From the NCBI RefSeq assembly GCF_037042905.1, contig NC_087251.1:40612001-40676000 (forward strand): a stretch of DNA of 64,000 nucleotides, given 5' to 3'. Made by a program: the position numbers and the translations under genes. Below are positions 1 through 64,000 of this stretch, one piece after another. The stretch's first letter is position 1. Each line of letters starts with the position of its first letter. The DNA is from Lytechinus pictus. Taxonomy: Eukaryota. Below the pieces are notes generated by a model, which was not told the origin of the DNA, did not search any database, and worked only from the letters and a program-made list of their open reading frames with translations.

Positions 1-366
1 CACGGCGCTTCAGGAAAAGTAAACATATAATACACACAAACAATAATTTATTAATTAATGAAAAAGAAAACGAATAAAAATTTGAATCCTCCTGATAAAA
101 CACACTATTAAACTGTTAATTGGAGAGGGGCAAATAAGTTTTTAGTTGGGACTTCAATGTTCCTGTTGATGAAATTTGGCGTAATTGGATGGGCAGTTGA
201 TTCCATCGAATTAAGGGGACCGTAAATCATTGGCGGGCGTCTGGTCCTTCCTATCATGTCTCATTGGCACCCTCAGCCAAAAGTGTACAGACATATGATA
301 CGCATTTGTTTTATTGTCGATTATTTCTTTTGTTAATCAGTGTGGTGCTATATGCTTTTTCCTTAA

Positions 367-943
367 AGGACAAGTCCACCCCAGAAAAAAGTCGATTTGA
401 ATGAAAAGAGAAAAAGATAACACTGAAAGTTTTATCAAAATCGTATGTAAAATAAGAAAGTGATGACAGTATTTCATAAGACAATTATATGCACATCCTG
501 GTCGGTATGCAAATTAGGGGACTTATGACATCACCCAGTCACCCACTCACTGTTTCTTATATATTTTAATAATGAAATATGCAATATTCTAATTTTCTCC
601 TCAATGCCATGAGAAACAAAGTTTTATTCCTCCTGCACATGTAAAATTACATTTGTTTTTGCATTTTATGGTTCGGTCAATTTGATCCTTATAAGTTATT
701 GTCAAATCTGTAAAAATTGAAATATTGTAATATTCAAACAATAAAAAACAAAAGAAATAGTGAGTGAGGCACACCATTGACTCTCTCATTTGCATCTTAC
801 CGTGTTTTGTGAAAATCAAGCAAAACTATACAATTTCATAGCTTTCTCATTTTACATCCGATTTTGATGAAATTTTCAGCATTATCCTTGTTTGATTTTT
901 TCTATTGATTCAAATCAACATTTTTCTGGGTTGGACTTGACCT
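367..943. mobile_element. Kolobok-like non-autonomous MITE, family K1
   Basis: TTAA|AGGACAAGTCCACCCC ... GGTTGGACTTGACCT|ATAA; long imperfect TIRs; same family as 18218-18612 and 32257-32832. Confidence 0.75.
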
Positions 944-1224
944 ATAAAAAAAACCTAACATAGCGATAGATTACTACACCTGTCATGGTCTGTCAATATG
1001 TTATGCCGGGAATGCTGGAATAGCAGTTTTCTAACTGAAGTAAATAGGTAAATAAAACGTTATTGTTACTATTGGCAGCGACATCGTGTGTGTGATGGGA
1101 GGGCAGTGTTGTCCGAAATTTTAAAATTTCATAACTTTCCTCTTTTACATTCAATAATGATGACATTTTTCGACGTTATGCTAGTTTTATTCTTATCCCA
1201 CATTCAAAGCAACTTGCTCTTTAT

Positions 1225-1520
1225 CAACTTATTACAAGAAAATGTGGTTTCAGCACCTTCTGTAAATTCCTTTAAGAATCGGCTTGATAATCACTGGAAA
1301 GATATTGCTTTTGTTTACGACTTTGAGTAATGGACTTTATGTCTTGCCACATGCAACTACTTGCCATGTGCAACTACTTGCCACATGCTACTACTTGCCA
1401 CATGCAACTAATTGAAACTGATAGTGTGGAGCATACTGTTTATTCCCTTGGATCGATGAACAGGCATAGTCCTACAAGCATCGTTGGATAAAAGTAAAAG
1501 TAAATAAAAGTAAAAGTAAA
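1225..1520 (+). mobile_element. CR1-clade LINE 3' end (ORF2 C-terminus, 3'UTR and tail)
   Basis: Translates ENVVSAPSVNSFKNRLDNHW, a typical CR1 ORF2 C-terminus; stop at 1330; 17-bp tandem CTTGCCACATGCAACTA x~4 in the UTR; (AAAAGT)n tail at 1490-1520. Confidence 0.8.
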
Positions 1521-1884
1521 CGACCCAGTCTTTTTGTACACCCCTCCCATTTACCATCCATGCCTATGTATTGATTTTAAGGCATCCACCGCGTAAGCTC
1601 AGAAACAGTTCATACAAACATACTGTTTAATGTTTGGCGGGAAGAGAGAGAGAGAAAAAAACAAACATCTGCGTTAATAATTGGATAGTAGTATTCATCA
1701 ATCATGAAGAGTTGTCATAGAATAATATTTTTTCCATGCATGATTCTTCAAAAAAGCGAGGTACCATATCCATTCAGTTACCTTTCACTGCATTGTAAAT
1801 TGCCTTTTCCACATTATATATGTTTGTAAATGCGTTGTCAATATGACTTGATATCGAGAATGAAGCTCCTACCCTGAGAACTTT

Positions 1885-1965
1885 CGACCCGCCCCACCCC
1901 CCCCCCTTCTCTCTCTCACACACACACACACACACCCTCCCTCACACACACACACCGCTCTCTCT
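1885..1965. repeat. poly-C/(CT)n/(CA)n microsatellite cluster
   Basis: Directly visible. Confidence 0.9.
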
Positions 1966-3049
1966 ATTCACCCTTTCACTTTTTGGTATACCCATGTAGT
2001 AGGTCCATGGTATACCTTTCCATCTTTCTTCCAACCTTTTTTGTTGACAGAAGAACTTCAAGTTCCGATCATACATGCAAGAGTGTGTAACCGTGGTCCA
2101 TAGTAGTCATGGTAGTGTAAACCAAGGAGATATCACCTCTCAAAGAAGCGGGCCAAGAAGTGAACAAACAGACACATTGTTCTTCAAATTGCCCCCTCCA
2201 GCTTCACCACGCAAGTACAAAATGTAAGAGAAAATCCAATTTTTATTCAGAGTCTTGTACATCCCTCTTTAGATTTATAAAAACAACTTAACTAATCTAT
2301 ACAAAGCCTTTCGGATTGATTCAATAGCATTTTCGCAGTGTTATCCATCAATATTTTTCTACTCTCGATGTTTGTTAGTAGTTTGCGATGTTTTCAATAT
2401 TTGTTTAACTGCAGGGCGCCTTTGTAAAGCAGTTTTTTTACAAACTGAATAGGCCAACCATGGAGTATAGAATAAATGAAAATAATAAATAAACAAGTAA
2501 ATAATACTCAACAACCTGCACTAATTCAAGTGTAGAAGATGTTTATGCATTCGTATACTTCCTTAATTCAGTGTATTAATGTTATTAAAGGTATCTATTC
2601 ATGAATAACTCTCGGGTAATGAACTATATTTTAACATTTTTACTGAATAAAAATAGGCCCTAGTATATAGCAAGCATTCCAGTTGGTATAAATAGCTTAG
2701 CATGATGAAAGCATGGACCCTACTTCGAAAGTTCCTTGATGAAAATGATACACAAATAGAGAGCCTCCGCACGGGAGCGCGCGTAAGTGTAATTCAATCA
2801 CCTAGTTTTCCCGCCATCAGTGGCCTTGTGATTTCGCGAACACGTGGTTTAGTGGACGCGTGGCCAAATATAATCATGAATGCACCATCACTCACAATAC
2901 ATGTATTATGAGCCTATACATTCACTTCTGAAACGGTGGCTTACAGGAACGTTAATAATTATGAACATTCACCCAAACAATAAAAACGTAAACTCAAACG
3001 CGAACATATATGACTGCGTGTATAAAGGTTTTTGATAATAAGCCCATTC

Positions 3050-3377
3050 CAGGGGCCGCGGAACGGGGGGGCTGATCATGCAAAAATCACAATCATCCGT
3101 TTTTGTACACGATTTTGGAAAAAAAAAGTGCCCCCCCCCCCCCCGCTTCCGCTGCCCCGGCATTCTCAAAGTCTACTATATGTTCTTGGCGATTGCCATC
3201 AAGACAGGTAGGCCTACAAAAACGAAGTGGATTAAATTGAATGAATGATCGAAGAAGATGAAATACTATACGAATCAAGGGGCCGCAGAACCTGAGAGCT
3301 ATAGGGACATCTATTGTCCCTTTTGGGGGCACGCGGCTTATCCCATCCCCACTTTCAAAGCCGTTCCACTGCCCCTA
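3050..3377. mobile_element. Degenerate hAT-like MITE
   Basis: CAGGGGCCGCGGAAC ... GTTCCACTGCCCCTA imperfect TIR; no clean TSD. Confidence 0.45.
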
Positions 3378-3542
3378 TTGGTATTAGCATGGACCTCTGT
3401 GGTATTACGATTGCAAGGTGTTGATGGTTTGTGATAGCGATAAAGAGGGGGGGGGGGTGGTTACTGTACATGGCTAACATCGAGGATTATCGAGATGGCA
3501 AGACAAGTGATACCGACTGATCTCAAAGTGAACATTAATGTA

Positions 3543-3563
3543 CCGTGCGAGCCCCCCCCCCCC

Positions 3564-3598
<35 letters not shown>

Positions 3599-3812
3599 AC
3601 ACCTCACAAATCCCAAATTTGAGGAAAAAATATGTCTTGAACAGATAATCATTATTATTACTACATAATTATGGTATTGGCCTAAATAATTTGGAAGAAG
3701 ATACTCTAACTTTTCAGGCCATATATAATGAATATGCGTTCATAACATATTTTTCCTTAAATAGGGGGTTTGTGAGGTGTCAAGTTGTTTTTGTTTCTTT
3801 TTACTCACACGG
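3543..3812. mobile_element. Tc1/mariner-like MITE
   Basis: TA|CCGTGCGAG...TGACACCTCACAAATCCC vs GGGTTTGTGAGGTGTCA...CTCACACGG|CA; TA target degenerate on the right. Confidence 0.55.
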
Positions 3813-4840
3813 CATTATGAATTCGAAAAGGAGTGAAACAAAGGACTGCGAACATTAACGTGCTTTTGCCCAAACATCATCCATGTTATTTTGCAACTAC
3901 ACCATCAAGGGAATGGTTCTAGTTCAATGATTCGGATATTATCGTTTGATCTATATATACATGCCCTCTTCATCATGTTGAGAGTAATAATATCAGTGTG
4001 TTCATAGAAACATGCCAATTATATCGTCTCTTCATTGTTATACTGATAGGTGAATCAAGCTATGTCTACATAATTATGAACCATAACAACTCCCAACGGA
4101 TCGCAAAGTTTGGGGCCACAATGTCAGGTCATGAGGTCATCGTTCACAACATGATCATAATCATATCTTAGTGGTATATGTTTATCTGGATTCATTAGAG
4201 AAAATCGATTTGCCTTTTATGATAAAAGGCATCATTCGTGATTCTTTGGGAATGGTTGAAAGTCATCAGCAGGAACCATCATCCGAAGTATACCTGAAAA
4301 ATCGATTCACGCGGTATGAACGTAAATCGAACAACTTTACAATCATTCTCCTTTTTTTTTTAATGAAAATAGTTATCAGGAAGTCATCACGAGTTCATGT
4401 ATTCTATAGTTTCTTCCTAAATACATTATCTCACTTCAAAATCAGTGTATTGATTTTTTTTATTTTTGCATTGGTGTCATTGCGGATAAAACACAATGAA
4501 ATCCCCAGTATGAACATCGTGTCAAAGGCTTGGCTCAGATTCAAATAGTAATTTATATTCTGCAGTGCGCAATACAGTCACACAAACAAGAAGAGATGGA
4601 GGCCGTCCATTTTTTCTTTTCTTTTAAATAAGCTATGTGGTTGAGTTCCTGGGGGGAGGGGGGTGAAAGGGGAAAGACAAAAAAATCGAGAAACAGCTCT
4701 ACGGTGATCGATACAAATATCCAACAGCACATGTTAACAAGATTAATAACTTCATTGATACCGTGAACACAGCTACAGTTAGTATGAAATGCACTTTGGC
4801 ATTACACATAATTAACAATAAAAAATACTAAATAAACGAT

Positions 4841-5353
4841 AACAAGTGGAACGCCTCTGGCAGTCTCGCCTGCACTACGCGAATTAATAGCAACAGTGCT
4901 GACCTTTGAAAACGACTATTGAATTCACACCAAAACACCATTCTTATATGATAATAAAACAATATATTAATTTACCCTAAATGACCCTTAACTTTGACCA
5001 TGTGATCTAAGCCTCGTGCAAAACAATAAGTCATATTAGATTACCCTTTCGTCCTTGTTTCACGAACAAGATCCATAAACTTTCAGTTATAGCAATTCAA
5101 CAAACATGATCAATGTTCGTTGACCTTAAATGACATTTGACCTTGGTCATGTGACCTCAAAATCAAGCAGGATGTTCAGTAATACTTGATTACCTTTATG
5201 TCCAAGTTTCATTAACTAGGTTCATATACTTTCTTATTTATGATGACATTTCCAAAACTTAAAATTTGGTTAAGATTTCAAGTTGACGACGCCGCCGCCG
5301 TCGGAAAAACGGCGCCTATATCGACTCGCTTTGCTGTGCAGGCGAAACAAAAA
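4841..5353 (-). mobile_element. Helentron/HINE-like non-autonomous rolling-circle element, copy 1
   Basis: Minus strand starts T-rich with a subTIR and palindrome and a GGC repeat; ends subTIR GCAGGCGAGAC + hairpin TGCCAGAGGCG + CTTGTT; no TSD. Confidence 0.7.
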
Positions 5354-6901
5354 TGGTTAACTTTATGAGGGTATCCCAATATAATAAATAACGGAACCAT
5401 GCAGAAAACGCACCCATTTAATGCCTCCTATATTGTATTTCTTACCTATATTTCTCGTTTTCCTTTAGGTCTCTGCATAGAGAATTTCGCACAGAGTAAA
5501 TAATATATATCAAATATGATAATTGTCATTATCAATATTATCATCATTATTATTCACGCATGTGAGTCGATCGCGGGGACGGCCTGTGTTATCATTATTA
5601 GTATATCATGTTTATCCCTCTTTCTGATGTAAATAAAAAAATTGCTCATTTTCAAGTAGTATCTTTAAAATTTCAGCCAAAGTGGCTGTTTTAAGTCGAG
5701 ACCCAGACGTAAGAAAACTACTTCCACAATTATAGGTAATAGTAATGACATTTCCATTGTCTTACTATATGGAATTCATCTTTCATCAAGTAAGTCTTAC
5801 CGATGGGAAAATTGAACAATGGTGTCATAACAAGTATCGCACCCTCTTGGACTTCTCACGGTAACACTACGCCCCTTCTTTCGCCATCACAAACCATCCA
5901 CACCTTTCAATCGTAATTCGTCCTCGCTTTCGTCTGAAACTAATGATTTCTCTCGACGCATCACAACAAAACAGAGGAAGAGGTAGTGGCGTAATAAGCA
6001 AAAAATAATGGCGGATAGAGCAAAACTGTTCACCTTTTTAATACCAAAATCTAATCGGGATAGATTTTGAGCTTTTACATCATATTCAGAAAATGATATA
6101 ATATTTATTTTCTCCAACTTACGTTTCTCCCTTTTCGATTTTGTTTTTCTTTTCTACATTTTCTTTGTCGTGAATCATTCTCCCATTGGTTAGCCAGTGA
6201 GAGAGAGAGGGGGGGGGGGGGAGAAGGGAAATTCTCTACTGAGAAGAGTTCTGATTACATTGAGCGGCTGACACCGTGTGTAGTCTAATCTGGAAAAACT
6301 CAATAAGTTGAATAGAATTGGATTAAAATGATTCAATTAGGAAGACAAAGTGGATGGGGAGAAAACGGGAGGAGGGTGCACGAGTTCAATGACAGACCTC
6401 AAGATGTATATGGGCCTATATCTTAAAAAAAAAATGATAGACCACATATACCCAATGTCTCCTCACATTAGGATTTATTTCCCAAACATGCCAAAGGAGA
6501 AAAGAAAAAATTGGCATAGATCGAAATAATCACTTGAGTTATAAAATATGATCTGTGTGCGTATCTCGAAACTTTGTTTGAAGGATGCAACATCGCAACT
6601 TGGGGACCTTCCCTCATGACCTCCCCTTCCATGACCAAGTAAATATAAGAAAGAGAAGGACACAAGGAAAGAAAAGATAATGAAAAGGATAGATACATGG
6701 ATTTTATGAAAAACATTATGTCTTGCTGAAATGAAAACGAATTACAGATAAATAACAAAATCAAATTATTAATGAACAACAAACGAATACAAAGAGTGAA
6801 TATGATGATATTTGTTCATTTTGCTGCTTTTTTTTTCAATTCAAATAAACCTTATTTTCTTCCATTCCCAAATTTCCACATTTTTCGTAAACATAAATCC
6901 A

Positions 6902-8203
6902 TACAAGTGGTACGCCTCTGGCGGTCTCGCCTTCATTACGCGATTCGCAGTGCAGTGCTGACTTTGAAATAAGCTATAAAATAATTATTCACAAAAGAAA
7001 ACACTCATATGATAATAAAATACTATGTCCATTGACCCAACATGACCTTTGACCGTGATCATGTGACATGACATGGGAAAAACAATAATCCATACTTGAT
7101 TACCATTATGTCTATGTTTCATGAACTACATAAACTTTCTAAGTTATGATGCCAATTCAACAACAAAAAACAACGCGGCCAAAGTTCATTAACCCTAAAT
7201 GACCTTTGATCTTGGTCATGTGACGTGACGTGACGTGCACATGATGTTCAGGGATACTTAATTGCTCTTATGTCTAAGTTTCAAGAACTAGATCTATAAA
7301 TTTTTAAGTTATGACAATTCCACAAATACCCTCAACGTTATCAAAGTTCGTTGACCCTAAATGACCTTTGAACTTGGTCATGTGACCCCAAACTCGCACA
7401 TGATGTTCAGAGATACTTAATTGCTCTTATGTCTAAGTTTCATGAACTAGATCCATAAAAGTTTGAAGTTATGATGACAATTCCACAAATACCCCAACAT
7501 GGTCAAAGTTCATTGACGCTAGGTGACCTTTACTTTGGTCATGAGCCACCGGGCATGGTGGCTCAGTGGTAGAGCGTCCGCTTATGAACGGGAGGTCGTG
7601 GGTTCGATCCCTGGCCGAGTCATACCAAAGACTTATAAAAATGGGACAATCTGCCTTCTTGGTTGGCGCTCAGCATTTAGACTGGAGAAGGGTAATAATA
7701 ACATATTATGTTATGCAGGGTCCGCTGGTAGAGCAGTCTTATGATTGAAGTGGCTACCCTGCATGGGTAAATAAAACGTTATCACTATTATTATCATTAT
7801 TATTATTATATGTGACCTGAAAATAAGGCAGGATCTTCAGTGATACACTATCACCCTTATGTCCAAGTTTCATGAACTAGGTCCATATACTTTCGAAGTT
7901 ATTACATTTCAAAAACTTAACCTTGGTTAAGATTTCGATATTGATTCCCCCAACATGGGTCTATAAGTTCATTGACCCTAAATGACCTTTTACATTGGTC
8001 ATGTGACCTGAAACTCGGGCAGGATGTTCAGTAATACTTGATTACCCTTACGTCCAAGTTTCATGAACTAGATTCATATACTTTCTAAGTTATGATGACA
8101 TTTCAAAAACGTAACCTTCGTTAAGATTTCAATGTTGACGACGCCGCCGCCGTCGGAAAAGTGGCGCGTATAGTCTCGTTCTGCCATGAAGGCGAGACAA
8201 AAA
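6902..8203 (-). mobile_element. Helentron/HINE-like element, copy 2, with internal 162-bp tandem repeats
   Basis: Same termini as 4841-5353; AAAGTTC-TTGACCCTAAATGACC-type units at 7181, 7343, 7505 (period 162); interrupted by a SINE. Confidence 0.7.
7544..7809 (+). mobile_element. tRNA-derived SINE (Meta-domain-like middle) nested in HINE
   Basis: A-box TGGCTCAGTGG, B-box GGTTCGATCCC, (TTA)n tail; splits the host repeat GGTCATG|TGACC with ATG duplicated. Confidence 0.8.
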
Positions 8204-8908
8204 AAAATCAGTTTGTTATGAAGAATACAAATATGTACATGTCAGCTTTAAAAAAAATTATAGGCTCGTTCTTCTAATTTATCACAAAGTCAGATTCTCA
8301 TTTAAAAAGGCTTTTTTTTCTTTCGCTCACGTTTGAGAATTTTTATCCCACATACGCCATTATTTTGTGCCTTCATTTTTTTATTTATTACGCCACAGCT
8401 TCGGTTTTAACCCAAAATTATTTTTAAAAAAAAAATCATTTTCTGCTCGTTCAGCAATATTGTTTGACGTTCCTTTGAATAAAAGCCTAAGTACATGACA
8501 GAAACAGTTTTTCTTTCAATTGATAAAACTTTTGAATACAAACTGCATTGATGGCAATAATAATGTTTTTACAGCTCTACACCTCTTTGTACTTTTTATT
8601 CGCCAAAATGCATGATCAACAGAATAATTCATGGTTTTATACTGCCTGAATGCCTCCCAGCACTAATGGCTTGAATCATCTGTATTTTGTCTGGGCAAAA
8701 CAAATTGACTATGAGACAAATGCTTTTGAGTTATGTTTTAATAATCACCTCATTTTATGTTTTATTGATCATGTCTCATGGCACACACTATCCAGGGAGA
8801 AAAAATCGTCGGAAAACTTGAAAATTCATATAAGGACATTACTATCCTCCCCGTACAAAGAATATCAAAAATATTATTAATTGAATTATCAATTAAATTG
8901 ATGAAGGA

Positions 8909-9113
8909 AGAGCCGTGGTGTAGTGGTTCTGACTCTCGCCTTGTAAACAGAGGGTCGTGTGTTCGAATCCCACCGCGGTCTGGCGTCCTTTGGCAAGGCG
9001 TTAATCCACACTTTGCCACTCTCGACCCAGGTGCTAAATGGGTACCCGGTAGGATGTGAAAGTCATTGTATAGCTTGTCCAGTACTGTGTGCGCCTCACC
9101 GGCGACTGACTGG
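8909..9113 (+). mobile_element. tRNA-derived SINE (CORE-like middle), 3'-truncated
   Basis: TGGTGTAGTGG A-box, GTTCGAATCC B-box, then CCTTTGGCAAGGCG...CCCAGGTGCTAAATGGGTACC. Confidence 0.75.
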
Positions 9114-9582
9114 TATAGACCTAAACCCGTAGTTACAGTATTAAAATTCTGAACTGTATAAGTGTATATGCCTACTTCGATGTTTAAAAAAATCTTTTTT
9201 AAATGTGCAAATCTTACTGAAAAGGGTTGTAGATCACACGAAAGGGTAGCCCATAGCCTCATGAACTACAACATATTCATTTCATGAAACTCAAGTTCAT
9301 GAGAAAAATGATGGATCTGCCTTTTTTGTGCTGATATAAGCAAAACATTTATTTGATAAAGAAAAGAACGCATTGAACAATTTAAATAAATCAGGCCGAC
9401 CCATTTGCATTCTTTCTTAGAATGGTGGGGAAAACAGGCTCTTATGACACCAGGGACATAATATCGATTAACTGATCAGTAAGTACCTAAGAATGTGCTG
9501 AGGTAACCAAAATCGATAATAATGGTTCTTTGATCCTCACGAGGTGACACAATCAATTAGAGGCATTATTCTCAGTGGTAAC

Positions 9583-10015
9583 CACTAGCGTACCTAAGGG
9601 AGGGGGAAGGGGGGGGGGAAGACTGCCCTCCCTGACGAGTCACAACTCATGCAGGGGACGTATCCCTGCCCCCCCCCTGACGAGTCACAACTGATACAGG
9701 GGACGTGCCCCCCCCCTTTGAGAAGCGAAATTCATAATTTGTAATGTAAAAATGCAATAAAAACAGACGTGTACCCCCTCTTTTGAACCTGAAGACCTTT
9801 TTTTTTTTTTTTTGACTTGTCAAATTTTTTTCTGGTAAGGAATCCTTGTTTCTTTGGTTGAAGACCTTTTTTTTTTTTTTTTTTTTTGCTTGTCAAATCC
9901 TTTAATCCTTTTTTGTGGTTGAAGAACTTTTTTTTTGCTTGTCCAATTTTTTTCAGGGACGAAATATCCTCCACAAAATGTGCCCCCCTTCTGGAAAATC
10001 CTAGGTACGCCAGTG
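9583..10015. mobile_element. hAT-like MITE
   Basis: TIR CACTAGCGTACCTA / TAGGTACGCCAGTG; perfect 8-bp TSD GTGGTAAC (9575-9582, 10016-10023). Confidence 0.9.
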
Positions 10016-10410
10016 GTGGTAACACATGGGAATACAAAACTATATAATACGCTCTCACCATATATATTCAAAGGGAGAAATATTCATGAAATAAGAGCAA
10101 ATTATAGCTTAACATGTCGATTTTCTCTAAATGAATAATGTCGCACATTCACTCAACGCATGGGCATATTTCGTGTTATATACAGATCCATGAACATGAT
10201 GATAATTGTAATGCAGGACCACTTAATGATAACACGTTAATTCACTACTGATTATATTCATATCGCAATAATTATATTATCAAGCAGCAAAATATGTTAC
10301 TTTCCTCTCAGAAACACTTAATTTCGTCTACACAAATAATAACATCATTGGCAATTTTATCCTCTCTATCTACACATGTATGTTTTAGACTAGCCACTTA
10401 TAACACACAG

Positions 10411-10603
10411 TCAATAAAAAACAACAATCTGAGTTCGTCCCCTGTTATGGCACTTTTCAGTAATTACAGTCCTACACATTTAGGTAAATTTACCAAAACG
10501 TGCAGTAAACCAAATTATGTCATAACATAGTTACGGCACATTTTGGCAAATTACTGAAAAGTGCCATAACAGGGGGCGAACTAAGATCGTTGTTTTTTAA
10601 TGA
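10411..10603. mobile_element. Palindromic MITE
   Basis: ~55-bp arms AAAAAACAACAATCT..GTTATGGCACTTTTCAGTAATT vs AATTACTGAAAAGTGCCATAAC..AGATCGTTGTTTTTT, plus an internal second inverted repeat. Confidence 0.7.
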
Positions 10604-13600
10604 AGTTACTCTCAATAGATTGTAGTACTCATCCATCGCATTCAACTGTATATCAATACAAAATATAAGCTTAACTAATTATCAGTTGGTCTCTATTTTC
10701 TAAAACCACAGCGGTAAAGCCCTTTTGATTTACCATTTATTTTGAACGACATTACCAGTCATGCCGGTTGGTCTAAGCTCTACGTGGTCTAACACCCATT
10801 TGGTCTAATTGTCAATGAATCTCATTGCCGCTTCGTCTATATACTTCGTCTTTCCTCTATTCGCTCTCCAGGGTATTTGGTCTATAGTATAAGTTGCCCA
10901 ATGTCTGTCCGTTTGTTGTTTTATGTTTCCGTGGTACCCTAATTACATAGTTACCATAGCTTTAAGTCGTTATTAAATGGGCCCCAGCGAGGTTTGTATG
11001 TATCATTATACCAAGAAAGAACATGAAGCTACTCCGTTCGTAGCTCCATGGAAAGAAAGTCACGTGCTCCCATCCTTTCCATAATTCTTCTCCCAATTAA
11101 TTGAGCAAAACATTCGCAACCCCTGTTTTTAAAAAAAATCGACACAATAAAAATTAAGTGACCCTTGAGGCACACCAACAAATATACATGGACCGACGCA
11201 ATATGCCATAATTTCAGTAAGATGCTAGGAAGATGGTTGACTGAGTGAAAAAAAAACTACGAAAGCTATTGGTCGAATCTCCCCTTTTTGCATTGCGATT
11301 TATGAGATCAGTGATGACTTGGTGCTTCACTTCTTACATTATTTGGATAGATCTAGCCAAAGCCATATTGCTTTAAGACTTCAATGTCGTCATAAAATAA
11401 TGCAAACGGTATTTCACTTTTAACAAAATACCAAGCTACATCAACTATCATTATAATAGATCATTCATAAAAATCAGGAAGTGAAAACATTTAATTGGCT
11501 CAAGTCCACGTTGAAGTGTTCACATTGATCATTCATATTATATAATATATTTCCTTGTATACAAATTATTCAAACGTGGGCATACTACTCCCTTTCGTCG
11601 GGATCGTCATTCGCCCGAAGAAGCCAATTGATATTTGGCGAAACGTCGCAACAGTGTGTTGATTTCCTGTTCTTTGATTTAATTGCTTAGTGGACATACA
11701 ATTCAAACTGTGCGATCCAACATCAAAAAGTGTTGTGTAGCACAACCAGGTGTTGAACTAACATTACGAATTGAACACCGGTGTAAAATGGTTTGTTTAA
11801 TCTTATATACACAATCACCAAAGTTGAAAATGCGAACCGAGATCTTTCACAACTCAAGCAACGCTCACTGAATAATAATACAGAAAAAAACAAACACATT
11901 ATAATCACTTACAACGCTAAGATTGTGGAGGAATTGTTTTTTTTTTGTATTTTTTTTCATTTAGGATGGAACTTATGGTTATGATAGACACCGCTAGCTG
12001 ATATATCAGCTGTTTTGGAGTTGTTTTTTCCTCCTTCACGGAGATATGTACTCACCCAAAGGCACAGGTCAACATGACACTGACAACGCTCAAACCCGGG
12101 CGCTCCAAAGCACCAATCAGACTCACAAAGCTGCGATTGCTCAAAATATATACTGTACATACCCAAACATATGATTTTCAATCACGATCGACATATTAAA
12201 AAAACAGATGATCATAATCATAACATATCACTGCCAACATTAATGAGATCAGAACACTGACATGAGAAGACGAGATCGCTCTCAACCCACATACTCAATC
12301 ACAGTACAGTAAACAATAAATCATTATCCACATCATATCCTGATTCAGTAACAGTAGTATGACGGAAATTAGAAATAATAAGAATTAATAATGTTTCACA
12401 ATTTTACCGGCGATCATGCACCCGCACACATGAATAATGAGACAATTACTTTGATTTAAAGCTATAACTGAGCACCCTTTATACCAATTTGACCCCTGTC
12501 CACGTGGACTAGTTCCATATGTTCCTCCCTCATCTCTTAGCTTAAATTTTCGCGCGAGTTATAAGAGAGAGGGAGAGCTTCCCCTGGCATTCCACTGGCA
12601 TGACCGGCATGAACCGTAGGAAATCAGCGAATCTTCATGTACATACCTCAACTGCAAATGAGTGAATGAGTCTTCCTCTGATGTTGTCTGAATCCTCCAC
12701 ACGCTCGATTTAAAATCTCAGCTTATCAATTTTCAGGTAACAATCAAGTAATATCATTTGCTCTTGACGTGTGAGATGGCCAACAAACCCAAACGACTGT
12801 CCTGCGTTTCGCACATGAGATGAACGATAACGGGCGGAGTGGAATCCCACGAAGCAGACACAGACTTATAAAAGGCTAAAATATCATTGTTCGCCTGCTC
12901 AGCGCGGTTCTCTCCTCAGTTTGAAAGGCACGATGAAACAGACGAAAAAGACTACATACATTACAGTGTACGGGGCGCCATCAGCGTTGTTTCTTCTTAT
13001 AGCTTCTATTTTCTTCTTCACTTTCCCATGTTCTTATTTTTTTTATTCTTCTCGTCCTCCTGCTCCTTCCTCCCTGAATCCCTTGAATACTTAATCCTCT
13101 CCCTTATCTCAATTAATTTGATTATGACTATGTAAATAGATTTTTTCATTATTTATTATCAATCAATAAAATTGTGCTAGTCGAGTAGTAGAACTTCGAC
13201 TTTGAAGCAAACCAATTTGTCCATCAAAAATTTACGATATATTCATGTCTCTACTTGATTGGCGATGAGCAGATCTATCTTTTTGTCAAGTGCTGTGATT
13301 AATTTCTTTACGGACATCTTTGGTAGGTATGGAGAGGATTTGGGGGAGATATCAGATAAATTACCCTCAAACGGCGTGGGTGAAAGTTTCGGTTAAATTG
13401 AGGCCCAAAATCAAATATATTTGAAGAAAAATATTGTTTTGAAAACAAAAGTTGAACAAAAACCCATTACATTATTCATTATTAAATAAAAATAGATCGA
13501 TGAATATTACCAAGTTTTAAATCAACAACTTGATTGTAAATTTCTACCGATTTTATATTGGTTCTATTATACCCCTATTCACTGTTGCAATTACGAACGA

Positions 13601-13607
13601 AAGTTAA

Positions 13608-14355
13608 CCCTAACCAGGCCGGGTTTTTTGGCTGTTATGATATAACAGCCACCCCCCCCCCCTCCTTGATATCTATATAGGCCGCCGATCGCGTGAACGC
13701 CGTGAAAATCGGCATGATAAAAGTGTGGGATGTGTAATAAGTCAGTTTTCCGAAATAATAATAAGATTTTTTAAATATGAATTAATTATGCTAATTTATG
13801 CGTAAATCATACTTTTGGCACTAATTCGCTAAAAGAACTCCTAATACTGATTTGTTTGTGTTGATATTCTTTATACCATTGCTAACAATTACAAATGAAA
13901 ACAATTCGCCTTTGAAAATGAATTTCTTATGTATTTTATTGTTTTATGAATTTCTTATGTATTTCTTTGTTTCTCAACCTTTTGTTTTTCTTTGTTTTTT
14001 CGCCAAATTTATAGCAGAATCTCTTTAGAAGCATAATTATTATGCAAAATCAATTAATTTCAGCTGATTTGAAAGTAAAAATAATAACTTTATGAATAAG
14101 ATAAGAAAACTCAATTTACATTGACTTTTTACACAAAATCACGTTTTGGGGCAATTTTCAGTCTGACATGCACTTATGTAATGTTGCGTAATTTTTCAAC
14201 CGCATATTCGGGCATCATACATTTTGGTCTCAAAAGATGCACAAGACTTCGAACTAAAAAGTCAGCGAGTGGCGCGGTGGAAAAATTTCGTGCAGCGGAA
14301 TCATGGGTCGCGGAAAATGTCGAGGGGGTTAATTCAACCCCCGGTGGTTTTAGGG
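13608..14355. mobile_element. piggyBac-like non-autonomous element
   Basis: TTAA|CCCTAA ... TTAGGG|TTAA: CCC/GGG termini with TTAA TSD. Confidence 0.8.
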
Positions 14356-14888
14356 TTAAGGTTTCTTTCTATTTGTGGAAAAGAGCTTATCTGGTCGCTA
14401 ATCACACTCGTCTTGGAGTGGGACGAACTCATTTTCGAGGGAGATTTGCATCTGTCTACAGTGGTTTTTACCTCTTTTGGAATGAAAGTGTCTAAAAGGA
14501 GGCACAGTTCACTCCTGAATGAGCTATAATTCACTCTATTGGACAGCACAGTTCACTTCAAAGGGACTGGTCCCTACTATCACTCCAAGAAAAGGGCGAT
14601 TAGGAATACAGATTCATTTTTTAAAATTTAGAATGTTGCAAATGGGTGGATGTCGTAATTAAGAATCCAAAACTGGTTTGGATGCCTGAGAGTCCTAGCC
14701 AAGCGCCAGTGGTCTACCGGGAAAACCTCATCAGGAGGGACAAACATTTTCTGACAAGTCAAAAGGGGGTCATAAAAAATCTGAAATTTTGTCTGCGGGG
14801 GCATCCAACCCCTTCTCGGCACACTATTGCCAAGCGTTCTAGTTAATAGATTGTTTTTGGGGGTCGAGGGGTCACAGTTTCATAATAG

Positions 14889-15285
14889 AAGACAAGTTCA
14901 TCCTAATAAAATGTTTATTTGAATAAAAAGAGAAAAATCAAACGTTACATTTCAATGTTTCGTTTGAGGGGACTGATGACACCACCCAATCATAACTTCG
15001 TTTGTATGTAATATTACATACAATGTAATACATACTATGTAATATTTTAATTTTCTCCTCACTGTCATGTGAAACAAAGTCTTATTCCTCCATGACCATA
15101 TTGCATTACCAATGTTTTATCATTTTGTGGTTTAGTCAAGTTGGTCCTTATTGTCAAATCTGTTAAAGTTGAGATAATGTATAATATAAACATTTAAAAA
15201 CAAAGGAAATAGTGAGTGGGGGACATGCTTGTTTGATTTTGCTCTATTGATTCAAATCAACATTTTACTTGAGTGGATTTGACCT
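14889..15285. mobile_element. Kolobok-like MITE K1, degenerate
   Basis: Ends GTGGATTTGACCT|TTAA; internal homology to 367-943. Confidence 0.65.
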
Positions 15286-15724
15286 TTAAATCATTAAGAT
15301 TCTGTGCATATCATTTTGCGGCGTGCCAAAGAATGATTTCATTCCACCTGTCAAGAATAATATCGAGAGAGAGAATGTGAGTCACATACATTTATGAAAA
15401 TATCAGTTTCAATCGTGCTGCTAAACAAAGTATCACATTATATTCATAGAAAGTATTTTTGATTATTGAAAACCGAGAAAATATTTTTTAAATATATTTG
15501 TTTTAACCTCCGGTTCTTGTGATGTGAAATATATGACCGGCGACCAACCGGGATCCATTCCCTGCCAAAATCGTCAATCCGATGGTCGATGGTCGACATT
15601 TTTATGGCCTGATTCAAAATTAAACAGTGAAAGAGTGGGGTGTGATTTTTCTTTTCCAGAGCGTTCGATTTGTTTCCATTGTCGTGACAGACGTCCTTTA
15701 TAAACTGCAAATAATCATGATTAC

Positions 15725-16263
15725 TTAAAGAAAAATCACACAAGCATAACACTAAAAATTTCATCAAAATTGTATGTAATATAAGAAAGTAATGACATTT
15801 TAAACTTTTGCTTATTTTTCACAAAACAGTTATATGCACAACTCAGTAATATGCAAATGAGAGTCGATGATGTCCCTCACTCATTATTTCTTTTGTTTTT
15901 TATTGATTGAATTATACAATATTTCATTTTTTTTTATACAGATTTGACAATAGTGGTCAATGTGACTGAACCACAAAATGATAATTCCACATGTTCAGGG
16001 AGGAATATAACTTTATCTTACATTGTAATGAGGAGAAAATTAAAATATTTCATATCATAAAATACAAAATAAATAGTTAATGGGTGATGTCATCAGTTCC
16101 CTCATTTGCATACCGACCGGGATGTGCATAAATATATTGTGAAATTAAGCGAATTTTTTAAAATGTCATAACTTTCTTATTTTACATCCGATTTTGATGA
16201 AATTTTCGGTGTTATTCTTGTTGGATTTTTCTTTTTATTCAAATCTGTTTTTTGTTGGGTGGA
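15725..16263. mobile_element. Kolobok-like MITE K1, termini eroded
   Basis: Internal sequence collinear with 32257-32832. Confidence 0.65.
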
Positions 16264-16441
16264 ACCAGGGGGCTGTGGAGGGGCTTCGGCACCCCTGATT
16301 TTCAATGAACGTGTACACAAACATACGAAATGACCACCTCACAGGTTTTTTTTTGGGGGGGCATGGTCAGAACTACCCCCTCTCCTCCTTCCGAAACTGT
16401 TGCAAGGCCCCATTATGCCATTACGCAACAAGAGTACACTC

Positions 16442-16674
16442 CACTAGCGTACCTACGGGGGGGGGGCAGAGGTGGCAGTCTGCCCCCCCTGACGAGCTAC
16501 AACCCATGCAAAGGACGTATCCCTGCCCCCCCTGACAAGCTTGAAGACCTTTATTGCCTCCCCTGCTTGTCCAATTTTTTTCTTGTACAAAAAGACCTTT
16601 GTTTTTTTTTTTTTTTTTTTTTTTTTTGCTTGTCAAATTTTTCTTGTACAAAATCCTTCATTTGTGATTGAAGA

Positions 16675-16709
<35 letters not shown>

Positions 16710-16772
16710 TGTCAAATTTTTTGGCGGACGGTTTTGCCCCCCCCCCTGTGAAAAATCCCAGGTACGCCACTG
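16442..16772. mobile_element. hAT-like MITE (family of 9583-10015)
   Basis: CACTAGCGTACCT / AGGTACGCCACTG; perfect 8-bp TSD GTACACTC (16434-16441, 16773-16780). Confidence 0.9.
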
Positions 16773-17504
16773 GTACACTCCCATCGCTGTCAACGCTAAA
16801 CAAGATGTTAAACTATTTCTACGGCTAGTAATTTCACATTTCCAGATTATACATTGAAAATTGATGGAATTGCTCAGATGCAGCATTTGAAATGATGACA
16901 ATAAATCCATGATTTAAAACTCTTATACTTGACAAGCCATGCTTTTAATCAACAGCTTGGACTCCTGGCAAAGCACATCATATCGGAAAATGTGGTGACG
17001 TAATATACAGATATCAAATAAAGTTCTTAATTTGCATATTAGTGTGGCATCACGAAAAGTAAGTCGGGTAAGTTTTAACCATCGAATAATTTTCTCAGAA
17101 GTAAGGAGTTTTAGACATATTGAAAATCAGAAACTTTGTTCCGAAGCCGATTACTTAAAATCCAAGATTATGAAAGAGAAATGCTGCAAGGTCATGAAGG
17201 TGTGATGCTGTGAGGTGTGCATGCCCTCGTGAACTAGCGGTATCACTGGTAGTGAAAAGTCACTTATCACTTGAAAAAATAATATATTGTGTAGTTTGTT
17301 TGCCTTCGTGTTTCTTGTATTGATATTAATTAGATCCCCTCTTTGCCATTTAAAAAGCCTCATATTCCAAAGCTTCAAGGGGCTCCGCCCCCTCGAGCCC
17401 ACCAGGGGCCCCTCAACAATATTTCGCTCGTTAGCGCTATAGTGGAGCAGTACAGATTCTCAACAAGAAATGTGGAGCTTCAACAAAAGTAATTGAGAAT
17501 GACT

Positions 17505-17638
17505 GGTCTAGGAAGTATAATTGTCTTCACCATCGATGAATCAGGAAACATACAACTTTGAAAAAATTGACACTTTTGGCTTCCCATAATTTTAGCACAG
17601 ATTTAGACCATGGTCTAAGTTTAGCCTAAATACGGGCC
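17505..17638. mobile_element. Partial inverted copy of the Harbinger-like MITE at 24114-24418
   Basis: Shares TTAGACCATGGTCTAA, GTCTTCACCATCGATGAATCAGG and a ..TACGGGCC terminus. Confidence 0.6.
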
Positions 17639-18217
17639 ATTATGTTTATTAGCCCAAGCTGTTTAGAAACTCCATAGTCGTATAGCAAGAGCATGGGGGT
17701 GGGGGTATCCCTACATGAAATAGACAATTAAGTGTATCCTCAAGTCTTTGAAGAACTTACAATCAATATTAACAAATATATTTCTTATATCTCTTCATAC
17801 GTTCCACCCCTAAATTTTTGGGCAATATGTAATTTACAAAATTGCCGGCAAAATTGACGCGTATGTCCTCTTATGTATTTTAGTCACCACAGTCACATCA
17901 ATTTTGTACTGATTATTTTTCGATCAAAATCTTGAATTTTGTTTGCATCATACAAATTTGCTATTTTCAAGCAAAACTGTTATATTATTTTATTCTTAAT
18001 CATAGGCCCATTAATCAAATATGACGGTTTTTTTTTTTTTTTCAGATAATATTAAATGACATCCGTCTATACACAGTCAGGCATGTTTGCGATTGAGTAA
18101 TATTCGATAATGAAGATTGGATTAGGTCCAAAACGAGGATTATATTTTTAATTAGAGGGAGGTTCAACCCCCGCCTCAAGAATAATAAATAGGCCCTTCA
18201 TGTTATGTATATATTAA

Positions 18218-18612
18218 AGGACAAGTTCACCCCCAACAAAAAGTTGATTTGAATAGGAAAACAGAAATCCAACAAACATAATACTGAAAATTTCATCAAA
18301 ATCGGATGTAAAATAAGAAAGTTATGCCATTTTAAAGTTTCGCTTAATTTCACAAAATAGTTATATGTGCATCCTGGTCGGTATGCAAATGAAGAGACTG
18401 ATGACGTCATCCCCTCACTATTTCTTTTGTATTTCATTATGTGAAATATGAAATATTCTAATTTTCTCCCCATTATTGCGAAAAATAAACAAAACTTTCA
18501 AATGTCATAACTTTCTTATTTTACATCCGATTTGATGAAATTTTCAGCGTTATGCTAGTTTGATTTTTCTCTATTTATTCAAATCTACACTTTTCTGGAG
18601 TGGACTTGACCT
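18218..18612. mobile_element. Kolobok-like MITE K1, internally deleted
   Basis: TTAA TSD on both sides (18214-18217, 18613-18616); AGG..CCT termini. Confidence 0.85.
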
Positions 18613-19917
18613 TTAATATTGTTCTCAAAGCATGGTGTAGGTGTACCCCTTTTTGACGCACTTCATGGTTCCTGCTGATATAGAATGGTTCCACAGGTTG
18701 ACATTAAATTTGTTAGTTAGTTTTATCTCATAAAAAAAAACAGGTCATATTTTCCGTTTCGACGCGTCAGCAATCAAAGATAATTATAATGTATAGGCCT
18801 ACCATTGTATGAACCTATTATGCTCAAAATAATTTCGTTGTAAGTCAATCCATTCTGTTGCATTGCATTTTGACCTTTTTGTTTATTCCATGATGCTTTT
18901 AAACGAATTGCTTTGTTTTTCTTCTTAAACAGGCATCCTGCATTTAATATTGAACTATTGAAAAATGTTTTCGAACACTTGACTTGCTCTGGGTACTTTA
19001 TAATGTCTTAATCGATTCCTTCAGATGTAGCTTCTGTGGCGTCACGGAGAGTGATGCTTTTATTTATTTTATTTTGTGCTTGCCTGCCGTAGCTATAGCA
19101 TACTATATCAGATTATAAAACCACTCGGCGAATTGAAATCCCAAATTCATTACGGCTCTCAAATTACAGCCTTCGTTTTCACCGCTATTCGTCATCGTCG
19201 AACTTGGAGAGTTGGCTTACTTCTGCTACAATCCTTTTCCCTATGGCTTTCACCCCTCCAGTCAACTGCAATAGTCCCGGATAATCAATTACGCGTCCTG
19301 TTTTCTACTCGACTCACCCGATAGGTAAGCCATGGTAAGATCGTCCAATGCTCGACTGATTACCACGGTGCATTAGCGAGTCGAAGCTTAGGGTTCTACG
19401 CCAGGACAGCCGGTGTAAACTCACATTACCTTTATGTCACATTTATCACAGAACCGAATTGAGTCGAATCTTGTGCCCCATTACGTTTTTGAAGTCGAGA
19501 AACAATAATTTTCGCCCGGCCAAAGAAGATGGATTTTTAGGATTTAAGTAGATATATTTCATTTCCGAAAAAAAAAAGAATTAAAATGTGAAAGGACGGG
19601 TCATTGGTCCGTAAGTGTAGATCAGTATCTAAAAATAAACATTCCTAAGAAAGGAGTAGAACATCTTTCTCCTAATGATATACCATTAAGTTTAACATGA
19701 TCAAAGTGATAAAAAAATCATTTGGTTTATTGCCTTTCAACATTTACAGAAGACTATCCCCCCCCCCCTTTCGCGTCACATTTCCCCTTTCTCTTTCTTT
19801 ATTGTTGTGGGGCGTTTTTTACCCCATTGTCTAATTTTCTGCTTCATTTTCTCTCTCTCTCAATTTGTTTTTGTTCAATATTTGTTGTTGTTTAATGAGT
19901 CTTTATAGTGAGAAAGT

Positions 19918-20218
19918 GGAGCGTTGTGGCCCAGTGGATTAGTCTTCTGACTTTGAAACAGAGGGTCGTGGGTTCGAATCCCAGCCATGGCGTAATTTCC
20001 TTCAGCAAGAAATTTATCCACATTTTGCTGCACTCAATCCAGGTGAGGTGAATGGGTACCCGGTAGAAAGAAATTCCTTGGAATGTTTGGGCGCCTAGGC
20101 AGCCCAGCTACAGCCGGGGTAATAATAATAGCAGGGCCCGCTGGGAGAACAGTTTTCAGAACTGAAGTGGCTTCCCTGGGTAAATATACATATGTTATTA
20201 TTAACATAATTATTATAA
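19918..20218 (+). mobile_element. Full-length tRNA-derived SINE (CORE-like middle)
   Basis: TGGCCCAGTGG A-box, GGTTCGAATCC B-box; tail CAGGGCCCGCTGG..ACTGAAGTGGCT shared with 7544-7809; (TTA)n end. Confidence 0.8.
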
Positions 20219-20234
20219 TCAATATTGTATTTGT

Positions 20235-20560
20235 ACTTTATTGCATTTTATTTATATAATCACGGACAAAAAGCCCGCTTTCAGCTAAAAGCTCTTTTAC
20301 AGCAAGGCCGTGAACGAATGCAAATAATACAATAATGAAAATATTTACAAAAAAATAAGGACGAAAGCATACAACAAAACATAAAAATAATAAAACGATT
20401 AGCAAAAGCAAAATTGAAGTAAACAAAAATGAAAAGTAAAGAAACGGAATAATATACAAAGTAATATCAAATTCAAAATTAATAAAAACAAAAATGAGGG
20501 TAAGTTGATTAATATAATACAGCATCTACGGAGGTGGTCAGTATATAGGGGGGTAATTGG
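20235..20560 (-). mobile_element. Probable LINE 3'UTR remnant
   Basis: T-rich minus strand ending in a stem-loop-like GGCCTTGCTGTAAAAGAGCTTTTAGCTGAAAGCGGGC and AATAAA. Confidence 0.4.
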
Positions 20561-21366
20561 TTTCAGATAGTGATATGAGACGTGCAAATGTACACGGGTT
20601 TATTATCTATCTCAGGGAATATACAAAAAGTAAAATTTGGCTGGACCTTCTCCTCCATTCTCCTCTCAATCTCTTTTCATTCCTTACCATGCTCAACAAT
20701 TAACTTTCATACATTGTTTCGGCTATGTAGAAATGAAATTTCCAGTTCATATTATTTATTTAAAATGAAAAGAAATTTGCTTCATAATGTTAGGGGGTAA
20801 CCCGTGCATCCCAGTCGTGCTTCGACGATAAATCAAATATGCACATTGATGAAGCAGTTCATAATACTCTCCTCTGGAAATGGAGAATATTGGACCGACG
20901 AAGGGATTCTCCTAATATTGCTTTTCCATGTTGCATCGATGGAGCATAATTGGAAAATGCACTAGAAACTGTTTGTTGGATTGAAATTAAATCAATCTTT
21001 CTAGATCATGTAGACGGTTCTCGATAAAAATATCCAAGCTACCCTCTTAACTTAACATGCATGTATATATCACGTTTGTATATCCACCTTGGAAGTATGT
21101 CGTGAAATATAGACCATTACTTTATGTTACATGGTTTAAACATATGGATGTCACCGATCCCAAGTCCTGTCTTTTTTACATACTCTAAAGATGTTCCAAT
21201 TGTTTATATAATAATTTCAAAAAGGGGTATTTTTAAGTTCTTTTAAGCATTCAATATCGTTAGAACGCCATCATCTGTTCAAACATATAAATTAGCCTAA
21301 TCCTGCTAATATAGTAACCTTTATATATTTTTTTAATTGAAATGATTTTCTTATCTCCGTAGTTTT

Positions 21367-23035
21367 AAGGGAGGTTCACCCTTACGTAAAGTTGGTTTGA
21401 ATTCAAGCAGAAAAAACACGAAATTATACCTGGTGAAGGTTTGGGAAAATCCATTGAATATCAACGGAGGTATGTATTTCTTAATGTTGATTTTGAAACG
21501 TCAAATACGAGCAACAGAACTCCCCCATGAAGTAAATTGTATGTTACATCAACTTCTCAGAAAATTGAAAATGAGTTTACTTTCATGAGCATGCGATCTT
21601 TCATCTGATGATGATTTTATGATTCTCACGCTTTTGAAAAGTATATTCCCTATACGCATGTAACATAATTTAGTTAGGGCTTGTATCAGCTATTTTGAAT
21701 GTCAAAATACAGTATTTATCACTAACATGGCAGAAGAAATGCTATATTTCATAAAAATCATGTTTTCAAATAATGTTTTATCATACAACAGGATTTTATG
21801 GATTTCATAATCAAGTAAATCCAAATTCTCACAAAACTACATTGTAGATAATACTGTTAGGGCCTATAGGGGCCATTTTGAATTTCAAAATACAGCATTT
21901 ATCTCATGCATGACAAAAGAAATGATGTGTTTCACTAGAAAACATGTTTTCAGACATTATTTTACTCGGTGATCACAATTACATGCATTTTATAGTTCTT
22001 ACTCCTGTGAAAATTAATTTCTCCAATCGCATTGTACATAATGTATAATGGGCCTATGGCGGCCATTTTGAATGTCAAAATACAGCATTCATCACATAAA
22101 TTGCATTTATATTTCGTTAAAAATTATGTTTTTAGCCAGTATTCCACTCGCTTATCTTAATACTAGTAATATGCATTCACTCTTGTGATTTTCTTTTGTC
22201 CCCATTAACATTGTACATAATACTGTCAGGGCATTTGGTGGCTTTTTGAATACTGAAATACTTCATTTATTACATACATGACATAACAAATTATACATTT
22301 CGTTAGCAATCATGTTTTCATCCATTACTTGCATGTAGTGCTCACTTTGGTGAAATTTAGTTTTCCCCATTCATATTGTACATAATATAGAATACAGGGG
22401 GTCTATGGTCTATGGCGGCCATTTTGAATATCTAGAAAATAATTTTTTTGTCAAAAATCGCATTTTTTTCCAGAGAGTATTTCACTCCTGCAACACAAAT
22501 ACATACATTTTATAACCAATGTGCGGGCAATTTTTTAATGATTTTCATGGGTAATTTGCATATTTTGGCGGCCATATTGGATTTTGCCAATTTGCGGAAA
22601 ATGCTCAAGGTTTCACGAGTGGCATCATTCAGATTCGTAATCAGCACCCTCGAATTGACAAGAAACCATAACAAAATATTGTATATATGAAAAAACAAGG
22701 TTTGGTCAATTTTCTATGGGGCCTATCCTGAGGCTGAGGCTTGTGGCGGGATACGCCTATAGACAAAAAAAAATACAATAAACAATGTTTCTAAGCGTTT
22801 ATTATAATTATACCCGCTATAATAAGGAATATTTGAGTCATCATGAACCATTTAAAAATGGAAATTCCTGGAATTTATTTTCCATGCTTTATAAGGCAGT
22901 TGCTCATCTATGACGTCACAGATTAAAACAACTTGTATTCATTCTTTGATGGGTTATCATTAATTCTTTTCCAAATATTTCCCTTTAAGTTTTCTGCTTT
23001 TTAAAACCTCTATCTTAAGGATGAAATCCCTTTTA
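21367..23035. mobile_element. Old Kolobok-like element with degenerate ~150-bp TIRs and a nested repeat array
   Basis: Start TTAAGGGAGGTTCACCCTTA aligns with the reverse complement of the end TAAGGATGAAATCCCTTTTA; both arms share AAGCAGAAAA and ACGTCA..GAGCAAC. Confidence 0.45.
21650..22730. mobile_element. DNA-transposon terminus with ~180-bp tandem repeats (possibly Academ-like)
   Basis: Five units with (GGCG)GCCATTTTGAAT near 21690, 21870, 22058, 22237, 22413; terminal GAAAATGCTCAAGG..GTGGCATC..CAGATTC; superfamily from recollection only. Confidence 0.45.
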
Positions 23036-23718
23036 TTAAATCCGCATTTCTCCCAATCCTTGCCATGTGTACTTGTGAATTGTCATGCAAACGCAGGTAT
23101 TTCGTCAAAGAAATGAATATCTTACAAAGAACCAAAATATACTGTTTAATGTCGATTTGCGTTTAGAATTCAAGAATGACACTAAATTCCAGATTAAAAT
23201 TAACCTGCAACCTTTCATTCATTCATTATTTCACATTTTTTCCACTTAAAGAAAATTTCATACGAAATCAATTTGTCACAAAAAATTAAATATTCACAAA
23301 GTTTGCTTACAGAAAGTCCCTAAAGGCTTGTTAAAGGATATGCCTCTATAACACACACACAATTTTCTTTTATTGAAGTGCTTTCAATTCATAGCATGTA
23401 TAGACGCAATGTTTTATTAAACTGTGTGTTTTCAAGTGGTAGGCCTATGTAGCGTATACCTTTATTATCGGTATATAATTATATGGATTTAGGATTTGTT
23501 GAATAAACAGAGGCATTTCATAGAAAGATTTAGATACTAGTGGTTTTCTCCTATGCACATTCAAATGTGCATAGGCGAAAGAAAATTCTGCCCTTTGGTT
23601 TTGATGCAATAAATTGTATTAGAAATGAATTCTGACGTTAGGATTGGCATCATGTAATAGATAGTGACATTCATCTCATGGTCATGTTAAAGTATATTCC
23701 ATTCAGTCTTATATGACA

Positions 23719-24008
23719 CAGTCACACCAACGAAACCGATTCCAGACCGATCAAAGCTATTACATTATTTCCGATGGTATACCATCGGTCGGTTTGGAGT
23801 CGGTTTCGGTTACAGTCACACCAACGAAACCGACTCCAGACCGATCAAATCTATTACGTTATTTCCGATGGTATATCATCGGTCGGTTTGGAATCGGTTT
23901 CGGTTACAGTCACACCAACGAAACCGATTCCAGACCGATCAAAGCTATTACATTATTTCCAATAGTATATCATCGGTCGGTTTGGAGTCGGTTTCATTGA
24001 CCTGACTG
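23719..24008. mobile_element. CAGT..ACTG MITE made of three 94-bp palindromic units
   Basis: Units at 23718, 23812, 23906; each has GAAACCGA(T/C)TCCAGACCGA ... TCGGTTTGGA(G/A)TCGGTTTC. Confidence 0.75.
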
Positions 24009-24113
24009 TAGTATTAAACACGAATACAACAATGCTAAATGGTGATTGAAGTTGAATGAAAAGTAACAGAAAACGAATGCTAGCATATATAGTCCTGCCG
24101 AAAAGATCACACT

Positions 24114-24418
24114 GGCCCGCATTCTGAAGTCAGGTTTAACTTAGACCATGGTCTAACTCTGTTATGGGAAGCCAAAAGTGTCAAAATTTTTATTAAGTTT
24201 TACGTTTCTTATGTTTACTGTGCTCTTTCCTGATTCATCGATGGTGAAGACAATCATCTATTCATACTTCCTAGACAATATTATGAATGATTTGAGAGCC
24301 AAATGAGCTGAAATATGATATATATACCATTAGAGATTTATGTAACAATTGGCTATCCATACTTAAACCACAACCTTAAACCTGAGTTTAAGTTAAACCT
24401 GACTTTAGAATACGGGCC
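24114..24418. mobile_element. PIF/Harbinger-like MITE
   Basis: TIR GGCCCGCATTCTGAAGTCAGGTTTAACTTA / TAAGTTAAACCTGACTTTAGAATACGGGCC; 3-bp TSD ACT. Confidence 0.85.
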
Positions 24419-27400
24419 ACTATCACCATAGGATGTAACGTGGTCTTATAAACTGTTTTTTTTTTTTTTTTATATATATATAGTAAATTCAATGTTTCCA
24501 ATTGGAAAACTTTTTTTTTCAACGTGTGGTACAAGGTGTATGTACACTTATAACACCATCTCATACACTATAGCGGATTGGCTTATAATTATATTAACAG
24601 TGTGAACATTCCCACACCTTGGCTACAGTTTGGTGACTACGGTCACATTGATTTCATGTCATAAAACATGAAGAAATATATAACAATCTTTAACCCTCTC
24701 GTTTATTTCTCGGTTATCTCTTTTCCAAAACAATGTAATGATCTCTGTAACAAGGTCAATTTAATTCCTATTGAATTATGAACTTTTTAGATGACACTGT
24801 CGATTGAGTTGTGTTCTCATGCGTGGGGAGTGACTATAAAAAACACAAGACGCATCTCTCACCTCAATATAGAACTCATAATATATATAAGGCCTTAAAG
24901 TGTCATGCTGTCACAGCATAAGGGACATAGATACTTAAAGAATAAGACTTACACGTTTTAGATATCACGGTATCACTCACTATGCGTTACCCGTGCAATA
25001 GTCATAACTTGACGAGTTTATTTTTAACAGTAAGGGACAACAATACATCGCGGAGTATAGGTAGCTATCTAGGGTAGATAGTAAGACAGTCGCTGCACGG
25101 TGGTTGTGCAAAAGAGAATCGGGGTAAGTTTCCTGTACGTAGATGGCTAAATAATATTTACAGGATATTCTCGTTCTGAACTCATGACTCCAATACACCC
25201 AACCACCCAAATTATGGACATCTCCTTTCCCTCTCTTTCAAGGTGAACCGCTGATGGTATAGGTGTCTGTAAATAACACTCAATGTAGACAATCAAACTC
25301 AATTTCCTCCCTCTCTCTCTCATTATAATTGTGTTTTGACTAGACGGATCGTGGTTGCGTGATGTTGTACACATGGCAGAAAGGGGAATGGATTATTGTG
25401 CCAGAGTTAATGCTTTTAGATGATGGTGGAAGTCGTGATGGATTAATGTGAACTCATATGATTTGTTAAATTTCTCTCAAAAGATTAATCGATTTGTTCA
25501 TAACATTACCACCCCCAGAATCAATGAAAACAAGATTCGTGTACAATTCATAAATTTTTTTTTTATATACCCAATAGTTCTTAAAAAAGTAATGTTTTAT
25601 GTTTTAATTCATCGAGACACGTGTTCATTTACAGACCGTCATATATGTGGTAACTTCTACTGGATTGGGTGGTAATTGCGAATCAGGATTAATAAGGTAT
25701 CTGAGGAGACATGAAACACCAACATGAGGAGACGGATGAGAGAAACAAGGTCGAGATCGTAAAGAAGATTGAGAGAAGATGAAAGATGAAAGGGGTCAAT
25801 TAGGCGAAAAAATTAAAGTAAGATAAAACTGCAAGGCATTCGAAGTGTAACAGAAGATGTAACCTAACCATTGTCAAAAAGGAGTGATGACTAAGTGGAA
25901 CCATACGGGGTATCAAAATCAACCATTTTATCAAAACAACTCTATCAGCAAGGGTGAGGGAAATCTTCTTCTCTTTTTTCTTCTTCCGTTTTTACCCTGG
26001 TATGTATCGCTATTACCTCATGTACTTTCACATTTGAACACCCTTTTAGCTCCTCCAAGCCGATGGTAGGTCCGTTTTTCACCCATATAATATGGAGTTT
26101 ATTATCGTACCCCGCCGAGGGTTTTCGTCACGGTGTTGACGTCTAAAGAGTACGCCTATTGATTCTGGTCAAAAGGAGAGAGAGGGTGGGAGAAGAAGGA
26201 AAGAGAAAAAAGAAAGAGAGAGAGGGAGAGAGAGAGAGTTTGAGAGAAGGGGGAAGAACATGGAATGCTTTCAAAATTCTCTCGTCTTTTAATTGACGAC
26301 ATTAACTTCGGAGAGTTGAAAGGGGCTCCCAAAAATCTATAGGGTAGCAATCAGTCTGATTGGTATCGCTTGGGGGCTGGCTATCTGCTAAAGTTTAATG
26401 ACATTACACGTCACGTTTTTAAGAAGACAATCCATGTACACCGCTACCTCCACCCCCCTCCCCTCTATACGTGCATGCAGACTAAATTATATAAACGGGA
26501 TTAGATTTATAATATTTTGCTTACCTCAACATGATCAACGGTAATTGTTCTTCTATAGCTGCATGTCTGCATCATTTCCATCACGGTTCAGAATTTATGG
26601 CAATCCTGATTTACGCTTACATTTCTATGAATAAATATTGGAATGAAAATGTATTAGAAGACCTAATCACACTACAAGCAGTGTCTCTCTGTGATTAATC
26701 TATGGCATTTAGCAAAATCAAATAATTCCTTTTTGTGACGGGTTTTGTCGCATATATCCAGCTATTTGAGATAATTAGAGATCATTTTCGTGACCAGGGA
26801 TCTTGAGAGTTTGGATCATTGTTTAATTGATTATAACATCCTCAGTTCTAGTTGATTTAACCAGAAAAGCAGAAAATTTCATTTAATTGTATTCAAAATA
26901 CCAAAGTTGTGGAATGTCACATAAGGTTTTGCTTCTTTTATTTATAATTCGATGTGCATGAAAAAATATATATAATTTATCTTCAGTATGCTGCAATTTG
27001 TTTTATTAATCCAGTTTCGATGAATTTTCACTGCCGTGCATGTTTGATTTAAAATCAATCCTAATTCGAATTGATTTGATGTCATCATCTTGGGCTGTAT
27101 TCGACTTTCAACTGCAGATCCTCTTATTTTTTTTCAAATATTTTTCGCCGGATGTAGACAGAAAATATAACTCTATTGATAAATTAAGTTAAATAATGCT
27201 AATTTGATACGAGGACAGATACATTTTCATTTTACATGTTCTACAGGTTTCTTGAGGATTTGTCATTTATATCATAAACCACTTTTCTGACGTTAATGTA
27301 CTCTTATGGAAAGGAACACTATTTTTTTTTTCATTTGAGATATTAAGATTTTTATCTAATCAACCTATTTTTAAATTTATGAATATTCTTTTTATCAACA

Positions 27401-28509
27401 TTCCTGCATTGCTGTCGTAACATGGTTCATTATTTATTGCAATTGTAGGGAAGTTGTAAAAGAGTCCTTTAATGCATTATTCTTGATTGTCAGTAAGACA
27501 AAATTTACTTTCAAATGGATTTTAACTTAATGTACAATCCTGTTTATTTGTTATTCAATAAATAATGTCCGACATTCCATCTTTGATGAATGTATTCATT
27601 TTGGGATCTGATTACAGTCTTGTTTGCATTCATTTTTAAAATTTCTCATATCGACTAGTTATTTATTTGACATTTAATAATGAAATTTGCTTTAAAAAAA
27701 CCAATAGCAATATTACCCCCCCCCCCCATCCTAGAAGATCCGTTCCGAAATGGCGCCGAAACAAACTTAACAACATGCGCATAACCGATCTTCAGTCTCC
27801 GTTCTTCATACTATAAACATAAAAAGAAGACCGAAGACGTTAAAAGGGACAGTTTTCTTAAAATCTGATGGTTCATGTTATTTGACTGAATAACTTAATC
27901 AAGAATTGATTGAATGTTCTCATTCGTTCGTTATAAATGTCGAATTGAATATTAGTCATCTTTGGTCTCTCGTCTACCGCTTCGGTCTTCCCCATTCGCG
28001 GTCTTCCGTCTTTGGTCAGATTCGGTCCTTGGTTTTGTGAACACCCAACGCCATGTGCACCCTTCATTACCCCTGCACCTTCCAAATACGTCTGAAGGGG
28101 AATGATCTTAATGGGCATCGGATCTATTCCCTTACATCCAAACTAGTCCTCTATTCTCTCATCGCGTTATGATAATGGCATCTAGGCTATTTCTTGACGC
28201 GTTTGTTTTTGTAAGGACAGCTAAGGATCTCATCACCAGTTCATCAGGGGATTGCATCCCAAGGAATATATACCGGAGGTTGGTTTTCTTTGTTTTCGAT
28301 CTTAGAGGTACGAGACAGAGATGAAGTCTCAGTTAAAGGTCGTTTTTATATGGGGACGCGTCATCTCTTATAGAAATAATGTACTTGTCAGAAGACGCGT
28401 GATTATGTATTTACTGGTATCCTATAATATTTATCAATATACATGATACAACCTCTCTCCTGATGGTTGTATTTTATCCACAAAGAGATAACATGTTGAA
28501 TCTGTCTCG

Positions 28510-29910
28510 ATGGTAAAGGTAATGGTCATGGTAACGCCAGTGGAGTAGTAATGATAATAGTGACGGTAATGGTCATGGTGTGGTAATGATGATAGTGATA
28601 GTAATGGTCATGGCAACGATAGTGTTGTGGTAATGATAATAGTGACGGTAATAGTCACGGTAACGGTAGTGTTGTGGTAATGGTACTAGTGACGGTAATG
28701 GTCATGGCAACGGTAGTGGTGTGGTAATTATAATAGTGATAGTAATGGTCATGGTAACGGTTGTGGTGTGGTAATGATTATAGTGACGGTAATAGTCATG
28801 GTAACGGTAGTGTTGTGGTAATGATAATAGTGATAGTAATGGTCACGGTAACGGTAGTGTTGTGGTAACGGTAATAGTGACGGTAATGGTCATGGTAACG
28901 GTTGTGGTGAGGTAATGATTATAGTGATAGTAATGGTCACGGTAACGGTAGTGTTGTGGTAATGGTACTAGTGACGGTAATGGTCATGGCAACGGTAGTG
29001 GTGTGGTAATGATAATAGTGATAGTAATGGTCATGGTAACGGTTGTGGTGTGGTAATGATTATAGTGACGGTAATAGTCATGGTAACGGTAGTGTTGTGG
29101 TAATGATTATAGTGATAGTAATGGTCACGGTAACGGTAGTGTTGTGGTAATGGTAATAGTGACGGTAATGGTCATGGTAACGGTTGTGGTGAGGTAATGA
29201 TTATAGTGACAGTAATGGTCACTGTAACGGTAGTGTTGTGGTAACGGTAATAGTGACGGTAATGGTCACGGTAACGGTGGTGTTGTGGTAATGATAATAA
29301 TGATAGTAATGTTCATGGTAACGGTAGTGGTGTGGATATGATAATAGTGATAGTAATGGTCACGGTAACGGTAGTGTTGGGGTAATGATAATAGTGACGG
29401 TAATAGTCATGGTAACGGTAGTGTTGTGGTAATGATAATAGTGATAGTAATGGTCACAGTAACGGTAGTGTTGTGGTAATGGTAATAGTGACGGTAATGG
29501 TCATGGTAACCGTTGTGGTGTGGTAATAATTATAGTGACAGCAATGGTCACGATAACGGTAGTGTTGTGGTAATGATAATAGTGACGGTAATGGTCATGG
29601 TAATGGTAGTGGTGTGGTAATGTTTATAGTGACGGTAATGGTCATGGTAACGGTAGTGGTTTGGTAATGATAATAGTGACGGTAATGGTCATAGTAACGG
29701 TAGTATTGTGGTAATGATAATAGTGACGGTAATGGTCATGGTAACGATAGTGTTGTGGTAATGGTCACGGTAACGGTAGTGTTGTTGTAATGATAATAGA
29801 GACGGAAGTGGTCATGGTAACGGTAGTGATGTGGTAATGATAATAGTGACAGTAATGGTCATGGTAACGGTAGTGGTGTGGTAATGATAATAGTGACAGT
29901 AACGGTTAAT
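28510..29910. repeat. 47-bp minisatellite, ~30 units, with 282-bp higher-order period
   Basis: Unit GTAATGGTCATGGTAACGGTAGTGTTGTGGTAATGATAATAGTGACG; variant marks recur at 282 bp. Confidence 0.9.
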
Positions 29911-30293
29911 TATAAATGGTATTTGCATGATATTAATGGTAATTGTAATAGTCATGAAGGTGTTAATGGTAATTGTAATGATAATGGTAACATGTAGTAT
30001 TGGAAATGGTAATAGTAATCGTAACGTTAATGATAATGGTAAGAATGACTATGTTTTTAACAAAAACATATATGCAGCCAAAGCTTAATTGCAGAATTTG
30101 GTACTAAGTAAATTCAATTAAATTCATTTCATTTATTTAATTCCGATAAAACATACATATATCATACACTTGCATGAACACCTATTTTAAACTTGAGCAA
30201 TGAAAAAAATAAAATATGATATACAATATAAGATTTTAAAAAGGTCACATCAGTATTGGAATAGGGTGGTCATAAAAACCAAATGGAATTGTC

Positions 30294-30532
30294 CACAGCA
30301 AAAACTGTGGTGTTAACCGGTGTACATAGAGGACCACACCAGTTATTTTACACCGGTGTTAAATTGACAGTATTAGTTTAACACCTACAGGTGTTATTAC
30401 AACACCTTTCGTTGTCACATCAACACCCTTTGGTATTATGTTCAATCCCTAGGGTGTAATTTTAACACCTCAGGGTGTGGTCCTCTATTAACACCGACTG
30501 GTGTCAGTTTTAACACCTCAGTTTTTACAGTG
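30294..30532. mobile_element. CAC..GTG (EnSpm/CACTA-like) MITE
   Basis: CACAGCAAAAACTGTGGTGTTAA / TTAACACCTCAGTTTTTACAGTG; repeated AACACC/GGTGTT. Confidence 0.7.
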
Positions 30533-31377
30533 TATAATTTGAATTTGAATGATAAGAACATGGATAAATCCTTAGGTAATACATAAATTTAAACGAGTCA
30601 TTGGGCAAATATAGTATGGAATGACAATGACGTTTGTAATGCGTTGTATTATAATAATAATAATAGGCATTGTGACTGATGGAAGGAATTATCATCGTTG
30701 TCAACAATAGGTTTTTAATCGACTGCAATGACGTCAACTACTAATAGTGCAAATGCGCTAAAAGAGCAAGAGACAATGTAAAAGGGTAAACGATACAAAT
30801 GGCATTTTTTAACCCATCCCACTGCAGTTCCGTCTTAAAACATCTTTCGTTTCCATGCATTTTCTTCTTACGCTGAATCTCGAGAGCCTTGAGTGCCCAT
30901 TATAAGAATTAAAGATTCTTAGACAAGTTCCTCTTAAAGGATTCTTTAGTTTCCCAAATTCGGCCTTTTCGCGAAAAGGCAAACACGGGGAGAGTGTTGG
31001 TTGTAAAACACTCCACTTTGCATTGATAAAATGAAGGTTGTCTGCTCGGTGAAGACGTGACAATAAAGAAAACTGCACTCATACAAGATACATGTATTTC
31101 GCTTGGGGTAGGAAGATTGAAATTATAGTCAATGTGATCTTATCAAATGAAGATTATAGTTATGACACTAATGAGAATGACTTTAGCAACGATAACATTA
31201 ATTGATTATCAAAATGACAATTATCATTGTAAATATCATCATAATTCATATCGTAATCATTATTTTTGTTGTTGATGTTGTTAATATCGTCATTTTATCA
31301 TACATTATGTAATTATCATTATTGTTATTATTGATAGTGGTAGTAAAATTAATGATAAAATCAGCAGAGCAGTAACA

Positions 31378-31394
31378 GTAGTAGTAGTAGAAGA

Positions 31395-31443
<49 letters not shown>

Positions 31444-31519
31444 ATATTAGTAGTAGTAGTAGCAGTAGTAGAAGTGATAGTAGTAGAAGTAGTAGTAATA
31501 GTAGTAGTAGTAGTAGTAT

Positions 31520-31596
<77 letters not shown>
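31378..31596. repeat. (TAG)n microsatellite
   Basis: Directly visible. Confidence 0.95.
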
Positions 31597-31729
31597 TGTT
31601 GTTGTTGTTGTTTTAGCTTATACGGCGCGTATCATTCAGTAGTGAATATTTGCGCCAAAATCACAATCCATAAAGTAATGTAATTTCGTAGGATTGGTTC
31701 AAATATTAATGAACATTTTACAAACCTTC

Positions 31730-31952
31730 ATTCTGAAACCGTGTATTACATAACAACGGAAAGTGGGGATGTGACATCATCAGCCCACCTAATGATTATT
31801 CATGACGACTGTTTCACAAAATATTGCTAACTTTAAAATTCAATAACTTTGTTATTTGTTATCCGATTTTGATGAAATTTTCGGCATTTTGCTCAGTGAA
31901 TTCTACTCTATTTATTAAGCTATTAATACTTTAAGCCCGGAACATCCATTTA
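31730..31952. mobile_element. Right half of Kolobok-like MITE K2
   Basis: Matches 50100-50297 (GTGGGGATGTGA..CATCAGCCCACCTAATG ... AGCCCGGA.CATCC). Confidence 0.65.
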
Positions 31953-32020
31953 ACTACTGCGTGGACAAAATGCATGCGCCAGACTCGTCTGTCACCATCC
32001 CCCCCCCCCCAAAAAAAAAA

Positions 32021-32876
32021 TTATCCCATGTAACATCCCTACTTCGTGATCTGCACTGGCTTTCAGTACGTCAGCGAATTAAATTCAAAATACTGTTGTT
32101 CACATTTCAGATAAAGCATGGCTCCCATCTCACTCCTAGCATTGAAATCACCCACCCACTACTACCAGGGAAGTGGAAGGAGGTTTCTGGTACTTGGGCT
32201 GGTACTAGACTTCGAAGTTATCATGACACCATGCTCCTCAGTCACCCACCTTTTAAAGGTCAAGTCCACCCCAGAAAAAAATAGAGAAAAATCAAACAAG
32301 CATTATGCTGAAAATTTCATCAAAATCGGATGTAAAATAAGAAAGTTATGACATTTTAAAGTTTCGCTTATTTTTCACAAAACAGTGAGATGCAAAACTC
32401 AGTGACATGCAAATGAGACAGTCGATGATGTCCCTCACTCACTATTTCTTTTGTTTTATATTGTTTGAACTATACAATATATCATTTTTTTACAGATTTG
32501 ACAATAAGGACCAACTTGATTGAACCATATAGTATTAAACAATGCTAATTGCACATGTTCAGGGAGGAATTAATCGTTGTTTCACACGACAACAGGGAGA
32601 AAATGGGAATATTTCATATTTCACATAATAAAATACGAAAGAAATAGTGAGTGATGTCATCAGTCTCCTCATTTGCATACCGACAAGGATGTGAATATAA
32701 CTGTTTTGTGAAACTATAAAATGTCATAACTTTCTTATTTTACATCCGATTTTGATGAACTTTTCAGTGTTATGCTTGTTGGATTTTTCTCTTTTTATTC
32801 GAATCAACTTTTTGTTGGGGTGGACTTGTCCTTTAACGAGGTGATCGTGCCTTTGTTAGTGCGGCCCCCAAACTTT
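32021..32876 (+). mobile_element. L2-clade LINE ORF2 C-terminal remnant, split by a MITE
   Basis: SHVTSLLRDLHWLSVRQRIKFKILLFTF before the MITE and RGDRAFVSAAPKL after it; both are characteristic L2 C-terminal motifs. Confidence 0.8.
32257..32832. mobile_element. Kolobok-like MITE K1, full length
   Basis: TTAA|AGGTCAAGTCCACCCCA ... TGGGGTGGACTTGTCCT|TTAA. Confidence 0.9.
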
Positions 32877-33100
32877 ATCTTTAGCATTATCTGTTAACTT
32901 GTTCAAAACTTAACTAAATACCTACTTTTTCAAGATAGTTTGAATGAATAAGTCACTTTTTGTTATATAATTTGTAGAGACAGTAGGCTTCCCTTTTCAC
33001 GTAATTATAATTTTTGTTATAATTTTTGTTTACTTATCTTGTTAACTATTTCACCTTTGGTGTGTTGGCTCAGTTGGTAGAGCGTCCGTCTTACAACCTG

Positions 33101-33237
33101 GAGAGCATTTCATGAAAGGACTTGTCAGACGTTTTATCCGACAGTTGTTATGGTAACAGTGCCTCTCAGCCACTCATTAATAAGGAAAGTTGTCAGACCT
33201 GACAACTTGTCGGACGAAAATGTTCATGAAACGTCCC
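33101..33237. mobile_element. Harbinger-like MITE
   Basis: GAGAGCATTTCATGAA / TTCATGAAACGTCCC; flanked by CTG/CGG; the empty site has a single CGG. Confidence 0.7.
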
Positions 33238-33300
33238 CGGGAGGTTGGGAGTTCAAACCCCGTCAGTCCAAAAGACGTTAAAAGATGGGAGTTGCTACTA

Positions 33301-33491
33301 CACTACAAAAACTCCGGTGTTGTTAAACAACACCAGTTGGGTTTTGGTCTAACACCAGATATGTGTTTATACAACACCAATTAGTATTAAAACAGAATCG
33401 GTTTGATTCCAAACTGCTGTTATTTCAATACTTTTCTGGTGTGGACAGATATAGATTCCGGGCTGGTGTCAACGCCGGAGTTTTTGCAGTG
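33301..33491. mobile_element. CACT..AGTG MITE with TA TSD
   Basis: CACTACAAAAACTCCGGTGTT / AACGCCGGAGTTTTTGCAGTG; TA duplicated relative to the empty SINE copy. Confidence 0.85.
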
Positions 33492-34499
33492 TACACTGTT
33501 TGGCGGTCGACGATTAAAGGGATAGAGCCTCGTCGATCTGGCGCCGCACAGCGCCTGTCGGGCCCTCGATCAATTGGGCAAAGCAAATTTTCGGAGTTTT
33601 TCATTCATGTATGTTTCAAACAATAAAATATGGATTTTCATGGATTTTTCTTGAAGTATTGTAATGCGCAGTTGAGTATATACATATAGAAATTGCGCAA
33701 TATAGATGTTCAATTATTATCATTAATATTATGAGTGTCCGACAAAGAGGTTACCATTCTATTCTACTATCGTGAATGAAATACAGATCTACTTTTATTT
33801 TTATTTTATTTATTTATTTATTCATTTATTTATTTATTTATTTATTCATTCATTCATTTATTTATTTATTCATGTTAAGAATGGGTCGTTGTAATGTAGA
33901 GTAAATGTGGAGTTATATAGGTATCCATTGTAACAAAGTCATAAATGCGTGTAGCTGAAGGCATCAAATCTCACATCTCATTTCTTACTTATAATGGGAT
34001 AAAGGCAAGTGACATCAAGATTCTTGTCCCCGTCTTTGAGATCGATAAACAATTTCCTTTTACCGCTTCTACCGCCCAAAGGGCGACTAGTTTTGCACCT
34101 GGTATTCTCTCACCGTCTGAATAAAAACCCTCACTAAAGTAAGCTGATTAAATAATGATACTCTCACCAGGTGATAGTCATAATAACGTCTGAGATTTGT
34201 TGGGCTGTTTCATATTTTGAAAAATGAAGAGAAAGGGTATTTTTCCCACTATGATACATAAAGACGTTTAAAATATACCAACGGGAACAGAAAGCAACAA
34301 TTACTAGTCCTCCTATACATGTACTACTTTTTAAATATGTTCACGTACAATTTTTGTGTATGTCGACTTGGCGAGATATCGTTTCTCACCATGCTGACAT
34401 ACAACTTTTCATATGTCAACTTGCGAGATAACGTATCTCGCCACTATGTCGACTTGGTGAGATAAATTATCTCGTTCTATTCCATTTTCTTATTATATA

Positions 34500-34500
34500 A

Positions 34501-34553
<53 letters not shown>

Positions 34554-34586
34554 GTAGTAGTAGTAGTAGTAGTACTACTACTACTT

Positions 34587-34643
<57 letters not shown>

Positions 34644-34658
34644 GTACTACTACTACTT

Positions 34659-34725
<67 letters not shown>

Positions 34726-34760
34726 TACTACTACTACTACTACTACTGCTACAACTACCA
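34500..34760. repeat. (CTA)n microsatellite
   Basis: Directly visible. Confidence 0.95.
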
Positions 34761-35683
34761 TGTATGTTTTGCTTTGATATTATGAATCATAAGTGTATAT
34801 GAGTGTAATATTTTAACTTGCTTTTCAGTCGACCGATGAAGAATCAATCCGAAACAGCCAAGGCGCAATATCAGTTTCTAATTTCGATTTACTTTCGAAG
34901 TGACATAGCGTGATCAGTTATGTTTGTTTCGGCGCTCTTTTATTTGCTCATAAGAATAGAGGATTTCAAGACACTGTTTTCTCTTATCTGCTCGAAACTT
35001 TGGAAGCGTACGTTTACAAAATAATTAAGATATTAGGTTTCACGGGCCTAATTACAACTGGCAGGCAAAAGATATTAATTCGAGCCAACCCATTCTCAAT
35101 ATTTAAATTTGATATTGCTGATTGACAAAAATGAATGAATATGACTGACAATCTAACACTGATTCTATAGGGAGGGTACCTACTGAAGTTCCTTTTTCCA
35201 AATTTGAAAGATATATCACCACTTTGGAACTATTTTTTTTTACTAGCGGAAGAATTAGGGCCATTTTACTCTCTCAGGTGATGAATTTGTGTTGTTGTTG
35301 TTGTTTTTATTTTGGGTTTTAAGGCGCGTATCATGCAGATATGAATATTTACGATGAATTTGATCTTGCCAGGAGTAGTCTTCATAAATGCCGATTTATT
35401 TTTAAAATGAGCCTGTCGAGGTACCCTATTATGATCAGATATGGAATCGCTGATGTGGTTTACGGTACACCATGTGAAGTGTTGTAGAAACAGTGGATAG
35501 GAGAAGAGAAGAAATTGATAGGCGAGAAAGTGGAGATTTGAGAGTAGAGTATTCTTTCTTGAAAGTAGTCCTGAAAAGGACTGTAAACCAAGAAAGATTG
35601 ATGAGTTGAGAACAGCTTGAGTAGTAGAGCTAGTGAGGAGATACTGGCTTGAGTCGGCGAGTAGAGATGATGAGTAGTAGAGA

Positions 35684-35726
35684 GACTCGACGTTTCGGGC
35701 AGGTTGACTGTCCGTCTTCAGGAGAC
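35684..35726 (-). ncRNA. Minimal hammerhead ribozyme motif (inverted copy)
   Basis: Reverse complement of 35769-35811. Confidence 0.65.
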
Positions 35727-35768
35727 TGTCTTCGGGCAGGTTGACTGTCCGTCTTCAGGAGACTGTCC

Positions 35769-35811
35769 GTCTCCTGAAGACGGACAGTCAACCTGCCCGA
35801 AACGTCGAGTC
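35769..35811 (+). ncRNA. Minimal type-I hammerhead ribozyme motif
   Basis: CTC-CTGAAGA-c-GGACAG tcaac CTGCCC-GAAAC-GTC-GAG: CUGANGA box, stem II, GAAA box, GUC site, short stem I. Confidence 0.65.
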
Positions 35812-36196
35812 TCTCTACTACTCATCATCTCTACTCGCCGACTCTACTCTCAAATCTCCACTTTCTCGCCTATCAATTTCTTCTCTTCTCCTATCCACTG
35901 TTTCTACAACACTTCACATGGTGTACCGTAAACCACATCAGCGATTGTACATACCACCATGCAAACCTTCAAACAACATCAGATATGGAATGTCAGACAT
36001 ATATCCTATCCACTGGTAGTAAACATTCAACCATCGAATTTCCTCCTTATTTTTTATGAATTTTTTTAAGTGCCACTTTAACACACGAGTCTATTATTTA
36101 GGCCTGTGATACCATTATCTCTGTGGCTCGAAATAGCGAGAGCGCCATCTGCCATGTAGTTTTAGAGAATTAGACTCGAATGCTGATTTTTGTTTT

Positions 36197-36355
36197 CAAT
36201 GGGAACCCCTGCCTTCTTGCTATATAGGCGCTCAGCATTATAGAATGGAGAATGGTAACACATATTATGATATGCAGGGCCCGCTGGAAGAACAGCTTAC
36301 AGCTGAAGCGGCTATCCAGGTTAAATGATAGATATCATCATCATTATTATTGTCA
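36197..36355 (+). mobile_element. SINE 3' half (family of 7544-7809)
   Basis: CTGCCTTCTTG..GGCGCTCAGCATT..GGAGAA..CAGGGCCCGCTGG..CTGAAG. Confidence 0.7.
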
Positions 36356-36361
36356 TAGTTA

Positions 36362-36595
36362 GTACTTATATAGCTGGATTTTTAGTACGCTTTTGCCCGA
36401 GGATACAAAGCATGCTATTATTACACCGACTACAGACGTGCTGTCTACATGCGCTCTGGCAGGAATTTCTTCCTACCGGGTACCCATTCACCTCACCTGG
36501 GTTGAGTGCAGCACGATGTGGGGATATTTCTTGCTTGAAGGAAACACGCCATCGAAGACGAGAGTCATAACCATTAGACCACGATGCCCCCACCA
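36362..36595 (-). mobile_element. tRNA-derived SINE (CORE-like), B-box deleted
   Basis: Minus strand TGGTCTAATGG A-box, then GCAAGAAAT..GCTGCACTCAACCCAGGTGAGGTGAATGGGTACCCGG as in 19918-20218. Confidence 0.7.
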
Positions 36596-36604
36596 AATTA
36601 TCAT

Positions 36605-37040
<436 letters not shown>

Positions 37041-37907
37041 AATAACAAGCCCCCCACCCCCCCCCCCCCCCCGGGTCCAGAAATAACATAATCAACATCA
37101 TAAAGCGTTCGTTTGGATTTGAAATTCACGAAAGAGCATTGCGAGCGAGAAGAATCTCGAATTTTGTATACAAATTTGACGTTTTTATAGTTACTTTTAA
37201 TGATCTTAAATCCCGACAGATCAAATTCTATTAGGCTTATAGCAAAGATACATAGCATCGTCACTTTTGTCATATTTTATTGGAGGTTCAGACAATTTTC
37301 ATCAAATGTCCTTGTAAAATATTTTGGCTGATTTTACCAACAAAAATATAATGTCAACGTAAAAATTATCGAGTTTGGATAGCTCGCTTTACTCATTCGT
37401 ATATTATATACTGTATCCCAAATTAAGCCCATTCATTTGGTTTGCATCATGATGTTACCGAACTGTAAAGGAAAAAATTGTTTTTACCTCATGATTCTTT
37501 GCTTCTTTCAATCTAATTAAGTATTCCAATGAACTATTCTATCATACTTATTTATCGCAATATTGTGTGATTTAAAGATTTCAGTATCGATTGATTTTTT
37601 TTTCTTCACGCTTTCCTACCAATGGAAAAAAATCGCCCTTGATGACATACATCATTCCAGACCGGTATTCAGTTTAATGCTACAAGTCAGAAAAAATAGT
37701 ACTTCTTTAAGATATTTTCTTGGATAAAATAGGAATTACATTTTGGAAATTTCTTAGCTAGCAAATTTTGCTTCATTCAAATCTTAAATTACATTACGGC
37801 CCTAGATTAAATGAATGTTCCTCTAAAAGAGGAGATACACAAATGCGTGGAATGAATAATACTCATGTAGTAGATTAATTCAGTGCACAGTTGTATTCAC
37901 GAGTATC

Positions 37908-38530
37908 AATCTTTGTTCCGTCAGCAGTTTGCAAACGACACAATATGAAAACAAGAAAAGTTCGTTTGTCTGCAAATATCGACATTATCAATGATATTAG
38001 CGAAAAGGAATCTTCTTCGATAATGGTTGTTGGCTTAAACTATTGACCCTTGACTCAGAGATCGATTAACAGCATTTGATTCTTATGCAGGTTCACATGT
38101 CATGAAGTTCAACATGAAGCGCTCTTGAAATGTATAACAATCATACTAACAACACATTTCCTTCTCTTTTCTTCTTCTTCCTCTTCTTCTTTTTCTTTGT
38201 TTTTTTTTCTTCTTCTTCTTCTATTCCTTCTGGATTCGCTTATGTATAGAAAGGATTTTTTAAGAAAAGAAGAGCTATGGAAGAGAAAAGAAGAAAGAAT
38301 GAAGAAGAAGAGCGAAGAAAATTGAAAGAATAAAAGACACGAAGAGGAGAGGAGATTCAGATTCTCTCCAAACAGTGATATCATACCGATCTACATTATA
38401 CGTGGAAATATACGGAAATTGCAAAAATATATATGAACCAAAATATCAATTTTGCATTTGTTAGTCTGCAAAGTTGAAATCTCTTTATTATTGGAACTGC
38501 CCGTTCAATTTTATTGTAATGATCGGTGTT
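37908..38530 (+). repeat. Local segmental duplication, copy A
   Basis: Collinear with 40090-40750 and 49148-50415 (e.g. GACCCTTGACTCAGAGATCGATT, GAGATTCAGATTCTCTCCAAACAGTGATATCATACCGAT). Confidence 0.85.
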
Positions 38531-38531
38531 G

Positions 38532-38930
38532 CATAGGCGGATTCAGGGGGCGAGGGGCCCGGGCACCCCCCCCCCCCCCCCGGTGGAGCAAAAAATAAGA
38601 GGGAAAAAGAAAAAAAAGGAGGGGAAAGAGAAAAGGGAAAATAAGAGGAAGACGAGTGAATAAAATAAGAAGAGGGGAAGACTTGGAAAGTAATTTTTAA
38701 AATCTTTCATGTCACTATATACAATTTTCGCTCGCGCTTCACGCTCGCATTGCCTGTCCGATGAGATTCATATTTCGCTCAATATGATGATATGGAGCCT
38801 AAAATATCAAGTTTTGAAAATCAATATACATAACATATTTTAGCTCGGACATCGAGCTTTCATTATTTTGTTTGATTTGCAAATTGATTTTTTACGTGCT
38901 CTGTAAATGTCCGTTTTACAAAATATCAAT
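38532..38930. mobile_element. hAT-like element Y terminus (truncated)
   Basis: CATAGGCGGATTCAGGGG terminus; reverse complement of the ends at 46647 and 57397. Confidence 0.7.
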
Positions 38931-39587
38931 ATTTTATGAAAAATGGAAGTGGTATAATGGCTGAAACATAATCTCTCTATATACTGTTCGCTATACGGCG
39001 TGAATTTGGGCTTTCATTATCCTGCTTCTCACAATCTACCAAAGTCTAGAGCCGTAAAATAAACATGGATTGACCTTCAATCTCCCCATTGTAAGGAAAT
39101 AATGAAAGAACAAATTAATTATGTAACCCATTCATAGAGCTATGTTATCGTTGTCATTTAAATGATAATCAATGGGAGTTGAGATCAATCAGTGGAAAAG
39201 CATCAGTAAGCCATTTTGTATTCGTATAATTTCATTGGAATGGAATTTTTAATTGTAATGAATTATTGATTACTAGTTATTTCTATACTTGTACTCTTTT
39301 TTTCAAGTATTGTCATCTTTTGTCAAATCTAGGCTATATGTATATTATTTGTTTGTAGCCTTTATGTAAACGGATATTCACTTTCACTGTATAATTTTAT
39401 TAATGTAATAATGGCTTTATAATTATGCTTAATATGGTAGTTGGATGTTTATTGACGTGAAGTTGTAAACAAAACTAATTTCCAATATGGATAAATAAAG
39501 ACGAACTTCAACTTGAAGGAGTACGGTTTACTGTATAGGAGTGGAATCACTTTGTTGCCATTTTGGGTTTGTTTTCTTTGTTTTGTA

Positions 39588-39843
39588 TGAAAATGAAAAA
39601 TGAAAATCCATATTTTATTGTTCGAAATAGACATGAAATGAAATACTCCGAAAATTTGCTTTGCCCAATTGATTGTGGGCCCGGCAGCCGCTGCGCGGCG
39701 CCAGATCGACGAGGCTCTGTCCCTTTAATCGTTGAACGCCAAACAGGGTAGCAGCAACTCCCATCTTTTAACGTCTTTTGGTCTGAACCCCCGACCTCCC
39801 GGTTGTGAGACAGACGCTCTACCAACTGAGCCGACACACCGGT
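39588..39843 (-). mobile_element. tRNA-derived SINE, uninterrupted
   Basis: Minus strand CGGCTCAGTTGGTAGAGCG head, CAAAAGACGTTAAAAGATGGGAG middle, (TTTTCA)n tail; absent from the paralogous site at ~42143. Confidence 0.85.
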
Positions 39844-40035
39844 TATCAAGGAAAGTGTTGCTGCAACATGTTATTTGTTGTAGGTTTATAGTTGTAAGGT
39901 TTATAGTTGTAAACAGAAATTGTAGTATTAGACTGTGATTGTCAACTGGTATTCATGAAGTATCAACTTATAGACTGTTTCCAAATTATATAACCTATTC
40001 TCTTATTTTTAAACTAATTTTTATTTTATATTTCA

Positions 40036-40352
40036 AACACGGCTACTGTAAGGTTCATATAAACAGCATTGTGTAACATTATGAGTAACAATCTTTGCTC
40101 TGTCAGCAGTTGGCACACGACACAATGTGAAAACAAGAAATATTCGTTTGTCAGTAAATATTTACATTATTAATAATACATGTACACCCTTATAGCGAAA
40201 AGGATATATTTGTTGATAATGGTTGTTAGCGTAAAGTATTGACCCTTGACTAGAGATCGATTAACAGCAATTGATTCGTATGCAGGTTTATATTGATATA
40301 TATCACATGTCATGAAGTTCAACATGAAGCGCTCTTGATTTACTTCTTTTCT

Positions 40353-40384
<32 letters not shown>

Positions 40385-41028
40385 TCCTCCTTCTTCTTTT
40401 GGGGTCGTCAATGGGAGGGGGGGGGGGATCTATTCCTCGCTGGATTCGCTTATGTATAGACATTATTTTTTTAAGAAAAGAAGAGCTCTGGAAGAGAAAA
40501 GAAGAAAGATGGAAGAAAAAGAGCGAAGAAAATTGAAAGAATAAAAGACACGAAGAGAGAGGAGATTCAGATTCTCTCCAAACAGTGATATCATACCGAT
40601 CTACGTTGCGTTGAAGTATTAAATTACAAAAATATATATGAACCAAAATCATCAATACTGCATTTTGCCCCGGCATTTTGTTAGTCTGCAAAGTTTGAAT
40701 CTCTTTATTTTTGGAATCGCTCATTCAATTTTATTTTAATGATCGGTGATGCTCTTATTTAATTGTTATCATCTCAATAATCTTAAATTGAACCATCAAT
40801 TCCAGTGGATTATCATCTAATAATGATAACAATACTCTATCATACCACAATTATTCCAACCAAACCAACTCCGAACAGGTCAAACATTATGAACAAAACA
40901 AAGTGAAAATGAAACCTTTTTTTAGGAATTTAAATTGATAAGTGAAGATCTGTAACCTTTCCCAAATTTGTCTCGGTACATTGATTGATTCATTCATTCA
41001 TTATCATGCCCATCAGCAAAGTAAATAC
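40036..41028 (+). repeat. Local segmental duplication, copy B
   Basis: Collinear with 49097-50671 minus the K2 MITE. Confidence 0.85.
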
Positions 41029-41292
41029 ACACTAAGAAAAATAGGTTCCACTTTGCACCTTTAATGATATAGACCAAATGTCACACTGGGAGCACCTTTA
41101 AAGTGCAACTTTGTACCTTTTAAGAAAGGTGCAACTTTGCACCTCTCTGAAAGGTGCAAATTAGCACCATTAAGGTGCTTATTTGCACCTCAGGAGAAAT
41201 GCGAAGTTGTACCTGTCCAAAAAGGTACAAAGTTTCACCTTTAAGGTGGTCCCAATGTGACAACTGGTCTGCACCGTTAAAAGGTGCAAATT
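41029..41292. mobile_element. CACTA-like MITE fragment with AAAGGTGCAA/TTGCACCTTT repeats
   Basis: Starts (A)CACTAAGAAAAATAGG; multiple inverted GCACCTTT motifs. Confidence 0.55.
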
Positions 41293-42597
41293 AACTGACG
41301 GCCACGGATCCATTGCGGTTTTCCTATCGGGATGCCACCGTGCCTGGCCGTCCGCTTGGCCAATTTTTTTAGGTCGTCACGGAATTCTTCTGCTATGTAT
41401 AATTATAATCAGAGTCGGTGATTTCTAATTCTACCTTTATATCCGCAATAATCAATCGGCACAAGCAGGAAAGAAATGTTGGATCGTGTATAATGGGGTA
41501 AAGCCTTAAAACACACATCTATAATTGCAATATTAGGTTCCCCATATATAAGGATTTACAAAAAGTTTATTGAAACAGTTATTAAAATGACTATCTCTTC
41601 CCAGAACAATCATGGCAACCGTATCATGTTCATAAAATATACGAATTACGCATTTTTGTTTGATAATTCATAGACCCCTCAACATAATATACGATTTCTA
41701 CATAGTATATGTTCCCAGACCCTAGAAGCTCTCTACGACATTATTTAGGTGCAATTTCGCAAGCAATTTAAGTAGAGTTTTATTGCCATCACACGGGACG
41801 CAACTCATATACGCATACACAAATAAGAAAATGTATTTTCCATTGTCGAGTAGGTTGAACCTTGCGAGCATTTTGATAAGGATGAAGTATACATGACAAG
41901 AACCTAGACTATTCGTGAGGATCAAACTTGCACCCCCATCACTTTTTTTATCAACCTGTGCACGAGTCTAAAATATGAAATAAAAATTAGTTTAAAAATA
42001 AGTGGATAGGCTATATAATTTGGAAGCCATCTATAAGTTGATACTTCAGGAATACCAGTTGACAATCACCATGTAATACTGCAATTTTTGTTTACATCTA
42101 TAAACCTACAACAAATAACACGTGGCAGCGACACTTTCCTTGGTACAAAACAAATAAAACAAACCCCAAATGGCAACAAAGTGATTGCACGCCTATACGG
42201 TAAACTGTAATTCGTATTCGAATACAAAATGACTTACTGATACTTTACCATTGATTGATCTCAACTCCGATTGATTATCATTTAAATGGCAACGATAACA
42301 TAGCTCTATGAATGTGTTATATAATTAATTTGTTCTTTCTTTATTGAAGGTCAATCCATGTTTATTTTACGGCCCTATATTCTTTGGTAGATTGTTATAA
42401 GAGGGATAATGGAAGAACGGTAGAGAGATTGTGTTTCAGCCTTTATACCACTTCCATTTTTCATAAAATAAGCTTTTCACAGAACTTTTGTGACTTCTTT
42501 AACTTTATTGATTGCATTTCATTTTCATCACAAATATTGCATCAAATCTAATAACGTCGAAGATCACTGACGTTTCTAAATCAGACCATTACTCATA

Positions 42598-43017
42598 CAC
42601 AGTAAAATCACTATTTGCATTTTTATGCAACGCTGTTTACTATATGAACTTTTTTTTTTCTTTCAATCTTTATTGATCAAAAAATAAATCACAGTACAAA
42701 TCAAACAAATCAACAAGCTATTTACATGATTAAACAGAGCAGCACTTACGTACATAGGTATATACTTGTCAAGACAGATACATAAAACAAATTAGATATC
42801 AAATCTCCACTTTTTAAAATGTACAGTTTACTATATGAACTTTACAACTGTCGTTTAAAAGTTTAAACAACCATGCTTATTTCATTGAAGATTATATATC
42901 AAACATTAAACTTTGTCGTTTAACATTCGAACACTTGTTTTAAATGTTAGACGACTCTGTAAAGTTCATATATTAACCAGAGTTGTAAAAAAGTTTGAAC
43001 AGCAGTAATGCAGTATA
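42598..43017. mobile_element. CACAG-type MITE (related copy at 48935-49140)
   Basis: CACAGTAAAA start; shared TAAACAACCATGC, AACACTTGTTT and GTTCATATA with 48935-49140. Confidence 0.5.
42653..42825 (-). mobile_element. 5'-truncated L1/Tx1-type LINE insertion
   Basis: Minus strand HFKKWRFDI* (HxxKW C-terminus), AATAAA and poly-A; 18-bp TSD GTTTACTATATGAACTTT (42635-42652, 42826-42843). Confidence 0.8.
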
Positions 43018-43296
43018 CACTGTAAGACTGAAATTAATGATTCACATGGAACTAAAGGCCTGGTCACACCGCCCGAGCGTTGTTGGAGCGGTCGTGGAGC
43101 GGTATAGGAGAGAGGGTCGAATTTCGACAACGCTCGTCACCGCTCACAAAATCGAAAACATGGGCGTTGCCTTAGCGGTGCACCGCTGAAGCCAGCGTAG
43201 CTTTAGCGTTGGTTTAACGGTGGCGAGCGGTCGCGAGCGTTGGTTTAGTGGTGACTCGAGCGTTGATAGAGCGGAGTTCTGCGCATGCGGGCGTCG

Positions 43297-44205
43297 CACA
43301 GTGGACCAGAATGAGTTGAAAGTGCGCCAAAATTATTTTCCGTGTTATATTTTTACTTTAACATGTAGAATAAAGGTAATTTTGGGCGTAGAATCGGCTG
43401 AACATAATTTAAAGCCCATATGACGTCACGTTGATACCAAATTTTGATTGGCTGCTTAAAACCTATCTGTGAAAAGAAAAATTACGCTAAACAATGTGAA
43501 GTATATAAACTTTGTGTTATGTGTTACTTTAAGATTGATCAGAGTGAATGTTGGTTTATGCTTCTCACATGCCTAAAAAGTGTGTATGAGATCCTGAAAA
43601 TAATTTTATGGCATCAAAATGATCATTAGATTAAAAAAATACTTTAAAATCTGAAAAATATTAACCGTGCTTTATCAAGCTGTGTAGACTTGGTTAAAAC
43701 GCAGAGTATATAACACAACGAATGTTTTACTATGATGAGGGTTTTTGGCTGAAATTATTCTACGAGTAACTTTTATCTCTGGAAGAGGGCTGGGTAGCCC
43801 TTATATGCGTTATCAACCTTCATTTGTTTACATTATGCCCGGAATTTCATGGAATGGAAGGGGAATCTTCCCCGCCGTGCAAAATTGCACGAATGAACGG
43901 CAATGTGCACCCCACACAGTGCGCTGCGATGACTGCACGGTATAAAAATGACCGTTTTTGAACAGGTTTTTGGGGGTGATGTCTCAAGTAAAATCGGCTC
44001 TGACATAAAAACGGGCAGCTAAATTTGGTATCGACTTAAAGCTTATAGACACTGAGGGAAATGATGATGATAGAATTTAAACGGAAATCCACGGAAATCA
44101 AAACGTTTATCATGTAAATGCAAAAAACATGGATTATCAGCCCATTTCGATTCCAAATGAGCTCCTTATTCATTTCTACCCGTATTTATAGCCAAATTCT
44201 GGTAC
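43297..44205. mobile_element. Transib-like non-autonomous element, right end clipped
   Basis: Starts CACAGTGGACCAGAAT; ends AATTCTGGTAC, a partial inverted match. Confidence 0.5.
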
Positions 44206-44214
44206 CGCTCCGAT

Positions 44215-47144
44215 GGTTCTAGGACAACTACCCCCTGGACAATCACCCCCCGGACAACTACCCCCCGGACAATTACCCCCCGAGGACAATTACCCCCCGG
44301 ACAATTACCCCCCGGACAATTACCCCCCGAGGACAACTACCCCCCGAGGACAATTACCCCCCGGACAACTACCCCCCGGACAACTACCCCCCGGACAACT
44401 ACCCCCCGGACAACTACCCCCCGGACAATTACCCCCCGGACAATTACCCCCCGGACAATTACCCCCCGAGGACAACTACCCCCCGGACAACTACCCCCCG
44501 GACAATTACCCCCCAGACAATTACCTTCAGAAAATCCCCCCTTCTCTCCAGCATCAATGTTAGAATTAAGCGGGACCCATTGTAAGTTTTGGTCGGTGGC
44601 GCAGCTTTCCGAAATATTTTCTACTTCATCTTACGTGTATAACTTTTTCTTTCTCTTTTATCTATTGCTCTTTCTCCTGTTCTCTCACTTTCTTCTTTTT
44701 TCCTTTTTTGTTTAGCGGCGCCTTCTGCATCATGAAAAATGGGAGGGGGGGGGGGCTTGCACCCGAAACCTCCCGTTTGGCTATGCATATATACATCAGA
44801 AAATTTGTAAACTGGCCCTCATTCTAAGTTTTCATAGAACAATTGAACACGATGAGTCATAATAATCACAAATGCTGAATATTTTTGATTCGAACTGATC
44901 TGATCTTTTTGAATATTTATTTTGGGTTTAATTTCAGGTGAGAAATCAGGCAAATAGATAAATCGTTAAAAAAACACCTTTATAGGTAGAAATATTGAAA
45001 GTCGATAACGCAACTATGAACACTAACACTGTCAAGTAGACCTATTAATCTGTTTTTTTTAACAGTTCAACTAACAAGAAGCTAAGAATTATGAAACAAT
45101 TGGACTTTGGTGCACATTCCAGATTAAGATGTGGCTTTATAACTTAATACAGTAAGCTAAAAAACTTAAAGCAAAGATAATACACACAAGAACACCTTGT
45201 AAATTACAAGGTGTTTTTGTGTGTAGTATTCTTGGGTGAAAGCAATTAAACATTAAAGAAGGAAATTAAGTACCAAATTTACTAAATTGTAAACAATATG
45301 ACATATTCAAATACAGTGTTTTTTGTATACAAATTGACAATCATGATGGTAAACAATTCGTTTAAGGTGCATTTTAAGGACGGTTTGTAAGAATTTATAA
45401 AGAAGTAGGCCTATGCAAATCAAATAATGCGACCGCGCACCGTGAGCTGAAAATATTAATATTTAGACCATAAAACGGACATTTTACAGAGCACTTGAAA
45501 AATCAATTTGCAAATTTTCAAATAATGAAAGCTCGATATCCGAGATGAAATATGTTTTGTATATTGGCTTCGAAACTTGATATTTTAAGCTCCATATCAG
45601 CCTATATTGAGCAAGATATTAATCTCATCGAAAAAGCAATGCGAGCGCGAAGCGTGAACGGAAAATACTTGATATGCCGGTATGAAAATGGTGAATTTGA
45701 GCACTATCTAAAGCATTGTGTAGGGAAATTGTGAAGTAGATTTGGAAAGCACTTAATAAATGATGCGAGTGTGAAGCGCGAGCTGATATCTTCATTATTA
45801 TTTTGACCTAGGACCTGGACATTCTATAGGTCTAAGGACATTTTGTCATCATATGAAAATGATGACAACTTTCTTATTCCTCTTCCTGAGTGCGATATGA
45901 AACATATGAAACTGTGATATTGTCGATATTCTTTCCTGAAAAGGGACAATTTAGTCATTAAGAATTCATGAAAATTTTATTATCATATTTATTAATGTAT
46001 AAGCCTAAATGAGTGAGTAAAATGTGTTGATACTGAGGCCTGAAAACTTGATATTTTAAGCACTTTTGTAATCATGAATAGGATTTGTGAGTTGATATAT
46101 TTTTAACAAAAATGCGAGCGCAAATCGTATGTCGAAATTTTTGGTAAACTGTCATAAAAGGGGGGTTTTAAGTAGTTTGTTATATAATTTGGCAAATCAA
46201 ATAATGCGAGCGCACAGCGCAATTTGCAAGTTATATTCACACCATAAAACGAACATGAAACAGAGCACTTAAAAATCAGTTTGTAAATCAAACTAAATTA
46301 TGAATAATGTCCGAGCTGAAATATGCTTTGTAATATCAACTTCAAAACTTGACATTTTAAGCTACATATCAGCCTATTTAGCAAAATGTGTATCTCATCG
46401 AACAGGCTATGCGAGCCCGAAGCGCGAGCGAAAAAAATAATAAAGTGACATGAAATATATTTTTAAATCATTTTCCAAGTCATCCCCTGACCTTTTTTTT
46501 CACTCGTCTCCCTCTTATTTTAACTCTTATTTTTCCTCCTTTCTTTCCCCTTCTTTTTCTTTTTTTCTTTCCCCCTTTTTTTTCTTCATTTTTTTGCTCT
46601 GCCGATAGGGGGGGGGGGCGGGCCCCTCAACCCCTGGATCTGCCTATGGATGGAGCTCAATTTTACAGCTTTCTTACGGCGTACGTTTGATTCCAAGATA
46701 CTCGAGAATGCCTTGAGTACTTCTTACATCAAACGTATGGCCGACGTATGACTCTGTGCACTCCCTTTGTCTAGGGGTAATTGTCCGGGGGGTAGTTGTC
46801 CGGGGAGTAGTTGTCCGGGGGGTAGTTGTCCGGGGGGTAGTTGTCCGGGGGGTAGTTGTCCGGGGGGTAATTGTCCGGGGGGTAATTGTCCGGGGGGTAG
46901 TTGTCCGGGGGGTAGTTGTCCGGGGAGTAATTGTCCGGGGGGTAATTGTCCGGGGGGTAGTTGTCCGGGGGGTAGTTGTCCGGGGGGTAATTGTCCGGGG
47001 GGTAATTGTCCTCGGGGGGTAGTTGTCCTCAGGGGGTAATTGTCCGGGGGGTAATTGTCCGGGGGGTAATTGTCCTCGGGGGGTAATTGTCCGGGGGGTA
47101 GTTGTCCGGGGGGTGATTGTCCAGGGGGTAGTTGTCCTGATACC
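44215..47144. mobile_element. Mutator-like foldback element with 15-bp tandem-repeat TIRs
   Basis: Perfect 9-bp TSD CGCTCCGAT (44206-44214, 47145-47153); arms of (GGACAA(C/T)TACCCCCC)n at 44222-44525 and inverted at 46772-47138. Confidence 0.9.
45400..46647. mobile_element. hAT-like element Y fragment inside the MULE
   Basis: GCGAGCGCGAAGCGCGAGC-type motifs; ends CCCCTGGATCTGCCTATG like 57397. Confidence 0.7.
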
Positions 47145-47961
47145 CGCTCCGATACCTCCATACCAACGCTAAACCAAGGTTCATCACCGCAATGGATCGC
47201 TACTTTAACGCCCAGCACCGTTCCAGCAATCCCGTGTCCGCTCGGAAAACGCTTACAACCGCTCCACCAAAGTTTGTGAACCGTTTAATCACCGGCCGGG
47301 CAACGCTGGCGAAGCAGCGGTTGTCCAGCGTTCAAGATTTCTGCGTTGGCCTAGCGGACCCAAGCGTTCACGAACTTTCGTCTAGCGGTGCCAAACTTTG
47401 ACTGGGCGTTGTTAGAGCGGTAGTCGACTTTGCTCCAACAACGCTCGGGCAGTGTGACCAGGCCTTTAGCATCTTTGCCGGTCATCGTCTTGTGTTTCCA
47501 TATTATTATTTTTTTACTATTCTTCTCTTTAAAAGTTTATTTCTATACCCCTTTTTTTCCATAGTATATGAGTATGAGATCAGTTCGATTCTGGACATGT
47601 AGGTCGTAGACAACGTCATCACGAGCATGCCAATGATTGCTCAACTTTAAACTTTAAAATGGGCGGAGTCATTTCGCGAGCATTATCTGTGTGATTGAAA
47701 TCAAAATTGATTGCAGACATTCTAATTTATTTCGAATATACAAAGAATATGAAGGAAAATTATCATTATTACTGGCATGACTGGATTCTTTTTTTCCTTT
47801 TGCGCAATGGCATGATCTCAATGGTACAACTCAATGTTCGTTGTGATAGACCTTTTCAAGAAAAAATAAATAAAATCAGAATTATACCACTATTACAAAT
47901 CACATTTTCCTTTTTCAAAGTAACATTAAAATTTTTCATGGGTTGATATGGTTGCATTTAT

Positions 47962-48336
47962 CGCATACATTCGTAATTCCGAAGCTTCGTTATTCCGAAG
48001 GTTCGGATATTCCGAAGGTTCGTTATTCCGAAGGTTCATATTTCCGAAGGTTCGTAATTCCGAAGGTTCGTAAGTCCGAAAACGAAGTGAGGTTCGTAAT
48101 TCCGAAGGTTCGTTAATCCGAAAACGAAACGAGGTTCGAAATTCCGAAGGTTCGTTAGTCCGAAAAACGAAATGATTAACGAACCTTTTTTCGTTTTCGG
48201 ACTAACGAACCTTCGGAATAACGCCACAAATGTTCGGATTAACGAACCCTTTTACGTTTTCGGATTAACGAACATCGAGGTATAGGCAATTTACGTGTTT
48301 CGGAATTACGAACCTTCGGAATTACGAAGTGTAACC
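47962..48336. mobile_element. Mutator-like MITE with TTCCGAAGGTTCG repeat TIRs
   Basis: CGCATACATTCGTAATTCCGAAG ... CTTCGGAATTACGAAGTGTAACC; GCATTTAT direct repeat flanks. Confidence 0.85.
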
Positions 48337-49096
48337 GCATTTATTACTTTTAGTCCCATTATTGGAAAATGTTTAAATGACTAAACAAGAAACTTGTGTG
48401 TTTCGGCTTTATATTGGGTTAGCAAACATACCCCATAAACAAATTGAATTCTCAATATTAATCTAATTAATTTTGGGCTAATTGTTTTATATTCTAAATG
48501 TTATAATTTAAAAATATGATTCATGAGACCTGTTATTGAAGAAGTGAGTGAACTTGCATAAGAATGTGCTATATAGAAGACCGATTATCATCTTTTGAGG
48601 CGTTATGATTATATTTACTTTATCGTCAATTATCTTTGATATTTGTGTACAAAGTCTAAATAATTCAGAAATCAGTGACTATTATCTACTGGCCATAAAC
48701 CGGGTAGAACATTGACTTCTGGATTATACTTTTAACCTCCTCCTTGCATAACAAGATTTAAAAAAAAAAGACAATTAAGGGGTAAAAGTGATTCATGTAT
48801 AGCAAATGGAGAGAAGGGTTAAAATTCCTAATTATTGGCAAAATATACCAAATAAATTGATATTGGGCTCAAAAAGGAAAATGAATTAATACCCCTTCCC
48901 GCCCCTATTATATCAGAAAAAAATATGTGTCATGCACAGTAAAAACGTTGTTGAAAATGTATACGAAGCTGTTTACTATCAACATGTACAGTAGTTGTTT
49001 TGCAGGTTAAACAACCATGCTGAATTTATTGGGAATGGAATATAAAAAAAATAAACGTAGCTGTTAAAGATTTTAAACACTTGTTTAAACTGTCAA

Positions 49097-50671
49097 AACA
49101 GCTACCGTAAGGTTCATATAAACAGCATTGTATAACATTATGAGTAATAATCTTTGCTCTGTCAGCAGTTTGCACGCGACACAATGTGAAAACAAGAAAT
49201 ATTCGTTTGTCAGCAAATATTGGCATTATTAATGATACATGTACACCCTTATAGCGAAAAAGATATCTTCATTGATAATGGTTGTTAGCGTATGGTACTG
49301 ACCCTTGACTCAGAGATCGATTAGCAGCAATTGATCCTTATGCAGGTTTATTGATAAATATCTCATGGCATGAAGATGAACATGGAGCGCTCTTGAAATA
49401 TTGATAATTTTACTAACAACGTGAATTTATATTCACATTTCCTTTTCCTTTCTCTTTTTTTTCTTCTTCTTCTACTCCTTCTTTTTTGGGGTCGTCAATG
49501 GCGAAGGCCCTATTCCTCCTCGATTTGGCTATGTATATAGAGGATAAAAAGGAGCTATGGTGAGGGAAAGAAGAAAGATGGAAGAAGAGGAGCGAAGAAA
49601 AGTGAAAGAATAAAATACAGGAAGAGGAGAAAAGAGGAGATTCAGATTCTCTCCAAACAGTGATATCATACCGATTTTACGTTGCATTGAAGTATTAAAG
49701 GGATGGTCCAGGCTGGAAATATTTATATCTCAATAAAAAAGGGTAAAATTCACAGAGCAAAATGCTGAAAATTTCATCAAAATCGGATAACATAACGAAG
49801 TTGTTGAATTTTAAAGACTTGCATTATTCCGGTGGAACAGTTCTAGGCATGTCTTTATGAATATTCATTAGGTGGGCTGATGATGTCATATCCCCACTTG
49901 TTCTTTTGTATTTTATCATATGAAATTACGTTTATTCAAAATTGTTATACCAAGAACTAAAACAATTGAATTGATAACTGATTAAGGGCATTAGTTATTA
50001 ATTGCCGCAACTTATTTCATCATAATGGAGACACATCATTTACACATGTATGAAAAAATGAAACATTTATGATTTCATGTAATAGCATAAGAAAAAGGAA
50101 AGTGGGGATGTGATATCATCAGCCCACCTAATGAATATTCATGACGATGTGCATATAACTGTTTTCACAAAATATTGATAAATATTGAAATTCAATATTA
50201 TTTGTTATCCGATTTTTATGAAATTTTCAGCATTTTACTTTGGTGAATTTTACTCTTATATATTTAGATATAAGTATTTTCAGCCCGGACCATCCCTTTG
50301 AATTACAAAAATATATATGAACCAAAATATCATTACTGCATTTTGTTAGTCTACAAAGTTGGAATCTCTTTATTTATGGGATCGCAGATTCAATTTTCTT
50401 TTAATGATCGGTGATACTCTTTATTTTATTGTTATCATCTCAATAATCTTAAATTGAACCGTCAATTTCAATGGCTATAGAAATAATAATGATAGCATTC
50501 CAACCAAACCAACTCTGAACAGGTAAAACATTATGAAAAAAAAAAGAAAACCTTTTTAGGAATTTAAATTGATGAGTGAATATAATGTAACCTTTCTCAA
50601 ATTCGTCTCGGTACATTGATTGATAGATTGATTTATTCATGCATTATCATGCCCATCAGCAAAGTAAATAC
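49097..50671 (+). repeat. Local segmental duplication, copy C
   Basis: Collinear with copies A and B. Confidence 0.85.
49699..50297. mobile_element. Kolobok-like MITE K2, full length
   Basis: TTAA|AGGGATGGTCCAGGCTG ... CAGCCCGGACCATCCCT|TTGA; empty paralogous site GAAGTATTAAATTACAAAA at ~40613-40631. Confidence 0.9.
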
Positions 50672-51400
50672 TGTCACGTTTTAAGAGTAAAAAAGAGAGC
50701 TGTTTAAGTGATTGGTTAACATTGGTTTGACTTTTAAAAAATCTGAGCGAGAAGGTCACACTTGTCACCTGTGTCTGTGATATGTTACAAAAATGAAGCC
50801 CAGAAAAAATTGCGTTCGAAAATAATTTTTTTATTTAGTGCTTCAAAAATTGAAATATAAAGTGACCGTAAACACCATCTTAATTTCATCCCATACACAT
50901 ATGTGTACTATTTTAGGCGTCTATAAGAGCCTATTTACAAAATCGGTGTTTGCCTTGTAGTTTTAGCTTTTCATTCTCAATAATGGTTGTTTTCAGGGTT
51001 TATTAGTTCTAATACATGCACTTGTACACATGTTTCATCTTGGTTTGATAATTTTTTTTAATCGGCTGCTCACAAAGTTAAACAATACCTTTAAGCTTTG
51101 CCTTGGGTTCGGAAATCTTAATAATGCTGATCCTTTTAAAGTCGTTGTCTTGGTGGCATGGGCAATTAAAACGCGGAAGAAATTGCGTTTTACGAATGTA
51201 ATTTTTATTTGAATTTCCACGCTTTGCCACTTTGCCCTTAGTCTAATTCTAGACGATTTCAATTTTCTATTATCCGTCGTATCGACTATCCCGCGCAAAT
51301 CTGAGAACCTGTACATTTTTTTTAGTACAGGTTATCGGATTTGCTCGCTCACTCAGCTTGGGCGTACGCACGGGATAGTAGGCCTACGACCAGCCTACGA

Positions 51401-51835
51401 CCCGGGGGCGGACCCGGGGGGGGGGGCAGTCAAATATATTGCTGTACACACGCGTGACCACAAAACGCGTTTGAAGGGGTGTTTTTTTTTTCAGTTTTGG
51501 ACGCGGGCCAAAAAAAGGGGTAGTTAAACAAAAAATGGTCAAAGGTCAATCGCAGAGTCAAACGTATTTAGGGTATGTTTTTTTTCAAAGCTTTTTTTTT
51601 TAGACTAGCCAAACGTGTTTAGGGTATGTTTTTCCCCCAAGCTTTTATCCCTGGGGTCATAATCTGGCGACAACTTGTTTAGGGGCCAAAATGTGTAAAT
51701 AATTTAAGGCCGCGAAAAACTTGTTTAGGGGGTTATTTTGCACACAGAGAAAAACTCGTTTAGGGGGTGTTTGGAAATAATTTGGCCACGCGTGTGTACA
51801 GCAATACATTTGACTGCCCCCCCCCCCCCCCCGGG
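51401..51835. mobile_element. CCCGGG-terminated MITE
   Basis: Arms GGCAGTCAAATATATTGCTGTACACACGCGTG / CACGCGTGTGTACAGCAATACATTTGACTGCC; CCTACGA flanks both sides. Confidence 0.8.
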
Positions 51836-52359
51836 CCTACGATACGACGGAGAATATAAAACATGAAATCGTTTAGAACTAGACTACTTTGCCCCATGCC
51901 TAATACCCTAATGGAGATAGGTTTGTACAGCTGTCCGGGAAGGGGTGTGATCGATCATCGTTGGTGGACAGCCAATAGATTAAATAAATGTCATGATACC
52001 CGACATTTTCTTGTATTAAAACTGCAATCTTGAGGATTCCGCAAGGCCGGAATTCAAAACCTGTGGGAATTTCCCAAAAAAATCTCCCCCCCCCCCCCGC
52101 ACCAGAGAGGAATAATCATGATAATGGTAGCCCTTATAAAACCATCCACCCCCTTCTGGATGGGGTTTTTCGATTCTGTGCCTTCGTGTGCTGTCGGTTA
52201 CACCAAAGTCGAGAACGTAAGGTGGTGCTGTAACCCCCCTCCCCTTCGTACTCGACAAGTATGAATGTATATATTTGAACATAATAAAAGAAAAATAAGT
52301 GACTGTGTTTTTGATGCGTTGAAAGGGGATCATGCTTCCATGGACGGTATGAATTTGAC

Positions 52360-52851
52360 GGTTACACTTCGTAATTCCGAAGGTTCGTAATTCCGAAGGT
52401 TCTTTATTCCGAAGGTTCGTAATTCCGAAACACGTAAATTGCCTATACCTCGATGTTCGTTAATCCGAAAACGTAAAAGGGTTCGTTAATCCGAACATTT
52501 GTGGCGTTATTCCGAAGGTTCGTTATTCCGAAGGTTCGATAATCCGAAAACGAATAAGGTACGTTGTTCCGAAGGTTCGTTAATCCGAAAACAAAATAAG
52601 GTTAGTTAATCATTTAGTTTTCGGACTAGCGAACCTTCGGAATTACGAACCTCATTTCTATTTCGGATTAACGAACCTTCGGACTTACGAACCTCACTTC
52701 GTTTTCGGACTAACGAACCTTCGGAATTACGAACCTCATTTCGTTTTCGGACTAACTAACCTTCGGAATTACGAACCTTCGGAATCATAACGAACCTTCG
52801 GAATATCCGAACCTTCGGAATAACGAAGCTTCGGAATTACGAATGTATGCG
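52360..52851. mobile_element. Mutator-like MITE (family of 47962-48336, opposite orientation)
   Basis: 9-bp TSD GAATTTGAC (52351-52359, 52852-52860). Confidence 0.85.
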
Positions 52852-53660
52852 GAATTTGACATCAGAGCATGCAATCTACCTTTTGGCCACCAAAATTACT
52901 TCAAATTGTCTGAAGCGTAGACTACCGATTCCAAGGCTCTGCTCGCACGTTTATATTCACATTGACAAACTATCATATAGGCCTACTATATACGCACCAC
53001 TTAATTGAATTAATAAAAGTCATTTAGGACTGGTAAAACCACCAACGTTTATCTAGCGGAGCAGTTGATGGTGAAGTCACAGACTACATGCGTTTGCCTT
53101 GCATTTTAGTTGTGGGAATATTAGACGGATTTTCCACCGTATTTCTGGCAGCTCTCATGTAACTCATTTTCAACATATACTATGTGCATTCTCTCAGGTA
53201 AATATAAAAGTTTATATTGATTTTTTTTAAGCATTACACCGTCATGACTGCTGAATGATCGTGAGAATTGTAGCTCCATGGTTGGATGAACCGTTCAGGT
53301 TCATTGTCCCATGACAAAAAGCTCACCGACAGCATATGCTGCAGTGTTGATATTTGTATAGAAAAACACGAATAAAAATCATTTTTGTCCTGTAGGTTGA
53401 ACTTACTGGCAGATACTACAGCCATGGATATTCTATTAGGACACGAGTCATTATACTCTGGTCCCAAGTTGACGAGATTTCCAAGACGTCGGAGTTGCAG
53501 TCACAATTGTCAATGCATTTTTTTTTACTATTGCTGACTCATGTACAAAAAATATATATATAGTCCATATATCGTGGTTGTTCGAGTAATTATTATACTT
53601 CACTCCGCATGCTACTACATCTGCAGATTGGAACCAGTTGAATGAAAAAGTTTATGTTCT

Positions 53661-56641
53661 TTAAAATTGCTTTTAAAGGCATTTTGATAATTTAAACGGA
53701 AATAAACGTGCGCTGACGTATATAACATCATAAACTTCAATGCAGCGTGTCCCACAAGCAGGGGCGGAAATCTCTCGCAAAGGGTAGGGGGGACACAGGG
53801 GTGGATTCAGCCTTCGCCAATAGGGCGGACGGAAATTTGTTTCAGCCATATTTTCCCCGATCGGCAGCTCGAAGATTATTTTTGTTTGTTTCTTTGAAGG
53901 GATAGTCCTCATTAGTCACTTCTGAGCTTCATTCTTATGAATTAATATACAATATCATAATCCTTATTTATATGGTGTGAGCGCGAAGCGCGAGCAAAAT
54001 TTTTGGAAATTTTATGTATTTTTTCCTAAAATTTGAACTGATTCTGGGAAATGTTTCTTATCCTGAAAAAGATGTGTATCCAACTTAATAATTACCACGA
54101 ACGCAAAGCGCGAGCAGAAATGAACTGATGGAAAAGATACCTGTTAAAGTAGCATTTAACAATCAAATAATGCGAGCGCGAAGCGCGAGCTGATTTTTTT
54201 TTACATTTTCACCTAAAGAATGGAAATTCTAAGCAATTTTTGTAACTCAAGCAGAAAAGGTATATAAATAAGCAATTAATGCGAGCGCGAAGCGCGAGCA
54301 GAAAATTTCGAGATTTAGTCCAATAATATTTACTGAACGAGACACTCTATTCATGTTTTGTAAATCCTGAAAAGGATGAGTATCAATAATGCGAGCGCAA
54401 AGTGCGAGCAGAAAATGTTTATATACGTTTTGAACTGGTACCTGTTGAAAAGGTACGTGGTAAGTACTGCTTGCACTTAGCCATGAAGGCGTTACATATT
54501 TCAACAATCTAAAAATGCGAACGCGAAGCGCGAGCTGAAAAATTTTGAACTTTCTAAAGAAAGAATGGAAAATTTTAATCAGTTTTTGTAATCGTGAACA
54601 GGATAGCTATATAATTTAACGATTGATGCGAGCGCGAAGCGCGAGCAGAAAAAAAAATTCGAGATTTAGACCTAAAAGTTCATGTTTTGTAAATCATCAA
54701 AAGGATGAGTAATATGGGGTCTTCCTACATTAATAATTCGAGCACAAAGCGCGAGCAGAAATTTTTTGATATTGTGATCGGAAACTGGATAATGATTTAA
54801 ATTAGAGAACAAGTTGAGTATCTGAATAAACATGCGCGAGCGTGTTTCATATTTAGACCTAGAATCTAGGCATTTTAAATACAACTTTAATGATGAAAAT
54901 CATGAAACTTTGATATTCCGATCTGAAAAAAAGAGTCAATTTCAGCTTTATATTTCACGCACTTTGTAGAAAAATTATAAGGTGGATATGGATCGCACTT
55001 AAAAATTATTATTACTTTGAGTTTTGACATAGGACCGGGACATCCTGACGACATGTCATCACATGAAAATGATGACTATCTTCCTATTCCTCTTGTTAAG
55101 CGCGAGATGAAACAAAAGGGACAATTTGATTATTAAATTAATATATTTATTAAAATTGCTTTTAAAGGCATTTTGATAATTTAAACGGAAATAAACGTGC
55201 GCTGACGTATATAACATCATAAACTTCAATGCAGCGTGTCCCACAAGCAGGGGCGGAAATCTCTCGCAAAGGGTAGGGGGGACACAGGGGTGGATTCAGC
55301 CTTCGCCAATAGGGCGGACGGAAATTTGTTTCAGCCATATTTTCCCCGATCGGCAGCTCGAAGATTATTTTTGTTTGTTTCTTTGAAGGGATAGTCCTCA
55401 TTAGTCACTTCTGAGCTTCATTCTTATGAATTAATATACAATATCATAATCCTTATTTATATGGTGTGAGCGCGAAGCGCGAGCAAAATTTTTGGAAATT
55501 TTATGTATTTTTTCCTAAAATTTGAACTGATTCTGGGAAATGTTTCTTATCCTGAAAAAGATGTGTATCCAACTTAATAATTACCACGAACGCAAAGCGC
55601 GAGCAGAAATGAACTGATGGAAAAGATACCTGTTAAAGTAGCATTTAACAATCAAATAATGCGAGCGCGAAGCGCGAGCTGATTTTTTTTTACATTTTCA
55701 CCTAAAGAATGGAAATTCTAAGCAATTTTTGTAACTCAAGCAGAAAAGGTATATAAATAAGCAATTAATGCGAGCGCGAAGCGCGAGCAGAAAATTTCGA
55801 GATTTAGTCCAATAATATTTACTGAACGAGACACTCTATTCATGTTTTGTAAATCCTGAAAAGGATGAGTATCAATAATGCGAGCGCAAAGTGCGAGCAG
55901 AAAATGTTTATATACGTTTTGAACTGGTACCTGTTGAAAAGGTACGTGGTAAGTACTGCTTGCACTTAGCCATGAAGGCGTTACATATTTCAACAATCTA
56001 AAAATGCGAACGCGAAGCGCGAGCTGAAAAATTTTGAACTTTCTAAAGAAAGAATGGAAAATTTTAATCAGTTTTTGTAATCGTGAACAGGATAGCTATA
56101 TAATTTAACGATTGATGCGAGCGCGAAGCGCGAGCAGAAAAAAAAAATCGAGATTTAGACCTAAAAGTTCATGTTTTGTAAATCATCAAAAGGATGAGTA
56201 ATATGGGGTCTTCCTACATTAATAATTCGAGCACAAAGCGCGAGCAGAAATTTTTTGATATTGTGATCGGAAACTGGATAATGATTTAAATTAGAGAACA
56301 AGTTGAGTATCTGAATAAACATGCGCGAGCGTGTTTCATATTTAGACCTAGAATCTAGGCATTTTAAATACAACTTTAATGATGAAAATCATGAAACTTT
56401 GATATTCCGATCTGAAAAAAGAGTCAATTTCAGCTTTATATTTCACGCACTTTGTAGAAAAATTATAAGGTGGATATGGATCGCACTTAAAAATTATTAT
56501 TACTTTGAGTTTTGACATAGGACCGGGACATCCTGACGACATGTCATCACATGAAAATGATGACTATCTTCCTATTCCTCTTGTTAAGCGCGAGATGAAA
56601 CAAAAGGGACAATTTGATTATTAAATTAATATATTTATTAA
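53661..56641. repeat. Near-identical tandem duplication, period 1488-1489 bp
   Basis: 53661-55153 matches 55150-56641; identical ORF pairs offset by 1489; TTAA at all three boundaries. Confidence 0.95.
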
Positions 56642-57623
56642 TGCCTAATGAGGGCGCGAAATCTGATGATATCATGGCATAAAAACTGGACATTTCACTT
56701 TTGAGATTATGAATAGGATGCATCAGTTAATATATTTTTAACCATTAATGCGAGCGCAAATCGCGAGCTAAAATTTTTGATAAACTGTCATGAAAGGGGA
56801 TTTTAAGTATTTTGTTGTATAATCAATATTGAAACATTCATATCACTCGCCAATCAGAATGCGGGCGTGCAGCGCGCTAGCTGATACGTCTTGACAATCA
56901 GACCTGAAGAGGGATATTTTGACAACTTTATGGAATACACGAAAATAATAGGTACCTGGTAAATCAAAATTTGCGAGCGCGCAGCGCAAGCAGCAAATGT
57001 TAACATTCAGACCATAAAACTGACATTTTACAGAGCACTTTTTAAAAACCAATTTGTAAATTGCACAAAATAATGAAAGTTTGATTTCCGAGGTGAAATA
57101 TGTTTTGTATGTTGACTTCCAAACTTGATATTCGAACTCCATATTGAACAAGATATGTAAATCACCTAACAGGCAATGCGAGCGCGAAGCGCGATCGAAA
57201 ATTTTATATAGTGGCACGAAAGATTCTTTTTATTTTCCAAGTCTTCCCCTCATCTGATTTTATGCACTCGTCGTCCTTCTCTTCTGTTTCTCCTTTCCCC
57301 TCCTTTTTTCCTTCCTTCTTTCTTTCCCTTTTTTCTTTTTTTGCTCCGCCAAGAGGGGGGGGGGGGCGGGCCCCTCGGCCCCCTGGATCCGCCTATGGGG
57401 ACAAGGGGCGGGAAAAATTGACAAGCAAAAAAAAGGTTATCATCGCCAAAGTAAGGTCATCTCGTCCCAAAATACATGTTTTATTTCGATTTAGAATGAT
57501 GTATTTCTTACCATCATATAAAAAGACCAAAATAGTAGGGGGGACATTTGATATTGTGTCCCCCCTACTATTTTGAGTAGGGGGGACACGTCCCTCCTGT
57601 CCCCCCTGGGATTTCCGCCCATG
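53759..57623. mobile_element. hAT-like non-autonomous element X (left end duplicated at 53759 and 55248)
   Basis: CAGGGGCGGAAATC / GATTTCCGCCCATG; 8-bp TSD CCCACAAG (53751-53758, 55240-55247, 57624-57631). Confidence 0.85.
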
Positions 57624-58091
57624 CCCACAAGATATGCTGATGGAACTCTAAATAAGTATAATGTGAAATTTCCATATCACGTTGTATATAATTTTATTAT
57701 CGTAAACAAGCATTTATTATACAACAGGCTTCACTTTTTATGCGATATGATCCATTGAATACATAGCTACGATCCTTCTTTTAGTACTCATCACAAAACC
57801 TTTTAATCCAAGTGCCGAATAAATAAAGTACGTAGTCCATTTACCATGTTTACGTCTTCCCTTGTTTTTTAATATCTATTTTAGATATTGGGCCGAAAAC
57901 TTACGGGCTCATACTTAGATTTTGAAAATGGAAGGTTTAAGAGATTGGCATGATATAACATAAAAATTATATCTAACGACATATATACATTTTTTAAAGC
58001 CATGATCTCATCTATTTGTCAGAGGGGATGAATGAAAAGGTCATCCCATGTCATGAATGAAAGAAAATCCTCGCAGATTTACGTCCGTGGC

Positions 58092-61000
58092 TATGAGGCG
58101 CCGAATGTACCAATATTATATAGAACAATTATTTGTTATATAATCATTATTTGTTAAATAATAACTATTATTTATATATAATTTACATTTTATTTGTAAA
58201 TAACTACTATTATATAAAATATCATTTCTAATTATTTATATATAATTCCAAGTAATACTTCATTATTTGTAAATAATAATAGTTCGACATTCCATTATTT
58301 ATAAATAATGATTATTTGTTTTTCATTATTTATAAATAATGATTATTTGTTTTTCATTATTTATAAATAGTGATTATTTGTTTTTCATTATTTATAAATA
58401 ATGATTATTTGTTTTTCATTATTTATATATAATGATTATTTGTTTTTCATTATTTACAAATAATGATTATTTGTTTTTCATTATTTATAAATAATGATTA
58501 TTTGTTTTTCATTATTTATAAATAATGATTATTTGTTTTTCATTATTTATAAATAATGATTATTTGTTTTTCATTATTTACAAATAATGATTATTTGTTT
58601 TTCATTATTTATAAATAATGATTATTTGTTTTTCATTATTTATAAATAATTTGTTGAGTTTTCCATTATTTATAAATAATGATTATTTGTTAAATAATGA
58701 AAACGTCTACTTCATTATTTATAAATAATTTTTTCGAGTGCACCATTATTCTCATTATTTATAAATAATCATTATTTAATGTTCGAGTTTTCCATTATTT
58801 ATAAATAAAGATTATTTGTTAAATAATGCCATTATTTATTAAATAATGCCATTATTTATTAAATAATGCCATTATTTATTAAATAATGCCATTATTTATT
58901 AAATAATGCCATTATTTATTAAATAATGGAAAACTCGCTATAACATGCAAATGTGGGACCGCCCATGATATGAATATTCATGATGCGATTTCCTTTTTCG
59001 TGATTTTTCTTCACAAATTTTTGTCCATTTCCTCTTCATAATGACATTTCTTGGAGCAATTTTCTAGGGATATGGTCTGATTGTAATATTCTTCATTTTC
59101 TATATAACTTCGTCTTCGTAGAAATATCAAAAAGTGTAATTTTATACGATTTTTCCTACAGTTCACAATCCCCATAGGCGCGCGTGTACGGTAGGGACAA
59201 CCGGTGAATCGACGGAGTGCTCTTCATCGAAATACTACGTTGGTTGGTCCCCGGAAGTGGCGGGCGGAATTTAGCCCGAATCCTCGATGGAAGTCGATCA
59301 AGTGCATATGAGCTGAGAGAGTGAAATATCAGTGTACTTGTACAGGCCCTTCTACTTTTTATAAATATTTCTTGTTGCTTTTTTGGTTAAGTTAATTTTC
59401 CTGGTGTAGAGATAAGTTTCAGTTCTAATAATGCACTTCAAATACATTTTGGAGTGTCTGTTTGAGGCGTTTGGGGCGATTTCACCCTGGCCCCAAAATG
59501 CTCGCAACGACAATACGGGGGCATGATGACCCCTAAATTTTTAAAAACTTATTTTTCTATTGAAAATTATCACAAAATTCACCAAAAGTGTGCACGAAAG
59601 CCTTCGTATTTCACTTTTAAAACTCCGAAAAGTGCCCAAATGACAAGCTTGGTCGCTTCGCTGTGTCGCTTTCAACTTGAGAACGTTTACGCGTCTGCTC
59701 CCCCCCGGCCCCCCTCCTCCGAAAGAAATTCTGTATACGGCCATGCTCTAAAGAGCCTGGCACATTGATTTATGTATACTTTCATTTTCATTATTTTTAT
59801 CTCATTATCAACATGGCCTTACGCAGAATTTTTTCCAGGGGGGCCGGGGCCGGAGCATGACGCGCGTAAACTTTCTCAAAAAAATCTTGAAAGCGAGACA
59901 GCCACGGGAACAAGCCCAAATGACAAGCTTTGTCGCTTCGCTGTCTCGCTTTCAACTTGAGAACGTTTACACGCGTCTGCCCCCACCCCCCGAAAGAAAT
60001 TATGTGAACGGCCATGCTCAAAAGAGCATATGGCACATTGATTTATATGTACTTTTCATTTTCATTATTTTTATCACATTATCATCATGGCCTTACACAG
60101 AATTTTTACCGGGGGGGGGGGGGGCAGCTAGGACGTGCGTAAAGTTTCTCAAATAAATCTTGAAAGCGAGACAGCGACGCGACCAAGCTCAAATGACAAG
60201 CTTGGTCGCTTCGCTTTCTCAAGATTTTTATGAGAAAGTTTACGCGCGTCCTGCTCCCCCCACCCCCCCCCCCCCCCCCCCCGAAAAAATTCTGCGTAAG
60301 GCCATGATGATAATGAGATAAAAATAATGAAAATGAAGTATACATAAATCAATGTGCCAGGCTCTTTAGAGCATGGCCGTATACAGAATTTCTTTCGGAG
60401 GAGGGGGGGGGGGGGAAGCAGACGCGTAAACGTTCTCAAGTTGAAAGCGACACAGCGAAGCGACCAAGCTTGTCATTTGGGCACTTTTTGGAGTTTTAAA
60501 AGTGAAATACGAAGGCTTTCGTGCACACTTTTGGTGAATTTTGTGATAATTTTCAATAGAAAAATAAGTTTTTAAAAAATTAGGAGTCATCATGCCCCCG
60601 TATTGTCGTTGCGAGCATTTTGGGGCCAGGCCCAGGGTGAAATCGCCCCAAACGCCTCAAACAGACACTCCAAAATGTATTTGAAGTGCATTATTAGAAC
60701 TGAAACTTATCTCTACACCAGGAAAAATTAACTTAACCAAAAAAGCAACAAGAAATATTTATAAAAAGTAGAAGGGCCTGTACAAGTACACTGATATTTC
60801 ACTCTCTCAGCTCATATGCACTTGATCGACTTCCATCGAGGATTCGGGCTAAATTCCGCCCGCCACTTCCGGGGACCAACCAACGTAGTATTTCGATGAA
60901 GAGCACTCCGTCGATTCACCGGTTGTCCCTACCGTACACGCGCGCCTATGGGGATTGTGAACTGTAGGAAAAATCGTATAAAATTACACTTTTTGATATT

Positions 61001-62022
61001 TCTACGAAGACGAAGTTATATAGAAAATGAAGAATATTACAATCAGACCATATCCCTAGAAAATTGCTTCAAGAAATGTCATTATGAAGAGGAAATGGAC
61101 AAAAATTTGTGAAGAAAAATCACGAAAAAGGAAATCGCATCATGAATATTCATATCATGGGCGGTCCCACATTTGCATGTTATAGCGAGTTTTCCATTAT
61201 TTAATAAATAATGGCATTATTTAATAAATAATGGCATTATTTAATAAATAATGGCATTATTTAACAAATAATCTTTATTTATAAATAATGGAAAACTCGA
61301 ACATTAAATAATGATTATTTATAAATAATGAGAATAATGGTGCACTCGAAAAAAATTATTTATAAATAATGAAGTAGACGTTTTCATTATTTAACAAATA
61401 ATCATTATTTATAAATAATGGAAAACTCAACAAATTATTTATAAATAATGAAAAACAAATAATCATTATTTATAAATAATGGAAAACTCAACAAATTATT
61501 TATAAATAATGAAAAACAAATAATCATTATTTATAAATAATGAAAAACAAATAATCATTATTTGTAAATAATGAAAAACAAATAATCATTATTTATAAAT
61601 AATGAAAAACAAATAATCATTATTTATAAATAATGAAAAACAAATAATCATTATTTATAAATAATGAAAAACAAATAATCATTATTTGTAAATAATGAAA
61701 AACAAATAATCATTATTTGTAAATAATGAAAAACAAATAATCATTATTTATAAATAATGAAAAACAAATAATCATTATTTATAAATAATGAAAAACAAAT
61801 AATCATTATTTATAAATAATGGAATGTCGAACTATTATTATTTACAAATAATGAAGTATTACTTGGAATTATATATAAATAATTAGAAATGATATTTTAT
61901 ATAATAGTAGTTATTTACAAATAAAATGTAAATTATATATAAATAATAGTTATTATTTAACAAATAATGATTATATAACAAATAATTGTTCTATATAATA
62001 TTGGTACATTCGGCGCCTCGTA
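58092..62022. mobile_element. IS3EU-like non-autonomous foldback element with ~1.8-kb TIRs
   Basis: TATGAGGCGCCGAATGTACC ... GGTACATTCGGCGCCTCGTA; 6-bp TSD CGTGGC (58086-58091, 62023-62028); arms ~58092-59900 and ~60205-62022. Confidence 0.8.
58292..58930. repeat. 31-bp and 20-bp AT-rich tandem arrays in the left TIR (mirrored at 61190-61822)
   Basis: (CATTATTTATAAATAATGATTATTTGTTTTT)n and (ATTATTTATTAAATAATGCC)n. Confidence 0.9.
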
Positions 62023-64000
62023 CGTGGCTGAACGTGAAAAGATATAATTTGCACAGAATCAACAAATAACAAGTCGTGTTAGCTGAGCCCGACTACATAA
62101 TATGTACACATATTACTTAATACAAAACTTGTCGGATGGAGAGGTTTCCTGGTGTGAAATGAAAAAAAAAAAATCATATTCTTGTGATTATTGGACAACA
62201 TCACATAAAGTTTCAGCAAGTTATTGAAAATTAATTGTAGATCATGTAGATTATACGGGTGTAAGATTTAAACAATATATTATGATTTCAATATTGTACC
62301 CATCTATAGATGGTCATTAGCGTTTTTGGACACGCTGTATTTACGTGGTTCTCCTGTATAAGCGGGGGTGGGGGCTACTGTACGTATAGGGAGAGGTGGG
62401 ATGGGGGAGGAGGCTTCATGACAAATGGTCAGTTGAATATTTAAAATTCCAAGCGGGATGATATAGGCCCTCTACCCGAAGAATGCTATTGATGTAAGGA
62501 ATTTCATTATTTCATCTTCATATCATTTTCATTTAAGTTATTCTCCCTAAATCAATCAAAATACAAAACATATAACTTATTCTAAATGATTACAATAAAT
62601 GTAGACAAAAAAGAAATACAATCATGAGCGTTATACCCCGCATTATACATTCAAAGTGGAGAGACCTAAAGTACAGCAAAAGCATGTTTTGAATTGCCCA
62701 TTGACAGATAAGAATTTAACTGCACAATCATTGACAACTGAAAAAAAATAGAGCAGAGCTCGGAGAAAGCATGGAGGTAGAAAGAAACAGTAATGCACAA
62801 GGACGAAAATAAAAAGAGTGGTACAAAACAGAAGGACACACAGGTTTCTAGAGGGAGAGGGTGGGAGGGAGGGAGGGAGGAGGGGAGGGAGGGGTGGTGC
62901 AAATTAAAGCTGAAAGTAAAAAGAGGAATACCGCATGATGATGGAATCATCAAGGCCCTGTATCACTCATTATAGTAGTTCGATTAGGCATAGAGTTGTA
63001 AGTCTAAAAGCCTAAAAAGTCAATCTTAGATAATTATCAATATAAGCATAGGCTTATGTCACATCATACGGTTAACATTTATGAAGTGAAACATGCTCTT
63101 AAAAAAATATATGAATCTTTTAATCCACAGCCCAAATGAATCTTAATCGTATTAATTCTTGGAATGAAGATATATCTTTCAGATCGACTATTAGTATTGG
63201 ATGTATTCATATGGTATTAAAAAGGATTTCGACATTCTTTTTTCAATACTTTGAATTTTTCTATCCTCATTTTGCCATCCCCATTTACACGATTTACCCC
63301 CTCCTTCTCCTTTCTTCCCCCCCCCCCCGCTCTTCCCCTGTCCCTCACTCTCTCTTTAAACATGCACGGTAAAGAAACATAAAAGCAGTCTTCATCAACC
63401 CACTTACCATAATCGACCGATCCTGAACGTGTCCGTTCATATAAGTCACTCTTTGCTAACACCTTACAATGTTATGCTATCTTTAGATTACCATGACAAC
63501 AACCTTCGTCATACTTTTCAACCTGTAAGATGACGACATTCACATTGTGGTCATGTGCAAGGTTCCGAATTGTTTTATTAGCCATCATGTCTCCTCTGTT
63601 TATATCTTGCTCAATGTCATTTGCTTGATTGGGACAGTCTTTTTTTATCGAAAGAATACAGGTTTAGGGCCTAAAGCCTGTAAGATGAATATACAATGTA
63701 CAGGGGGCACTATATATTTTGATAGGGGCAAGACGACCCAAACAAGACACCATTTGTTTTGTTTTTTTGTGTTTTTATTTATTTCATTATCGAATATAAG
63801 GGGTAGAATACAGTGCGTATAACTAGTTGATACTTGGGCTTAGGTCTTATCAATCAGATTAAAGTATAAATTGTTGACAGAGTTTCACACTTTATTGGAA
63901 AGCTCGCGGAGACCTGTTTCTGTTATTTTCACGTTGCATGTGTAAGGGAAAAGGTGAAAAAAAAACCGAACTTATCTTGCTGTACATTTTTCAATTTATT

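Follow-up and report, generated by a model that had tools for sequence, protein, structure and literature searches.

Two head-to-head Penelope-like pLTRs with hammerhead motifs in Lytechinus pictus: a likely double-primed integration product and passive by-product

Results

Organization of the insertion

The window, a stretch of 64,000 nucleotides of Lytechinus pictus DNA, contains a 530-bp insert placed between two 14-bp direct repeats, at the positions given in a preliminary description of this DNA. The insert is composed of two arms of the same pLTR, joined through a short filler. Arm positions are numbered p1-p311 after one full natural arm, that of locus L008. The features are as follows.

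35034..36115, no strand: unrelated high-copy host repeat (~550 bp), interrupted by the element; its paralogs supply the empty site
35434..35447, plus: left copy of the target-site duplication (TSD), a 14-bp maximal match ATCAGATATGGAAT; its last AAT matches the element too
35445..35724, minus: left arm, complete tail-less pLTR p1-p280; the short RT start site (S) lies at its left junction
35553..35582, minus: histone-mRNA-like 3' signal, stem-loop AGTCC-TTTTCA-GGACT (35582-35567) followed by CAAGAAAGA (35561-35553); Rfam Histone3 E=1.1, below threshold
35686..35724, minus: minimal type-I hammerhead motif, CTGAAGA from 35721, GTC ending at 35689; predicted cut between 35689 and 35688
35725..35770, plus: central filler made of templated pieces of the left arm's end; no ribozyme; a CT overlap joins it to the right arm
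35771..35980, plus: right arm, pLTR p1-p74 joined to p179-p314, with a 104-bp deletion at an ACTC microhomology
35771..35809, plus: minimal type-I hammerhead motif, CTGAAGA 35774-35780, GAAA 35799-35802, GTC 35804-35806; predicted cut after 35806
35947..35980, plus: tail p281-p314, in the right arm only, with RT start site T at its end
35978..35991, plus: right TSD copy ATCAGATATGGAAT; its first ATC matches the element too

The arms had been described as near-perfect reverse complements. This is true of the paired segments, which are 100% complementary over 106 and 76 bp, but not of the whole arms, since the right one lacks 104 bp of the left one and has an extra tail of 31-34 bp. The tail contains the first in-frame ATG of the ORF at 35959 (p293), as seen in another copy (L039); the window copy itself has no ORF. 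The insert shows three differences from a reference arm, in agreement with the young age proposed for it. Its centre contains an exact 37-bp direct repeat (35694-35730 = 35731-35767), in which a third, broken hammerhead had been placed (35731-35763). This candidate was discarded: the repeat is a templated junction repeat holding only pLTR bases 1-31, its GAAG was made by the junction and it never had GAAA-CGUC. A similar centre, in which one piece is duplicated and the 39-nt motif is present three times in full, is found in another insertion (L036, G000:C1:38997403-38997529).

The flanking repeat had been taken for a 14-bp TSD. A duplication is indeed supported by empty paralogous sites, but since the ATC and AAT at its edges also match the element's own ends, only 8-14 bp need be TSD; the family value is 12, and the 14 of the window correspond to 12 plus overlap. 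Both flanks of the locus belong to the high-copy repeat, for which the genome search gave 1912 candidates, and the empty sites are paralogous copies of it. The target is present once in all 10 paralogs displayed, and the left and right flanks are directly joined in 12 of the 14 paralogs fetched. Elsewhere this unclassified repeat forms short tandem arrays (L168, L170). No clear long ORF was found in the 20-50 kb searched for host gene context. Around the locus, (TAC)n at 34496-34758 and (GTA)n at 36605-37000 are inverted and 2 kb apart, and are probably independent microsatellites; a possible short single-copy exon after TTTTCAG (34829-34903) is ~92% conserved in contigs of organism A.

Family identity and coding relatives

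A genome search with the arm scored 40 of 1116 candidates and gave 66 matches; those of full length are mostly 98-99% identical. At L014/L031, a 776-aa frame with a reverse transcriptase domain (Pfam RVT_1, E=1.4e-11) and a GIY-YIG match just under the Pfam cut-off (E=1.8e-4) ends ~220 bp before the same pLTR. This is the linkage of genomic copies to a coding element that had been proposed as a check of Penelope-like origin. The ORF of L046, linked to the same pLTR, encodes RT and, at its C terminus, GIY-YIG, with a DKG motif (DKGNA) and a CCHH-type endonuclease (EN) signature (CxC between GIY and YIG) as CDCGKVYIGETG...H...H. The long frame of L046 has no start and that of L039 no EN motif. 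The tail continues into the ORF at 5 places, and L153 is a partial pLTR-ORF tandem. Related ORFs (54-64% identity; L176, L177, L178) also precede families B and C. On domain order and motifs, we assign the family to the EN+ Penelope-like elements (PLEs) of Penelope/Poseidon type. Since the insert matches the pLTR, has ORF-linked siblings, is flanked by a foreign repeat and has empty paralogs, it is a young, non-coding insertion of this type within another repeat. In families A, B and C, a ACATGGTGTACCGT-like motif (35462-35475 of the window, minus strand) lies ~15-25 nt before the short RT start site and is a candidate protein-binding site.

Hammerhead motifs

The plus-strand motif and the identical minus-strand motif are where they had been located, and both contain the core CUGANGA...GAAA...NUH with a palindromic ACGU helix III. 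Stem I has 3 bp in the insert (CUC/GAG) instead of the native 4 (ACUC/GAGU), because both arms stop at pLTR base 1; stem II carries an A-C mismatch in the young subfamily of the insert. The genome contains 131 occurrences of the 39-nt motif and 0 of the reversed control; a degenerate core pattern has 591 matches against 16 for its control. Covariation in stems I and II, suggested earlier as a check, was assessed on 12 distinct sequences hand-picked from 6 families. Compensatory changes on both sides were found in 7 of 9 stem pairs, with a covariation score of 0.483 versus 0.203 after shuffling and at most 0.14 for slid controls of the same 12 sequences. The Rfam search that had also been advised gave no hammerhead match in the insert at E<=10, and the hammerhead is recognized here by its core and covariation. 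Only hairpin-driven, sub-threshold miRNA matches were returned, and a miRNA was rejected. By these sequence features, we regard the two motifs as genuine minimal type-I hammerheads covarying across families. The motif is under structural selection at the family level, which is silent on its function at the window locus.

Arm pairing and integration

To describe how such palindromes are built, we pooled the best arm matches, the first 100 of the 131 places with the motif, 30 of the 35 at the cut site and 6 variant copies, and dropped duplicate loci. Among the resulting 128 loci, 65 are two-ended inverted insertions. Arm 3' ends cluster at two sites, about p274-283 (short) and p310-318 (tail), and 63 of the 65 insertions pair a short arm with a tailed one; one is short+short, one is uncertain and none is tail+tail. 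A TSD is present in 42 of 59 insertions with exact anchors, and 41 of these 42 fit a 12-bp stagger; an exact TSD of at least 8 bp is absent from the other 17. The two arms diverge by 0.7% within a locus versus 2.8% between loci (50 loci), and at several loci both share variants found nowhere else (L011, L042, L053, L078, L101, L122). Arm 5' ends fall at p-2..p+2 in 63 of 98 cases, in a TCACTC context, with only the upstream edge unbiased since the arms were sampled by p1. Apart from these, at the 5' junction of the apparent solo pLTRs L003, L055 and L065 there are 4-7 nt left over from the tail end (CAACATC or CATC), as if second priming had halted at once.

We consider, with a probability of about 0.85, that the insert represents two head-to-head PLE pLTRs, likely the double-primed product of one event and likely a passive, non-coding by-product and not a switch. 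The element's protein would cut both DNA strands ~12 bp apart and both cut ends would prime reverse transcription, with the top-strand 3'-OH starting at the short site (p278-281) and its bottom-strand counterpart at the tail end (p310-315). One template lineage would have given rise to both cDNAs, which would run off at the RNA 5' end at p-2..p+2, likely the transcription start (TCACTC, Inr-like). At the window locus, the left cDNA would slip back on its template twice and then join the other cDNA via a 2-nt overlap. Since both hammerhead halves are kept, this copy was templated by uncut RNA. The near-strict short+tail pairing together with the fixed 12-bp stagger points to a probable protein dimer that would cut both strands and prime each at its own site.

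Twin priming is the likely route judging from the junctions. In a distinctly less probable scenario, the long cDNA reaches the RNA 5' end, snaps back, copies itself into the second arm and anneals to the short cDNA of the other cut. Self-priming was proposed for such palindromes (PMC3846280), central fillers are templated, and both arms tend to the same start class (hand tally 24/1/3/7, Fisher p=1.3e-4). The private variants common to both arms speak for it too and, with the matching arm 5' ends, also fit fold-back of a long cDNA onto a short second primer, or arm conversion. On the other hand, the arms of L017, L048 and L061 carry different element sequence, and both strands are extended on RNA in vitro (PMC11167929). 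Since the longer arm may be either one, and the tailed arm of L017 holds sequence missing from its partner, simple fold-back from the tailed arm cannot cover all cases. For short palindromes like the window insert, junction signatures alone cannot separate fold-back from twin priming.

Arm 5' ends at the predicted cut

The predicted ribozyme cut is at p36/p37, p37 being the first base after GUC. A base other than C precedes p37 at 35 places, of which 30 were read: 10 are point mutants and the rest breaks, with ~13 independent insertions, 1 templated repeat and 1 ambiguous case. A scan of family A across p28-p50 gave 73 rows, and removal of 25 with indels, older variants or ambiguous ends left 48 clean breaks. 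Fifteen of these (14 loci) are at p37, none at p36-p34 and at most 8 at any other position, in a count made by eye (p=1e-9 by a binomial test with a uniform, and thus crude, null). In family B, 29 of 62 clean breaks among the first 100 of 205 rows are at the cut, with 0 at -1 and -2 and at most 8 elsewhere (p=1.5e-21 against the same crude null), after exclusion of 12 rows sharing one amplified junction at the cut and 26 intact or ambiguous rows. The amplified piece, which starts at the cut, has been multiplied with its flank inside another repeat (for example L191 and L192). Fifteen family-B loci were then chosen for resembling cut-site ends. Solo arms border host DNA right at the cut, where the TSD adjoins them: the TSD is exact in L123, L183 and L190 (12 bp) and imperfect in L184, L186, L187 and L188. 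Both arms stop precisely at the cut in L129 and L181, where 1-2 bases of filler are present.

This peak is best read as ribozyme cleavage with later retrotransposition of the 3' product, and likely records in vivo hammerhead cleavage of element RNA; the siblings that start at p37, a minority, were likely copied from cut RNA. RT stalling or a host nuclease acting at the same bond could also generate such ends, and microhomology may inflate the palindromic cases. It is rather improbable that the whole peak is a DNA artefact, in which end-joining or central deletion lands on GAG(T) without any RNA cleavage, even though GAG(T) after the cut is the main purine-rich word of a pyrimidine-rich arm and pairs with the 5' strand of stem I. 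Indeed, about half of the family-A cases overlap the partner arm by GAG(T) (L122, L124, L137, L140, L141), L134 may be of the stem-I-junction type, this junction is seen in RNA reads from organism B (joints 1209-1250 and 1213-1246, sharing 4 letters), and a smaller peak at p46 (8) is accounted for by an AGTACT palindrome. Against this, none of the 35 family-A places shows the direct stem-I junction (which the family-B tally left out by design), the solo arms above touch host DNA and TSD at the cut, both arms of L129 and L181 reach exactly to the cut, and ~20 family-B rows enter non-element DNA at the cut versus at most 5 at any other position (by eye). We hold it to be probable that the minimal hammerheads of PLEs cut the element's RNA in the germ line and that cut RNA is retrotransposed; on this view, the proposed protein dimer may also unite two RNAs and so complete the ribozyme, and a histone-type 3' signal in the pLTR may supply the other RNA end.

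A histone-like 3' signal in the pLTR

The left arm carries a putative histone-type 3' signal, missing from the right arm through the 104-bp deletion. Families A, B and C retain a hairpin with a UUUUCA loop followed by CAAGAAAGA, with compensatory changes (L102-L110); the best Rfam Histone3 score across pLTR families is E=0.003, below threshold. The canonical form, stem-loop plus CAAGAAAGA, has 908 genomic occurrences, mostly in arrays on one contig (putative histone genes). Tandem pieces in L147 (p37-159) and L181 (31 nt) extend from the hammerhead cut to just past the hairpin; each is joined to another cut-site start, and template jumping between doubly processed RNAs would give this appearance, a suggestive observation only. 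Among 72 rows, arm 3' ends showed no genomic peak at the signal. The loop UUUUCAG is complementary to the hammerhead CUGAAGA. TTTTCAG as a splice acceptor was rejected: an intron of 25 nt would result from the family-B spacing, no recurrent GT-AG joint ends there, and two low-depth contig skips from 1242 (X15) end away from it.

Two identical 455-aa ORFs for ISXO2/IS1595-like transposases (PF12762, E=7e-23; L175:83-1450, plus, and L174:1586-2953, minus; G000:C3 ~5.966-5.971 Mb) each end ~50 bp short of a perfect histone 3' stem-loop and its CAAGAAAGA. DNA transposons of this genome may also use histone-type 3' ends, and several other dispersed, paired signals may resemble this case.

RNA folding and transcripts

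Self-cleavage had been proposed to compete with a long hairpin as a built-in silencing or endo-siRNA switch. This idea is not supported by the analysis and we now find it very unlikely. The whole insert does fold as a long hairpin (-410 kcal/mol on the plus and -396 kcal/mol on the minus strand), and rotifer Penelope copies yield antisense small RNAs (PMC3846280). In organism B, RNA reads (mostly 90-99% alike) cover the pLTR on both strands and almost nothing of the ORF, and 68-74% of them run into unlike flanks; for pLTR RNA of relatives as a whole, the share is 68-78%. Yet no competition is predicted: at equilibrium, the hammerhead stems have a pairing probability of 0.00, both in the whole insert and in nascent transcripts that end 38-60 nt past C3, and even in isolated arms stem II forms at 0.74-0.99 and stem I does not. 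The antisense arm is transcribed first from either direction, and these models suggest that it buries the ribozyme in read-through RNA. Moreover, stem I is shortened, and the two motifs, being on opposite strands, cannot make a tandem dimer in one RNA. Since the palindrome is a routine integration product of the family (65 two-ended cases among 128 loci), no regulatory role is required to explain it. Entry of hairpin RNA into small-RNA pathways may be a by-product.

The pLTR RNA of organism B is passive read-through of scattered copies, and nothing ties it to the window locus; in 6% of one run, the unique left flank of the window was uncovered, which is uninformative on this locus. Read starts and ends formed no pile-up on the pLTR in these fragment libraries, which are ill-suited to show one.

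Discussion

The window locus is an ordinary one, and the informative part of this study is the family statistics. In two families, 5' ends peak sharply at the cut, and this provides a read-out of cleavage applicable to any other genome rich in PLEs. In L1 twin priming, the second cut strand primes a second cDNA, which creates an inversion inside the TSD, and the two cDNAs cover different parts of the RNA. The cDNAs proposed for the window insert, by contrast, would begin at two fixed sites and share nearly their full extent.

PMC8557442 terms the function of hammerheads in endonuclease-bearing PLEs still unclear, and PMC4209133 states that in vivo evidence of cleavage by minimal hammerheads is lacking. 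In the literature searched, which omits most subscription papers, we found no report of genomic PLE 5' ends at the hammerhead cut, nor of a histone stem-loop in Penelope. The peak also indicates that the sense strand serves as template, whereas an antisense template had been proposed (PMC3846280).

An inverted pLTR with a tail on one arm is a published layout (PMC3846280, PMC8557442). Indeed, Pen2/Pen2a of Adineta vaga (PMC3846280; scheme in PMC8557442) likewise have a pLTR with an inverted 5' copy, a 31-34-bp tail at one end, a TSD, an ATG in the tail region, an Inr-like TCACT, palindromic junctions and a single ORF with RT, DKG and, at the C terminus, GIY-YIG. They differ in that the window copy has no ORF and its family has the histone-like 3' signal in the pLTR. 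The TSD is nearly fixed at 12 bp in the window family, versus 8-10 bp in the rotifer (PMC3846280) and a variable length according to PMC8557442, and the present count puts the short/tail pairing at 63 of 65.

The Poseidon protein of Anolis carolinensis (PAc) cuts and extends both strands in vitro, from two start sites that bracket the tail and mainly on uncut RNA (PMC11167929). The window family shares with PAc the two RT start sites, the proposed cutting and extension of both strands, AT-rich targets, the hammerhead at the pLTR and uncut RNA as main template. However, PAc uses its two sites without strand preference in vitro, whereas the window family pairs short with tail. Since equal use of both sites on both strands would be expected to give short+short and tail+tail insertions, a coupling step is missing from the published model. 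Furthermore, PMC11167929 found no RNA-seq reads ending at the cut, where the genomic 5' ends of the window family peak, and the ORF begins within stem II in PAc and within the tail in the window family. The family statistics set exact predictions, a 12-bp stagger and strand-specific start sites, for this existing in vitro system.

Minimal hammerheads of metazoan PLEs (PMC4209133) have the same core, an extra base before stem II, a long stem II, a short stem I and a loopless palindromic helix III. Pairs on opposite strands are 100-700 bp apart in that work and ~50 bp apart in the window insert. Non-LTR retrozymes (bioRxiv 10.64898/2026.07.22.740005) are likewise non-coding, carry a type-I hammerhead and are kin to PLE pLTRs. 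They are head-to-tail tandems with canonical dimer-forming units, whereas the window insert is a head-to-head pLTR pair of a coding family; its central repeat is without the 3' half of the core and it has no head-to-tail tandem, and a retrozyme was rejected in favour of a Penelope/Poseidon-type insertion.

Follow-up and report, generated by a model that had tools for sequence, protein, structure and literature searches.

Foldback elements have been known for decades, sea urchins included, and the TU elements of sea urchins are flanked by 8-bp duplications. TU and FB elements are also mentioned as foldbacks in work on Tetris, a Drosophila element with arms of up to 1735 bp and 8-10-bp duplications, which was assigned to Mutator (PMC4079207). 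Galileo, also from Drosophila, belongs to the P superfamily and has arms of up to 1250 bp; it is described as recruiting internal sequence into longer arms, and its repeat numbers differ between arms (PMC3573991). The foldback architecture is reported to arise in several superfamilies, and arm length classifies such elements poorly (PMC3573991 among other sources).

The IS3EU superfamily is called poorly characterised in the literature. Complete IS3EU families are reported to have TA..TA ends always and 6-bp duplications usually, and 17 of the 45 Repbase families are autonomous (PMC10045372). For GingerRoot, 72 of 77 copies were described as ending in TA..TA, with 6-bp duplications and GC-rich targets (PMC6839031). 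The inverted repeats of IS3EU/GingerRoot are given as >30 bp, 43 bp and 100-150 bp (the last in PMC6839031). REP9/Styx of Zymoseptoria is counted among these systems (PMC8232023, PMC10853768; for the superfamily also PMC12730594).

Structure of the element

The window, i.e., the whole stretch of 64,000 nucleotides of Lytechinus pictus DNA that was analysed, contains a foldback element at positions 58092-62022, 3931 bp in length (Table 1). An earlier note had placed it at 58086..62028; the element is real, but this span takes in both copies of the flanking CGTGGC. The same note had described a 3.9-kb foldback made almost entirely of terminal inverted repeats, with near-identical reverse-complement arms of about 1.8 kb and a centre of about 300 bp derived from arm sub-repeats, and closer comparison bears this out. 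The arms cover 92% of the element. The alignment of 58092-59896 with the reverse complement of 60211-62022 has 1741 matches, 21 substitutions and 10 gap events (98.8% identity), and the gaps include whole 30-, 40- and 6-bp units. The centre is an extra copy of the 273-bp arm unit.

Table 1 Features of the foldback element (window coordinates)
Feature	Position	Strand
Left 6-bp direct repeat CGTGGC, likely target-site duplication	58086..58091	+
Left arm (terminal inverted repeat), 1805 bp, starts TATGAGGCGCC	58092..59896	+
Terminal domain, 198 bp; 17% GC outside the GC-rich first 11 bases; 197/198 identical to right arm	58092..58289	+
Outer domain: 11 units of 31 bp, related 30-49-bp units, 4 units of 20 bp	58290..58930	+
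Unique inner domain, non-coding	58931..59633	+
First 273-bp unit (half module R0, 66-bp spacer S0, half module L1), inner end of left arm	59634..59896	+
Centre, 314 bp: extra tandem unit R1, S1, L2; 87-94% alike to arm unit	59897..60210	+
11-bp stem and 9-nt loop closing the centre	60180-60210	
Switch point: forward R-type half and inverted L-type half share the 5 letters TCGCT	60211..60215	.
Right arm, 1812 bp, inverted copy of left arm, ends GGCGCCTCGTA	60211..62022	-
Right direct-repeat copy CGTGGC	62023..62028	+

Between the arms, 197 of 198 positions agree in the terminal domain, and identity is 98.1% in the 31-bp array and 99.4% in the unique inner domain. The palindrome CATTATTTA(T)TAAATAATG underlies every unit of the outer domain, and the right arm differs from the left one in the number and order of its 31-, 30- and 20-bp units. 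By analogy with Galileo as described (PMC3573991), this array is a predicted transposase-binding array. Long inverted arms, an outer tandem-repeat domain, a unique inner domain and a non-coding middle make up the anatomy of the foldback class. All of these, as well as the unequal repeat numbers per arm, are shared with Tetris and Galileo as far as those are described. The element is a neat variation on the foldback type, which has long been known, and is no new kind. Unlike Tetris, Galileo and TU, it combines a 6-bp duplication with TA..TA ends. A second copy was not found in the window, where the only match outside the element is a 23-base C run.

The copy at 58092-62022 encodes no transposase, as expected of a non-autonomous family. 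The earlier note had reported no open reading frame, and indeed no recognised protein family was found in any of the 21 stop-to-stop frames of at least 50 aa inside the element (longest 134 aa). These were searched against Pfam together with 20 of the 31 window frames of at least 110 aa outside the element, 10 simple-repeat frames and 1 duplicate having been left out; none of the 41 reached the cut-off, and 7 had weak matches. The element has no Rfam match at the gathering score. A 76-aa frame of the inner domain was compared with longer proteins, and none of the 26 candidates reached an E value of 0.01, which counts as weak evidence. The patterns of the end and of the 31-bp array had no match in metagenome contigs. 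Two pattern matches in viral contigs (L001 and L002) were dropped as chance, as they cover only about 20 bases, with an E value of at least 0.48 for the end.

Ends and flanking duplication

The termini read TAT…GTA, and the inverted repeat ends exactly there. As the earlier note had claimed, CGTGGC is present as a perfect direct repeat immediately outside both ends; the chance that two random 6-mers from the window agree is 5.3e-4. Twenty symmetric boundaries were tried; at the outer edge of the inverted repeat, only TAT…/…GTA comes with six or more directly repeated letters. A second 6-bp direct match lies 11 bases inside the arms and is the product of an internal palindrome. Five of the six letters of CGTGGC are G or C, as is the case for 4.4% of the 6-mers in the window; this observation concerns a single site.

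Dispersal in sequencing runs

The end was compared with the contigs of four out of 24 sequencing runs (X1, X3, X5 and X9). Among the matches listed, 10 contigs each in X3, X5 and X9 match up to …GGCGCCTC; ATA comes next, and beyond it the letters are mixed, with an agreement of 0.53-0.56. In X1, a single contig is identical to the end at 189 of 190 bases and continues with ATA and a different flank. One end is thus joined to many different flanks, and the element is a member of a dispersed family. Among the matches listed, no contig of X3, X5 or X9 bridges the right junction, and no contig holds the empty site; this gap in cover is given no weight, as 185 loose-end rows and 488 pieces lie outside the list. 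The right end's G was at first taken as ancestral, with CpG decay producing the T of the left end; this was dropped, as most loose ends among the matches listed show ATA.

Nothing in X1 aligned to the element's flank. This gap could reflect another species (horizontal transfer), thin admixture or filtered short records.

The proposal that the element was recently mobile is partly upheld. The perfect duplication and the 189/190-identical end at a second site speak for it, but the identity of the arms dates their last homogenisation and not the insertion. The arms are 99.4% alike beside a tandem unit that is only 87-94% alike. A C at 61961 is common to both arms, but some contigs of X3, X5 and X9 carry it as well, and it was therefore not accepted as proof that conversion was recent.

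Probable assignment to IS3EU/GingerRoot and alternative readings

The element is probably a non-autonomous transposon whose cut-and-paste movement depends on an integrase-like DDE transposase from IS3EU/GingerRoot, acting in trans. It shares with that group the TA..TA ends (TAY here), the 6-bp duplication, terminal inverted repeats and the existence of non-autonomous families, and the target at this one site would fit the GC-rich preference. It differs in its 1.8-kb arms with internal arrays, compared with the repeats of about 30-150 bp in the available descriptions, and in having no detected gene or captured gene fragment. The earlier attribution to IS3EU holds insofar as ends and duplication fit the published signature, although this signature comes from one site only.

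TA..TA ends are not diagnostic alone, as the window holds another element with such ends and no 6-bp repeat (39844-42145). An apparent second element with TA..TA ends and a 6-bp repeat, at 39872-42117, was dropped because the true ends of this longer element carry no 6-bp repeat; the one seen is its internal palindrome. The other matches of the window scan for TA..TA plus 6-bp repeats fall in simple repeats and inside the element. The scan also returned a 17.9-kb pair at 14924-32797.

That the palindrome was created by fold-back in a read or in the assembly is extremely unlikely because whole repeat units distinguish the arms (10 gaps and 21 substitutions in all) and the flanks are not mirrored. 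The flanks also carry the direct repeat, and the end is present at other sites in independent runs; long-read fold-back artefacts have nonetheless been reported (bioRxiv 10.1101/2025.07.15.664946). It is very improbable as well that only TA was duplicated, i.e., that a Tc1/mariner-type or similar TA-targeting foldback starts at 58094 and CGTGGC repeats by chance. A boundary shifted by 2 does yield a TA direct repeat, the conserved TA of the loose ends in the sequencing runs fits equally well, and the element at 39844-42145 sets a precedent for TA ends without a 6-bp repeat. Such an element would, however, need the exact 6-bp repeat of 5.3e-4 chance just outside both TAs. We regard it as improbable, though less so, that another superfamily with 6-bp duplications (hAT6 being the most plausible) or an unclassified one moved the same foldback. 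In favour of this reading, no transposase is linked to these ends, and the foldback form, with its poorly classifying arm length, is found in several superfamilies. The third base of the ends is T or C, whereas hAT ends usually have a purine there, a comparison with the general hAT consensus and not with the ends of hAT6 itself. hAT6 families with 6-bp duplications exist, which is the likeness to the present element (PMC12730594). Polinton/Maverick shares the 6-bp duplication and long inverted repeats, but its ends start with AG, and those of Ginger1/Ginger2 (TG…CA) with TG, according to PMC6839031; the ends found here start with TA. Mutator-type elements such as Tetris and FB have 8-10-bp duplications, whereas no direct repeat here exceeds 6 bp with symmetric ends, and a single asymmetric choice gives 7 bp. 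The pair TA..TA and 6 bp is the stated IS3EU signature (PMC10045372).

A further alternative is compatible with IS3EU and concerns only the mirror symmetry. Template switching or fold-back priming at the central hairpin could have lengthened short inverted repeats, with no interior deletion. The stem and loop adjoin the switch point, and Galileo is described as recruiting internal sequence into its arms (PMC3573991). Plain fold-back would, however, mirror the nearest unit, and the right-arm modules resemble the adjacent central unit (95/101, 60/65 and 62/68) less closely than the first unit (110/110, 64/65 and, outside the G run, 67/69). This origin would also require that one unit was lost later, and we consider it rather unlikely.

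Centre and proposed mechanism

At the centre, 60187-60215 matches the forward half module at 28 of 29 positions, and the sequence from 60211 onward matches the inverted other half module at 41 of 43. Elsewhere in the window, the centre module is without relatives (nhmmer, two matches, E values of 3.8 and 8.1). The interior was likely lost via recombination within the self-complementary module, the 5-bp overlap at 60211-60215 being its trace.

In the mechanism that we propose, the transposase would bind TAYGAGGCGCC at the terminus, with cooperative binding to the arrays of the 18-20-bp palindrome below each end. It would cut at the TA and join the target with a 6-bp stagger, and repair would give the two copies of CGTGGC. 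Both arms of a longer parent element would have ended in the self-complementary module. The halves of this module each resemble the other's reverse complement, so that a direct repeat would be available between the two inverted arms. Annealing of the arms at the module may then have removed the interior and left the junction. Conversion between paired arms would maintain their likeness, and the short arrays would slip independently in each arm.

A broader reading is put forward tentatively, as possible but short of an even chance. IS3EU/GingerRoot, described with short inverted repeats, may have made its own foldback line, independent of Mutator and P. The self-complementary module at the inner ends would have let both arms recombine as direct repeats, dropping the whole interior in one step, and the 18-20-bp palindrome arrays would be binding sites of the IS3EU proteins.

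Significance

The foldback structure itself is no surprise to the specialist. If the assignment holds, IS3EU/GingerRoot can adopt the foldback form. The literature search, whose scope lay outside Repbase, the Kojima 2019 review and the TU papers, returned no paper joining the two. Under that assignment, a copy that lacks genes and consists of ends alone would show what an IS3EU transposase must recognise. If IS3EU/GingerRoot did form its own foldback line, the element would be a minimal natural substrate for working out IS3EU end recognition. The way in which an interior can be lost is still legible in its centre.

The suggestion that the element could extrude cruciforms is weakened for the element as a whole. 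In yeast, breakage and fork block drop sharply with spacers above about 8 bp (PMC8053094), and a whole-element cruciform is unlikely because the perfect arms lie >300 bp apart. Long double-stranded RNA, judging from the sequence, is possible if the element is transcribed. Within the inner domain, CpG is dense near 59100-59300; this stretch also holds CCGGAAGT (59251) and GGGCGG (59262) and is a possible candidate promoter.

Structure and ends of the foldback element

The element is a real gene-less foldback element that belongs to a dispersed family. It is 3931 bp long, and the two arms account for 92% of it. The left arm is 98.8% alike to the reverse complement of the right, the alignment having 1741 matched positions with 21 substitutions and 10 gap events, and the description of a foldback that is almost all terminal inverted repeat holds. 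The range first proposed, 58086..62028, does contain the element, but it takes in both copies of CGTGGC, which lie immediately beyond the ends. We compared 20 symmetric boundaries; where the inverted repeat ends on the outside, only TAT…GTA is flanked by a direct repeat of at least six letters. Moving the boundary inward by 2 gives a TA direct repeat, and one asymmetric choice gives a repeat of 7 letters. Two random 6-mers of the window are identical with a probability of 5.3e-4, and both the CGTGGC duplication and the TAT…GTA ends reported in the earlier note are borne out.

Features of the element and other repeats of the window
Feature	Position	Size	Description
Element	58092-62022	3931 bp	two inverted arms and centre
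Left arm	58092-59896		
Centre	59897-60210	314 bp	
Right arm	60211-62022		
Terminal domain	start of arm	198 bp	
Outer domain	58290-58930		after terminal domain; 10-17% GC; 31-bp, 30-49-bp and 20-bp units
Unique inner domain	after outer domain	~700 bp	arm against arm: 4 substitutions, 2 gaps
CpG-dense stretch	59100-59300, mirror near 60820-61010		with CCGGAAGT and GGGCGG
273-bp unit	inner end of arm	273 bp	R and L halves, 66-bp spacer S
Array	28510-30042	1.5 kb	47-bp units; strong G skew
Inverted repeat	35445-35946	106 bp	perfect; flanks 18-37-bp tandem units; duplication sought at outer ends, none found
Older element	39844-42145		inverted repeats about 200 bp; TAYCAAGG…CCTTGRTA; nested repeats inside; no 6-bp repeat
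Second foldback	44215-47144		tandem 15-bp units (GGACAATTACCCCCC) make up the arms; termini GGTTCTA…/GGTATCA…; direct repeat of 9 bp without mismatch, CGCTCCGAT
Small foldback	47966-48333		TACA…TGTA; flanking match 5/6 (ATCGCA/ACCGCA)
Small foldback	52363-52847		TACA…TGTA; no flanking match
Tandem duplication	53653-56641	1.5 kb	99.7% identity; directly left of element

Every unit type of the outer domain contains the palindrome CATTATTTA(T)TAAATAATG. Counts of this two-half motif are 22 for the left arm, 23 for the right arm and 0 for the rest of the window. The left arm holds eleven 31-bp and four 20-bp units. In the right arm, an additional 30-bp unit breaks up the 31-bp units, the variant order differs, and two 20-bp units are present. 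In Galileo, a Drosophila foldback, the number of tandem repeats also differs between the two arms, and these repeats contain secondary transposase sites (PMC3573991). By analogy, the outer-domain arrays are predicted to be transposase binding sites.

The inner domain includes a stretch with 18 CpG per 200 bp, a density approached by few background windows (8 of 290 reach 15). Outside this stretch and its mirror, CCGGAAGT is absent from the window. We take CCGGAAGT and GGGCGG to be promoter words, putative here; if the stretch were a promoter, the element would carry two copies in opposite directions. The R and L parts of the 273-bp unit are halves of one self-complementary module of roughly 205 bp.

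A dispersed family in public sequencing runs

Part of 57000-63000 is present in 15 of the 24 DNA sequencing runs listed, and half of the region in none. Contigs of four runs, X1 from organism A and X3, X5 and X9 from organism C, were aligned to 871 bases (61830-62700) at 85% likeness. Aligned records numbered 1 of 18.7 million (X1), 207 of 7.3 million (X3), 212 of 6.6 million (X5) and 73 of 6.1 million (X9). Breakpoint counts and sequences come from consensus data covering 19 of the 204 loose-end rows and 25 of the 513 pieces, which do not allow the duplications of other copies to be paired. In X3, X5 and X9, at least 10 contigs each depart at 62019 with ATA followed by mixed letters (agreement 0.53-0.56). 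Further contigs depart at 62023 (at least 4, 8 and 3, respectively) and, with variant spacing ahead of GGCGCCTCATA, at 62008 (at least 4 in X3 and 8 in X5). Since the contigs break off at the element end into differing sequence, the family end is TATGAGGCGCC, attached to many flanks. Summed depth just inside the end (bin 61980-62009) reaches 14,232 in X3, where the flank has about 58, and 9,185 in X5, where it has about 42; this hints at many copies, although depth is not copy number.

The organism C arm differs from the window at shared sites, for instance at 61892 (31 contigs in X3 and 22 in X5, the entire depth). Its flank shows 16-22 letter differences over 217-287 among the matches listed, as would that of a close relative. 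The X1 contig matches the arm end at 189 of 190 bases (61830-62019) and continues with ATA and a different flank; therefore, a near-identical end occupies a second site somewhere. This contig is nearer to the window's arm end than typical organism C contigs. It may come from the window's own species, from admixture or from interspecies transfer.

Proposed loss of the interior and alternative explanations

The module order is R0 S0 L1 in the left arm, R1 S1 L2 and the start of R in the centre, and inverted L' S' R' in the right arm. The right-arm modules match the first unit at 110/110 (R), 64/65 (S) and 67/69 (L, outside the G run), and the second more poorly, at 95/101, 60/65 and 62/68. The arms were thus homogenised after duplication of the extra unit. 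At the switch point, 60187-60215 reads as forward R half (28/29) and the sequence from 60211 on as inverted L half (41/43), the two overlapping in TCGCT. Aligned with the plus strand at the inner end of the right arm, the left-arm R half gives 95 matches, 14 substitutions and 6 gaps, so that the inverted arms present a mutual direct repeat there. From these alignments, we infer that annealing at the R/L direct repeat near the switch point would have deleted the former interior of a longer parent. Alternatively, template switching may have copied one end over the other, a mechanism put forward for Galileo (PMC3573991). This rival is somewhat less likely: had the strand simply folded back at the central 11-bp stem, the nearer unit would have been mirrored, and the right arm matches the first unit better.

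That the whole element is an assembly artefact is highly improbable. The arms differ by entire 30-, 40- and 6-bp units, the flanks are unrelated to each other yet carry the direct repeat, and the element end is present in independent data. The argument is built on the arms, flanks and contigs.

Superfamily assignment and known foldbacks

In the DDE transposon superfamily IS3EU, complete families have TA..TA ends without exception and, as a rule, 6-bp duplications; 17 of the 45 Repbase families are autonomous, and GingerRoot is treated as the same group (PMC10045372). In GingerRoot, TA..TA is found in 72 of 77 copies, with repeats of 100-150 bp and GC-rich 6-bp duplications, while Polinton starts with AG and Ginger with TG (PMC6839031). 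IS3EU ends of rust fungi read TAYGG..CCRTA, and 6-bp duplications are also noted for hAT6 (PMC12730594). An active IS3EU relative has 43-bp repeats; 33 of its 36 copies show 6-bp duplications, and a defective copy was mobilised in trans (PMC8232023, PMC10853768).

The element agrees with IS3EU in all end features tested, at a single site. The IS3EU membership put forward earlier fits in its TA..TA ends and 6-bp duplication; the duplication is known from one site, and no partner gene is tied to the element ends. On sequence grounds, the element is quite probably, and provisionally, an IS3EU/GingerRoot derivative. The TA..TA ends on their own prove little, since the older element of the window is TA-ended without a 6-bp repeat and is likely of the TA-duplication type.

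Most foldbacks are apparently Mutator-type, with exceptions, and a sea-urchin case is cited (PMC4079207). Tetris, another Drosophila foldback, has arms of up to 1735 bp, tandem outer domains and 8-10-bp duplications (PMC4079207). No IS3EU or GingerRoot foldback is described in the literature searched, the scope of which stopped short of Repbase, the Kojima 2019 review and the papers on the sea-urchin TU foldbacks; Repbase in particular may already contain such families. Both sets of terms occur in PMC8268682, used separately. In Hydractinia, an IS3EU-like repeat has internal 182-bp units (PMC11934779).

Folding and recent movement

Folded single-stranded, the 921 bases at the centre reach -421.5 kcal/mol (z -58), a value that 0 of 20 shuffles equals, and this predicted fold makes a hairpin in single-stranded DNA or in a read-through transcript plausible. 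A cruciform of the whole element, as suggested in the earlier note, is unlikely because the matched arms lie more than 300 bp apart in duplex DNA, and in yeast a 9-bp spacer already reduced breakage by 80% (PMC8053094). Small cruciforms are possible at 24 AT-rich palindromes of 16-20 bp. Recent mobility is suggested by the flanking duplication, which is intact, and by the near-identical end in X1; arm identity, however, dates homogenisation and not insertion.

Coding content and other repeats

No recognisable gene was found in the element: none of the 21 stop-to-stop frames of at least 50 aa within the element (longest 134 aa) reaches the Pfam cut-off, and an Rfam search of the element gave 0 matches. 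A protein search with the 76-aa frame of the inner domain yielded 0 of 26 candidates at E 0.01. Outside the element, 0 of 20 scanned frames of at least 110 aa reach the Pfam cut-off. The window has a GC content of 30-43% (2-kb bins) and is rich in interspersed and tandem repeats. The two small foldbacks are made up of 16- and 42-bp units. The second foldback looks Mutator-type, and the tandem duplication is either a very recent event or an assembly duplicate.
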